Source of the DNA: Terriglobia bacterium
GTDB lineage: Bacteria; Acidobacteriota; Terriglobia; 20CM-2-55-15
DNA: 38,907 nucleotides
Direction: 5' to 3'
Assembly (NCBI GenBank): GCA_035712125.1
Contig: DASTBJ010000769.1
Coordinates: 1 to 38,907 of the forward strand
How positions within the stretch are numbered: position 1 is the stretch's first letter; each line of letters starts with the position of its first letter. The notes under the pieces are model-generated. The model made no database searches, was not told the DNA's origin, and saw only the letters and a program-made list of their open reading frames with translations. Of this stretch, positions 1 to 38,907 are shown piece by piece. Both the position numbers and the translations under genes were made by a program.

Positions 1-374
1 GTTATGAAATGCCGGGCCGCCTCACGCGCCATCAACATGGCGCCGGTCAAATTCGTCGCCAGCACCGAATCGAAGTCGGATCGCTGCATCTCCATCAATG
101 GCTTGAAGATACCCTTGCCTGCATTGTTGACCAGGATATCGATATGACCGAATGTTCGAAGGACTTCGTCGTAAGTCCGCAGGACGTCAGCCTCGTTGCT
201 GACATCGGCCCGAACGGCAAGCGCACCCAGAGCCTGAGCGGTCTCGGCCAGCCTCTTCTCGTCCCGCCCGGTAACTGCGACTTTAGTGCCAGCGTCGAGA
301 AGCGATCTGGCAATGGCTCTGCCGATACCACTGGTGCCGCCAGTGACCAGCGCCGTCGCGCCACGTAGGTTCAT
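1..374 (-). CDS. SDR-family oxidoreductase, N-terminal ~124 codons (C-terminus runs off the left edge)
   Basis: Absent from the supplied ORF track because it is open to the window edge. My translation from ATG 374-372 reads MNLRGATALVTGGTSGIGRAIARSLLDAGTKVAVTGRDEKRL...HIDILVNNAGKGIF... This shows the TGxxxGIG Rossmann motif and the NNAG motif of classical SDRs. GGAGG lies 5 nt upstream of the ATG. Confidence 0.85.
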   Translation of the reverse strand, partial: MNLRGATALVTGGTSGIGRAIARSLLDAGTKVAVTGRDEKRLAETAQALGALAVRADVSNEADVLRTYDEVLRTFGHIDILVNNAGKGIFKPLMEMQRSDFDSVLATNLTGAMLMAREAARHFI

Positions 375-377
375 TTT

Positions 378-428
378 TTCCTCCAGAGGCATTCATTCTA
401 TATAATTCGCCAGGAAACGGGAGGATCT
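378..428. promoter_or_regulatory. Divergent promoter/RBS region between the SDR gene and the MIOX-like gene
   Basis: The 54-bp intergenic spacer has TATATAAT at 399-406, which reads as a -10 box on either strand. GGGAGG (419-424) lies 4 nt before ATG 429. No convincing -35 element. Confidence 0.35.
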
Positions 429-1250
429 ATGGAGATCGATCGCCGACTTTTTATCGCGAGTCTGGGCGGAATGGCCGCCATGAAGGCAATGAGTCACGAA
501 GCGAGAGCCGAGGCCCTTGAGGCGTATATGGTCCAGCAACTGAACGCCGCGCCCAGCCCGGCAGTTTCGCCGAAATTTCCCACAGCCGCGGAGATCGAGG
601 CGCAGATTGAGACCCGTTTCTATCGGCGGGGTGTGGGGAACCTGTTCCTGACGACCCAGCCGAACGGAAAGGTCAAGAAACTCGAGTCCATGCCGGCAAA
701 GCCGACACTCGTCGATTTCTTCAAATTGCGATTTACCGCGACGGCTAATCACTGCTTCCAAAGCGCGAGCCGCGCCATGAAGAACAAGATGAGCGATGAA
801 GTCGTGCTGGCGTGCCTGCTGCACGACACGGTCCAGGAAATCATGAAGTCGGACCACGGTTACTGGGGAGCGCAGATGTATGAGCCCTACGTCCCCGAAA
901 AGACCAGCTTCGCGATTCGCTACCACCAGGCTCTGCGATTTTTTCCGGACAAGGAACATGGCTATGAGTACCCGGATCTTTACCGGAGGATCTTCGGTGA
1001 GGATTACGTGCCCCTGCCCCACATGCAGGCGGATTACAAGATGCTGAAGAATCACAAATGGTATCTGGAACCCCGGATGGTCACGGTCAATGACCTCTAT
1101 GCATTCGAACCAGGCGTGGTCTTGAGCATCGAGCCGTTTCTCGAAATTATCGGCAAACACTTCAAACAACCCAGGGAAGGTCTGGGCAACGATGGGAGCC
1201 CTGTGGCTCACATGTGGCGGACGATCGCCATGCCGGACAACCCGCTGTAG
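429..1250 (+). CDS. Tat-signal MIOX-like (myo-inositol oxygenase family) HD-domain di-iron oxygenase homologue
   Basis: N-terminus MEIDRRLFIASLGGMAAMKAMSHEARA has a twin-arginine motif, a hydrophobic stretch and an AxA site. Ligand-bearing motifs run in MIOX order: ANHCFQSA, LLHD, SDHGYW, AIRYHQALRFF, VNDLYAF. Compare MIOX FHAFQTA, LLHDLGK, GHDEY, IRFHSFYPWH, FDLYTK. A good RBS is present. Confidence 0.65.
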   Translation: MEIDRRLFIASLGGMAAMKAMSHEARAEALEAYMVQQLNAAPSPAVSPKFPTAAEIEAQIETRFYRRGVGNLFLTTQPNGKVKKLESMPAKPTLVDFFKLRFTATANHCFQSASRAMKNKMSDEVVLACLLHDTVQEIMKSDHGYWGAQMYEPYVPEKTSFAIRYHQALRFFPDKEHGYEYPDLYRRIFGEDYVPLPHMQADYKMLKNHKWYLEPRMVTVNDLYAFEPGVVLSIEPFLEIIGKHFKQPREGLGNDGSPVAHMWRTIAMPDNPL

Positions 1251-1253
1251 GTT

Positions 1254-1616
1254 ATGGCGACGCTTATCCCCACACCCGCGATCATCAAGGCTGCCGGCAA
1301 CAAGCCGAAGATCATCGAGGAATACATCGGTCGTGTGAACAGCATGACTTCGTCGGTCAGCATTGCAAAGATGCAGAGTCCGACAGGATGGGTGGAACCT
1401 GGCCAGAAGCCCGAGTTCGATGAGTTTACTGTGGTGCTGAAGGGCATGCTTCGCGTCGAGACGGCAGGCGAGACGCTCGACGTCCGAGCTGGCCAGGCTG
1501 TCATTGCCCATCGCGGCGAATGGGTTCAGTACAGCTCCCCCGAAGAAGGCGGTGCAGAGTATGTCGCAATCTGCTTGCCGGCGTTTTCGCTGGAGACGGT
1601 GCATCGGGACAGCTGA
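1254..1616 (+). CDS. Small cupin-fold protein
   Basis: 120 aa, starting 3 nt after the preceding stop. The beta-rich pattern ...EFDEFTVVLKGMLRVETAGETLDVRAGQAVIAHRGEWVQYS... is typical of single-domain cupins. The canonical GX5HXH metal motif is not evident. Confidence 0.55.
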   Translation: MATLIPTPAIIKAAGNKPKIIEEYIGRVNSMTSSVSIAKMQSPTGWVEPGQKPEFDEFTVVLKGMLRVETAGETLDVRAGQAVIAHRGEWVQYSSPEEGGAEYVAICLPAFSLETVHRDS

Positions 1617-1646
1617 TCTTGAAGAAACCAACAAGGAGCGGTATCC

Positions 1647-2678
1647 ATGATGAACAATACGCGAATCAGCCTTTGCGCATTATTAATCGTACTGTCGGTT
1701 GCCGCTGTTTCTGTTATTGGCGCGGCGCCCGATCCGAATAACCCCACAGGCACATCGGGTCTGATCATGATCGACAAACGCGGCGGGTATGTGCGCTTCT
1801 TCGATCCCGCGACGCTGAAGGAAGTCAGTAGTCTTCAAACCGAAGCGCCGCCGCATGAACTCGCAATTTCAGCGGATCACCGGACGGCTTACGTTCCGCT
1901 CTATGGCGATGGCGTGTATGGGAACAATCCGAATCCGGGTCACAAGATTGTCGTCATCGATCTCACCACTCGCAAGATCAGCAGCACGATCGATGTCTCG
2001 CCCTATCTGGCACCCCACGGATTGCAGGTCGATAATAATGGCCTGCTTTACGCTTCCTGTGATTCGAGTCGAAAGTTGCTTGTGATCGATCCAAAGTCCG
2101 GCAAGACCCTGGCGGCGATTGATACCGACGGAACAGGACATTGGGCCGCGGTACTGCCCGATGGCAGCAAAGCGTATGTCGCTAACAAGAATGACCGGAT
2201 GTTTGTCAGCATCATCGATTTGAAGGCAAGAAAGATGATCGGGCGTGTGCCTATGCCTAAAGGCACACAGGGAATTACGGCGTCACCGGATGGAAAGCGT
2301 GTGATCGCGATCGACTTCACGGACCCGAAGTTCTACGTCATCGACACGGCCACCGACAAGATCGTGGACACGGTCACCGTCGACAGAAACACCATCGGCC
2401 CGTTTCGAGCGCGATATTCTCCGGATGGCGCCACGCTGATGACCGTGAATCACATGAACGCGCTGGCAAACATTTTTGATGCAAAGAACCTGCACGCATC
2501 GCAGAAGACGCTGACGGTTGGGCAGCAGGCGTTCGGTATCGCCTTTTCGGCAGATGGAAAGACGGCGCTGGTTTCGAATCATGGGGACGGCACGATTTCC
2601 GTGATTGATATGACGAAGAGTCAGGTCAGCAAGACGTTCACGGCGGGCACCGGAATCGAAACCCTGGCGTATTACTGA
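1647..2678 (+). CDS. Secreted YVTN-family beta-propeller repeat protein
   Basis: Signal peptide MMNNTRISLCALLIVLSVAAVSVIGA. Repeated units of the form ...PHGLxxxxDGxxxYVxN.....vsVID... Confidence 0.8.
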   Translation: MMNNTRISLCALLIVLSVAAVSVIGAAPDPNNPTGTSGLIMIDKRGGYVRFFDPATLKEVSSLQTEAPPHELAISADHRTAYVPLYGDGVYGNNPNPGHKIVVIDLTTRKISSTIDVSPYLAPHGLQVDNNGLLYASCDSSRKLLVIDPKSGKTLAAIDTDGTGHWAAVLPDGSKAYVANKNDRMFVSIIDLKARKMIGRVPMPKGTQGITASPDGKRVIAIDFTDPKFYVIDTATDKIVDTVTVDRNTIGPFRARYSPDGATLMTVNHMNALANIFDAKNLHASQKTLTVGQQAFGIAFSADGKTALVSNHGDGTISVIDMTKSQVSKTFTAGTGIETLAYY

Positions 2679-3949
2679 ACGCCCGACAACGAAAGCAGCG
2701 TCAGCATGACGAGGTTGATTCCCCGCACGCTGTTCCCCTTTTCGATGTTTATCCACTCGTCCAGCGCGTGCGCTCTGCCGCCAGTCCCTCCGGAATCCAG
2801 CGTGATGGCCGGCACACCAAGGCTGATCGGTATATTCGCGTCGGTGCTGCCGACGCTGTAGGTGGGATACAGTCCAAACTTGTTCGCAGCGGCGGTAGCA
2901 AGTTTGACAATGGGAGAATCCAGCGGTGTCATTCCGGATGGTCGTTCGCCGATGACTTTTGCCTCGACGTCGATCTTTCCCTGGGTAGTAGATCGCGTGC
3001 GATTTTCATCGTCTGCAGCAGCGCGAACCTGGCGGATAAATTCTTCCGCCAGTTTGTCGAGTTGCTGCGGTGATTCGGACCGCAGATCCACGTCCATCCA
3101 GACCTCGTTCGGTATGGAGTTAACGGATGTGCCGCCGCCGATAACGCCTACGTTGTAGGTCGTCCGTGGCGAGGAAGGCACGGAAATCTTCGACACCCGA
3201 TCGATCGCCTTGGCCATTGCGTACGAGGGATTCACGAGTCCGAACGCGCCGTAGCTGTGCCCGCCGGGACCCCGAAATACGACTCTATAGCGGCGGCTTC
3301 CGAGCGCACCGGTCACGATATCGCTGCCGCTTCCGGCGCCATCGACCGAAATGAACATCCGGATCCGGTCCTTATACTTGCCCTTCTGGAACAGATACCG
3401 CATTCCCCTCAAATCACCGGGGCCCTCTTCGCCGACGTCTCCAACGAAAAGGATATCGCCGGTGGTTTGTATGTTCGCGCTGTCGAGGGCACGGATCATC
3501 GCCAGAAGCACTGCCAGACTCCGGGAGTTGTCACCCACCCCCGGTCCAAGAAGTCGGTTGCCTTCACGCCGCACCTGAAGTTCGGTCCCTTCCGGAAAAA
3601 CGGTGTCGAGGTGCGCGGCGATAGCGATGAGGGGACCGGACCCGCTGCCTTTTCTCAGCCCCAGTACATTCCCCTCAGGGTCGATTTCAACGTTCGCGAG
3701 TCCACTGTCCCGCATCATTTGGGCGAAAATTTTTGCCCGCTCCGCTTCCTTAAAGGGAGGGGCCGGGACTTCTGTAATGGCAATGATTTCGCGGATGATG
3801 CGGTCGTGATCCGAGTCGACGAACTGTTGCGCTGTTCTAACGGCCGAACTGTTGGAAATCCGATCGACGACGGCTTGTGGCGTCTGCGCGCCTGCGGTGG
3901 AAACGCACGCGAACCAGAGGCCGACAGCCAGGCTAGTTGCGATCTTCAT
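2672..3949 (-). CDS. Secreted M20-family metallopeptidase (peptidase T-like)
   Basis: Motifs AHLDTVFPEG, GPGVGDNSRS and VGDVGEEGPGDLRG. I prefer ATG 3949 ([22 protein letters not shown] signal peptide) over the TTG at 3979 in the ORF track. It overlaps the pyrC 3' end by 17 nt. Confidence 0.8.
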   Translation of the reverse strand: MKIATSLAVGLWFACVSTAGAQTPQAVVDRISNSSAVRTAQQFVDSDHDRIIREIIAITEVPAPPFKEAERAKIFAQMMRDSGLANVEIDPEGNVLGLRKGSGSGPLIAIAAHLDTVFPEGTELQVRREGNRLLGPGVGDNSRSLAVLLAMIRALDSANIQTTGDILFVGDVGEEGPGDLRGMRYLFQKGKYKDRIRMFISVDGAGSGSDIVTGALGSRRYRVVFRGPGGHSYGAFGLVNPSYAMAKAIDRVSKISVPSSPRTTYNVGVIGGGTSVNSIPNEVWMDVDLRSESPQQLDKLAEEFIRQVRAAADDENRTRSTTQGKIDVEAKVIGERPSGMTPLDSPIVKLATAAANKFGLYPTYSVGSTDANIPISLGVPAITLDSGGTGGRAHALDEWINIEKGNSVRGINLVMLTLLSLSGVQ

Positions 3950-5198
3950 AGACGACCCTGCCGCCAACGATTGTACCAACGGCTTTGCCTTTCAGTTGCC
4001 AACCATCGAAAGGCGAATTGCGACTTTTCGAGCGAGACCGGGTTACATCAAACTTCCATTGCCGGCCTGGATCCAGAATGGTCAGATGCGCATCGCTTCC
4101 CTCAAAGATACCCCACTTTTGCACTCTCATGATTTTCTGGGGATTCAGGGAAAACAGCTCAATCGCACGCGACAGAGACAACTTCAGTTGCGTCAGGGCC
4201 AGTCCGACAGCCGTCTCCAGCCCGGTAATGCCGAAGGGTGCTCTATCGAACTCCAGCATCTTGAGATTCACATGATGGGGCGCATGATCGCTGGCGATGA
4301 CATCAATTGTACCGTCCGTGACCCCGGCGTGCAGAGCATTCACATCATCCTGAGTGCGCAGCGGCGGATTCATTTTGGCGTTCGTGTCGTACTCGGAGAC
4401 GGCGGCATCCGTAAGCGTGAAGTGATGGGGCGTCACTTCTGCCGTGATCTTCATACCCTGCGCCTTGGCTGCCCGTACCATTTCGACCGCCCGGCGGGTG
4501 CTCAAATGTGCGACATGGTATTTTCCGCCGGTCATTTCCGCCAGGATGAGATCGCGTGACACCATCGTGTCTTCCGCGGCGGCGGGCATGCCTTTGAGCC
4601 CAAGTCGAGTTGACATCGCGCCCTCATTCATCACTCCGCCCCTGGAAAGGTTCAGATCCTCGCAGTGCTGGATGACGGGGAGGTCGAATAGTTGAGCGTA
4701 TTCCAGGGCGCGCCGAAACAGGCGGCCGTCCATGACGGGTTTCCCGTCGTCGGAAATGCCGGCGATCCCCGCCTCAACCATCTCGCCGATCTCAGCCAGC
4801 GTTTCGCCCTTCTGTTCCTTCGTGATGGCGCCTATAGGGAACACCAGCGCAGGTGACGCCCGCCGCGCTTCCGCGCAGATATAGGCGGTAATGGACGGAT
4901 TATCATTTGGCGGCTTCGTGTTGGGCATTGCGGCGACCGCAACAAACCCCCCCGCGACCGCAGCGGCGCCTCCAGTGGCAATCGTCTCCGCTTCTTCGGT
5001 TCCGGGTTCACGGAGATGCACATGGATGTCGAAGAACCCGGGGGCCACGACGAAACCTGTCGCATCGAACTTCGGAACGTCGGCATTATCGATTTTGCCG
5101 ATAGAGCGTATCTTGCCGTCGCGAATGAGAATGTCGGTGACAATGTCCATCTTCCGGGCAGGATCCACAACGCGGCCATTCTTTACGAGCAGGTTCAC
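3933..5198 (-). CDS. pyrC: Dihydroorotase
   Basis: 421 aa. [10 protein letters not shown] metal-binding motif and an amidohydrolase pattern throughout. 4-nt overlap with pyrB upstream. Confidence 0.9.
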
Positions 5199-6130
5199 GA
5201 ACTCTGGCCTCCCAGCATCAAAAACAGAATCGCCATCCGGACCGCGACACCGGCGGAAACCTGATCCAGGATCACGGAGTAAGGACCATCGGCGACATCT
5301 GTGGCGATCTCGACGCCGCGATTCATCGGGCCGGGATGCATAATGATTGCTTCCGGCCTTGCACGTTCCACCTTCGCCCGCGTCAAACCATAGTATCGAA
5401 AGTACTCCCGCACCGAGGGAAAGAACGATTCATCCATTCGCTCGAACTGGACACGAAGCATCATGATGACGTCGGCACCGTCCAGAGCCGCTTCCATCGA
5501 AGTAGTCCGATGAAGGAACTCTCGGTTTTCTGTAAGTCCATCACTTCCCACGGGCATGAGTGTCGGAGCCGAGCACAGCCAGACGTGTGAACCCCACTTT
5601 GTCAAAAGGTGGGCGTTGGACCTCGCCACGCGGCTATGGGCGATGTCACCGACAATTGCCACCTTCAGTCCGTCCAGTTTGCCTTTGCGTTGCCGGATAG
5701 TGAGCGCATCGAGCAGTGCCTGGGTCGGATGTTCGTGAGATCCATCTCCCGCATTGACGACGCGCGCTTTCGTCATGCGCGCTATAGTGTGCGGCGCTCC
5801 TGATGAACTGTGCCGGATAACGACACAGTCTGCCGCCATGGCATCCAGCGTCCTGGCGGTATCGATCAGCGTTTCGCCCTTGGAGACGCTGCTGGTCGAC
5901 GCCGTGACATTGACAACGTCGGCGGACAGGCGCTTGCCGGCAATTTCAAAGGATGTCCGCGTTCGCGTTGACGCTTCGAAGAACAGGTTGATGACGGTCT
6001 TTCCTCGTAACGTCGGAACTTTTTTGATCGGTCGTGTCGAAATTTCCTGGAGCGTCTCGGCGGTGTCCAAAATCTCCAGGATTTCTTCGCGGGTGAGGTC
6101 CTGGATTCCGAGGAGATCTTTTCGCTTCAC
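5195..6130 (-). CDS. pyrB: Aspartate carbamoyltransferase catalytic subunit
   Basis: 311 aa with STRTRTSFE and HPTQALLD motifs. 4-nt overlap with pyrR. Confidence 0.95.
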
Positions 6131-6669
6131 GCTTTTTCCATCACATAGATTGCGTCTTCGCCGTCTACTTCCGTCAGCCGGACTTCGACAACTTCGGTAT
6201 CTTTCGTGGCAATCCTTTTGCCGATGAAATTGGCTTCGACGGGGATCTCGCGGTGCCCACGATCCACAAACACCGCCAACTGTATGGTTCGCATTCGTCC
6301 GAAGTCGATCAACGCCCGGAGCGCGGCGCCCACCGTACGTCCGGTGTAGAGGACATCGTCCACGAGTATGACGTCCTTGTCGTCGATATCCGGAGGAATC
6401 TCGGTTCTACGGACGACGGGTTGAGTCGCGACTTTTGTCAAATCATCCCGATATAAATTGATATCGAGCATTCCCATCTCGGGCCGTTGTCCCGTTCTGG
6501 CCAGGATATGTTCGGCCATTCGCTGGGCCATTGGAATGCCCCGGCGTTGTATGCCGAGGAGCACGACATGCCGGCCGGCATTGGCCGACACGATCTGATC
6601 CGCGAGAGTCTGCAATGTGCCACGCACTTCGGCTGCTGTCATGAGTTGATAGCTCAGCTTCAGTGTCAT
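6127..6669 (-). CDS. pyrR: Bifunctional pyrimidine operon regulator / uracil phosphoribosyltransferase PyrR
   Basis: 180 aa. PRPP-binding loop [13 protein letters not shown] and a typical PyrR N-terminus. First gene of pyrR-pyrB-pyrC. Confidence 0.9.
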
Positions 6670-6679
6670 GGTCGCGGAG

Positions 6680-6694
6680 ATTATATGCTAAATT
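6680..6694. promoter_or_regulatory. Back-to-back -10 boxes in the 37-bp pyrR/pyrD spacer (possible leaderless transcripts)
   Basis: Minus strand: TATAAT (6685-6680), 10 nt before pyrR ATG 6669. Plus strand: extended -10 TGcTAAATT (6686-6694), 12 nt before pyrD ATG 6707. No Shine-Dalgarno precedes either ATG and there are no clear -35 boxes. Confidence 0.4.
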
Positions 6695-6706
6695 CCGGTA
6701 GCCCAT

Positions 6707-7627
6707 ATGAGCCAGGTGCCCGATCTGACGGCGGAATTCGCCGGGATTCGTTTGAAAAGCCCTGTCATTGCTGCCAGCGGCACGTTTGGTTATGGTGAAG
6801 AATTCAAACGGTTTCTAGACCTGAAACGTATCGGTGCCGTGGTCGTGAAGGGAACTTCGGCCAGGCCGATTGCCGGAAACCAGCCACCCCGCCTCTTTCC
6901 GACCGCTTCCGGAATGATCAATTCGATAGGCCTCGAGAACGTTGGCGTCGACGCGTTCATTCGGGACAAAATGCCCGCCCTTCGCGAAGTCGGATGCAGC
7001 GTCTTCGTGAATGTGTTCGGATTTGCCGAAGAGGAATATGCGGAAGTTATCGATAAGCTGAATGGATGTGACGGCATCACGGCGTACGAGCTGAATATCT
7101 CCTGCCCGAATACAAAGCACGGGGGCATGACTTTCGGAACCAACGCGCAGCTGACTCACAGCCTCACGAAGATGTTGAGAGCTCGCTCAAAACGTCCGTT
7201 GATCGTCAAGATGTCACCGAACGTCACCGATATCGCCGAACTTGCGCGCGCTGCTGAGGATGCGGGCGCGGACGCGCTTACAGTGGCCAACACGTATGTC
7301 GCGATGGCGATTGACACGGAAACCTTCCTGCCCCGGATTCATACGGTCACGGGCGGGCTTTCCGGCCCTGCAATCAAGCCGATCACGCTTCGGCTGGTTT
7401 ACCAATGCGTTCGCGCAGTAAAGATCCCCATCATCGGCCTTGGCGGAATCTACACCGCCGAAGATGCGGTGGAATACTTTCTTGCCGGAGCCAGCGCTGT
7501 TCAGATTGGAACCGCTAACTTCCAGGACCCCAGGGCGCCGCTGCGTGTTCTCGATGGCCTGGAAAAGTTCATGGCGCGTCGCGGCTTTTCTTCCCTGAAA
7601 GACTTAATCGGAAAGATGAAAGCATGA
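6707..7627 (+). CDS. pyrD: Dihydroorotate dehydrogenase, class 1 (Cys active-site base)
   Basis: 306 aa with IAASGTFGYG, NISCPNTKHGG and GGLSGPAIKP motifs. No pyrK-like partner is adjacent. Confidence 0.9.
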   Translation: MSQVPDLTAEFAGIRLKSPVIAASGTFGYGEEFKRFLDLKRIGAVVVKGTSARPIAGNQPPRLFPTASGMINSIGLENVGVDAFIRDKMPALREVGCSVFVNVFGFAEEEYAEVIDKLNGCDGITAYELNISCPNTKHGGMTFGTNAQLTHSLTKMLRARSKRPLIVKMSPNVTDIAELARAAEDAGADALTVANTYVAMAIDTETFLPRIHTVTGGLSGPAIKPITLRLVYQCVRAVKIPIIGLGGIYTAEDAVEYFLAGASAVQIGTANFQDPRAPLRVLDGLEKFMARRGFSSLKDLIGKMKA

Positions 7628-8316
7628 AAGACAAAATCTGTCTTGTTCTCGACATCAGCAGTCGCAGGGAAGCGATGGATCTTGTGCGACTGCTTCACGA
7701 GGCTGTTGGAATGTTCAAGGTCGGTATGCAGCTGTTCACTGCTGAAGGACCTGCACTCGTCCGAGAAATCATCGAGACCGGCGGCAAGGTTTTTCTCGAT
7801 CTGAAATTTCACGACATTCCCAACACAGTTAAGAATGCCGCGGTCGAAGCTGCGCGACTCGGTGTTTCCATGATGACCATCCACACTGCCGGAGGGGCGG
7901 CAATGATGCAGGCTGTTAACTCCGAATTGCGCAACAAGTTCGGAGACACAAAGCCTCTCGTGGTCGGGGTTACTGTATTGACCAGCCTCGATGAAGCCTC
8001 CCTCCAGCAAATCGGAGTCGGGTCTGGAATGGACGCGCAGGTCTTGCGGTTGGCCCGGCTCGCCGAAAGTAGCGGTTTGGACGGAGTCGTATGCTCTCCT
8101 CGGGAGATCACGATGATCCGTGGGGCCGTCGCTCCAGGTTTCCGGATCGTTACTCCCGGCATACGCCTGCCCACTCAGTCGGTGGACGACCAGCAGAGGA
8201 CAGCAACACCGCATGAAGCGATCGCCGCAGGGGCGGACTTCATTGTCGTGGGACGAGTTGTGACAAATGCTCCGAACCCTCGCGTCGCTCTGGAGGGCTT
8301 GGTAAAGGGACTCTGA
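7624..8316 (+). CDS. pyrF: Orotidine 5'-phosphate decarboxylase
   Basis: 230 aa with the FLDLKFHDIPNT motif. ATGA overlap with pyrD. Confidence 0.9.
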   Translation: MKDKICLVLDISSRREAMDLVRLLHEAVGMFKVGMQLFTAEGPALVREIIETGGKVFLDLKFHDIPNTVKNAAVEAARLGVSMMTIHTAGGAAMMQAVNSELRNKFGDTKPLVVGVTVLTSLDEASLQQIGVGSGMDAQVLRLARLAESSGLDGVVCSPREITMIRGAVAPGFRIVTPGIRLPTQSVDDQQRTATPHEAIAAGADFIVVGRVVTNAPNPRVALEGLVKGL

Positions 8317-8324
8317 GGATTCAG

Positions 8325-9554
8325 TTAACGCCTGGGAACGAGCTTCAAGATCCGGCCCGGATTTGTTTCTGCGAGAACATACAGAGCGCCATCCGGACCC
8401 TGCCTGACGTTTCGAATCCGTGAACGCGGTTGAAGGTCGGTGAGTAATCGTTCTTCACCCGTGACTTTCTCCCCGTCGATGCTCAGCCGAGCCAGGTGTT
8501 GCCCGCCGAGGGACCCAATGAACAAGCTTCCCTGCCAGGCAGGAAACAGCGAGCCGTTGTAGAACGTCATTCCACCCGGAGCGATCACGGGATCCCAGTA
8601 ATAGCGCGGCTGCTCCATTCCTTCCTTTGCCTGAATCCCGCCTGTTATCGGGCCTCCACGATATTCGATGCCATACGCGATCGTCGGCCATCCGTAGTCC
8701 TTGCCCTTACGCGGGATATTCAGTTCGTCGCCGCCTCGTGTTCCGTGTTCGATAGACCAGAGTTCCCCCGTGCCTGGATGGAGAGTGGCCCCCTGGACGT
8801 TTCGGTGACCGATCGACCAGATCTCCGCTCGTACACCCTCTTTGCCCACGAAGGGGTTATCCCGCGGAATCGAGCCATCCGCATTGATGCGGACAATCTT
8901 GCCCAACAGGCTATCCATCTTCTGCGCCTGCATGCGACCCTCTGTAATCGACCGATCGCCCTGCGTAACAAACAACGTTCCGTCCCGGTTCCAAACCAGT
9001 CGGCTGCCGAAGTGTGCTGTAGAGTTCAAAGAGGGAGCCTGGTGGTAGATGACCTGTGCATTGTCCACGCGCGGCGCTGCGCCATCCACCAGCTTTCCCC
9101 GACCCACGGCTGTATTGTTGGCGCCGCCCTCCCTTGGCTCTGAGAAGCTCCAATAGATAAGTTGGTTGGTTGCGAAGTTCGGATCAAGGGCGATATCGAG
9201 CAAACCGCCCTGCCCGCGAGCATCGACGGCAGGAAGACCTGTTACGGGGGGCGAAAGTTTCCCGTCTGGTTCAACAATTCGTAGACGGCCAACTCGCTCC
9301 GTCACCAGCATCCGGCCCCCCGGTAAAAACGTCAAACCCCAGGGCCCTTCCAGCCCGCTGACCACTGTGACGACATCGAAGGCCACGTTCAGTTTCTGTT
9401 CCGGTGCGCGCGTCTGGCCGGCAAATGCAGGGGATTGGCCGGCGCCGTTCGGTGGGCGTGTTTCAACGCTCGCCTGCTGCGCGAAGATGTTCAGTTGCCA
9501 CACGAGGGCAAACACAATCGGCGCAAGCGCAAGAAGAACCATGGATCTCTTCAT
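8325..9554 (-). CDS. Secreted PQQ-dependent sugar dehydrogenase (soluble glucose/sorbosone dehydrogenase family), copy 1
   Basis: Signal peptide. Motifs [36 protein letters not shown] and YGWPTIAYG, typical of this beta-propeller family. Confidence 0.85.
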
Positions 9555-9565
9555 CGGTGTACTCC

Positions 9566-10147
9566 CTATCGGTCGTCTATTTGATCGTCGTTTGATGTTA
9601 CCAGACGGTTCGGGGATCCGGTCTGAAACATCCGGATCGCGGCGATCCCCGCGGCTCCGGCCTGGATTACTTCCTCGATCACTTCGGGCGTAATACCTCC
9701 AATTGCGAGAACCGGAATGTGCGCATGCAACGCGACGTTGCGCAAGGCCTCGAGACCTACAGGAACTTTGCCTGGGCTTTCAAATACCGGACCAAAGATG
9801 ACAAAGTCGGCTCCGTCCCGTTCCGCCTGCAAAACTTCGTCGAGCGAATGTGTTGAACAGCCCATGAATCGAACAAAGGATCTGACACGCGCGGCCGGCA
9901 AGCCGTTCGCCGGCAGGTGCACACCGTCGATGTTTGCGGCCAGGGCCACATCGAGTCGATCGTTGACCAGAATCCTGGTGGAGGTCCCTGCGGCAGCGTC
10001 GCGAACCTGGCAAACGAGTTCGTAAAGGGGGCGCGCATCAAGATCTTTCTCGCGAATCTGAATCATGTCGACTCCGTCACGTATAGCGGTGTCGACGGAA
10101 GAGAGAAGATCGCCCCGACGTCGATCTGTTACGTAACAGCGGATCAT
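9566..10147 (-). CDS. thiE: Thiamine-phosphate synthase
   Basis: 193 aa. Motifs [23 protein letters not shown] and VLAIGGI. Confidence 0.85.
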
Positions 10148-10398
10148 TCCGCCGTCCGGGGAGGAGTCCGGACCGACTTAACGAAGTGGCGTAGTTCGGA
10201 AATGCCGATGAGGATGTCGATTCCGCCCAGGAGCGTTACTCCGGCGCGGAAGAACCCGTGCAGAACGATAGGCCGGAATGCTGGAACGTAGTTGAGAAGG
10301 TAGTTGCCTTCCCAGAGTTCCGACCACGGAATGAACACCAGGAACAGACCGATTTCGAAGCAGAAAAAAATCGACGCAATCGAAAGAAGTCTGCCCAT
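10144..10398 (-). CDS. Small two-TM membrane protein, unknown function
   Basis: 84 aa with two hydrophobic helices. The start abuts the rplS stop (TAAATG) and the stop overlaps the thiE start (ATGA), which argues for genuine coupled translation. Confidence 0.55.
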   Translation of the reverse strand: MGRLLSIASIFFCFEIGLFLVFIPWSELWEGNYLLNYVPAFRPIVLHGFFRAGVTLLGGIDILIGISELRHFVKSVRTPPRTAE

Positions 10399-10770
10399 TT
10401 ATTGCCCGGCAGATTTCGCTTCTTTCCCTTCCTTGATCTCACGGATGCGGGCCGCTTTGCCTCGCAGTTCACGGATGTAGTACAGCTTTGCCCGTCGGAC
10501 TCGGCCCGATCGCACCAGTTCCACCTTGTCGATGGTTCGGGAATGCAGCGGGAAGATGCGTTCAACGCCGTGACCGAAGGACATCTTGCGGACTGTGAAG
10601 GTGGCGCGGTTGCCGCCGTGCTTGATGCCGATGCAGATACCTTCAAAAACCTGGATACGTTCTTTATCGCCTTCCTTGATCTTGACGTGGACCTTCACCG
10701 TGTCGCCCGGTTTAAAGTCCGGAATATCGGTCCTGAGTTGCTGTCGTTCGACCATGTCGAGTACATTCAT
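10399..10770 (-). CDS. rplS: 50S ribosomal protein L19
   Basis: 123 aa. Contains [31 protein letters not shown]... Confidence 0.95.
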
Positions 10771-10777
10771 GAGTGCC

Positions 10778-11467
10778 TCACTTTAGTAAATCCGGTCTGT
10801 TTCGTGCTGTTTTTTCTTGGGCCGCCTGCTCGCGCCATTTTCTGACCGCCTCGTGATCCCCCGAAATCAGGATTTCCGGCACCGGCCATCCGCGAAACTC
10901 CGCCGGCCGCGTGTAATGCGGGTGTTCAACCGTTGGTTCCAGCGCCGCCGGATCGGAGAAGGAATCTCTCAAGACCGATCCTTCCTTCCCGACAACACCG
11001 GGAACGTAACGGGCCACCGCATCGACGATGATCACCGCGCCAATCTCACCACCCGACAGCACGAAATCTCCTACAGAGAGTTCCGCAGTCGCCAGGTGCT
11101 CTATAACCCTTTCGTCGATCCCTTCATACCGGCCGCAAATCAGGATCACCTGGCTTGCCTTCGACAGCCTCAGCGCCTCACTCTGGTTGAAACGCCGCCC
11201 GGAAGCGCTGAGCACGACGACTTCGGCATCGGTGCTGGTGCGAGTCGACTCCACCGCCTCAAAGAGCGGTTCGGGTTTGAGCACCATGCCCTCACCGCCG
11301 CCGAAAGGGCGATCATCGACGGTCCGATGCCTGTCGGACGTAAAACTTCTCAGATCGTGAATCCGTGTCTCGAGAAGTCCTTTCTCTCGGCCCCGTCGAA
11401 CGACTCCGAAATCGAATGGTCCACGAAAGAATTCCGGAAAAATCGTGATCACATCAAAGACGATCAC
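10778..11467 (-). CDS. trmD: tRNA (guanine37-N1)-methyltransferase
   Basis: 229 aa. [22 protein letters not shown] and YTRP motifs. Confidence 0.95.
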
Positions 11468-11991
11468 TTGTTCAGGTCCGCCAGTCCCTCAGGCAGTACC
11501 ACTTCGATCCGTCGCTGTCCGAGGTCCACTTTCCGAAGGTACGCCTGAGCAAAAGGGATCAGAATCTCCCCCTCCGCACTGGCGACTTCCAAAATGTGCG
11601 TTCCACCGCTGTCGAGAACATCTGTCACGACGCCCAGCAGATGCCCATCGGTTTCCAGAACCTCGCACCCTTTGAGCTGGAACGTGTAGTAGCGACCGTC
11701 TTCCACCGGTGGAAGTTGCCGCTCCAAAACTCCCAGTTCGGCACCGACCAGTCTTTCAGCATCCGAAATGGAATCGATGCCCTCTAATTTCAGGATCAGG
11801 CGACCGTGTTGTCTCCGGTAGAACTCGATCCGGGCGTCTTCTTGGACGCCCGCCCGAAGAATCGTCACGGGTCGGCCCGGTGCGAACACGCGATCGTCGT
11901 CGAGGATTGCCTCAACACGCAGCGCGCCGTCAAGACCCTGCGGTTTTGTGATGCGCGCTATCCGAATGAAAGCCGCTTCGCCAGTATTTAT
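11464..11991 (-). CDS. rimM: 16S rRNA processing protein RimM (5' end uncertain, probable non-canonical start)
   Basis: The ORF track starts at GTG 11889. The conserved RimM N-terminal motif IARITKPQGLDGALRVE is encoded in frame upstream (about 11961-11911). That frame is open from 12036 and has no ATG, GTG or TTG before 11889. ATA at 11991 sits 10 nt after GGAG. Confidence 0.75.
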   Translation of the reverse strand: MNTGEAAFIRIARITKPQGLDGALRVEAILDDDRVFAPGRPVTILRAGVQEDARIEFYRRQHGRLILKLEGIDSISDAERLVGAELGVLERQLPPVEDGRYYTFQLKGCEVLETDGHLLGVVTDVLDSGGTHILEVASAEGEILIPFAQAYLRKVDLGQRRIEVVLPEGLADLNK

Positions 11992-11998
11992 CGGAGTA

Positions 11999-12229
11999 TT
12001 ACTCCAGGATTTCCAGGGTAAACCGCTTTTTGAGCTTCATTCCGGCCGCGCCGAGAATCGTCCGGATTGACCGGGCGGTTCTGCCTTGCTTACCGATAAC
12101 CTTACCGAGGTCGCTCGGGGCAACCCTGAGCTCGAGTACCGTCGTTTGTTCGCCCTCAATCGCAGTAACAGAAACTTCGTCCGGACTGTCAACCAGAGCT
12201 TTTGCGATTTGCTCGATGAGCTCCTTCAT
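11999..12229 (-). CDS. KH-domain RNA-binding protein (YlqC/UPF0109 type)
   Basis: 76 aa with [18 protein letters not shown] (GxxG KH loop). Conserved position between rpsP and rimM. Confidence 0.85.
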
Positions 12230-12332
12230 AAGCTTCCTCCCGTTTCCACTTCAACATCCTGCAGACGGAATGTGAGCCTGAACAAGAATGGTCCAGAACA
12301 GAGAGGAGCCGCAGAGCCAACCGTAGACGACG

Positions 12333-12575
12333 TTATTTCACAATCTCCTTCTTGCGGAGAATGCTGCGTACGGTCTCGGAAGGCTCGGCGCCCTTCGACA
12401 GCCAGTATTGCGCCCGTTCCGGGTTGATATCGATCAGCGTGGGATTGGCAATCGGGTTGTATTGCCCCAGAACTTCCAGGAACCGCCCGTTGCGCGCCCG
12501 CCGTTTGTCGATCACGACAATCCGGTAAAATGGACGTTTCTTAGACCCGATACGGGCCAGACGCATAGTTACCAA
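12333..12575 (-). CDS. rpsP: 30S ribosomal protein S16
   Basis: 80 aa, (M)VTMRLARIGSKKRPFYRIVV. TTG start with AAGGAGG 7 nt upstream. Confidence 0.95.
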   Translation of the reverse strand: MVTMRLARIGSKKRPFYRIVVIDKRRARNGRFLEVLGQYNPIANPTLIDINPERAQYWLSKGAEPSETVRSILRKKEIVK

Positions 12576-12609
12576 ACAGTTGCCTCCTTACCTAGAGAGA
12601 AACCTGTAG

Positions 12610-12640
12610 ATTATAGACGGAATCCCGCAGGGGATGCCAA
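12610..12640 (-). promoter_or_regulatory. Possible internal promoter for rpsP
   Basis: On the minus strand, TTGGCA (12640-12635), a 19-nt spacer, then TATAAT (12615-12610), just after the ffh stop. The spacer is longer than optimal. Confidence 0.3.
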
Positions 12641-12643
12641 CAC

Positions 12644-13969
12644 TCAAAACGGCATCTTCATGCCCTTCATGCGTTTTCCGAACAAACTGCTCTTCATCGT
12701 CTTCATCATCTTTTGCGCCTGGACGTACTGCTTAAGCAATTGGTTAACTTCCTGGACGCTTGTACCACTTCCCTTGGCGATACGTTTCCGCCGGCTGCCA
12801 TTGATGATCTGATGGTTCCGCCGCTCCTTGGGCGTCATGGAGTCGATGATGGCTTCGGTCCGAACCAGTTCTTTTTCATCGACTTTTGCCTTCTGCATCT
12901 CCTTAAAGGGGCCTACTGCAGGAAGCATGCTCAAGATTTGATCCATGGTGCCGAGTTTCTTCAGCTGCCGTAACTGGTCGCGGAAGTCCTCAAGGGTGAA
13001 ACTGTCCTTTTTCAGCGTCTCCAGCGCCTGTTTCTGATCAACGACCTCCTGGGCCTTTTCGATCAGCGAAAGAACATCTCCCATTCCGATGATCCGGGAA
13101 GCCAGACGGTCCGGATGGAAGACCTCCAGAGCATCGTACTTCTCGCCCATGCCCACGAATTTCACCGGCTGGCCTGTAACCTGCTTAATCGAAAGGGCGG
13201 CGCCACCCCTCGCATCGCCGTCCATCTTTGTCAGAACGAACCCGTTAAATCCGAGTCTTTCGTGGAATTGCTGGGCGCTTTTCACGGCATCCTGTCCGAG
13301 CATCGCGTCGGCAACAAACAGGATTTCGTGCGGCCTGATCTTCTGCTTGATTTCTGTCAGTTCGGCCATGAGCTCCTCGTCGATGTGCAGCCGCCCTGCG
13401 GTGTCGATCAGAAGAACGTCGTGTCCGGTATTCCGGGCTTCGCGAAGCGCACCTTCACACAGGGCAAGGGGCTTATCGCCCGGCGCCCCATCCCAGATCT
13501 TCACCTCGATGTCCCGGGCAATAACCTTGAGCTGCTCGCGCGCCGCCGGACGGTACACGTCCACCGAGACCAGCATCGGCCGATGATTGTTTTTCGAGAG
13601 CCACTTGGCGAGTTTTCCGGTGGATGTAGTCTTACCGGACCCCTGAAGTCCGACCATCATGATGACCGTCGGTGGTTGCGAGGTGAAGTTCAGCCGGACA
13701 TTCTCCCCGCCCAGAATCTGAATCAGCTCTTCGTGCACAATTTTCACGATCTGCTGGCCCGGACTCAGGCTTTGCATCACTTCCTGTCCCAAAGACTTCT
13801 GCTTTACGGCATCTGTGAACTGCTTGACGACCTTGAAGTTGACGTCGGCCTCGAGCAATGCGATCCGGATTTCTTTCAGGGTTTCGTCGAGGTGCTGCTC
13901 GGTGATACGTCCTTCGCCTTTGAGGTTCTTGAAAATGCGCTGCAGTTTTTCGGATAGCGTATCGAACAT
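12644..13969 (-). CDS. ffh: Signal recognition particle protein Ffh
   Basis: 441 aa. GLQGSGKTT P-loop, DTAGR, and a Met-rich M domain at the C-terminus. Confidence 0.95.
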   Translation of the reverse strand: MFDTLSEKLQRIFKNLKGEGRITEQHLDETLKEIRIALLEADVNFKVVKQFTDAVKQKSLGQEVMQSLSPGQQIVKIVHEELIQILGGENVRLNFTSQPPTVIMMVGLQGSGKTTSTGKLAKWLSKNNHRPMLVSVDVYRPAAREQLKVIARDIEVKIWDGAPGDKPLALCEGALREARNTGHDVLLIDTAGRLHIDEELMAELTEIKQKIRPHEILFVADAMLGQDAVKSAQQFHERLGFNGFVLTKMDGDARGGAALSIKQVTGQPVKFVGMGEKYDALEVFHPDRLASRIIGMGDVLSLIEKAQEVVDQKQALETLKKDSFTLEDFRDQLRQLKKLGTMDQILSMLPAVGPFKEMQKAKVDEKELVRTEAIIDSMTPKERRNHQIINGSRRKRIAKGSGTSVQEVNQLLKQYVQAQKMMKTMKSSLFGKRMKGMKMPF

Positions 13970-13979
13970 GGTGATTCCC

Positions 13980-14756
13980 CTACTTTCGTTGAATCCTTAA
14001 GATACTTCGAGCCTTGCCGGTTTCACCATCCACATCGATCACGACCGCGTTAAGTCGGACATCCTGGGACGCCGGCTCGAAGCGTTCCGGCATCTGCGTC
14101 AGAAAACGTTTGATCGCGGCTTCCTTCATCACCCCAATGACGGAATGAAACGGACCGGTCATTCCCGCATCCGTCTGGTATGCCGTTCCCCCGGGCAGGA
14201 TCGTTTCGTCAGCCGTGGGAATATGGGTGTGACTGCCGATGACTGCAGAGACCCGTCCATCCAGATACCACCCCAACGCGACTTTTTCCGAGGTCGCGTC
14301 GGCGTGGATGTCCACGAAGATGACTTTAATTCCCTTCGGCAATGCAGCCAGCTCGGCGTCCGCAACGCGGAACGGATCGTCGATCGGCGGCATGAAAACG
14401 CGGCCCTGGAGATTCAATACTGCAGCCGGTTCGCCCGTTCGCGTCTTAATCATGACAATGCCATGGCCGGGATTCCCCGGAGGATAGTTTGCGGGTCTCA
14501 ACAATCGCGATTGTTTATCGAGATAGGGAAGGATCTCCCTCTTGTTCCAGATGTGGTTGCCCGATGTAAGTACATCCACTCCCCAGTCGAAAAAATCGTC
14601 GGCAAGCTGAGGGGTAACGCCATTACCGGGTGCCGCATTCTCACAGTTGAGGATCGTGAGGTCGATGGAGTACTCCTCCTGCAGCTCCTTCAGGTGACTT
14701 CTGACGATAGTCCGCCCAGCGCCGGCGACCGTGTCGCCGATATATAGGATTTTCAA
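13980..14756 (-). CDS. YmdB-like metallophosphoesterase (2',3'-cyclic-nucleotide phosphodiesterase family)
   Basis: 258 aa. (M)KILYIGDTVAGAGR, NCENAAPGNG and GSHTHIPTADE motifs. TTG start. Confidence 0.85.
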   Translation of the reverse strand: MKILYIGDTVAGAGRTIVRSHLKELQEEYSIDLTILNCENAAPGNGVTPQLADDFFDWGVDVLTSGNHIWNKREILPYLDKQSRLLRPANYPPGNPGHGIVMIKTRTGEPAAVLNLQGRVFMPPIDDPFRVADAELAALPKGIKVIFVDIHADATSEKVALGWYLDGRVSAVIGSHTHIPTADETILPGGTAYQTDAGMTGPFHSVIGVMKEAAIKRFLTQMPERFEPASQDVRLNAVVIDVDGETGKARSILRIQRK

Positions 14757-14769
14757 AAAGATCAGACTT

Positions 14770-14991
14770 TCTAAGGCGGCGCCTGAAGCGCCGCCGGAAT
14801 GTTTTGCCCCGCTCAGCCGTGTGGCCCACCTATTTGAACCTGCAAAACAGGTGGGCGCCCAGAGAACGCTTTAGGGGATCTTATTCCCTCCATGGAGGGC
14901 CAGACCCACACACCACGCTCGTAAAAGGGCTCCCTATCAAATAAGCATTGGTTCAAATTTTAATTGGAACCAACACCAACCTCGCAGGGTT
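14770..14991 (-). ncRNA. Unclassified, highly structured ~215-nt RNA (discrete sRNA, or long 5' leader of the ymdB-ffh-rpsP... operon)
   Basis: No ORF. A strong promoter lies upstream. Helices on the minus strand: a long imperfect hairpin at 14932-14989 with an 11-bp core (GGUGUUGGUUC/GAACCAAUGCU) and about 6-7 G.U pairs overall. Those G.U pairs would be A.C mismatches on the plus strand. Also GGGUCU/AGAUCC enclosing CCCUCCAUGGAGGG (14886-14899), GCCCACCU/AGGUGGGC (14824-14856), and the terminal GC hairpin (14775-14795). Confidence 0.45.
14775..14795 (-). terminator. GC-rich hairpin 19 nt upstream of the ymdB-like start (terminator/attenuator candidate)
   Basis: Minus strand GGCGGCGC-UUCAG-GCGCCGCC, a perfect 8-bp stem. 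It is followed by UUAGAAAGUCUGAUCUUUUU, so the U-tract is poor. Confidence 0.4.
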
Positions 14992-14996
14992 AACAG

Positions 14997-15025
14997 ATTC
15001 TATGGGAGTGGCGGGCGGCGGTCAA
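14997..15025 (-). promoter_or_regulatory. Sigma70-type promoter driving the structured RNA / ymdB-ffh operon
   Basis: Minus strand TTGACC (15025-15020), a 17-nt spacer, then TAGAAT (15002-14997). Predicted start near 14990. Confidence 0.55.
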
Positions 15026-15056
15026 CGGGACAATCTATCCTAAGCAGGTTGTATGT

Positions 15057-15296
15057 CTAGGATCGTGGTTTGAACCCGATCTTCAGGCGTACGGCTTCAG
15101 GAATTTCAGCCAATATTTCTGATTGTGCCCTCAGTATTGCCTTGATGTCTTCGAGGCTTCGCTCGACTCGGGCTATTCGCGCTTCCAATTCTCCGAATTT
15201 CTTTTGACTTTCTCCGAGCTGAGCAACAAAAGTCGCCTGATTTTGAATCAGCAACGCCATTGCCTGGGCGAGGGGATCGTTTCGGTGCGTACGCAT
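15057..15296 (-). CDS. Small coiled-coil protein, unknown function
   Basis: Within the 106-aa ORF I prefer the internal ATG at 15296, giving MRTHRNDPLAQAMALLIQNQATFVAQLGESQKKFGELEARIARVERSLEDIKAILRAQSEILAEIPEAVRLKIGFKPRS. It has heptad-like character but I recognise no family. Confidence 0.4.
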   Translation of the reverse strand: MRTHRNDPLAQAMALLIQNQATFVAQLGESQKKFGELEARIARVERSLEDIKAILRAQSEILAEIPEAVRLKIGFKPRS

Positions 15297-15465
15297 TGGT
15301 CGTGATCTCCGTGATTTGCCGGGAGACCGCATAGGGTGGTCCGAGTATACCAGCGGAAAAATGACTGGTAGCAGCATACAGGCGAGAGCATGATCTTTTT
15401 ACACCCGTTCAATTCCGGATCCGGACCTGCGATTCTTACGATAACCAATAAACCAGGAGTACGAA

Positions 15466-15882
15466 ATGAAAGTCGATGTGAATCCTTACCTGAGTTTCAA
15501 CGGCCAGTGCGAGGTAGCGTTTAAGTTTTACGAGCAGTGTCTCGGCGGCGAGGGCCTGTCGTTCCACAAGTACGGCGGTTCACCCATGGAAAACCAAGTG
15601 CCGCCCGAGTGGAAGGATCGCGTGATGCACTCAACCCTCTTGTGCGGCAAAACAGCACTCATGGGCGCGGATGCACCCCCGCAATACTACCGGGAGGCTC
15701 AGGGGTTTTCTGTCTCTCTCAATGTGGATAAAGCAGAAGATGCCGATCGCGTCTTTAGCGCTCTTGCCCAGGGCGGGAAAGTGCAGATGCCGATTCAGCA
15801 GACTTTCTGGGCGAAGAGGTTTGGCGTGCTCATCGATAAGTTCGGCATTCCGTGGATGGTTAACTGTAGCGAGCAGCCCTGA
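15466..15882 (+). CDS. VOC-superfamily protein (PhnB/YjdN-like glyoxalase fold)
   Basis: 138 aa. NPYLSFNGQCEVAFKFYEQCLGG...FWAKRFGVLIDKFGIPWMVN is characteristic of PhnB-like proteins. AGGAG lies 7 nt upstream. Confidence 0.8.
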   Translation: MKVDVNPYLSFNGQCEVAFKFYEQCLGGEGLSFHKYGGSPMENQVPPEWKDRVMHSTLLCGKTALMGADAPPQYYREAQGFSVSLNVDKAEDADRVFSALAQGGKVQMPIQQTFWAKRFGVLIDKFGIPWMVNCSEQP

Positions 15883-15988
15883 TTCGTTGAGCGGCGGCCG
15901 AACGCTCGAACCCGGGGTTAGACCTCATCTCAAACCTCAGGACGTGAATCCGACCACGCGGGTTCAAGATAGAGCCGTAAGGCAGGTC

Positions 15989-16007
15989 CTCGCGCTCGGG
16001 GCGCGAG
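15989..16007. terminator. Hairpin between convergent genes
   Basis: CTCGCGC-TCGGG-GCGCGAG, a 7-bp stem. On the plus strand it is followed by CTCAGTTCTTTCT. It lies directly after the stop of the minus-strand membrane-protein gene. Confidence 0.3.
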
Positions 16008-16008
16008 C

Positions 16009-16437
16009 TCAGTTCTTTCTCGCAGTCTGGACGCGGGGGAAGTAGCGGACCACGAAGAGCACGTACACCAGCCAGAGTGCGAACCACGCAGACGCGACGG
16101 CAAGAAGCCTGACCGTGAAGAGGATCATGCTCGGCGCCAGAAACAGCAGGACGCATCCGAGCAGCCACAAGCGATCGCCTCGAAGAGAGAACTGAGTCCG
16201 CTCGGCCTCGTCGATCCGGCCGCCCAGCGAGGCGCCGTAGTAATAGAAGGACGCGAACGCGAATGAAAACGTCGCCACACCCATCACGATCAACGTTGCC
16301 TGATACCGCAAGGCGTCGACCTCGCCGCTCGCGAACCTCGGATACAGAAAGAACAGCAGGAACGTGAAAATCGCGATGCTCGATGCGGCGAGCTGATACG
16401 ACCGATTAACGTTAGCTGCAGCAAGATCGTCGGCCAT
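16009..16437 (-). CDS. Four-TM integral membrane protein, unknown function
   Basis: 142 aa with four clear hydrophobic segments. No motif recognised. Confidence 0.55.
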   Translation of the reverse strand: MADDLAAANVNRSYQLAASSIAIFTFLLFFLYPRFASGEVDALRYQATLIVMGVATFSFAFASFYYYGASLGGRIDEAERTQFSLRGDRLWLLGCVLLFLAPSMILFTVRLLAVASAWFALWLVYVLFVVRYFPRVQTARKN

Positions 16438-16837
16438 TGAAATCCCTCCTCAGTTCGTCATCACACGCAGTGCTTGTGAAACCCACGAGAAAGCGCAGAT
16501 AGCCCTTTCAAGCTCGTACAAGCCGGGATGCAGCGGTCCGCTTCCGGGGATGATTCCGTCGTCATGCGTCCCTTTGGGGGAGACTCCCGCCGAACCTCGA
16601 TCTGCGGCGGCGGGTTGATCGCCTGGTTAGGCCAGCCCGCATAATTGGGTTCACGTTTAGTCTGTTTAGTCTACGAAATCTTCAGACAACTTAGGTTAGA
16701 ACCTTCGCACGTCCACCCAGTTTCACACTCGGGCAGGTCTGGGACCGAAAGCACTTAGAGGTAACGAGGCCGCTCGGGCAAGCGTTAGAATGGCTCTCAT
16801 TCCGCTATCCAACGTCACCAAATTGGGGAAGGCTCAC

Positions 16838-17699
16838 ATGTCCCGGAAGAAATCTCTTCGATCCGTTCTCTTCGTTGCGGTCATTTTTGACGCCACTTCG
16901 ACAGTGCTGCAGCCGCAAGCACCGCCGCAGGGACAACCGGGGGTCGGCGGCGGACAACGCGGTCCCCGGGGTGGAGGGCGGGGGCCTGCGGCTCCGCTGG
17001 CTGTCAGGCAGATTAAACCCGGACTCTACATGCTCGGCGGTAGTGGTGGAAATTCGCTAGTCCGCGTAACCGATGACGGAATCGTTTTGGTCGACACCAA
17101 ACTCACAGGCGAGGCGTACTACAACCAGCTAATGGACGCCATCAAGACGATCTCCAATCAGCCCGTCCGATACGCCGTTGTGACTCATGTTCATGTGGAT
17201 CATAGCGGCAACATCGAACTCCATCCGTCTTGGAAACACCGAAGTGGCCCATGTGTACCACTTTGCCAGCGGCCATACGAGCGGAGACTCCATCGTTCAC
17301 TTCCCGGACCTGGGGGTTGTGGCGATGGGCGATCAACTGGCACTTCCGAACGCGGTTTGCGACTACCTTCAGGGGGGAAGCATCCCGGGTTGGGCGCAGT
17401 CGATTGAGGCCGTTCTGAAATTAAACTTCGATATGGCGATTCCCGGCCACAGAGGCGACGGACAACCTAACGATCCCGCAACACGTGCGGATCTGGAGGC
17501 GCTCAGGGCAAAGCTCGACAGCATCACTAAGAACGCGATCGAGCTCGTAAAGAAGCGAACCCCAAAAGATCAACTGATTGCCCAAATCCAGGCCGCTGAC
17601 CCGACGACCACCGTTGGCGCGATGCTGCAGAACAATCTCTTCTACGAGCAGGCGCGTATCGACCTCTTTTACGAAGAGATCTCCAGGCTGGCGCGGTGA
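16838..17699 (+). pseudogene. MBL-fold metallo-hydrolase, frameshifted and internally deleted
   Basis: Frame A (ATG 16838) gives a signal peptide, a Gly/Arg linker and THVHVDHSGN (HxHxDH), then reads into nonsense. Frame B (from about 17215) continues with LGNTEVAHVYHFASGHTSGDSIVHFPDLGVVAMGDQL...IPGHRGDG. Only about 25 residues separate HxHxDH from the GHTxGD motif. The intact paralogue at 26815-28305 has about 75. Confidence 0.65.
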
Positions 17700-17815
17700 G
17701 CAGAACGTGCATGCCGACGGAAGGGTGGATGCCCCAGGCTACTGTCCATGCCTGCGAAGAGATCATCAGCGGGGCTAGACTCGAGGAGTCATAAAGTTCG
17801 TCACGGAACTCGATC

Positions 17816-19123
17816 ATGTTTGTACTTTTCGTCATTTCCGTATTGCTGCAGGGTATACCCATCGCGCCGCAGGCAGCCGGCACGGTCAGCGGTGTGTTGA
17901 AGACTGTCGACGGCAAACCTGCGGTTGGGGTAAGGGTTTCGGCGATGACCAGGCAGGAACCGTTGCAGGCGACCGTCGCAGTGGCATTGGCCAGCATCGC
18001 TGAAACCGATGAGAATGGCCGATATACGATCGAGGGCATTCCGCCCGGCCAGTATTACATCGTGGCTGGAAGCATCGATCGGCCGACCTACTTTCCGGGA
18101 ACCCAGGACATCGCTTCCGCCAAGGTGGTCCAGATAATGGCTGGAGCGCGGATCGCCGGATTCGATTTTGCGGTGATCGATACCAGCAGACGCACGATCA
18201 TTACGGGATTAGGACCATCTCGTTTTCAGGTCAACCTTCGTGTCACAGCGGAACGGGGAAGCCGCCTGCCCGCAGTTTCTCCTGCTGGCCCTCTCACACT
18301 CGAGTTTGAACGTGCTCCCGATCGTATCACTGCGTCGGCCCCGGCAACGGCAACCCAGATTCTTCTTGAACTTCAACCCGCCGGCGCGGCGACCGAATAT
18401 CGCGCTCGAATCAGGAATCTCCCGAAAGGATTCTTCGTAAGTTCGATGACCTACGCTGGTGTGGACTTGCAGTCGGGAATTCTTTCACTTCCGACCGCGG
18501 CGGCATTAAGAAACTCGCTGGGCATGGTAGCCGCCGGTGACACTCTGGTCGTGACCATTGGCGAAGGAGCCAGAGTGAGGACCGGTGTCCGCGTTACAGG
18601 AATTGGGCGGAGGTCCGACTCTCACCCGGTGGTTCTCTCAGGCAAACGTGGTCTCGTTTTTTCAGATGGAAGTTTTGAATTCTACGACGTGCCGCCGGGA
18701 GTCCACACGATCGCATTGATCGATTTTCCCGGGCGTGCGCTCGGAACCACTATCGTCGTTGGCGATCAGGACATCGACGGCGTCTTCCTCGACGAGATCG
18801 CGGCGCTCCCCTTGAACATTCAGTCGCCCATACCGCCGGCGTCTGCCCGAGACACTGCACCCGGCACAAAGTTGCCGCCAGTCGTCTTAAGAGGAACCGT
18901 AATCGATCGAATGACCCGACAACCTCCACCCAGCGGCCAGGTCTGGATCGGCGGGCGCAACAGTCCTTCGTACCCTCTCGACGCTGAAGGGAACTTCGAA
19001 ATCATGGGCCTGTTGCCCGGAACCTATAAGCTCGAATTACAGGTTGCCGGGTATGCCCATGTCATACGGGACATCATCGTGGATGTCCAAAATCTACATG
19101 TCGATCTTGAAATCGAGAAGTAA
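17816..19123 (+). CDS. Secreted protein with N- and C-terminal carboxypeptidase-regulatory-like (CarboxypepD_reg) domains
   Basis: Signal peptide. GTVSGVLKTVDGKPAVGVRVSA...DENGRYTIEGIPPGQYYIVAG at the N-terminus and LRGTVID...DAEGNFEIMGLLPGTYKLELQVAGY at the C-terminus. Confidence 0.75.
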   Translation: MFVLFVISVLLQGIPIAPQAAGTVSGVLKTVDGKPAVGVRVSAMTRQEPLQATVAVALASIAETDENGRYTIEGIPPGQYYIVAGSIDRPTYFPGTQDIASAKVVQIMAGARIAGFDFAVIDTSRRTIITGLGPSRFQVNLRVTAERGSRLPAVSPAGPLTLEFERAPDRITASAPATATQILLELQPAGAATEYRARIRNLPKGFFVSSMTYAGVDLQSGILSLPTAAALRNSLGMVAAGDTLVVTIGEGARVRTGVRVTGIGRRSDSHPVVLSGKRGLVFSDGSFEFYDVPPGVHTIALIDFPGRALGTTIVVGDQDIDGVFLDEIAALPLNIQSPIPPASARDTAPGTKLPPVVLRGTVIDRMTRQPPPSGQVWIGGRNSPSYPLDAEGNFEIMGLLPGTYKLELQVAGYAHVIRDIIVDVQNLHVDLEIEK

Positions 19124-19131
19124 GACGCCGC

Positions 19132-20493
19132 TTACGAAGAGGCCTTGAGACGGTCCAGAACGTGATCGTTGATCCACTTGCCGTCCCACCATTCTCGGGG
19201 ATCGACAGGAACACCGTGTAGGAACATCCCGAAGTGAAGATGGTCTCCACCAGCCAGTCCCGTCTCACCGCTTTTGCCGAGCGCTTCCTTCTTTTTCACC
19301 ATCTGCCCGGGCTTTACATCAAACGAACTCATGTGACCATACAGCGAGATTAGACCTGAACCATGATCGATCAGAACGGTGTTGCCGTAGATGCCCAGAT
19401 ACTCGGCCAAAATGACCTTGCCGTCATTCGCGGCCTCGATCGGATAGTGCTTCACGACCGAGAGGTCGAAGCCGACGTGATCCTGCTCGTCGATCTTCTT
19501 TCCTTCGTAGATGTAGCTGCGGCGGTCGGCGAAAAACGACTCCACCTGAGAATTACTCAGCTGAAGGAACGCGCCGTTCCATAGGAATTCTCCCGGCGAC
19601 TCTTTCGAAAGCTCCGCGATAGTTCTGTGGTTTTCCTTTCGCAGGTTGCTATTGATGTCCACGAAGACATCGACAAGATTTCCCGTGTCCTTTGCCGTCT
19701 TCGAACGCGAAATGATTTCGGGAATGACCTTGTGCAGGAAGTTGTCATCGATCGCGATATCACGACTGCGGAATTTTTGAGGGAACACTTTCTGCCAGAA
19801 TCCCGCCTTCACCTCGTTACCCGCGCCATCGCGTGCAACAACCTGAACCGGCGTATTCGCAGGCAAATCGTAGGCAAGCGCAAAGAGCGCGAATCGCATC
19901 TTCGGATCAGACTTGAGAGGGAAGCCCGGAAAAAAGTTCGGACCGGCCTGAACGCCGGAAACTTCCACGTCATCCGACACGCGGTAGACGACGCAGTCGG
20001 AGCCACCCTGGTTAATGTAATGCTGACCCGAAAAGACCTCGAGCGTCGGTGGCGTGATATCGAATTTGAATTCGCGCGTAACCTCGGCGCGGTTGGGACC
20101 GAAAAAGCGAAGCAGCGCATGATCCGCCGCCGCTACCGTCAACGTGGCCGGACCCTCGGTGATTTTCGCATTCCCTGCAATGAGCTTGCCAAGGTCGTAG
20201 CTGCGGGAAGCCTCGTTGTTGACGGCTTCATCCACCAAAACGACGTCATTCTCCTTTTGTTTCACGCGAACCGTGACGTGGTTCAGTCCGGCGCCGGCAT
20301 CGGACACGGTCAGATTCAGGACCGGGTTTTTCCCGAGACTGGAAAAGTCGCGGTCGAACTTCACTTCGGGTGCCTGTGCCTCCCAACGCTTGAAGTTCAA
20401 ACCAATAAAGACAATGGCGACGCCAAGGGCAATGATCACCAAAACGCCCAGGCCCGAAATACGACTCGACGGTCCTCGATGGTCTTTTCTCAT
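19132..20493 (-). CDS. Membrane-anchored M23-family metallopeptidase
   Basis: N-terminal TM helix. C-terminal LIDHGSGLISLYGHMS...GETGLAGGDHLHFGMFLHGVPVDP (HxxxD / HxH M23 motifs). Confidence 0.85.
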   Translation of the reverse strand: MRKDHRGPSSRISGLGVLVIIALGVAIVFIGLNFKRWEAQAPEVKFDRDFSSLGKNPVLNLTVSDAGAGLNHVTVRVKQKENDVVLVDEAVNNEASRSYDLGKLIAGNAKITEGPATLTVAAADHALLRFFGPNRAEVTREFKFDITPPTLEVFSGQHYINQGGSDCVVYRVSDDVEVSGVQAGPNFFPGFPLKSDPKMRFALFALAYDLPANTPVQVVARDGAGNEVKAGFWQKVFPQKFRSRDIAIDDNFLHKVIPEIISRSKTAKDTGNLVDVFVDINSNLRKENHRTIAELSKESPGEFLWNGAFLQLSNSQVESFFADRRSYIYEGKKIDEQDHVGFDLSVVKHYPIEAANDGKVILAEYLGIYGNTVLIDHGSGLISLYGHMSSFDVKPGQMVKKKEALGKSGETGLAGGDHLHFGMFLHGVPVDPREWWDGKWINDHVLDRLKASS

Positions 20494-20527
20494 AGTTGCG
20501 ATGATTTCTTGTTGTCGTGAAGGATCA

Positions 20528-20830
20528 CTATCTGCTTAAAAGCTGTTCAAGAGCGTGGGTCCATTCATCGCTCTTCTTGCGAATGATGACCTCGTTCTGC
20601 TCAGAACTCCGCCGCAGGTCGCGGAGTTCCTGAGCGAGGTGCAGGGCCGCTAAAACGGCAATCTTCAGGGAGTCCGGGGTGTTCGCTACTGCAGAGATCG
20701 CCCGCATGCGGTCATCGACGTCCTCGGCAATTCTTCGCACCTCGGCCTCCTGTATGTCGGCTTTCAGAACGATCGAATACTTCTGGTCGTAAATTTCAAC
20801 GTCAATAGTTCTGGGCCTGGGCTTAGCCAA
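20528..20830 (-). CDS. zapA: Cell division protein ZapA
   Basis: 100 aa. VEIYDQKYSIVLKAD..EAEVRRIAEDVDDRMRAIS pattern. Its position downstream of pheST matches many bacteria. Confidence 0.75.
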   Translation of the reverse strand: MAKPRPRTIDVEIYDQKYSIVLKADIQEAEVRRIAEDVDDRMRAISAVANTPDSLKIAVLAALHLAQELRDLRRSSEQNEVIIRKKSDEWTHALEQLLSR

Positions 20831-21068
20831 TGGGTCCCTCGGTTATCTCGCTCAGATTTTCCAGCAGATTTTCGATCCTATTCTTGACCAGATCCCGTTC
20901 CTGCTTCAATCCTTCAATTTCCTCTTCCAGCCGAGAAATTTGCTTCTGCGCGAAAGTGAGTTCACGCTCGGCGGCTTCCTTTTGCTTTCGCGTGGTCTTG
21001 ACGAGATCGATCGTGCGGATGATACGGTCTTCCAGTTCGGCGAATTTGTCGGCTGCAGTCACGGCCAT
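20823..21068 (-). CDS. ZapB-like coiled-coil protein
   Basis: 81 aa of uninterrupted heptad coiled coil. 8-nt overlap with zapA and a 4-nt gap after pheT. Confidence 0.55.
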   Translation of the reverse strand: MAVTAADKFAELEDRIIRTIDLVKTTRKQKEAAERELTFAQKQISRLEEEIEGLKQERDLVKNRIENLLENLSEITEGPIG

Positions 21069-21072
21069 GGTT

Positions 21073-23085
21073 CTATTTCCTCAATTGCGCCCCCAGGCGC
21101 TCTTCCAGTCTTTGTATGATTTTTTTGTCGAAGCCCTCAACTTCGACGTCCGTTAAAGTTCGCTCGGCGGACTGATAGACCACCGAAATCGACAGGCTGT
21201 ATTTGGTGTCCGGAAATGGCCCGGACTCCATCCGATCAAAAGGTTCAACCCGGACGACTTCCGGAATGCCTGCCTCACCAATTGTCCGGTGCACGGTGGC
21301 ATATTGGGTCCCCCGTTCGAAGAGAAGCGAAAAGTCTCTCCTTACGCCTGGATACCGCGGTATCTGCTCGAGTTGGTGGCTCGTCGAGCTTCGCAGCAGC
21401 AATTCGATGTCGATCTCTGCCAGATACACTCGCTGCCGGAACTTGAACGGTTCCGCATAGGACGGATGCAGTTCTCCGAACATCGCCAGGTGGCCAACGC
21501 GGGCAAAGCGCCCCGGATGGTAATAATTTGGAATGTTGTCGGTCGTCAGCCGGACGGGAATGTCAAACCGCTGTAAGAGATCCTCGACGTCTCCCTTTAA
21601 GGCGAAGAAATCGAACTCTCGAGGCGGTTCATGGACGGAGGCCGGCCTCAGGTTTCCGCACGCTCCCAGAATCAAAGTGCGCCGCTCGCCGCCGTCCCAG
21701 TAAACCTTGCTGAGTTCGTACATCTGAAGGTTCCGGGCGCCACGATTCAAATTCCACTGTAGAGTCGTGAGCATTCCCGGGATGAGCGATGTGCGAAGGA
21801 TCGTTGCTTCCTCCGTCATGGGATTCCGAAGCCGTACCGGTTCGATGTCCGCGTAGAAGCGCCGCTCCATTTGTTCGTTGCTGAACGAGTACGTGCAGAT
21901 TTCGTTGTAACCGGCCGCCGAAAGAGTGTCGCGCACCTGACGCACCCTGCGCTCACCCGGGAGCAGGGAGCCGAATCCTCGCGACGGGGGCATGGTTGAC
22001 GGAAACTTGTCGAGCCCGTGATGACGCGCAATCTCTTCAATAAGATCCTGCTCACCAGCAAGGTCGACGCGAAAAGCCGGAACCTCCACAGTCCATCCCT
22101 GGGCCGTTTGGGCAGGCTGAAGTTCGAGACGTTCGAAGATCCGGCTCACGATTGCATCGTCGACCGGTACGCCAAGGACGCGCTCGATGCGCTCGCGCCG
22201 CAAGGTGATGCGAGCCCGTTCGGGCTTGCGCGGAAAAATGTCGATTGTTCCTTTCAGCAACTGCCCGCCGGCAAGTTCCTGAATCATTGCGGCCGCACGA
22301 TCGCACGCGAAGCTCGCCATCTCGATGTCTGTCCCGCGCTCGAAACGATAGGAGGCCTCCGTAGTCATACCCAGCGTTCGCGCGGTTTTGCGTATAGAAA
22401 GCGGATTGAACCAGGCGCTTTCCAGCAGGACGTTCGTGGTCGAAGGTACGATCTCCGTCTCGCCGCCGCCCATGATGCCGGCAAGCGCAACGGGTTTCTT
22501 CGCGTCAGCAATCACGAGAATGGACGGATCGAGCCGGCGCTCGACCCCGTCCAGTGTCGTCAACCGTTCGTCGACTTCGGCGCGGCGAACGATGATCTGA
22601 CGGCCTCCCAGTTTGTCGGCGTCGAAAGCGTGCATGGGGTGGCCGAGTTCCATCATCACGTAGTTGGTGATGTCTGCGACGTTATTGATGGACCGCACAC
22701 CCAATGATTCCAGGCGCTTGCTGAGCCATTCCGGAGAAGGACCGATCTTTACCCTCGCGATATAGCGGCCGCAATACCGCCCGCAAAGGTCAGCATCGTC
22801 GATGGTGATGGACGCAACGTCGGCCGCGCGCTGCGACACTTCCGTCACTTTGAATTGAGGTCTCCGGAGCACGGTGCCGTAGATCGCGCCCACCTCTCTT
22901 GCGATACCCAGGTGGCTCAGGCAGTCTGGGCGATTTGTAGTCACATCGAGATCAAGCACCCAGTCGTCTCCGAATTCCACACACGACTCCAGCGCCAATC
23001 CGACGTGCGTGACTCTCTGCCCGAGTGTTCGCGCATCAACGGGTATATCGATGAACTCTTTGAGCCAGTTGTAGCTGATCTTCAT
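21073..23085 (-). CDS. pheT: Phenylalanine--tRNA ligase beta subunit (short form lacking the OB-fold tRNA-binding domain)
   Basis: 670 aa. The N-terminus MKISYNWLKEF... joins directly to ...LDVTTNRPDCLSHLGIAREV. B3/4, B5 and FDX-ACB regions are recognisable. Confidence 0.95.
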   Translation of the reverse strand: MKISYNWLKEFIDIPVDARTLGQRVTHVGLALESCVEFGDDWVLDLDVTTNRPDCLSHLGIAREVGAIYGTVLRRPQFKVTEVSQRAADVASITIDDADLCGRYCGRYIARVKIGPSPEWLSKRLESLGVRSINNVADITNYVMMELGHPMHAFDADKLGGRQIIVRRAEVDERLTTLDGVERRLDPSILVIADAKKPVALAGIMGGGETEIVPSTTNVLLESAWFNPLSIRKTARTLGMTTEASYRFERGTDIEMASFACDRAAAMIQELAGGQLLKGTIDIFPRKPERARITLRRERIERVLGVPVDDAIVSRIFERLELQPAQTAQGWTVEVPAFRVDLAGEQDLIEEIARHHGLDKFPSTMPPSRGFGSLLPGERRVRQVRDTLSAAGYNEICTYSFSNEQMERRFYADIEPVRLRNPMTEEATILRTSLIPGMLTTLQWNLNRGARNLQMYELSKVYWDGGERRTLILGACGNLRPASVHEPPREFDFFALKGDVEDLLQRFDIPVRLTTDNIPNYYHPGRFARVGHLAMFGELHPSYAEPFKFRQRVYLAEIDIELLLRSSTSHQLEQIPRYPGVRRDFSLLFERGTQYATVHRTIGEAGIPEVVRVEPFDRMESGPFPDTKYSLSISVVYQSAERTLTDVEVEGFDKKIIQRLEERLGAQLRK

Positions 23086-23091
23086 GGACGC

Positions 23092-24126
23092 TCAGAACTG
23101 TTCCAGGAACCGTATGTCATTCTGGTAGTAAAGCTGAATGTCGTTAACGTTGTACTTCAGCGCGTGATAACGCTCGATGCCGCCACCAAACGCAAAGCCT
23201 GTATACCTGTTCGCGTCGTAGTTCACGAAACCATAAAGCCGCGGATTCACCACGCCGGACCCCATAACTTCGATCCAACCGCTTTGCTTACAGACACGAC
23301 ACCCTCTTCGATTGCAGAAGGGACACGACACATCCACTTCAGCGCTCGGCTCGGTGAATTGAAAGTGGCTCGGGCGCAATCGCGTTTCCGTCTTCTCGCC
23401 GAAGAACTGCTTGTGAAAGCGCTCCAGCGTGCCCTTGAGATCGGAGAACGTAATCCCCTCGTCCACCAGAAGACACTCAAACTGGTGGAACATCGGTGTA
23501 TGCGTAGCATCCGCAGCATCGCGGCGGTAAACACGTCCAGGGCAGATGATCTTCACCGGCGGTTGCATTTTCTCCATCGTGCGTACCTGCACCGGTGACG
23601 TGTGGGTGCGCAGTACGACGTCGTCGGCGATGTAGAACGTATCCTTCGCGTCCCGGGCCGGGTGGCTTGCCGGAATGTTGAGCGCTTCGAAGTTGTAGTA
23701 AGTTTTTTCGACTTCGGGACCGTCTTCGACGGTGTAGCCCATGGAGATAAAGATGTCTTCGATCGCCTGGCGGGCTTGCGTTAAGGGATGGCGGTGCCCG
23801 ATCCGGCGCTGAATTCCGGGCAGCGTGACGTCCAGGCGTTCGCGCTCGAGAGCGGCATCCGCTTGAGCGTGCGCGAATTTTTGCTGAAGGGCTTCCAGAA
23901 CGCTCTCAGCCTTCGCCTTGATCTCATTTGCGACGCGGCCGAATTCGGCGCGCTCCGCCGCCGGGACCTGACGAACGTTTTGAAGTTGAAGGGTTAGAAG
24001 GCCGGATTTGCGGGAAAGGTAACGGTTCTTGAACTCTTCGAGGGATCGCAGATCGGCCACAGACTCGCGTTCGCGGTCAAACTGCTGTTCGATAGAACGA
24101 AGCTGGCCGATCCACTCGGAAGACAT
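23092..24126 (-). CDS. pheS: Phenylalanine--tRNA ligase alpha subunit
   Basis: 344 aa. HPARD, LRTHTSPVQ and class II motif 3 GFAFGGGIERY. Confidence 0.95.
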   Translation of the reverse strand: MSSEWIGQLRSIEQQFDRERESVADLRSLEEFKNRYLSRKSGLLTLQLQNVRQVPAAERAEFGRVANEIKAKAESVLEALQQKFAHAQADAALERERLDVTLPGIQRRIGHRHPLTQARQAIEDIFISMGYTVEDGPEVEKTYYNFEALNIPASHPARDAKDTFYIADDVVLRTHTSPVQVRTMEKMQPPVKIICPGRVYRRDAADATHTPMFHQFECLLVDEGITFSDLKGTLERFHKQFFGEKTETRLRPSHFQFTEPSAEVDVSCPFCNRRGCRVCKQSGWIEVMGSGVVNPRLYGFVNYDANRYTGFAFGGGIERYHALKYNVNDIQLYYQNDIRFLEQF

Positions 24127-24153
24127 CTTTTGATCCTAAATCCCATAAGACTG

Positions 24154-24513
24154 TTAAGCGCTTGCCGCTTTTCTGGCCGTCTCTGCCAGTTTGGTGAAGG
24201 CCGCAGGGTCCTGCAGCGCGATGTCAGCCAGAACCTTTCGGTCGAGATCGACACCGGCCACTTTCAGGCCATGTATGAGCTGATTGTAGTTGAGACCGTT
24301 TTCACGTGCAGCAGCGCCAATCCGGATGATCCATAACCTACGGAATTCGCGCTTGCGCACTCTTCTGTCACGATAGGCATAGCCTAACGACTTTTCGACG
24401 GCTTCCTTCGCGGCCCTGTAGAGTTTGCTCTTGTTGAGGTAAAACCCCTTCGCAAGCCCTAACAGCTTTTTCCGGCGATCGTGCCGTTTTGTTCCACGTT
24501 TAACTCGAGGCAC
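24154..24513 (-). CDS. rplT: 50S ribosomal protein L20
   Basis: 119 aa, [18 protein letters not shown]...[17 protein letters not shown]. Confidence 0.95.
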
Positions 24514-24539
24514 AGTGCACTCCTTAAATCGATTCTTGT

Positions 24540-24734
24540 TTACGCGTAGGGAAGCATCTTCCGGACGGATGGCGTGTCTGCGTCGGTCACGACAGTGGAT
24601 TTGCCCAGACGCCGTTTCCGTCCTGCCGCCTTCGACGTCAGGATGTGCCGGGCGAACGCATGATGGCGCATGATCTTTCCCGTTCCCGTTACTTTAAAGC
24701 GCTTCGCGGCGCCCTTGTGTGTTTTGAGCTTCAT
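24540..24734 (-). CDS. rpmI: 50S ribosomal protein L35
   Basis: 64 aa, [20 protein letters not shown]. Confidence 0.95.
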
Positions 24735-24755
24735 TTTTCTGGTTCTCTTGAATGC

Positions 24756-25268
24756 TTAAGATTTCTTCGGTGCGATGATCGCGATCAGGTTCGGTCCTTC
24801 CATCCTGGCTCTATTTTCCACCGCTCCGACTTCCGCGAGTTCTTCGATCAGCCTTTCCAGAAGAGCGCGCCCGATACTTTGATGCACGATCTCTCGGCCT
24901 CTGAAAAAGACCGATGCTTTGACCTTGTCTCCCTGCTGGAGAAAGCGAATAGCATGATTCTTCTTGAACTCGTAATCGTGTTCGTCCGTATTCGGGCGAA
25001 ACTTGATTTCCTTAACCGTGATGTTCTTTTGATGCTTCTTCGCTTCGTGCTGCTTCTTGTTCAACTGGTAAAGGTACTTGCCGTAATCCATGATCCGGCA
25101 CACGGGCGGATTCGCAGTGGCAGCAACCTCGACCAGATCCAAACCGCGTTCTTCAGCAATCTTCAGGGCGGCTTGCGGTGTGAGAACTCCAAGCTGTTCG
25201 TTGTTATCGTCGATAACGCGAACCTCCCTAGCACGGATTCGGTGGTTCACCCTGATGTTTTTATCGAT
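24756..25268 (-). CDS. infC: Translation initiation factor IF-3, probable ATC start
   Basis: [19 protein letters not shown]...[12 protein letters not shown]... is canonical IF-3. The ORF track starts at TTG 25292, which has GGAG only 1 nt upstream. The in-frame ATC at 25268-25266 has AGGAGG with a 7-nt spacer and gives a normal N-terminus, (M)[15 protein letters not shown]. Confidence 0.88.
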
Positions 25269-25312
25269 ACGCAGACCTCCTGATACGCACAAACTCCTAG
25301 AAACGAACGATT

Positions 25313-25342
25313 ACCTTAGCAAAGGACACAGCATATTTTCAA
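25313..25342 (-). promoter_or_regulatory. Possible promoter of the infC-rpmI-rplT-pheST operon
   Basis: Minus strand TTGAAA (25342-25337), 18 nt, then TAAGGT (25318-25313). This is a weak -10 match. Confidence 0.3.
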
Positions 25343-25453
25343 CGGTTTCCACGGGCGGAATCCCGGGAATTCTTGGTGCCGGTCCAACCAAATCTTTCTT
25401 GACCGATCCCGTTCCAGGAAATAGGGTCTTCGCAGCAAACAAGGAGACTTTTC

Positions 25454-26740
25454 ATGAAGATGCGCTATCCGATCGGCTCAATCGCAATGTCCGCTACGGC
25501 GCTGGTCCTTGCGTCATTCATCTCCCAGGCGTGGCCGCAACAACCCGCGCCGCCCCAGGGTGGCGCGGGTGCACGCGGTCAGGGCGGCGCCGGGGGCCGT
25601 GGAAGCACGCCGCCGCCGATCAATTGGCCCTCGCCGCCTCTTCCTGCGGGGCCGATCGTCGTCGAAACCGCCATCCAGCGCAACATCAAGCTGTTTGTCA
25701 CGAAGGGTCTCAGTCAGCCCTGGAGCATGGCGTTTCTGCCTGACGGGAGCATCCTTGTCACGGAGCGCGCCGGCCGCCTGCGGATTGTCCGGAACGGCGT
25801 CCTCGATCCATCCCCCATCGCCGGCATTCCCGAAGTCCGTGCGCAAAGTCTGGCGGGGTTGATGGACCTTGCGCTGCATCCGCGCTTTGCGGAAAACCGA
25901 TTCGTTTACTTCAGTTATCACAAGCCGAATCCGGCCGGAGGGAATGCCGGAGTCGTCACGCTGGCTCGAGGACGATGGGATGGGAAGGCGCTGAACGAAG
26001 TCAGTGATCTCTTTACAGGTATCCCCACGGGAAACGCGTCGCGAATTGTGTTTGGCAAAGACGGCATGATTTACATGTCGATCGGTCATGGGGATAACAA
26101 TCCCGAGTTGGCTCAGGATCCCAGTACGCTCAATGGAAAGGTTCTCCGGCTGCGCGACGACGGGTCTGTACCGTCCGATAACCCGTTTGTCGGGCGAGCG
26201 GGACATCGCCCGGAGATCTTCACGTTGGGACATCGCAATCCTCTGGGTCTTGCGCTGAACCCCATCACCGGGGAAATTTGGGAGTGCGAAAACGGCCCGA
26301 ATGGTGCCGATGAGATCAACGTGCTCCAGGCCGGTAAGAACTACGGTTGGCCTGTCGTCAGTTACGGCCGCTTCTACCCCGGCCCGCGCGTCAGCGAGCG
26401 TCCCTGGCAGGAAGGCATGGAACAACCGCTTGTGTTCTGGGTTCCCGCGATCGCCATTTCAGGCATGACCTTCTATACCGGTGACAAGTTCCCGAACTGG
26501 AAGAATCACGTTTTCGTCGGAGGCATGCGCACCGGAGAAGTGCCTCGTTCGGGTCATCTCGAACGTATCGATTTTAACGACAAGTGGGAGGAACTGCATC
26601 GCGAGGGAATGCTGCGCGAACTGCAGAATCGCATTCGCGACGTGCGGCAGGGACCTGACGGGTTTCTTTACCTGCTCACGGCCGAGAATGACGGAGCGCT
26701 GATTCGCATTGAACCCACGACGGATCCCGTATCGCGCTAA
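25454..26740 (+). CDS. Secreted PQQ-dependent sugar dehydrogenase, copy 2
   Basis: Signal peptide followed by a Gln/Pro-Gly/Arg linker. QPWSMAFLPDGSILVTERAGRLRIV, IFTLGHRNPLG and YGWPVVSYG. It is a paralogue of 8325-9554, visibly alignable across most of its length. Confidence 0.85.
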   Translation: MKMRYPIGSIAMSATALVLASFISQAWPQQPAPPQGGAGARGQGGAGGRGSTPPPINWPSPPLPAGPIVVETAIQRNIKLFVTKGLSQPWSMAFLPDGSILVTERAGRLRIVRNGVLDPSPIAGIPEVRAQSLAGLMDLALHPRFAENRFVYFSYHKPNPAGGNAGVVTLARGRWDGKALNEVSDLFTGIPTGNASRIVFGKDGMIYMSIGHGDNNPELAQDPSTLNGKVLRLRDDGSVPSDNPFVGRAGHRPEIFTLGHRNPLGLALNPITGEIWECENGPNGADEINVLQAGKNYGWPVVSYGRFYPGPRVSERPWQEGMEQPLVFWVPAIAISGMTFYTGDKFPNWKNHVFVGGMRTGEVPRSGHLERIDFNDKWEELHREGMLRELQNRIRDVRQGPDGFLYLLTAENDGALIRIEPTTDPVSR

Positions 26741-26814
26741 ACGATGCCGCGGCAGTATTGGAAACCTGCAGCAGGTTGTTGTAACCTCCCGTCTTTCATT
26801 CCCCAGGAGGACCC

Positions 26815-28305
26815 ATGAAAAGGGCATTTGTGCTTGTGTTGACGTTGACCGCTCTGTTACTGACGCAGACTGTAATAGCCCAGGATGCAAAGACAGTCGT
26901 CGCCACCGCATCGAAAGCGATGGGAGTAGAGGGACTGAACTCCATTCATTATTACGGCGTCGCCCAGAACGGCAATCTCGGGCAGAACAATAACGCCAAT
27001 CAGCCCTGGCCGATGGCGAACGCCAATGATTACGTTCGCGCTATCGCCCTCGATCCCGCAAAGGCACAGTCGCGGGCGACGTGGGTGAACTATGCCGTGC
27101 CCGTGACCGGCGGCGCGGCTGCGCAAACGCCGGGCCAGCAAAATATCGCCGGCGATGCTCCATGGGCGCAGCAGCTCGAAATCTGGATCACGCCCTGGGG
27201 ATTTCTCAAGGGAGCTGCGGCGAACAACGCGACAGTCCGCGCGCAGACGCTCAACGGCAAGCGATATCAGGCGGTGACGTTTAGCCCCGCAAGTCCGAAA
27301 TCTCCAGGCGGTTTGCCCTATCGCGTCGTGGGCTATATCAATAGCGAGAATCTTGTTGAGAAGGTTCAAACATGGCTCGAACATCCCATGTTCGGAGACA
27401 TGCTGGTGGATGCCGACTATCTGCATTATCGTGAGGGCGCTAACGGGCTGAAGTATCCCGCGCAGATTGTACAGACGCGCGGCGGCTGGCCGACCTTCCG
27501 TGCGTACATTCTCGGCGCCCATCCGAACCCTGCGAACATACAGCAGTTGTTGACGGCTCCACCGCCGGCTGCACCAGCCGCTGCGGCCGCTCCGGCTGCG
27601 GCCGCAGCGCCTCCACGCACCTCAGAGCAGCTCGCCCCGGGCGTCTGGCGAATCAATGGCGCGTACAATGCGCTGGCGATTGAATTCGCCGATTACATCG
27701 TGCTCTATGAGCCCGGACCTCAAAACACACCGCAGGATCCGGAGGGCCGGGCCAGGGCGATCATCGCCGAGACAAAGCGAGTGATTCCAAATAAGCCGAT
27801 CCGCTTTGGCGTGATCTCTCACCATCATCTCGATCACACAGGGGGGTTGTCGGCGGTCGTAGCCGAGGGGATAACGATCGTCACGCCGGCTGTGAACAAG
27901 GCGTATCTGGTGAACGCTCTGTCTGCGCCGCGGACGCTCGCGCCCGATTCCTTGTCCAAGTCCGGCAAGAAGCCGATTGTCGACGGCTTTGTCGGCGACA
28001 AAAAGGTTTTTCAGGACGCCACGCGCACGTTCGAGCTTCATGTCGTGAAGAATCTGCCCCACGCTGATGGGAACGTGATCGGCTACTTACCCAAAGAAAA
28101 GATCCTGGTTTATGCGGACATGTTCAATCTGCCGACGGCGGCGTCGGGCCCGGTTCCGAATCCTCCGGTCATCGGTACGATGGTCTTCCTCGACAACATC
28201 GAGCGCTTGAAACTGGATGTGGAGCGGATCATGTCCGTGCACACGCTGAATCCGGATCGGTTGACTTCCGTTGCGGATATCCGAGCGTCGCTGGGAAGGA
28301 AGTGA
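26815..28305 (+). CDS. Secreted two-domain MBL-fold metallo-hydrolase
   Basis: Signal peptide, then an ~250-aa N-terminal domain of unknown type. An Ala/Pro linker (PPPAAPAAAAAPAAAAAPP) follows. The MBL domain has ISHHHLDHTGG and PHADGN. Confidence 0.8.
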   Translation: MKRAFVLVLTLTALLLTQTVIAQDAKTVVATASKAMGVEGLNSIHYYGVAQNGNLGQNNNANQPWPMANANDYVRAIALDPAKAQSRATWVNYAVPVTGGAAAQTPGQQNIAGDAPWAQQLEIWITPWGFLKGAAANNATVRAQTLNGKRYQAVTFSPASPKSPGGLPYRVVGYINSENLVEKVQTWLEHPMFGDMLVDADYLHYREGANGLKYPAQIVQTRGGWPTFRAYILGAHPNPANIQQLLTAPPPAAPAAAAAPAAAAAPPRTSEQLAPGVWRINGAYNALAIEFADYIVLYEPGPQNTPQDPEGRARAIIAETKRVIPNKPIRFGVISHHHLDHTGGLSAVVAEGITIVTPAVNKAYLVNALSAPRTLAPDSLSKSGKKPIVDGFVGDKKVFQDATRTFELHVVKNLPHADGNVIGYLPKEKILVYADMFNLPTAASGPVPNPPVIGTMVFLDNIERLKLDVERIMSVHTLNPDRLTSVADIRASLGRK

Positions 28306-28324
28306 CGTAGCGGAGTAGAGTTTT

Positions 28325-28358
28325 GGAAAGGCGCACCTGCGACTCCTGTGCGCCTTCC
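28325..28358. terminator. Hairpin in the convergent intergenic region (possible U-tract-less terminator)
   Basis: GGAAAGGCGCAC-(11 nt)-GTGCGCCTTCC, about an 11-bp stem with one bulge. There is no downstream T-tract on either strand. Confidence 0.3.
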
Positions 28359-28483
28359 CGCATCGGCCGACCAGAACCCGGTGCAATCGATGCTTTCGCG
28401 ACAGGGTCTGAAGGATCTTTCTCGGCGGTTGAACGCGCTCACCTGTTGACTCAGGCAATAACAGCCTTAACCTCTATGGCCCT

Positions 28484-29218
28484 CTACTTCGTCGTGCAGA
28501 CGCCAACTGTCTGGAGTGAGGTGACGTTGATGCGTGTGTCGGCATCGTCTTTATAGAGGAGGCCCTTGATGTCGACCTTCTTGCCCGAATGTTGCTGCGG
28601 GTCGAATCCGGCAACGTTCACCAGGAGGAAGTTCTGTTTGCCCAACGGAAGCGCGTCGGCTGTCTTTAGTTCTTCGGCCGTCGAAGCCTGATCTCGCGAC
28701 AGAACCGGTTCCGTAGTGTTAGTCAGAATCCAGCTCCTATTCGAACCGGCCGCAAGGCAACCCACAACACGCACGACTGAAAAGTTCGAGACGACCTGGA
28801 CGGCTCCCTTGCGCACAATCTGAATGTTCTCTAGTGTTTCGGCGTCGACCTTGAGTTCCTGCGTTCCCGCAGGATAGCCGTTGGTCCGAAGAAGAAATGT
28901 CAGGACGTCCAGTTTGGCCTCGTCCGTAAGGATCGTGCCGAAGTTTGGCGGCATCGTGTCCCGAATCTTCACGAAGAGTTTGTAAAGGTTTTCGTTTTCC
29001 CACGCCGTAATAAAACGGTTGCCATTGAGGGAGGGTGCCGTCAGGCCGGCCAGGTCCTGACCGTGACAGCGTGTGCAGCTTTGGGCGAAGTCTGCTTTGC
29101 CGCGTTCGGCCTGCTCGTTGCTGAAAATGCCGGTCCAGATCCGCGCTTCCTGTGCGCGCGCAGTCGAAGCGGTGCCGGAAACGATAAGGAACGCGAGGAT
29201 CAGAACACGCGGAGTCAT
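28484..29218 (-). CDS. Periplasmic c-type cytochrome domain protein with a beta-rich C-terminal domain
   Basis: Signal peptide MTPRVLILAFLIVSGTASTARAQ. A single CTRCH haem-binding motif with a downstream Met (RDTMPP). ATGA overlap with the ankyrin gene. Confidence 0.75.
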   Translation of the reverse strand: MTPRVLILAFLIVSGTASTARAQEARIWTGIFSNEQAERGKADFAQSCTRCHGQDLAGLTAPSLNGNRFITAWENENLYKLFVKIRDTMPPNFGTILTDEAKLDVLTFLLRTNGYPAGTQELKVDAETLENIQIVRKGAVQVVSNFSVVRVVGCLAAGSNRSWILTNTTEPVLSRDQASTAEELKTADALPLGKQNFLLVNVAGFDPQQHSGKKVDIKGLLYKDDADTRINVTSLQTVGVCTTK

Positions 29219-30738
29219 CTGAGGAATTCGCGAAGGATCGTCGCAGCGGCAAGATTACTGCCGCCGCCGCCGGGGCCGCCGCCTCGTGCGCCGCGGCCAC
29301 CCGCTCCCGGAGCTGGGGGCCCGCCCGGGCCCGCTCCAACACCCAGTGCCAGATCCATCGGAGTGCGGCCTTGTTTGTTCTTCATGTCGAGCTTGGCGCC
29401 ACTCTCGGCGAGATATCGAACGATCAGGTTGTTGCCGCGCTGCACGGCGATATGAAGAAGTGTCTGGCCATTGGCATTGAAGGCGTCAATATCGAGACCA
29501 TGCGCCACCCCCAGCTTGATCGTTTCGAGGATGGCTGATTCGTTTCCAGCGCCGCGACCATTCATCAGGATCATCGCCATGTTGGAGTAATCCTTCTGTG
29601 TGAGCGATGGGTTGGCGCCTCCCTGAATCAGTGCCTTGATAACTTCAAAGTCCGAGGATTTCGCGGCGCGCATTAGCGCCGTCGTGCCTTCGCCCATGGA
29701 CGCATCCCCGGAATCGTGATGCCGGCCGATGATGGGCTTCTTCAATCCGACATTGGGATTGGCTCCGTGCTTTAACAGAACCGGCACGAGCGCGGCCGCA
29801 TCCAGTTTATCGATCACCTTCGGCGCCGGACGACTCAGCATTGGGGCCAGCGTATGCATATCCACTGCAGCGTAGAGCGCTGTCATCCCCGAACTGTCCG
29901 CAATGTTGAGATCAGCGCCTTTCTCCGCCAGCATCGCCGCAAGATCAAAATGTGCGTTGATGATGGCAACGATCGTGGCCGTCGTTCCATCGGGGTCCGT
30001 CAGATTCGGGTTTGCGCCCGCTTCCACCAGGGCTCGAGCCGCTTCCATGGAACCCTGGCGGGCCGCGTACATCAGCGGCGTCCAGCCGCCCTTCGGCAAC
30101 GCGGTTATGACCATACCGGAAGTAAGGAACTTGAACTCCGGGAACTCCATCAGTCTGGACTTCGCGTTGAGGTCCCCACCGCCGTCTGCAAGCACTCGAA
30201 TCGCGGCCGCATTGTTTTCCGCGGCGGCCCACATCATGGCTGTTTCACCGAAGCGCTGTTCGCGCTGGTTAGGTTTTGCTCCATGGGACAGGAGCATGCC
30301 GACTGCGTCGGGTTTACCGGTATGCGCGGCCGTCATCAGAGCGGTTTCACCCGTCGGGAGCGTTGCATCGGGATCCGCGCCGGCTTTCAGAAGAAGCTCG
30401 ATCATCCCAGCGTTCCCATTTTCTGCCGCGAATTTCAATGGACTGATGCCGTAGCGATCGGTCAGGCGGGCATTCGCGCCGGCCTGCAGGAGCAACTTGA
30501 CCGCTTCCATGTCATCGGAGCGCACCGCCCAATGCAGAGCGGTCGTGCCGTCTGTCGCGACGGCATTAACGGGAACTCTCTCTTTCAGGAGCGTTCGAAT
30601 AGTCGCCTTGTTTCCCTGCTTTGCGGCGTCGATCAGGCGGCGGTCATTCTGGGCGGCACGCATGCCGGCAGCAACGGAGAGCACGACCAGAAACGTTGCC
30701 AGACTCCTTGCCGCAAGTTTGTGTTTCCGTCCTCGCAC
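29215..30738 (-). CDS. Periplasmic ankyrin-repeat protein with a Gly/Arg-rich C-terminal tail
   Basis: About a dozen ANK repeats (..G.TALHWAV......VKLLLQAGAN.N...). I place the start at GTG 30738. It overlaps the upstream TAG (TAGTG) and yields a Sec-type leader, VRGRKHKLAARSLATFLVVLSVAAG. The ORF-track start at 30951 lies inside the upstream gene. Confidence 0.85.
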   Translation of the reverse strand: MRGRKHKLAARSLATFLVVLSVAAGMRAAQNDRRLIDAAKQGNKATIRTLLKERVPVNAVATDGTTALHWAVRSDDMEAVKLLLQAGANARLTDRYGISPLKFAAENGNAGMIELLLKAGADPDATLPTGETALMTAAHTGKPDAVGMLLSHGAKPNQREQRFGETAMMWAAAENNAAAIRVLADGGGDLNAKSRLMEFPEFKFLTSGMVITALPKGGWTPLMYAARQGSMEAARALVEAGANPNLTDPDGTTATIVAIINAHFDLAAMLAEKGADLNIADSSGMTALYAAVDMHTLAPMLSRPAPKVIDKLDAAALVPVLLKHGANPNVGLKKPIIGRHHDSGDASMGEGTTALMRAAKSSDFEVIKALIQGGANPSLTQKDYSNMAMILMNGRGAGNESAILETIKLGVAHGLDIDAFNANGQTLLHIAVQRGNNLIVRYLAESGAKLDMKNKQGRTPMDLALGVGAGPGGPPAPGAGGRGARGGGPGGGGSNLAAATILREFLR

Positions 30739-32057
30739 TAAACCTCGAACCTCCCTGTACTCAGCGTCCCGTACTTTGCTGTCTCTCCGCCGAACTTCTG
30801 CGCGAGATCCAACAGCAGGTTCGCAAACGGTGTCTGCGGCGGAGCCTGAATGTGCCTGTTGCCCTTCAAAAGACCTGCACCCCCTCCAACAAGCAACGTT
30901 GGAATGTCCAGCCTGGAGTGCGTATTGCTCTCGCTCATGCCGCTGCCCCACAGGATCAACGAATGATCCAGCAATGACCCGTCACCATCCGGAGTAGAAC
31001 GCAGCTTCTCGAGAAATCGTCCGAACAACGAAATGTGGTACGTATTCAGCTTCACGAGATTCTGGATCTTCGACTCATCGCCGCCGTGATGCGACATCGA
31101 ATGGTGCGGCTCGGTCAACCCGAGGTTTGGATACACCCGCTGGCTCGCATCGCGGCTGATCATGTATGTGAAGACGCGCGTGATATCGGCTTCAAGTGCC
31201 AGTGCCAGCAGATCGAACTGCAGCATGGCATGGTCTTCGAAGGATTCCGGAATTCCAATCGGAGCGTCCGGCACTCGGATTTCGGTCGTTGCCTGCTGCT
31301 CCGCTCGCTCAATACGGCGTTCGATTTCCCGCACGTTCTCGAGATAAGCCTCCAGGCGTTTGCGGTCACCCGGACCCAGACTCGCTTCAAGATCCGCAAC
31401 ATCCTGTTTCACGGAATCGAGAATGCTGCGATCTCTCGTCATGCGTTCAATGCGCTGAGCGCTGGTGCCTGGTCTCCCAAACAGACGCTCAAAAACGATT
31501 CTGGGGTTGATCTCCATGGGAAGCGGGGTCGTGGGATTACGCCATGAGATCGTGTTCATGTAGGCGCACGAATACGCCGGATCGCACCCGCCGATGTATC
31601 CGGTGAAGTCTTCTGTCGCCAGCTCAAGCGATGGATAGACCGTTTCCTGACCGATCTGACCGGCGATGACCTGGTCGATGGAGATTCCTGCCAGCACGTC
31701 TTCGGCGATAGTGCGCTTGGGAGTTGACCCGGTGAGCCAGGCCCCCACACTGACAGCATGGCCGTCCAGCGGATTGCACAAATTAGACACGACAGTCAGA
31801 TGGTTCCGGAACGGCTCGAGCGGTTTCAGGATCGGAGAAAAGTCGAAGTCCGCGCCTGTATTCTTCGGATTCCAAAAACCCGGCCGCTCTCCAAGAGGAA
31901 CCATGGCGACGCCGAACCGGCGTTGCTTCGGATTCGCGGCGGCTTTGGCAGTAGCGGTCAGAGCGGGTGACATGGCCTCGAGAAATGGCAGGGCCAGCGT
32001 CGCGCCCATGCCGCGCAGAACGGCGCGTCGGGATAAATGCATCTTTGTAATGAACAT
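30738..32057 (-). CDS. Tat-signal DUF1552-family protein (HxxSHH motif)
   Basis: MFITKMHLSRRAVLRGMGATLALPFLEA twin-arginine leader. The HSMSHHGG motif and overall pattern are typical of DUF1552. AAGGAGG lies 6 nt upstream of the ATG. Confidence 0.85.
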   Translation of the reverse strand: MFITKMHLSRRAVLRGMGATLALPFLEAMSPALTATAKAAANPKQRRFGVAMVPLGERPGFWNPKNTGADFDFSPILKPLEPFRNHLTVVSNLCNPLDGHAVSVGAWLTGSTPKRTIAEDVLAGISIDQVIAGQIGQETVYPSLELATEDFTGYIGGCDPAYSCAYMNTISWRNPTTPLPMEINPRIVFERLFGRPGTSAQRIERMTRDRSILDSVKQDVADLEASLGPGDRKRLEAYLENVREIERRIERAEQQATTEIRVPDAPIGIPESFEDHAMLQFDLLALALEADITRVFTYMISRDASQRVYPNLGLTEPHHSMSHHGGDESKIQNLVKLNTYHISLFGRFLEKLRSTPDGDGSLLDHSLILWGSGMSESNTHSRLDIPTLLVGGGAGLLKGNRHIQAPPQTPFANLLLDLAQKFGGETAKYGTLSTGRFEV

Positions 32058-32068
32058 GGTCTCCCTCC

Positions 32069-34468
32069 TTAGTTGCTGCTACCTGACGCCTTGACTCTCA
32101 TCTGGAACGGTGTGCTCTGGACGATTTCTGAAACAATCGATGAAAACCTGTAGTTGCTTCGCGCAGAGTCTCGCACGATCGCGCGGACCGTGGGCATATC
32201 GTAATGCGCGAGACCCCTGCCGAGCGCATAAGTCATGAGTTTCTCTGTGAAGGTCTCGACGAATATCTCAGGATCCCGCAATAGCGCTTTCTTGAGATCG
32301 ATCACACCATTGACCTTCGTTCCATCCAACAACTGTCCGGAAGCATCGATGGGCAAACGAGCTTCGTGGGTTCTCCAGGCGCCTACTGCATCAAAGTTCT
32401 CCATAGCGAAACCGATGGGATCCATGATGCTGTGACAGCCGGAGCATGCCGGGTTCTCTCGATGCTCCTCCATCCGTTCTCTCATCGACAGAATCTTGCC
32501 CTCGCGCACCGCGCTCTCCTTCAAAGGAGGAACCATCGCGGGTGGGGGTGGTGGTGGCGCTCCCATCAGATTTTCCAGGATCCACTTTCCGCGAACGACG
32601 GGTGAAGTCCGATCTGTATGCGAGGTCACCATCAGAATGCTGCCTTGTCCCAGCAGTCCCTTACGTGCGTCGTCCGCGATCGCGACGCGACGGAAATGAC
32701 TTCCATAAACATTCGGAATCCCGTAGTGCTTCGCGAGGCGTTCATTCACGAACGTGTACTCGGCGGTCATGAGATCCAGCACATTCCGGTCTTCCTGAAT
32801 AATGCTGTAGAAGAATAACTCCGTCTCGCGCTGAAGTGCGTGGCGCAGGTTGTCATCGAAGTCCGGAAACTCAAGCGAGTTGGGTATTTGGTTCTTCAGA
32901 TTCCGCAGATATAACCATTGGCCGGCGAAGTTCTGAACGAGAGCGTGCGCTTTGGGATCCGCCAACATGCGGCGCACCTGCTGGTCCATAGCAGCGGCGG
33001 TCCTCAATCGTCCCTGTGCTGCCGCGGTGAGGAGCTCATCATCGGGAATGCTGCTCCATAGAAAGAACGATAGGCGCGACGCCATCTCGAGGTCGTTTAC
33101 TCGATACACGGATCCTGCAGCCACGTTCGTAGGGTTCGTTTCTGTTCTGAAAATGAACTTGGGACTCGAGAGCACTCTCTGCAGCGCCACCTGGATACCC
33201 TTCTCGAAGTCTTTGCCGGCGCGTTCGGTCTTGTAAAACGACATCAGCCTTTCGATGTCCGTCGGTTTCTCCAATCCGCGATACGCCCGATGAACAAGTG
33301 TGGCGAGAATTTTTCGTGCACAAGGCTCCTCGTCAGCCGCGTTCTTTGGTCTGCAGACAAACACCCTCCGGCGGCTCGGCGTATCGCCGGGGCCCGTCGC
33401 GTTAAATGGTCCGGTGATGGTGAATGAATCGATGTGGGCGTGTCCGGACGGATCCAGAGTATCGTTCGAACTCCGAATAAACGGCTGGAGCCGGAGTGTG
33501 TTTTCTCCCGGCTTTTCGATGAATGCCACCCCGATCTCTCGAGGCCCCGCCTTCAGGTTTACCCGCGTCGCCGATCGTCGCTCTGCATCGTCCGCAGCGA
33601 GCGTGATGTTTTCGAGCGCCCACTTGAAATCCGCGTCGCCACCAAACTTACCGAGGTGGACGCGTTCGCCGTCGACTGTGATTTCGACTTCATGCGGGTA
33701 CTCCAGGCCTCGCATGGCGCCCAGGTTGGTGCGGAAGTATCGAACCGAGATCGCATATTCACCGTCGAGAGGAAGATTCACTTTCGCGAGCGCTCCACCC
33801 ACCGTCCCCAAGGGGAGGCCTTCGATGTGCCGGTCCTGCGACGCATCCTGCCGGATCCGAATAGTCTGGCTCCCCGGCCGGGTATCGGGATCGCCAACTG
33901 CAAGGGAACTGATCTGACCCGCTGCCGACAAGTAGCGCTCCAACAGAACCGGGGAAACAACGAGAATGTCCGCATTGTTGTCGAATCCGTAACCGGAATC
34001 ATCCGGTGGCAGCAAAGTCGCGGGGTCCACTTCGAGCGCGAGCAGATCGCGGACTGCGTTCGCGTATTCCGCCCGGTTCAACCGCCGAAGCAAGGGACGC
34101 CCAGGATCGGGCCGTCTTTCCGCTGCTCGGTCAAGGTTGGTCACCAGCCAGGACGCGAGGTTATTCCGAACTGCGTCGTCGGGCTTCGGTTTGCCCTGCG
34201 GCGGCATCATTCCCGACCGCAGCTTTCGGACCACCTTTTCCCAAACATCGGCGTTGGCGGCAATGTTGTTGAAATCAATCGCTTCAAGCGATAGTCCCGC
34301 TGTTTTCAGGGTCTGGTTATGACACGTGACGCAGTATTGGTTAACTACTGCCCGATATTGAGCGCCTGCGGAATTCGCCCCGGACTGAATCGTCGCCGCT
34401 ACGGGGATCGGCCGCGCCGGAGATAGGATCCAAAACGATAAGGCCAATATAAAGAGACGTTTGCCCAT
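32069..34468 (-). CDS. Multi-domain DUF1592-type protein (planctomycete-cytochrome/PSD architecture: DUF1587-DUF1592-DUF1595-DUF1588-DUF1585) with two CxxCH motifs
   Basis: Signal peptide. CVTCHNQ near the N-terminus, RRLNRAEYANAVRDLL, and a C-terminal CSGCHSIMDPIGFAMENFDAVGAWR. Confidence 0.85.
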   Translation of the reverse strand: MGKRLFILALSFWILSPARPIPVAATIQSGANSAGAQYRAVVNQYCVTCHNQTLKTAGLSLEAIDFNNIAANADVWEKVVRKLRSGMMPPQGKPKPDDAVRNNLASWLVTNLDRAAERRPDPGRPLLRRLNRAEYANAVRDLLALEVDPATLLPPDDSGYGFDNNADILVVSPVLLERYLSAAGQISSLAVGDPDTRPGSQTIRIRQDASQDRHIEGLPLGTVGGALAKVNLPLDGEYAISVRYFRTNLGAMRGLEYPHEVEITVDGERVHLGKFGGDADFKWALENITLAADDAERRSATRVNLKAGPREIGVAFIEKPGENTLRLQPFIRSSNDTLDPSGHAHIDSFTITGPFNATGPGDTPSRRRVFVCRPKNAADEEPCARKILATLVHRAYRGLEKPTDIERLMSFYKTERAGKDFEKGIQVALQRVLSSPKFIFRTETNPTNVAAGSVYRVNDLEMASRLSFFLWSSIPDDELLTAAAQGRLRTAAAMDQQVRRMLADPKAHALVQNFAGQWLYLRNLKNQIPNSLEFPDFDDNLRHALQRETELFFYSIIQEDRNVLDLMTAEYTFVNERLAKHYGIPNVYGSHFRRVAIADDARKGLLGQGSILMVTSHTDRTSPVVRGKWILENLMGAPPPPPPAMVPPLKESAVREGKILSMRERMEEHRENPACSGCHSIMDPIGFAMENFDAVGAWRTHEARLPIDASGQLLDGTKVNGVIDLKKALLRDPEIFVETFTEKLMTYALGRGLAHYDMPTVRAIVRDSARSNYRFSSIVSEIVQSTPFQMRVKASGSSN

Positions 34469-34537
34469 GGGGAATCTGGCGCGGAGTATATATCAGTGGT
34501 CTTGTGCCATGCGAGTTCTTTGGGTTACTCTCGCTCC

Positions 34538-35008
34538 ATGCATTACGCCGTGATAAACAGCCCGATGGGACCACTTACCCTCGCTGTCTCAGACAAGGGC
34601 CTCGCCTCCATAAAGTTCGGGAACGCGGTTCCCGAGGGTGCGGTTCCCGAAGCGAATGCAAGCCAGGAAACGGTCGATCAGCTCACGGAATACTTTCAAG
34701 GAAAGAGGACCCAATTCGATCTTCCGCTCGATATCGAGGGTACCGATTTTCAGAAAGCGGTCTGGAGCGAGTTGCAACGGATTCCGTACGGGGAAACCCG
34801 CTCTTACGGTGACATTGCGAAAGCCATCGGACGTCCTGGTGCAGCCCGAGCCGTTGGAATGGCCAACCACGACAACCCACTTGCGGTCGTTATTCCTTGC
34901 CATCGTGTCGTCGGGCGGGATGGTTCACTTACCGGTTATGCCGGAGGTGTTCATTTGAAGGCACAACTTCTTTCAATCGAACGCCGGCACCGAACACTTT
35001 TCACGTAA
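34538..35008 (+). CDS. ogt: Methylated-DNA--protein-cysteine methyltransferase
   Basis: PCHRVVG active site and YGETRSYGDIAKAIG. I prefer ATG 34538 (MHYAVINSPMGPLTL) over the upstream start in the ORF track. Confidence 0.9.
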   Translation: MHYAVINSPMGPLTLAVSDKGLASIKFGNAVPEGAVPEANASQETVDQLTEYFQGKRTQFDLPLDIEGTDFQKAVWSELQRIPYGETRSYGDIAKAIGRPGAARAVGMANHDNPLAVVIPCHRVVGRDGSLTGYAGGVHLKAQLLSIERRHRTLFT

Positions 35009-35074
35009 CCCCCTCACCACACGGCAACGTGGGGCGCGAGGGGACCTCAAAAATTCCAGGAATACACCACAGCT

Positions 35075-36868
35075 ATGCCTAAGAACGAAGCATTGGATAC
35101 CAAACGTCACTCTCTCGCCCACCTGATGGCCGCGTGCATCCAGGAAATGTTTCCGGAAGCGCGGTTTGGAGTCGGACCTGTCATTGAAGACGGCTTCTAC
35201 TACGACGTTAGTCTTGGGCGTACGTTGACGCCCGATGATCTCGCGGAGATCGAGAAGAGGATGAGGCAGAAAGTCAGTCAGGGACTGTCCTTCGATCGGT
35301 CGGAAATGCCTACGGATGAAGCGATTAACGTTTTCGGCGGAATGCAACAGGTTTTCAAGGTGGAACTCCTTCGCGACCTGAAAGCGCGCGGTACCACGGC
35401 CGTTGCCGAACTTGATGATACGAACCTTGTAGGAGACAGCGTTACCGAAGTCAGCGTCTACAAGACCGGGACCTTTACCGACCTTTGCCGGGGCCCGCAT
35501 GTGAAGAACACGCGAGAGATCGCCCCCGACAGCTTCAAGCTCACCCGTGTGTCGGGCGCCTACTGGCGGGGCGACCAGTCGCGCGAGCAGATGCAGCGGG
35601 TCTACGGCGTCGCCTTCGATACTCGAAAGGAGCTCGACGCTTATTTCGTTCGGCTGGAAGAGGCAAAGAAGCGGGACCATCGCAAGTTGGGTCAGGATCT
35701 GGATCTCTTCAGCATTCAGCCCGACACGGTTGGCGGCGGATTGATCCTGTGGCACCCGAAGGGGGGACTCATCCGCCATCTGGCGGAGGAATATTGTAAG
35801 CAACGGCACCTGGAATCCGGGTACGACTTCGTTTACACCCCTCACATCGGCCGTGCGACGCTCTGGGAGACCAGCGGCCATCTGGGGTTCTACGCCGAGA
35901 ACATGTATGCGCCGATTAAGATCGACGAACAGCTCTATTACCTCAAGCCGATGAACTGTCCGTTCCACGTGAACATTTTCGGGAACTCGAGGCGATCCTA
36001 TCGGGAGCTGCCGATGCGCCTGGCAGAGTGGGGCACCGTGTATCGGTTCGAGCGCAGCGGCGTGCTTCACGGATTGACCCGCGTCCGCGGCTTCACACAG
36101 GACGACGCGCATCTGTTCTGTCGCCCGGATCAGATGCCGGCGGAAATCGACAAGGTGCTCAACTTCAGTCTCGATATCCTGCGCGCATTCGGCTTTGACA
36201 CGTTCGAGCTGTTTTTGAGCACGCGCCCGCCGAAGCGTGTAGGTCGCGAAGAAGACTGGGACGTCGCAGAAGCGGCTCTCGAAGAGACGTTGAAGCGCTC
36301 AGGCATTCCCTATCAGATCAATGAAGCGGACGGCGCCTTCTACGGTCCGAAGATCGACTTGATCGTCAAGGACGCGATTGGACGCCCGTGGCAGCTCAGC
36401 ACCGTTCAGTTCGATTTCAATCTGCCCGAGCGGTTCAACCTGACTTATGTTGGCGAAGACGGCGCGCCGCATCGTCCGTTCATGATTCATCGCGCTTTGC
36501 TCGGGAGTATGGAGCGATTTTTCGGTGTCTTGCTCGAACACCATGGCGGCGCTTTACCGGTTTGGCTCTCTCCTGTCCAGGCAATGATCATTCCCATTGC
36601 GGACCGCCATAAAGACTACTGCGCCGATGTTCAAGCGCGATTGAAGGCGGCAGGGTTGCGTGCCGACATCGACGCCGGCGAGGAGCGAATGAATGCCAAG
36701 ATCCGCAATGCCCAGCTGCAGAAGATACCGTACATGCTGGTCGTCGGAGATCGCGAGCAGGAAGGCGGAGCCGTCTCGGTCCGGCTGCGGTCAGGAGAGG
36801 ATCTTAAATCGAAGAGTGTGGAGGAGTTTGTCGCGCTTGCGACGACGACTGTTAAGAACCTCAAGTGA
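35075..36868 (+). CDS. thrS: Threonine--tRNA ligase (short form lacking the N-terminal TGS domain)
   Basis: 597 aa. It starts at the editing-domain motif RHSLAHLMA. It also has CRGPHV, RDHRKLG, KPMNCPFH and FTQDDAHLF motifs plus an anticodon-binding domain. Confidence 0.95.
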   Translation: MPKNEALDTKRHSLAHLMAACIQEMFPEARFGVGPVIEDGFYYDVSLGRTLTPDDLAEIEKRMRQKVSQGLSFDRSEMPTDEAINVFGGMQQVFKVELLRDLKARGTTAVAELDDTNLVGDSVTEVSVYKTGTFTDLCRGPHVKNTREIAPDSFKLTRVSGAYWRGDQSREQMQRVYGVAFDTRKELDAYFVRLEEAKKRDHRKLGQDLDLFSIQPDTVGGGLILWHPKGGLIRHLAEEYCKQRHLESGYDFVYTPHIGRATLWETSGHLGFYAENMYAPIKIDEQLYYLKPMNCPFHVNIFGNSRRSYRELPMRLAEWGTVYRFERSGVLHGLTRVRGFTQDDAHLFCRPDQMPAEIDKVLNFSLDILRAFGFDTFELFLSTRPPKRVGREEDWDVAEAALEETLKRSGIPYQINEADGAFYGPKIDLIVKDAIGRPWQLSTVQFDFNLPERFNLTYVGEDGAPHRPFMIHRALLGSMERFFGVLLEHHGGALPVWLSPVQAMIIPIADRHKDYCADVQARLKAAGLRADIDAGEERMNAKIRNAQLQKIPYMLVVGDREQEGGAVSVRLRSGEDLKSKSVEEFVALATTTVKNLK

Positions 36869-36881
36869 GGGGGTGAAAAAA

Positions 36882-36925
36882 TCAGGATCGGAAATCGGAA
36901 ATTTCGAAATTGGACGAATCCTGCA
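36882..36925. repeat. Imperfect AT-rich palindrome built from (C/T)GGAAAT / CGAAAT units
   Basis: AGGATCGGAAATCGGAAATTTCGAAATTGGACGAATCCT. The outer arms AGGATCG/CGAATCCT pair with one bulge, and the core UCGGAAAUUUCGA is self-complementary with one G.U. Confidence 0.5.
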
Positions 36926-36928
36926 GTT

Positions 36929-37010
36929 CAAATCCGAAATTGGAAATCTTAATTTGGACTGTCGGTCGTCGGGTTAGTCGTCCAATTTGAGATTTCCAAT
37001 TTCGGATTTG
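36929..37010. repeat. 31-bp inverted repeat (long hairpin); candidate thrS terminator or structured element and intron homing site
   Basis: Left arm 36929-36959 is CAAATCCGAAATTGGAAATCTTAATTTGGAC. Right arm 36980-37010 is GTCCAATTTGAGATTTCCAATTTCGGATTTG. The 20-nt loop lies between them, and mismatches are confined to a short central TAAT/CAAA stretch. The element is strikingly AT-rich for this sequence. Confidence 0.7.
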
Positions 37011-37512
37011 GTGCGCCAGGTAAAGCTTGGTCCATCTCACAAGCTGAAAGGAGCTTGTCCTTGAAATGATCCGTTCATCAAGATAGCCGCGCAAGCGTGT
37101 GGAATTGGAGCAATCCGCAACACGAAGCCTTGCAAGGCGAAATCATGAGCCGCAGCGAAAGCGAACCCAGTTCGGCCTCGTTAGAAATAAATGAGAGAGT
37201 GGCCAGTCTTCCAAATCGGATGAAGCCTGACATCGGTGTTGAAGAAGCGGATATCGGCAGACACCGAACTCTCCGGGGTGTTAGGGGGCAGCGCGTGATG
37301 AAAGAAGGACCAGGAACCTGGGAGACCCGCGGTTTTTTTTGCGGGAGTCGGACAGCCCATAGTAGCGATGAAACGGGTAACGACCGCGGAGCGAAGGGGC
37401 TGAATGTGAGCGAGCAACTGTAAGAGGAGGAAAGAGCCGCTTGGATGAAAATCCCACTACGGGACAACCGGAATGGCAACTGAGGGCGCCGGAGATCGGG
37501 CCGGAGGTGAGC

Positions 37513-38835
37513 ATGCCGGAGAAACTCTTTCAACTGAGACAGAAGCTGAACGAGAAAGCGAAGCGAGAGCCAAAGTTTCGGTTCTATGTCTTGTATGACC
37601 GGATCTTTCGGCGTGACGTACTGGAGACGGCCTGGAAACGGGTGAAGGCCAACAAAGGAGCGCCCGGGGTGGACGGCGTGACGATGGCGATGATCGAGAA
37701 CAGCGAAGCCGGAGTTGTGGGCTTTCTGGCGGAGATCGAGCAGTCGTTGCGGCAGAAAACCTACCAGCCACAGCCTGTACGTCGGGTATGGATTGAGAAA
37801 GCCAATGGGAAGCTGCGGCCACTGGGAATCCCGACGATACGGGATCGTGTGATCCAGATGGCAGCGTTCCTGATCCTGGAACCGATATTCGAGGCGGATT
37901 TTCTAGACTGTAGCTATGGGTTCCGCAGCGACCGATCGGCCCATGATGCCCTGAAGGAAATTCGAACGCATCTGCGAGCGGGCTATCAGGCCGTCTACGA
38001 TGCGGATCTGAAGGGGTACTTTGATTCGATTCCGCATCAACAACTGATGGCCTGTGTGGCGATGCGGGTTGCCGACCGGTCGGTATTGAAGCTGATCCGG
38101 ATGTGGCTGGAAACGGCAGTGGTAGAGGAACAGCCGGATGGACAACCGCCGAAGGTGAGCCGGACTACCACCGGGACACCGCAAGGTGGGGTGATCTCGC
38201 CATTGCTGTCGAATATCTACCTGCACTGGTTCGATAAGGTGTTTCACCGCATCGACGGACCGGCGCGGTGGGCCAACGCAAAGCTGGTGCGCTACGCCGA
38301 TGACTTTGTGGTGCTGGCACGCTATCAGTCCAGGCAACTGGGAGAGTTTATCGAATCGAAGCTGGAGCAGTGGATGGGGCTGAAGCTCAACCGGGAGAAG
38401 ACACGGGTCGTGCATCTCCGGCACGCTGGAGCGAGTCTGGATTTCCTAGGCTATACGTTCCGCTATGACCGGAGTCGGCCAGGTCAGCCTGCGTATTTGA
38501 ATGTGTTCCCTTCGAAGAAAGCGTTGCTGAAGCAGCGGTCCGTTGTACGAGCTCTTACCCACAGTCGGTACGGGTTCAAACCGACTCCGGTCTTGCTTGC
38601 GGACCTCAATCGCAGCCTTCATGGATGGGCGGCATATTTCAGACTGGGCTATCCCGGCAAAGCCTACCGGAATCTCAACTACTATGTGCAGCAACGTTTG
38701 CGGATTCATCTCAGTCGCCGCAGCCAGCGTCCGTATCGTGCGCCCGAAGGCCGCAGCCTTTATGCGCATCTTCGTGATCTGGGTCTGCGGTCCTTGACAC
38801 CGTCGCGTGATCGCTCTGCTCGTTTGTTCACATGA
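37513..38835 (+). CDS. Group II intron reverse transcriptase/maturase (no endonuclease domain)
   Basis: RT blocks including [35 protein letters not shown] and RYADDFVVL (YADD). Maturase X region LDFLGYTF...LHGWAAYFR. The C-terminus is short with no HNH motif. I prefer ATG 37513 (GGAGG 5 nt upstream) to TTG 37441. Confidence 0.9.
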
Positions 38836-38868
38836 GAGCCGGATGCGGGAAATCTGCACGTCCGGTTC
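38836..38868 (+). other. Group II intron domain V (catalytic hairpin)
   Basis: GAGCCGGAUGCGGGAAAUCUGCACGUCCGGUUC. The lower stem GAGCCGGA/UCCGGUUC carries the AGC triad, a 2-nt AC bulge is present, and the apical loop is GAAA-like. Confidence 0.85.
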
Positions 38869-38871
38869 GAC

Positions 38872-38903
38872 GAGGGGCCCGCGACTTGCTCGCGGGCCTA
38901 CTC
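38872..38903 (+). other. Group II intron domain VI with bulged branch-point A
   Basis: GAGG-GGCCCGCGA-CUUGC-UCGCGGGCC-U-A-CUC. A perfect 9-bp stem with an unpaired A at 38900. Confidence 0.75.
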
Positions 38904-38907
38904 TACA

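Follow-up and report, generated by a model that had tools for sequence, protein, structure and literature searches.

A 6S (SsrS) RNA gene upstream of ymdB in a soil acidobacterium of the class Terriglobia

We analyzed a stretch of 38,907 nucleotides (hereafter, the window) and found that the structured element on its minus strand, directly upstream of a ymdB-like gene, is almost certainly ssrS, the gene that encodes 6S RNA, in a soil acidobacterium of the class Terriglobia. The RNA is a real, expressed and conserved 6S gene that the standard model already recognises, and it is neither a riboswitch nor a new RNA class. A sequence-only reading of the window had offered two options for this element, a discrete sRNA of 6S-like size or a riboswitch/attenuator-type leader; the first was correct, and the RNA is 6S itself. 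6S RNA is one of the most familiar regulatory RNAs of bacteria, and Rfam detects this copy at the curated threshold; its discovery value is small. The follow-up nevertheless clears away a false lead toward a novel riboswitch or sRNA, and provides a covariation-supported alignment of acidobacterial 6S RNAs, together with evidence that the RNA is expressed in soil. The features of the locus are summarized in Table 1.

Table 1. Features of the 6S RNA locus in the window, and 6S-ymdB loci of Alphaproteobacteria
Feature	Position	Strand	Sequence or basis
6S (SsrS) RNA gene	14802..14993	-	RF00013; lineage model R1; covariation in 33 homologues; metatranscriptome contigs
Sigma-70/sigma-A type promoter of the 6S gene	14997..15025	-	10/12 consensus positions
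-35 element TTGACC	15025-15020	-	part of the 6S promoter; followed by a 17-nt spacer
-10 element TAGAAT	15002-14997	-	part of the 6S promoter
Closing stem	5' strand 14989-14965 + 3' strand 14828-14807	-	CCCUGC/GCGGGG, GGUUG/CGGCU and others
Bubble-proximal helix	AUUUGAACC (14958-14950) + GGUUCAAAU (14840-14832)	-	Rfam alignment; covariation helix 5; constrained fold
Central bubble, 5' strand AAUGCUUAUUUGAUA	14935..14949	-	unpaired in the consensus
Central bubble, 3' strand ACCUGUUUUGCA	14841..14852	-	ACCUG can pair with CAGGU (14843-14839)
Terminal (apical) stem	14934-14895 + 14890-14853	-	covariation helices 6-11; constrained fold
Terminal-stem helices	14853..14934	-	GGG/CCC, GCCC/GGGC, GAGCGU/GCGUUC, GGGUCU/AGAUCC, CCCUC/GAGGG
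Apical loop CAUG	14894-14891	-	terminal stem of 6S
6S/ymdB junction element	14767..14795	-	8-bp GC hairpin 14795-14775, then CUUAGAAAG 14775-14767; sequence and hairpin scan
ymdB-like metallophosphoesterase gene, TTG start	13980..14756	-	Pfam PF13277 (YmdB), E 7.1e-105
Alphaproteobacterial 6S-ymdB loci (L047, L052, L054, L056-L060, L062-L066, L068, L069, L071, L072, L075, L078-L080)	6S ~1740-2960, ymdB 3001	same strand	

Identity and fold of the RNA

The gap between the stop codon of the upstream ORF (15057) and the TTG start of ymdB (14756) is 300 bp long and contains only short, unsupported ORFs, which agrees with the ORF-free gap described from sequence. When the whole window was scanned against Rfam at gathering thresholds, two matches were obtained, one of which was RF00013 (6S/SsrS RNA). 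This match scored 65.4 bits against a gathering score of 46.4 and covered the model from end to end (positions 1-187 of 187; E = 6.8e-11 when calculated over the whole window, 1.1e-12 over the region). A second scan, of positions 14600-15200 with permissive filters and E values up to 1, reported RF00013 as the sole family and matched no cis-regulatory RNA family. The sequence-only reading had proposed an Rfam search, in which a clean hit to a known family would leave a real RNA but not a novel one; the RF00013 match is clean, and the RNA is thus real but not novel.

The Rfam span of 192 nt (14993-14802) lies within the ~160-200 nt expected of a 6S RNA, and the distance from the predicted start at 14990 to the contig ends at 14808 described below is 183 nt. 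The length of ~215 nt given earlier adds the downstream hairpin to a 6S RNA of ~183-192 nt. With a lineage covariance model (R1), built from seven Rfam-positive acidobacterial loci plus the window, the window 6S scored 128.7 bits. The elements that flank the central bubble, UGAnCC...GGG on the 5' side and CCCACCU...GGUUCAA on the 3' side, are present in the window; its UGAACC, GGGAGCCC, CCCACCUG and GGUUCAA align to the 6S consensus with high posterior probability, and their columns are invariant or nearly so in the relatives.

We computed the folding energy of both strands and compared it with that of shuffled sequences. The minus strand folded at -80 kcal/mol (z = -3.99), a value reached by none of 200 shuffles, whereas the fold of the plus strand was not much better than chance (z = -1.36). 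This difference supports the argument, made previously from the G.U pairs, that the fold is specific to the minus strand.

A test of covariation gave strong support for the rod-shaped 6S fold, which consists of a closing stem, a large central bubble and a terminal stem. In an alignment of 33 sequences (A2), which was fitted to the model structure so that pairing is somewhat inflated, the rod was 91.6% paired, and 41 of its 58 pairs showed changes on both sides. In 500 shuffles the observed values were never attained, and pairing fell to 42-52% when the partners were slid 1-3 columns out of register. An independent alignment and fold of eight sequences (MAFFT/RNAalifold) recovered the same rod, with compensatory changes in 23 of 58 pairs. 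Helices 1-4 of the closing stem were 82.7-95.4% paired across the 33 homologues, with double changes in every pair. The GGGUCU/AGAUCC helix enclosing CCCUC-CAUG-GAGGG, which had been seen by eye, is real and forms the apical part of the 6S terminal stem.

Other helices proposed from the single sequence fared differently. A ~23-bp imperfect hairpin at 14932-14989 can be drawn in the window, but it is not conserved (49.3% paired in the 33 homologues against 49.1% in shuffled controls), and it competes with the conserved long-range closing stem. The GCCCACCU/AGGUGGGC hairpin was 62.5% paired, no better than slid controls, and is likewise not conserved. Both hairpins are specific to one sequence and compete with the conserved fold, which explains why the minimum-energy fold of the single sequence departs from the canonical rod; when the bubble was held open in a constrained fold, the canonical structure had an energy of -71.9 kcal/mol, compared with -80 kcal/mol for the single-sequence minimum. 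As for the closing helix, the suggested GCCCU/GGGGC differs from the conserved one, which pairs CCCUGC (14989-14984) with GCGGGG (14812-14807).

The competing ACCUG/CAGGU pairing, on the other hand, proved to be conserved as a pairing potential. The equivalent hairpin was 90.3% paired in the 33 sequences, compared with 31.6-69.9% when slid, and a pair that is C-G in relatives is A-U in the window and in its closest relative, L001, which is a covarying change. Because this hairpin takes up the GGUUCA strand and so excludes the bubble-proximal helix, it fits the way in which 6S is known to be released. As judged from the alignment, it represents a potential for a pRNA-induced rearrangement.

Promoter, transcripts and the junction with ymdB

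The promoter that had been proposed on the minus strand upstream of the element was confirmed (Table 1). The predicted start, A14991/A14990, lies 7 nt past the -10 box and 2-3 nt inside the Rfam match, that is, at the 5' end of 6S. In L001, TTGACC-17-TACAAT occurs at the equivalent position and distance, with a diverged spacer. An extended -10 motif (TGnTAnnnT) was found at the equivalent place in 28 of 32 relatives, compared with 1.4% of background 50-nt windows, and ends about 9-10 nt upstream of their conserved 5' end, GAGCGUU. The L001 promoter and the extended -10 motif of the relatives indicate, at the level of sequence, that the dedicated promoter is a conserved part of the 6S gene. Transcription of the 6S RNA, on the minus strand, probably starts at ~14990 from a near-consensus housekeeping promoter that belongs to the gene itself.

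The promoter scan detected two promoter-like sites in the region, compared with 0.6 expected from shuffles. The second is a weaker site, TAGACA-16-TAGATT (9/12), at 15032-15059 on the minus strand, ~35 nt upstream of the main 6S promoter; it overlaps the stop codon of the upstream ORF, and one metatranscriptome contig (X26) reaches 15032. In E. coli, ssrS has a two-promoter arrangement. The weaker site recalls this arrangement but may be a chance match. The upstream ORF itself (106 aa; 15057-15377, minus strand) gave only weak coiled-coil-type Pfam matches, and no homologue of it was found in 80 related loci. We considered whether it encodes ZapA, whose gene precedes ssrS in E. coli, and rejected this assignment because no ZapA match appeared even at E values up to 10. 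This ORF may encode a lineage-specific small protein, or may be no real gene.

The RNA is present in public soil metatranscriptomes, whose runs contain up to 94% of the sampled words of the 6S sequence. Contigs of seven soil RNA runs from several studies were mapped to the 1.2-2 kb around the locus; these Logan contigs, which are strandless and a poor measure of abundance or depth, cover only 14714-15032, and those of a soil DNA run cover the whole stretch. Two contigs from different studies, one of them with Illumina adapter on both sides, end exactly at 14808, a position opposite C14988 at the base of the closing stem. The mature RNA therefore probably extends from ~14990 to ~14808 (~183 nt), or roughly 183-192 nt if the Rfam span is included. 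On the 5' side, most RNA contigs stop at 14943-14974 and not at 14990, and two 'metatranscriptomic WGS' contigs, X25 and X26, reach the promoter region (15000 and 15032, respectively). Their extension may reflect residual DNA, or transcription from the weaker promoter-like site at 15059-15032.

In four runs, contigs of a strain that differs slightly (G at 14804) extend through the GC hairpin to 14714-14727 inside ymdB, so at least some transcripts continue into ymdB. The perfect 8-bp GC hairpin described previously is real (14775-14795) and lies 19 nt before the ymdB start. We examined it as an intrinsic terminator of the minus strand and rejected this role: its tail on that strand, UUAGAAAGU, has no U tract, the contigs read through it, and the terminator scan calls it on the plus strand only, where a T run follows.

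The hairpin is present in only 5 of 33 homologous loci. Hairpin and CUUAGAAAG occur together also in L001 (2237-2245) and in L007, L015 and L048 (2972-2980 in each), which together with the window represent two separate acidobacterial lineages; the stems and loops differ among these loci and the CUUAGAAAG sequence is identical. The 80 loci contain one further match to this 9-mer. At the junction of 6S and ymdB, the hairpin and CUUAGAAAG together may serve in RNA processing or stabilisation.

Linkage of 6S RNA with ymdB across phyla

With the YmdB protein as query, 80 loci were fetched from GTDB genomes. The closest were metagenome-assembled genomes of Terriglobia/Bryobacterales (74% and 54-61% identity); Alphaproteobacteria, Gemmatimonadota and Paenibacillus came next. 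Rfam placed 6S directly upstream of ymdB in seven acidobacterial loci, and the lineage model derived from them detected full-length matches on the ymdB strand in 32 loci besides the window (85-199 bits). Of the 41 acidobacterial loci with enough upstream sequence, 32 thus carry 6S upstream of ymdB in the same orientation. Its end lies 12-122 nt from the ymdB start; most relatives have a spacer of no more than 12-30 nt, which contains no hairpin. In the nine remaining acidobacterial loci and L039, nothing convincing was found with filters off and E values up to 1 (best score, 12.9 bits).

Among the Alphaproteobacteria, 21 of 25 loci carry 6S upstream of ymdB on the same strand, usually ~600-900 nt away with ygfA between. 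The identity of the intervening gene as ygfA (5-formyltetrahydrofolate cyclo-ligase), seen in Bosea, was confirmed in L057. In L063 and L064, 6S directly adjoins ymdB, as in Acidobacteriota. What is conserved across phyla is thus the unit 6S-(ygfA)-ymdB; all other neighbouring genes vary among the loci. ymdB thus appears to belong to the conserved ssrS-ygfA neighbourhood: the conserved partner of 6S is ymdB in Acidobacteriota, and in Alphaproteobacteria ymdB stands just behind the classical ssrS-ygfA pair. We found no paper linking 6S RNA with ymdB in the literature searched, outside which lie the surveys of Barrick (2005) and Wehner (2014). This linkage and the junction motif are minor leads beyond routine annotation.

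The scan of the window detected no promoter-like site between 6S and ymdB. Given this result and the spacer of 12-30 nt in most relatives, 6S and ymdB most likely form one transcription unit, by analogy with E. coli ssrS-ygfA. In the window, the genes downstream of 6S encode YmdB, Ffh, S16, a KhpA-type KH protein, RimM and TrmD, and the unit probably runs on into ffh-rpsP-khpA-rimM-trmD in this genome. It is plausible that the 6S promoter also feeds this downstream operon, since metatranscriptome contigs read into ymdB; a 6S promoter that probably heads an SRP/ribosome-maturation operon would here tie 6S synthesis to genes of the translation machinery.

The link with the ffh-rpsP-rimM-trmD operon, which the sequence-only reading had emphasized, is not general. 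A tblastn search detected none of ffh, rpsP and trmD within 3 kb of ymdB in any of the 80 related loci (the positive control, ymdB, was detected in 80/80), so a conserved 6S-ymdB-ffh-rpsP arrangement was rejected and the association with the SRP/ribosome operon is lineage-specific. The genes downstream of ymdB vary, with PrmA in L033 (Acidobacteriaceae bacterium KBS 96) and a gene on the opposite strand in L023, for example. The closest relative, L001, ends 119 nt past ymdB, and downstream synteny is therefore not assessable there.

These observations bear on the other option of the sequence-only reading, a riboswitch or attenuator leader. Such a cis-acting leader would sense a ligand or protein and control read-through into ymdB-ffh-rpsP-rimM-trmD by means of the GC hairpin. 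The RNA does lie directly upstream of the operon on the same strand, contains competing alternative helices and is followed by a GC hairpin 19 nt from the ymdB start, and some RNA contigs read through while others end upstream. However, the RNA matches 6S at full length and no cis-regulatory family at E values up to 1; the hairpin lacks a U tract on the minus strand, is read through by contigs and is absent from most relatives, which have a 12-30 nt spacer and hence no conserved expression platform. Moreover, the same RNA precedes ygfA in Alphaproteobacteria, and in every relative examined the ffh and ribosomal genes are unlinked to it. We accordingly consider such a leader very improbable. 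Still less probable is loss of function, with the element being a pseudogene derived from 6S or a region structured by chance: nothing specific favors it beyond an apical stem that, in the window and L001, differs from that of the Bryobacterales majority and some model pairs that are mismatched in the window row, whereas the score is well above the gathering threshold, the promoter is intact, the changes relative to the relatives are compensatory (e.g. C-G to A-U) and the RNA is expressed in several metatranscriptomes.

YmdB is a metallophosphoesterase of the 2',3'-cyclic-nucleotide phosphodiesterase type. In B. subtilis, ymdB is a neighbour of the RNase Y gene and influences RNA-dependent regulation. 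It is conceivable, although on balance unlikely, that 6S and ymdB are not accidental neighbours but parts of one conserved functional module. In such a module, YmdB could act in 6S maturation or turnover or in the same growth-transition response, and the hairpin-CUUAGAAAG element could be a processing signal at the junction.

Comparison with known 6S systems and a predicted mechanism

The element resembles the 6S/SsrS RNAs of E. coli (ssrS) and B. subtilis (6S-1) in its full-length model match, its length of ~185-190 nt, its covarying closing stem, bubble and terminal stem, and its conserved UGAnCC/GGnUCA bubble-proximal helix. As in these RNAs, the CCC.ACCU 3'-bubble strand can form a hairpin with the released GGUUCA strand, and the gene has its own sigma-70-type promoter and forms the 5' part of a protein-coding transcription unit. 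It differs in its downstream gene, which is ymdB and not ygfA, and in the GC hairpin and CUUAGAAAG found at the junction in some lineages.

In E. coli, the 5' UTR of ygfA contains ssrS, and the two are co-transcribed (PMC4064990, PMC2848244). The window shares with this arrangement an mRNA that begins with 6S RNA, a downstream gene for which no promoter of its own is evident, read-through into the ORF, and a 3' end that appears to be processed in the absence of a strong terminator. The alphaproteobacterial order 6S-ygfA-ymdB links the E. coli ssrS-ygfA arrangement with the acidobacterial 6S-ymdB arrangement. Unlike in E. coli, no ygfA lies between 6S and ymdB in the acidobacterial loci or in L063 and L064, and in the window the unit is fused to ffh-rpsP-khpA-rimM-trmD. 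Ms1, a structured 6S-like RNA found only in Actinobacteria, binds the core of RNA polymerase (PMC9130861). The window element is likewise structured and 6S-like; there is no reason to invoke Ms1, because the element matches the 6S model itself.

As a member of this family, the 6S rod would mimic an open promoter and bind the sigma-A/sigma-70 RNA polymerase holoenzyme, sequestering polymerase when nutrients are scarce. Upon a nutrient upshift, the polymerase would be expected to use the 5' bubble-proximal strand (UUUGAACCAAU) as the template for a short product RNA (pRNA), whose synthesis would unzip the UUUGAACC/GGUUCAAA helix. In E. coli, the pRNA starts opposite U44 within CUGAGCCGAU. By homology to this sequence, the pRNA of the window is predicted to start opposite U14947 and to read 5'-AUUGGUUCAAAU; its predicted 5' sequence is AUUGGUUCAAA, and that of the Bryobacterales type is 5'-AUCGGAUCAA or GUUGGAUCAA. 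The freed 3' strand would then form the conserved ACCUG/CAGGU hairpin, and 6S RNA would be released, in line with the reported mechanism, in which the 3' strand becomes available for a hairpin once pRNA is made on the 5' strand, and 6S is released (PMC3299989). The 6S gene would constitute the 5' part of a transcription unit reaching ymdB, analogous to E. coli ssrS-ygfA, and the mature 3' end near 14808 would be produced by processing or trimming upstream of the GC hairpin.

Two further observations concern other parts of the window. Counted from the first canonical start codon, the RimM ORF (11464-11889, minus strand) has only 141 aa, and its match to the Pfam RimM N-terminal domain begins no earlier than profile position 34 of 84; judging from this partial match, the N-terminus of RimM seems to lie upstream of any ATG, GTG or TTG. 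At the end of the window, a group II intron (37441-38906, plus strand) contains a 464-aa ORF with reverse-transcriptase and maturase domains (PF00078, PF08388), after which a match to RF00029 (domain V/VI region, 51.7 bits) is located at 38834-38906.

Follow-up and report, generated by a model that had tools for sequence, protein, structure and literature searches.

What might four proteins with predicted export signals, encoded head to tail on the minus strand of a bacterial genome, do together? The DNA that we analyzed (the window) is 38,907 nucleotides in length and comes from a soil acidobacterium, and housekeeping genes surround the four-gene module. The genes are co-directional, and either overlap or nearly abut. 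A check of the open reading frames bore out the coordinates and sizes given for all four in the original prediction.

32069 to 34468, minus strand: P1, 799 amino acids
30738 to 32057, minus strand: P2, 439 amino acids
29215 to 30738, minus strand: P3, 507 amino acids counted from the GTG start
28484 to 29218, minus strand: P4, 244 amino acids
32064 to 32070, minus strand: AAGGAGG, Shine-Dalgarno sequence for P2 in the P1-P2 gap, read directly from the sequence
34469 to 34537, no strand assigned: divergent intergenic region between P1 and an ogt-like gene, from gene calls; presumed promoter region of the operon

The TAA stop codon of P1 is followed by an 11-nt gap containing the AAGGAGG, and then by the ATG of P2. 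The stop codon of P2 and the start codon of P3 overlap in TAGTG, with GGGAGG lying upstream, and the ATG of P4 falls on the stop codon of P3 in an ATGA overlap. All three junctions had been predicted in this form, and each was re-read in the sequence. The same gene boundaries are found in public gene calls from near-identical contigs, and the divergent gap upstream of P1 varies between 27 and 69 nt across gene calls. A scan for the sigma-70 consensus found no promoter-like site in 28000–35100, including the presumed promoter region ahead of P1, and a consensus scan for terminators gave three matches in the same interval, which is below shuffle expectation. From the gap with its Shine-Dalgarno sequence, the two overlaps and the scans, P1–P4 appear to be a single unit of transcription and translation. 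All four products are predicted to be exported: P1, P3 and P4 carry Sec leaders, and P2 has a conserved twin-arginine motif.

The original prediction assigned P1 and P2 to the DUF1592-type and DUF1552 families, and HMM searches place both firmly there. After its signal peptide P1 has a class I cytochrome c domain, followed by PSD3, a section of ~185 aa without assignment, PSD5, PSD4 (DUF1592), PSCyt3 (DUF1588) and PSD2. The Pfam matches to these PSD and PSCyt3 domains and to the N-terminal cytochrome c have E values from 1e-16 to 3e-48, in agreement with the predicted planctomycete-cytochrome/PSD architecture with two CxxCH motifs.

34319 to 34333, minus strand: haem-binding motif 1 of P1, C46-V-T-C-H50, invariant in 29 homologues
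32432 to 32446, minus strand: haem-binding motif 2 of P1, C675-S-G-C-H679, within PSCyt3, invariant in four phyla

Motif 1 is found in all ankyrin-linked P1 proteins, including those of sphingomonads. Met88-Pro89-Pro90 is invariant in the alignment of 29 homologues, and an MPP at 87–89 is conserved in 51; Met88 is the probable axial ligand of the motif-1 haem. Motif 2 is embedded in the signature H669-x5-CxxCH-x3-DPxG, and is invariant in P1-type proteins of Acidobacteriota, Alphaproteobacteria, Bacteroidota and Planctomycetota. Searching the PDB with P1 by sequence and by profile revealed no relative.

P4 had been described as a Sec-exported CTRCH cytochrome c with a beta-rich domain. This is correct, and the beta-rich part can now be resolved. 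The exported protein has a mono-haem class I cytochrome c domain (aa ~28–125, with Met89), matching Cytochrome_CBB3 in Pfam at residues 36–109, and a C-terminal domain (aa ~141–244) carrying a conserved Cys154 and a C-terminal Cys.

29063 to 29077, minus strand: haem-binding motif of P4, C48-T-R-C-H52; 38 homologues all keep C48, C51, H52 and M89

The C-terminal ~130 aa have no Pfam match. In an AF2 model of P4 (pLDDT 80) the haem domain finds cytochrome cL and c-551i as its best Foldseek matches, and the C-terminal domain finds the OB-folds of SSB, the LysRS N-domain and YgiW. On this model the extra domain is an OB-fold.

P3 has a signal peptide (aa 1–29), 11–12 ankyrin repeats (aa ~31–466), a Gly/Arg/Pro-rich linker and a short C-terminal helix. 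Pfam (ankyrin families, E 4e-65) and the homologues confirm the expected Sec leader, about 12 repeats and Gly/Arg tail; the homologues keep the signal peptide, the linker and an 'xTAALLRELMA' helix. More generally, the motifs quoted in the original prediction (CVTCH, CSGCH, SRRAVLR, HHSMSHH, CTRCH and the Gly/Arg tail) are all present, and are conserved in 30–68 homologues. P3 and P4 also exist as a natural fusion of 729 aa comprising ankyrin, cytochrome c and OB sections, 53% identical to P3 and 50% to P4, in which a polar linker stands where the signal peptide of P4 would be. There are three full-length copies (P0253, P0395 and P0397), each from a separate assembly, and P0253 comes immediately after genes for P1 and P2.

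As the original prediction had proposed, we surveyed gene neighborhoods, and found the DUF1592/DUF1552 pair accompanied by ankyrin and cytochrome genes across Acidobacteriota, and by the ankyrin gene in Sphingomonadaceae too. The acidobacterial sample comprised 80 reference-genome loci holding a P4 homologue. P1-P2-P3-P4 are colinear in 52 of these; the P1-P2-ankyrin trio is convergent in five and otherwise linked in three, giving some linkage to the trio in 60. The four-gene order persists down to 35% P4 identity, and at 49% identity it is retained despite different flanking genes. One locus (L017) has the alternative order P4-P1-P2-P3. Lineages with the conserved order are labelled Terriglobia, Vicinamibacterales/Vicinamibacteria and Bryobacterales. 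P1 homologues of 44–93% identity hold the same position in related loci, there can be several paralogous modules in a genome, and a third cytochrome gene or a di-haem P4 is present in some modules of Acidobacteria. In 15 of the 80 loci P4-type cytochromes stand apart from the trio.

These data bear on whether P3 is part of a working complex. It could instead lie outside it as an assembly or maturation factor, inserting metal or haem or protecting P2 after Tat export, with P4 a general-purpose periplasmic cytochrome encoded nearby by happenstance. The close translational coupling of P2 and P3 would suit a dedicated chaperone, Cj1386 carries haem to catalase (PMC10294975), and P4-like genes turn up elsewhere too, in the vicinity of PQQ glucose dehydrogenase. 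We nevertheless think this explanation very unlikely. The fusion binds the carrier permanently to the ankyrin protein, which is hard to square with a transient chaperone; the P4-alone genes are a derived clade nested within the module-linked P4s; and the binding surface of twelve repeats is larger than a simple chaperone would be expected to need.

The P1-P2-ankyrin trio is also present in cultured Sphingomonadaceae (Novosphingobium, Sphingomonas and Sphingobium), with a start-stop overlap between the P2 and ankyrin genes; the Novosphingobium ankyrin protein aligns collinearly with P3 (E 4e-30). We looked at four such trio operons from sphingomonads, and in three of them the P4 slot, after the ankyrin gene, contains genes for class II cytochrome c (PF01322) and for cytochrome b561, a membrane protein (PF01292), with gaps ranging from a 4-nt overlap to 29 nt. 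This class II cytochrome c is not homologous to P4, and the cytochrome b561 family interacts with quinones. One Novosphingobium trio operon has no cytochrome gene following the ankyrin gene, and S. herbicidovorans has a second, ankyrin-less DUF1592/DUF1552 pair with the same two cytochromes. Ankyrin and extra cytochromes are absent from most pairs sampled in other phyla (Bacteroidota and Planctomycetota). Because the trio recurs in sphingomonads with other cytochromes in the P4 slot, the conserved core is P1-P2-ankyrin, to which a lineage-specific electron carrier is attached; P4 is an add-on, seen here in Acidobacteria only. The presence of the trio in cultured sphingomonads means that the proposed exported electron-transfer machine could be studied in culturable bacteria. 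A chance adjacency of four unrelated genes is effectively refuted by the synteny in the 52 loci and in a second phylum, the coding overlaps and the gene fusion, and has almost no probability left.

P2 is the best conserved component, with 84% identity compared with 74% for P3 and 65% for P4 in locus L010; among 120 matches listed from a search of 5.8 billion proteins every one is at least 72% identical. It is presumed to be the catalytic subunit. P2 belongs to HXXSHH/DUF1552 (Pfam E 4e-93), and conservation of its Arg pair and His motif upholds its description as a twin-arginine DUF1552 protein.

32013 to 32033, minus strand: twin-arginine motif of P2, S9-R-R-A-V-L-R15; R10 and R11 are invariant in 30–61 homologues
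31086 to 31106, minus strand: histidine cluster of P2, H318-H-S-M-S-H-H324, the family signature, conserved in 61 homologues

R11 is retained over four phyla, and one homologue has a weak Pfam TAT_signal match. The cluster H318–H324 is a candidate metal ligand set. H319 is invariant between phyla, as are H100, D128, D231, E246, R294, D364, S372 and H380. When an AF2 model of P2 (pLDDT 64, pTM 0.68) was compared with the PDB using Foldseek, the ~30 best matches were sulfatases, phosphonate monoester hydrolases or LtaP, with a top E of 1e-5, although TM-scores against alkaline-phosphatase-superfamily structures are only ~0.4. Sequence-profile searches found no relative in that superfamily, and neither the canonical beta-1 Asp nor a nucleophile could be mapped on P2. 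With moderate confidence the model suggests an alkaline-phosphatase (AP)/sulfatase superfamily fold. P2 had been predicted to be a Tat-exported partner that might bear a cofactor. The Tat motif supports the first part, and the second is refined: given the AP-superfamily fold, a metal ion is more likely than an organic cofactor. The known enzymes of the superfamily are, to our knowledge, all hydrolases, transferases or mutases and none is redox. If P2 had a redox role, it would be the first of them to do so.

The fold raises the possibility of hydrolytic nutrient scavenging, with P2 an ordinary sulfatase-, phosphatase- or phosphodiesterase-like hydrolase of the superfamily, P1 a partner that binds substrate or serves as an anchor without redox function, its CxxCH haems having a structural or sensory part, and P3 and P4 accessory or loosely connected. 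The modeled similarity to sulfatases, phosphonate monoester hydrolases, LtaS and ENPP would fit this. P1-type proteins elsewhere bear carbohydrate-binding modules (CBMs), such as the CBM2 of a Cellvibrio DUF1592 protein in a lignocellulose-bound proteome, CBM associations were noted by He et al. (PMC5615132), and the families are expanded in polymer-degrading phyla (PMC5615132, PMC3542564). TonB-dependent receptor genes now and then adjoin the module, but at close to the rough background rate for Acidobacteria. Yet hydrolysis leaves unexplained the invariance of the haem motifs over four phyla, the ankyrin-cytochrome fusion, and the presence in sphingomonads of a different cytochrome c and a b561 where P4 would otherwise stand. 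We therefore regard it as unlikely.

The haems could alternatively serve in detoxification of periplasmic oxidants, P1 reducing peroxide or another oxidant in the manner of a di-haem peroxidase. Its electron donor would be P4, whose place is taken in sphingomonads by class II cytochrome c and b561; P3 would be AnkB-like, stabilizing or haem-loading the haem enzyme, and P2 auxiliary. P1 has two c-type haem sites, and bacterial cytochrome c peroxidases usually receive their electrons from small soluble cytochromes. The housekeeping-gene surroundings would fit a constitutive protective function, and periplasmic ankyrin helpers of catalases are documented (PMC10294975). But P1 resembles neither CCP/MauG nor any other protein of solved structure in sequence or profile searches, and the best-conserved partner is P2 rather than P1, for which this scheme has no explanation. 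P3 has ~12 repeats compared with about four in AnkB-type proteins, and several paralogous modules per genome suggest diversity of substrates rather than a single detoxification task. This explanation seems to us distinctly unlikely.

We favor a reading in which P1–P4 form one exported, most likely periplasmic, redox complex, and give it an even chance of being correct. Two independent lines strengthen the original prediction of a periplasmic redox machine: P3 and P4 are fused in nature, and in sphingomonads class II cytochrome c and b561 take the place of P4. The function is what we infer, together with the physical complex, the metal cofactor and the identity of the catalytic site. The haem motifs of P1 and P4 and the His/Asp set of P2 are invariant. 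In such a complex P2 would be the catalytic core, a Tat-exported enzyme of AP-superfamily fold with an invariant His/Asp cluster and a metal ion probably loaded prior to export. P1 would be its obligatory partner, with the PSCyt3 haem adjoining the catalytic site and the N-terminal class I haem passing electrons outward. P3, made in step with P2 by virtue of the overlapping stop and start codons, would be an adaptor whose dozen or so ankyrin repeats dock a mobile electron carrier on P1-P2. In Acidobacteria that carrier would be P4, a cytochrome c with one or two haems and with its OB-fold as a handle. It would link the complex to the respiratory chain, whether at the bc1 complex, at a terminal oxidase or at a periplasmic dehydrogenase. 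We have a slight preference for electrons entering P1-P2 and powering an oxidative or a reductive reaction at the metal center of P2, in the way that cytochrome domains supply LPMOs or peroxidases. The reverse direction, with P1-P2 acting as a dehydrogenase supplying the respiratory chain, is almost as likely. Precedents for the complex are ankyrin proteins that assist haem enzymes (PMC10294975) and the cytochrome domain of Cbp2D (PMC8981238). Counting against it are the medium-confidence model of P2 in a superfamily with no known redox enzyme, the Novosphingobium trio operon that ends without a cytochrome gene, the P4-type genes apart from the trio, and the DUF1592/DUF1552 pairs of other phyla, most of which have neither ankyrin nor extra cytochromes.

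The DUF1592/DUF1552 pair is long known and uncharacterized; a literature search found no description of its ankyrin/cytochrome extension, and no characterized function for the four-gene module. The pair had been said to have no assigned function, and papers naming it do call it unknown (PMC5615132, and PMC3542564 for the sister DUF1501 module). Pairing of DUF1592-type and DUF1552 proteins was noted by He et al. 2017 (PMC5615132), the domains having been defined in Rhodopirellula baltica. By Pfam, P1 and P2 belong fully to the PSCyt3/PSD and DUF1552 pairs known from Planctomycetota, Verrucomicrobiota and elsewhere. Their genes are likewise adjacent and co-directional, with the Tat signal in P2 and the PSCyt3 CxxCH in P1. 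Unlike the two-gene pair described, the present operon and those of sphingomonads add an exported ankyrin protein and dedicated cytochromes.

The DUF1501 and PSCyt1/PSCyt2/PSD1 module of the PVC superphylum has many paralogues, sometimes in four-gene clusters, and was proposed to function in electron transport (Kamneva et al. 2012, PMC3542564). It too pairs a Tat-signal enzyme with a large exported protein having cytochrome c motifs, but the Pfam families differ on both sides, and its four-gene version has PPC-like domains and other partners in place of ankyrin and cytochrome c. In Cellvibrio japonicus the cytochrome domain CjX183 of Cbp2D passes electrons to a copper LPMO, and knockout of cbp2D and cbp2E slows growth on cellulose (Branch et al. 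2021, PMC8981238). Like P1, Cbp2D is an exported multi-domain protein with c-type cytochrome domains and DUF1587/PSD3. It differs in having CBM2, YceI-like and FN3 domains; the PSD4/PSCyt3/PSD2 block is absent from the annotation quoted in PMC8981238, where neither a DUF1552 partner nor ankyrin is reported. Comparison of P1 with PDB chains, which include CjX183 (7B21), gave no detectable sequence similarity.

AnkB-type proteins are small, roughly 180–200 aa. They are periplasmic ankyrin proteins that bind haem enzymes and promote their activity, as in AnkB/KatB and Cj1386/KatA (reviewed in PMC10294975). P3 resembles them as a signal-peptide ankyrin protein encoded beside an exported haem enzyme, but differs in its number of repeats, its Gly/Arg linker and its terminal helix. 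The partner of the AnkB type is catalase, whereas those of P3 would be P2/P1 and a c-type cytochrome.

Periplasmic enzymes with a dedicated cytochrome include SorAB, methanol dehydrogenase with cytochrome cL, and hydrogenase or formate dehydrogenase with cytochrome b. We know of no ankyrin adaptor in any of these systems, and P2, the presumed catalytic subunit, differs in having a predicted AP-superfamily fold and no recognizable Mo, PQQ, FeS or flavin domain. The operon shares with them a Tat- or Sec-exported catalytic subunit and a probable respiratory link through an operon-encoded c-type cytochrome or PF01292 cytochrome b, and in the model of P4 the haem domain is structurally nearest to cytochrome cL, the partner of methanol dehydrogenase.

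Four genes on the minus strand run head to tail within the window, and the ORF listing matches exactly the coordinates at which the operon was originally predicted.

32069-34468, minus strand: P1, haem protein of the PSD/PSCyt3 (DUF1592) type, 799 aa
30738-32057, minus strand: P2, DUF1552 (HXXSHH) protein, 439 aa
29215-30738, minus strand: P3, ankyrin protein, 507 aa
28484-29218, minus strand: P4, cytochrome c with an OB domain, 244 aa

The junctions read from the sequence are also those of the prediction: an 11-nt gap containing AAGGAGG between P1 and P2, a TAGTG stop/start overlap between P2 and P3, and an ATGA overlap between P3 and P4. In addition, GGGAGG lies upstream of the P2-P3 overlap. 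Independent gene calls on two farmland-soil metagenome contigs, which encode an identical P4 and 100%-identical P1-P3, place the boundaries identically. P1 and P2 are direct neighbours on one strand, led by the gene with the cytochrome motif, here and in every related locus examined. Consensus scans for sigma-70 promoters and terminators gave nothing informative.

The rest of the window is housekeeping in character (pyrimidine synthesis, ffh, 6S RNA, pheST, infC and thrS), and its close relatives carry the label Terriglobia. The genes thrS-infC-rpmI-rplT-pheS-pheT normally form one contiguous housekeeping cluster, which is here interrupted by the operon. The features surrounding the four genes are as follows.

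8325-9554, minus strand: second PQQ-dependent glucose/sorbosone dehydrogenase (GSDH) gene
14802-14993, minus strand: 6S/SsrS RNA gene (Rfam RF00013, 65 bits), beside a YmdB-like phosphoesterase gene and ffh
25454-26740, plus strand: PQQ-dependent glucose/sorbosone dehydrogenase (GSDH) gene, convergent with the operon
26815-28305, plus strand: exported metallo-beta-lactamase (MBL)-fold protein, 496 aa, with an Ala/Pro-rich insert, between GSDH and the operon
28484-36868: operon and ogt-like methyltransferase gene (34496-35008), inserted between thrS and infC-rpmI-rplT-pheS-pheT
37441-38906, plus strand: group II intron at the contig end, with a reverse transcriptase/maturase ORF (RVT_1 and GIIM)
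38834-38906: Rfam match to Intron_gpII, 3' of the reverse transcriptase/maturase ORF

The same interruption by the operon and the ogt-like gene is seen in three related loci (L003, L005 and L007), and the divergent intergenic region between ogt and P1 is only 27-69 nt. The adjacent GSDH and MBL-fold genes (25454-28305) were considered as parts of the module and rejected, because they are syntenic only in the closest relatives (loci L001-L004) and absent from L005 and L007. This GSDH carries after its signal peptide a Gly/Arg-rich low-complexity stretch (GGAGARGQGGAGGRG), like the Gly/Arg linker that ends P3. Locus L001, with 100%-identical P1-P4 and flanking MBL and GSDH proteins, has two thymidylate-kinase genes after thrS and no intron there. 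The group II intron looks like a strain-variable insertion, and it probably ended the assembly.

P1 had been placed in the DUF1592-type family by its signatures, and Pfam bears this out. An N-terminal cytochrome c domain is followed by PSD3, PSD5, PSD4 (DUF1592), PSCyt3 (DUF1588) and PSD2, with scores for these last five of 61-164 bits against cut-offs of 23-34. There is a class I haem site comprising C46xxCH50 and Met88-Pro-Pro, the latter invariant in the homologue alignment. The second haem motif, C675xxCH679, lies in PSCyt3 within the signature H669-x5-CxxCH-x3-DPxG. Both sites are kept in 51 acidobacterial homologues, and the second is invariant across four phyla. Residues ~195-380 have no match in Pfam up to an E-value of 10, sequence and profile searches of the PDB found no solved relative of P1, and NCBIfam has no model for either P1 or P2.

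P2 falls, as proposed, within the DUF1552 family (Pfam PF07586, HXXSHH; E 4e-93, 312.9 bits against a cut-off of 30). Across 61 homologues the H-x-x-S-H-H motif (HHSMSHH, residues 318-324) is conserved, and the twin-arginine motif and a set of His and Asp residues are kept throughout. R11 of the twin-arginine leader is invariant across four phyla, and H100, D128, D231, E246, R294, H319, D364, S372 and H380 are invariant from Acidobacteriota to Planctomycetota. The best PDB matches of an AlphaFold2 model (pLDDT 64, pTM 0.68) are exclusively members of the alkaline phosphatase/sulfatase (AP) superfamily (1p49 with E 1e-5, 4uph, 4uop, 6fny and others; probability ~1.0, TM ~0.4). By type they are steroid sulfatase (E 1e-5), phosphonate monoester hydrolase, LtaP, choline sulfatase and ENPPs, and the core of the model is the alpha/beta fold common to sulfatases, phosphonate monoester hydrolases, LtaS and ENPP. 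Neither phmmer nor a 30-sequence profile against the PDB, nor Pfam up to an E-value of 10, detects a likeness to this superfamily by sequence. Because sequence profiles miss the relationship, the AP fold predicted for P2 is moderately supported. The invariant H100, D128, D231, H319, D364, S372 and H380 could form the metal/nucleophile site of the superfamily, which canonically has an Asp at the end of beta-1, Asp/His pairs and a Ser, Thr or Cys (FGly) nucleophile. There is no conserved acidic residue at the end of beta-1 (P54-x-G56), and no CxPxR motif. The main rival to a redox function takes P2 to be a plain hydrolase and the haems to be non-catalytic; this fits the fold of the model, and is at odds with the conserved haem sites.

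P3 was described as an exported ankyrin protein with about 12 repeats. Pfam identifies the ankyrin repeats, of which 11-12 can be counted by eye. They follow a signal peptide, which all P3 homologues possess, and in the closer homologues a Gly/Arg-rich linker leads into a short conserved helix (xTAALLRELMA).

P4 is a cytochrome c with an extra beta-rich domain, in agreement with the original prediction. Pfam identifies Cytochrome_CBB3, and the C-terminal half, which has no Pfam family, models as an OB-fold, a five-stranded beta-barrel (pLDDT 80 for P4, mostly 82-95 in the OB region at model residues 148-240). C48, C51, H52 and M89 are invariant in the homologue alignment. In Foldseek the haem domain lies closest to cytochromes cL and c-551i (the top matches 7c90 and 2c8s are both cytochrome cL), and it has the traits of class I c-type cytochromes: CxxCH with a Met ligand downstream of it, and the fold of that class. 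Scores against the NCBIfam MoxG and PedF models are far below their cut-offs. The C-terminal domain resembles OB-folds of the SSB, LysRS-N or YgiW type (Foldseek TMt 0.4-0.54, E ~4e-3 to 2e-2); Cys154 is conserved within it, and most homologues have a further Cys near the C-terminus. Searched on its own against 1.84 billion representative proteins, the OB domain has 554 relatives (~554 representative clusters), most of which are cytochrome c plus OB; the short matches to a stand-alone OB domain may include fragments, such as the clearly truncated P4 P0241. One 489-aa protein (P0266) has two SnoaL-like domains fused ahead of the cytochrome c and OB unit.

The ankyrin and cytochrome genes had been expected to co-occur with the DUF1592/DUF1552 pair, and they do so. 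P4 homologues of 88%, 70%, 65% and 49% identity all lie behind P1-P2-P3, the last of these in a completely different flanking context. A scan with the P4 alignment, taking one genome per GTDB species, gave 80 loci that were classed by BLASTP of the window proteins against their ORFs; nearly all are from Acidobacteriota (Terriglobia, Vicinamibacterales and Bryobacterales). The order P1-P2-P3-P4 is colinear in 49 of the 80, and three more are consistent with it on truncated contigs. The P1-P2-ankyrin trio is convergent with P4 in five loci, another linked arrangement is found in three, P4 stands alone in 15 and five are uninformative. In a neighbor-joining tree most of the solitary P4 genes form one derived clade that is nested among module-linked P4s and includes two module-linked members, so that the stand-alone context is most likely secondary. 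Many genomes contain several modules, with extra P1-P2-P3 trios next door. Conservation is consistently highest in P2 and lowest in P4 or P3 (in locus L010, P2 84%, P1 77-83%, P3 74% and P4 65% identity).

The P4-like genes without the trio lie in loci L012 and L020 and in 13 others from Vicinamibacterales and other Acidobacteriota. In L012 and L020, the two loci annotated, the upstream genes are DUF885 and a PQQ glucose dehydrogenase of the membrane type (~800 aa); L020 also has DUF6152 and a BNR-like gene ahead of the P4-like one. This hints that a P4-type cytochrome can also serve quinoprotein dehydrogenases. A PQQ dehydrogenase, the operon partner of MxaG/PedF-type cytochromes, directly adjoins the module itself in L007/L010 and in the context of the homologue P0100. 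Overall, such a gene is present in only about six of 60 module loci. In one Terriglobia-like lineage it is a soluble PQQ-propeller enzyme located 3' of P4 after an 8-nt gap (L007 8753-10333, on the same contig as L010), and in another lineage the dehydrogenase precedes P1. It could be a lineage-specific electron source or sink. On clustering all ORFs of the 80 loci, the only other recurring neighbours are TonB-dependent receptors of the CarboxypepD_reg type and PQQ dehydrogenases. Both occur at around background frequency by our rough estimate, and were therefore left out of the module.

The search with the OB domain also revealed a single protein of 729 aa in which P3 (53% identity, residues 10-464) is joined to P4 (50% identity). 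At the join the ALLRQL helix is retained, the signal peptide of P4 is absent and there is a polar linker. Three full-length copies occur in separate assemblies, and one of them (P0253) is encoded directly behind P1 and P2. A frameshift across the ATGA overlap might create such a product artificially; this was rejected because a polar linker replaces the P4 signal peptide and the same 729-aa product is present in three assemblies. The fusion is classic Rosetta-stone evidence for joint action of the ankyrin protein and the cytochrome. It is also at odds with P2 as a plain hydrolase accompanied by non-catalytic haems.

Outside the Acidobacteriota the trio recurs with other partners. A tblastn search of plasmids and chromids found a Novosphingobium DUF1552 gene of 40% identity, in a locus that has P1 with the same domains, P2 and an ankyrin protein collinear with P3 (E 4e-30), without P4. 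A 178-aa ORF behind the ankyrin gene was considered as an equivalent of P4 and rejected, because the hhalign probability was 0.1%. Cultured Sphingomonadaceae widely carry homologues of the Novosphingobium P2. In Sphingomonas panacis, S. azotifigens and Sphingobium sp. KCTC 72723, P1, P2 and an exported ankyrin protein are followed by a class II cytochrome c (PF01322) and a cytochrome b561 (PF01292). P2 and the ankyrin gene share 8 nt, and further along the operon the junctions vary between a 4-nt overlap and a gap of 29 nt; this cytochrome-extended operon was seen once per genome in the three genomes examined. S. herbicidovorans has a more distant pair that lacks the ankyrin gene, followed by the same two cytochromes. 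The pairs of Chondrinema (Bacteroidota) and Planctomyces have neither the ankyrin nor the cytochrome extension. In some Acidobacteria the slot behind the ankyrin gene also holds additional cytochrome c genes or a di-haem P4. With P4 in Acidobacteria and a class II cytochrome c plus b561 in sphingomonads, the slot is therefore filled by non-homologous carriers according to lineage. This is the pattern expected of a redox enzyme that is plugged into the respiratory chain of its host, and such interchangeable cytochromes are difficult to reconcile with a plain hydrolase.

In all three sphingomonads (loci L094-L096) a long gene (~500 aa) of the adenosine-deaminase family runs divergently from the operon, and in two of them purine permease and amidohydrolase genes are neighbours of the operon as well. 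This neighbourhood may simply be inherited synteny.

The reading of the operon as a periplasmic redox machine is thus supported and sharpened by the synteny, the P3::P4 fusion, the replacement of carriers and the conserved haem motifs. We propose that the four proteins would form one exported complex, most likely periplasmic. P2 would be the Tat-exported enzyme, probably bearing metal, with P1 as its di-haem partner. P3 would act as an ankyrin adaptor produced in step with P2, and P4 as a docked cytochrome linking the complex to the respiratory chain. We give this model of the architecture and redox wiring about an even chance of being correct.

The definition of PSCyt/PSD proteins and their DUF1552/DUF1501 partners goes back to Rhodopirellula baltica (Studholme et al. 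2004, as related by Kamneva et al. 2012, PMC3542564). The sister DUF1501/PSCyt2 module was described in 2012, likewise without function (PMC3542564), and He et al. 2017 noted the PSCyt3/DUF1552 pair, of whose function nothing was known (PMC5615132). P1-P2 is a bona fide member of that last pair. In the freely available full-text literature searched, we found no biochemical characterization of DUF1552/DUF1592-type proteins, and no description of the ankyrin/cytochrome extension, which at the outset had not been recognized as a described arrangement. The pair is therefore already known and uncharacterized, and the extension is probably what is new.

Few unexplained gene families in phyla abundant in soil and water are as expanded as PSCyt/PSD and DUF1552/DUF1501. 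The module offers three footholds that are missing from the pair on its own. First, its electron carriers are both conserved and interchangeable (P4, or a class II cytochrome c together with cytochrome b561, whose family exchanges electrons with the quinone pool), which argues for respiration-linked redox chemistry by the pair. Second, some genomes fuse the ankyrin protein to the carrier, and specific protein-protein contacts are predicted from this. Third, cultured bacteria carry the same trio (Sphingomonas panacis, S. azotifigens, Novosphingobium spp. and Sphingobium sp. KCTC 72723), and in them it should be feasible to make deletions, stain for haem, analyse metals and screen substrates. 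An old unknown thus becomes testable, with tractable organisms and specific predictions.

Electrons might flow in either direction. Output is favoured by the resemblance of the P4 model to the acceptors of quinoprotein dehydrogenases, and PF01292 cytochromes classically reduce quinone. Input is favoured by the lack of an organic redox-cofactor domain in P2. A further step, for which we would put the chances at well under one half, is that the DUF1552 enzymes form a novel class, namely exported redox metalloenzymes with an alkaline-phosphatase scaffold that are driven by the haems of their PSCyt3 partner, with the ankyrin adaptor here docking the carrier. If so, the complex would to our knowledge be the first in bacteria in which an ankyrin protein organizes electron transfer, and it would provide a mechanistic key to hundreds of PSCyt/DUF1552/DUF1501 paralogues in Planctomycetota, Verrucomicrobiota and Acidobacteriota. 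For an ankyrin protein that binds a haem enzyme there is a precedent in the AnkB-type periplasmic helpers, which like P3 have a signal peptide and ankyrin repeats. That P3 might likewise bind and activate its partner enzyme is hinted at only indirectly, by the P3::P4 fusion and the P2/P3 stop-start overlaps. They share an operon with the catalase that they assist, whereas P3 does not, and there is no catalase gene in the window or among the annotated neighbours in related loci. For the haem drive the likeness is to cytochrome domains that drive LPMOs: Cellvibrio Cbp2D, which combines cytochrome domains with DUF1587, reduces LPMOs through its cytochrome domain (PMC8981238), and this too favours electron input.
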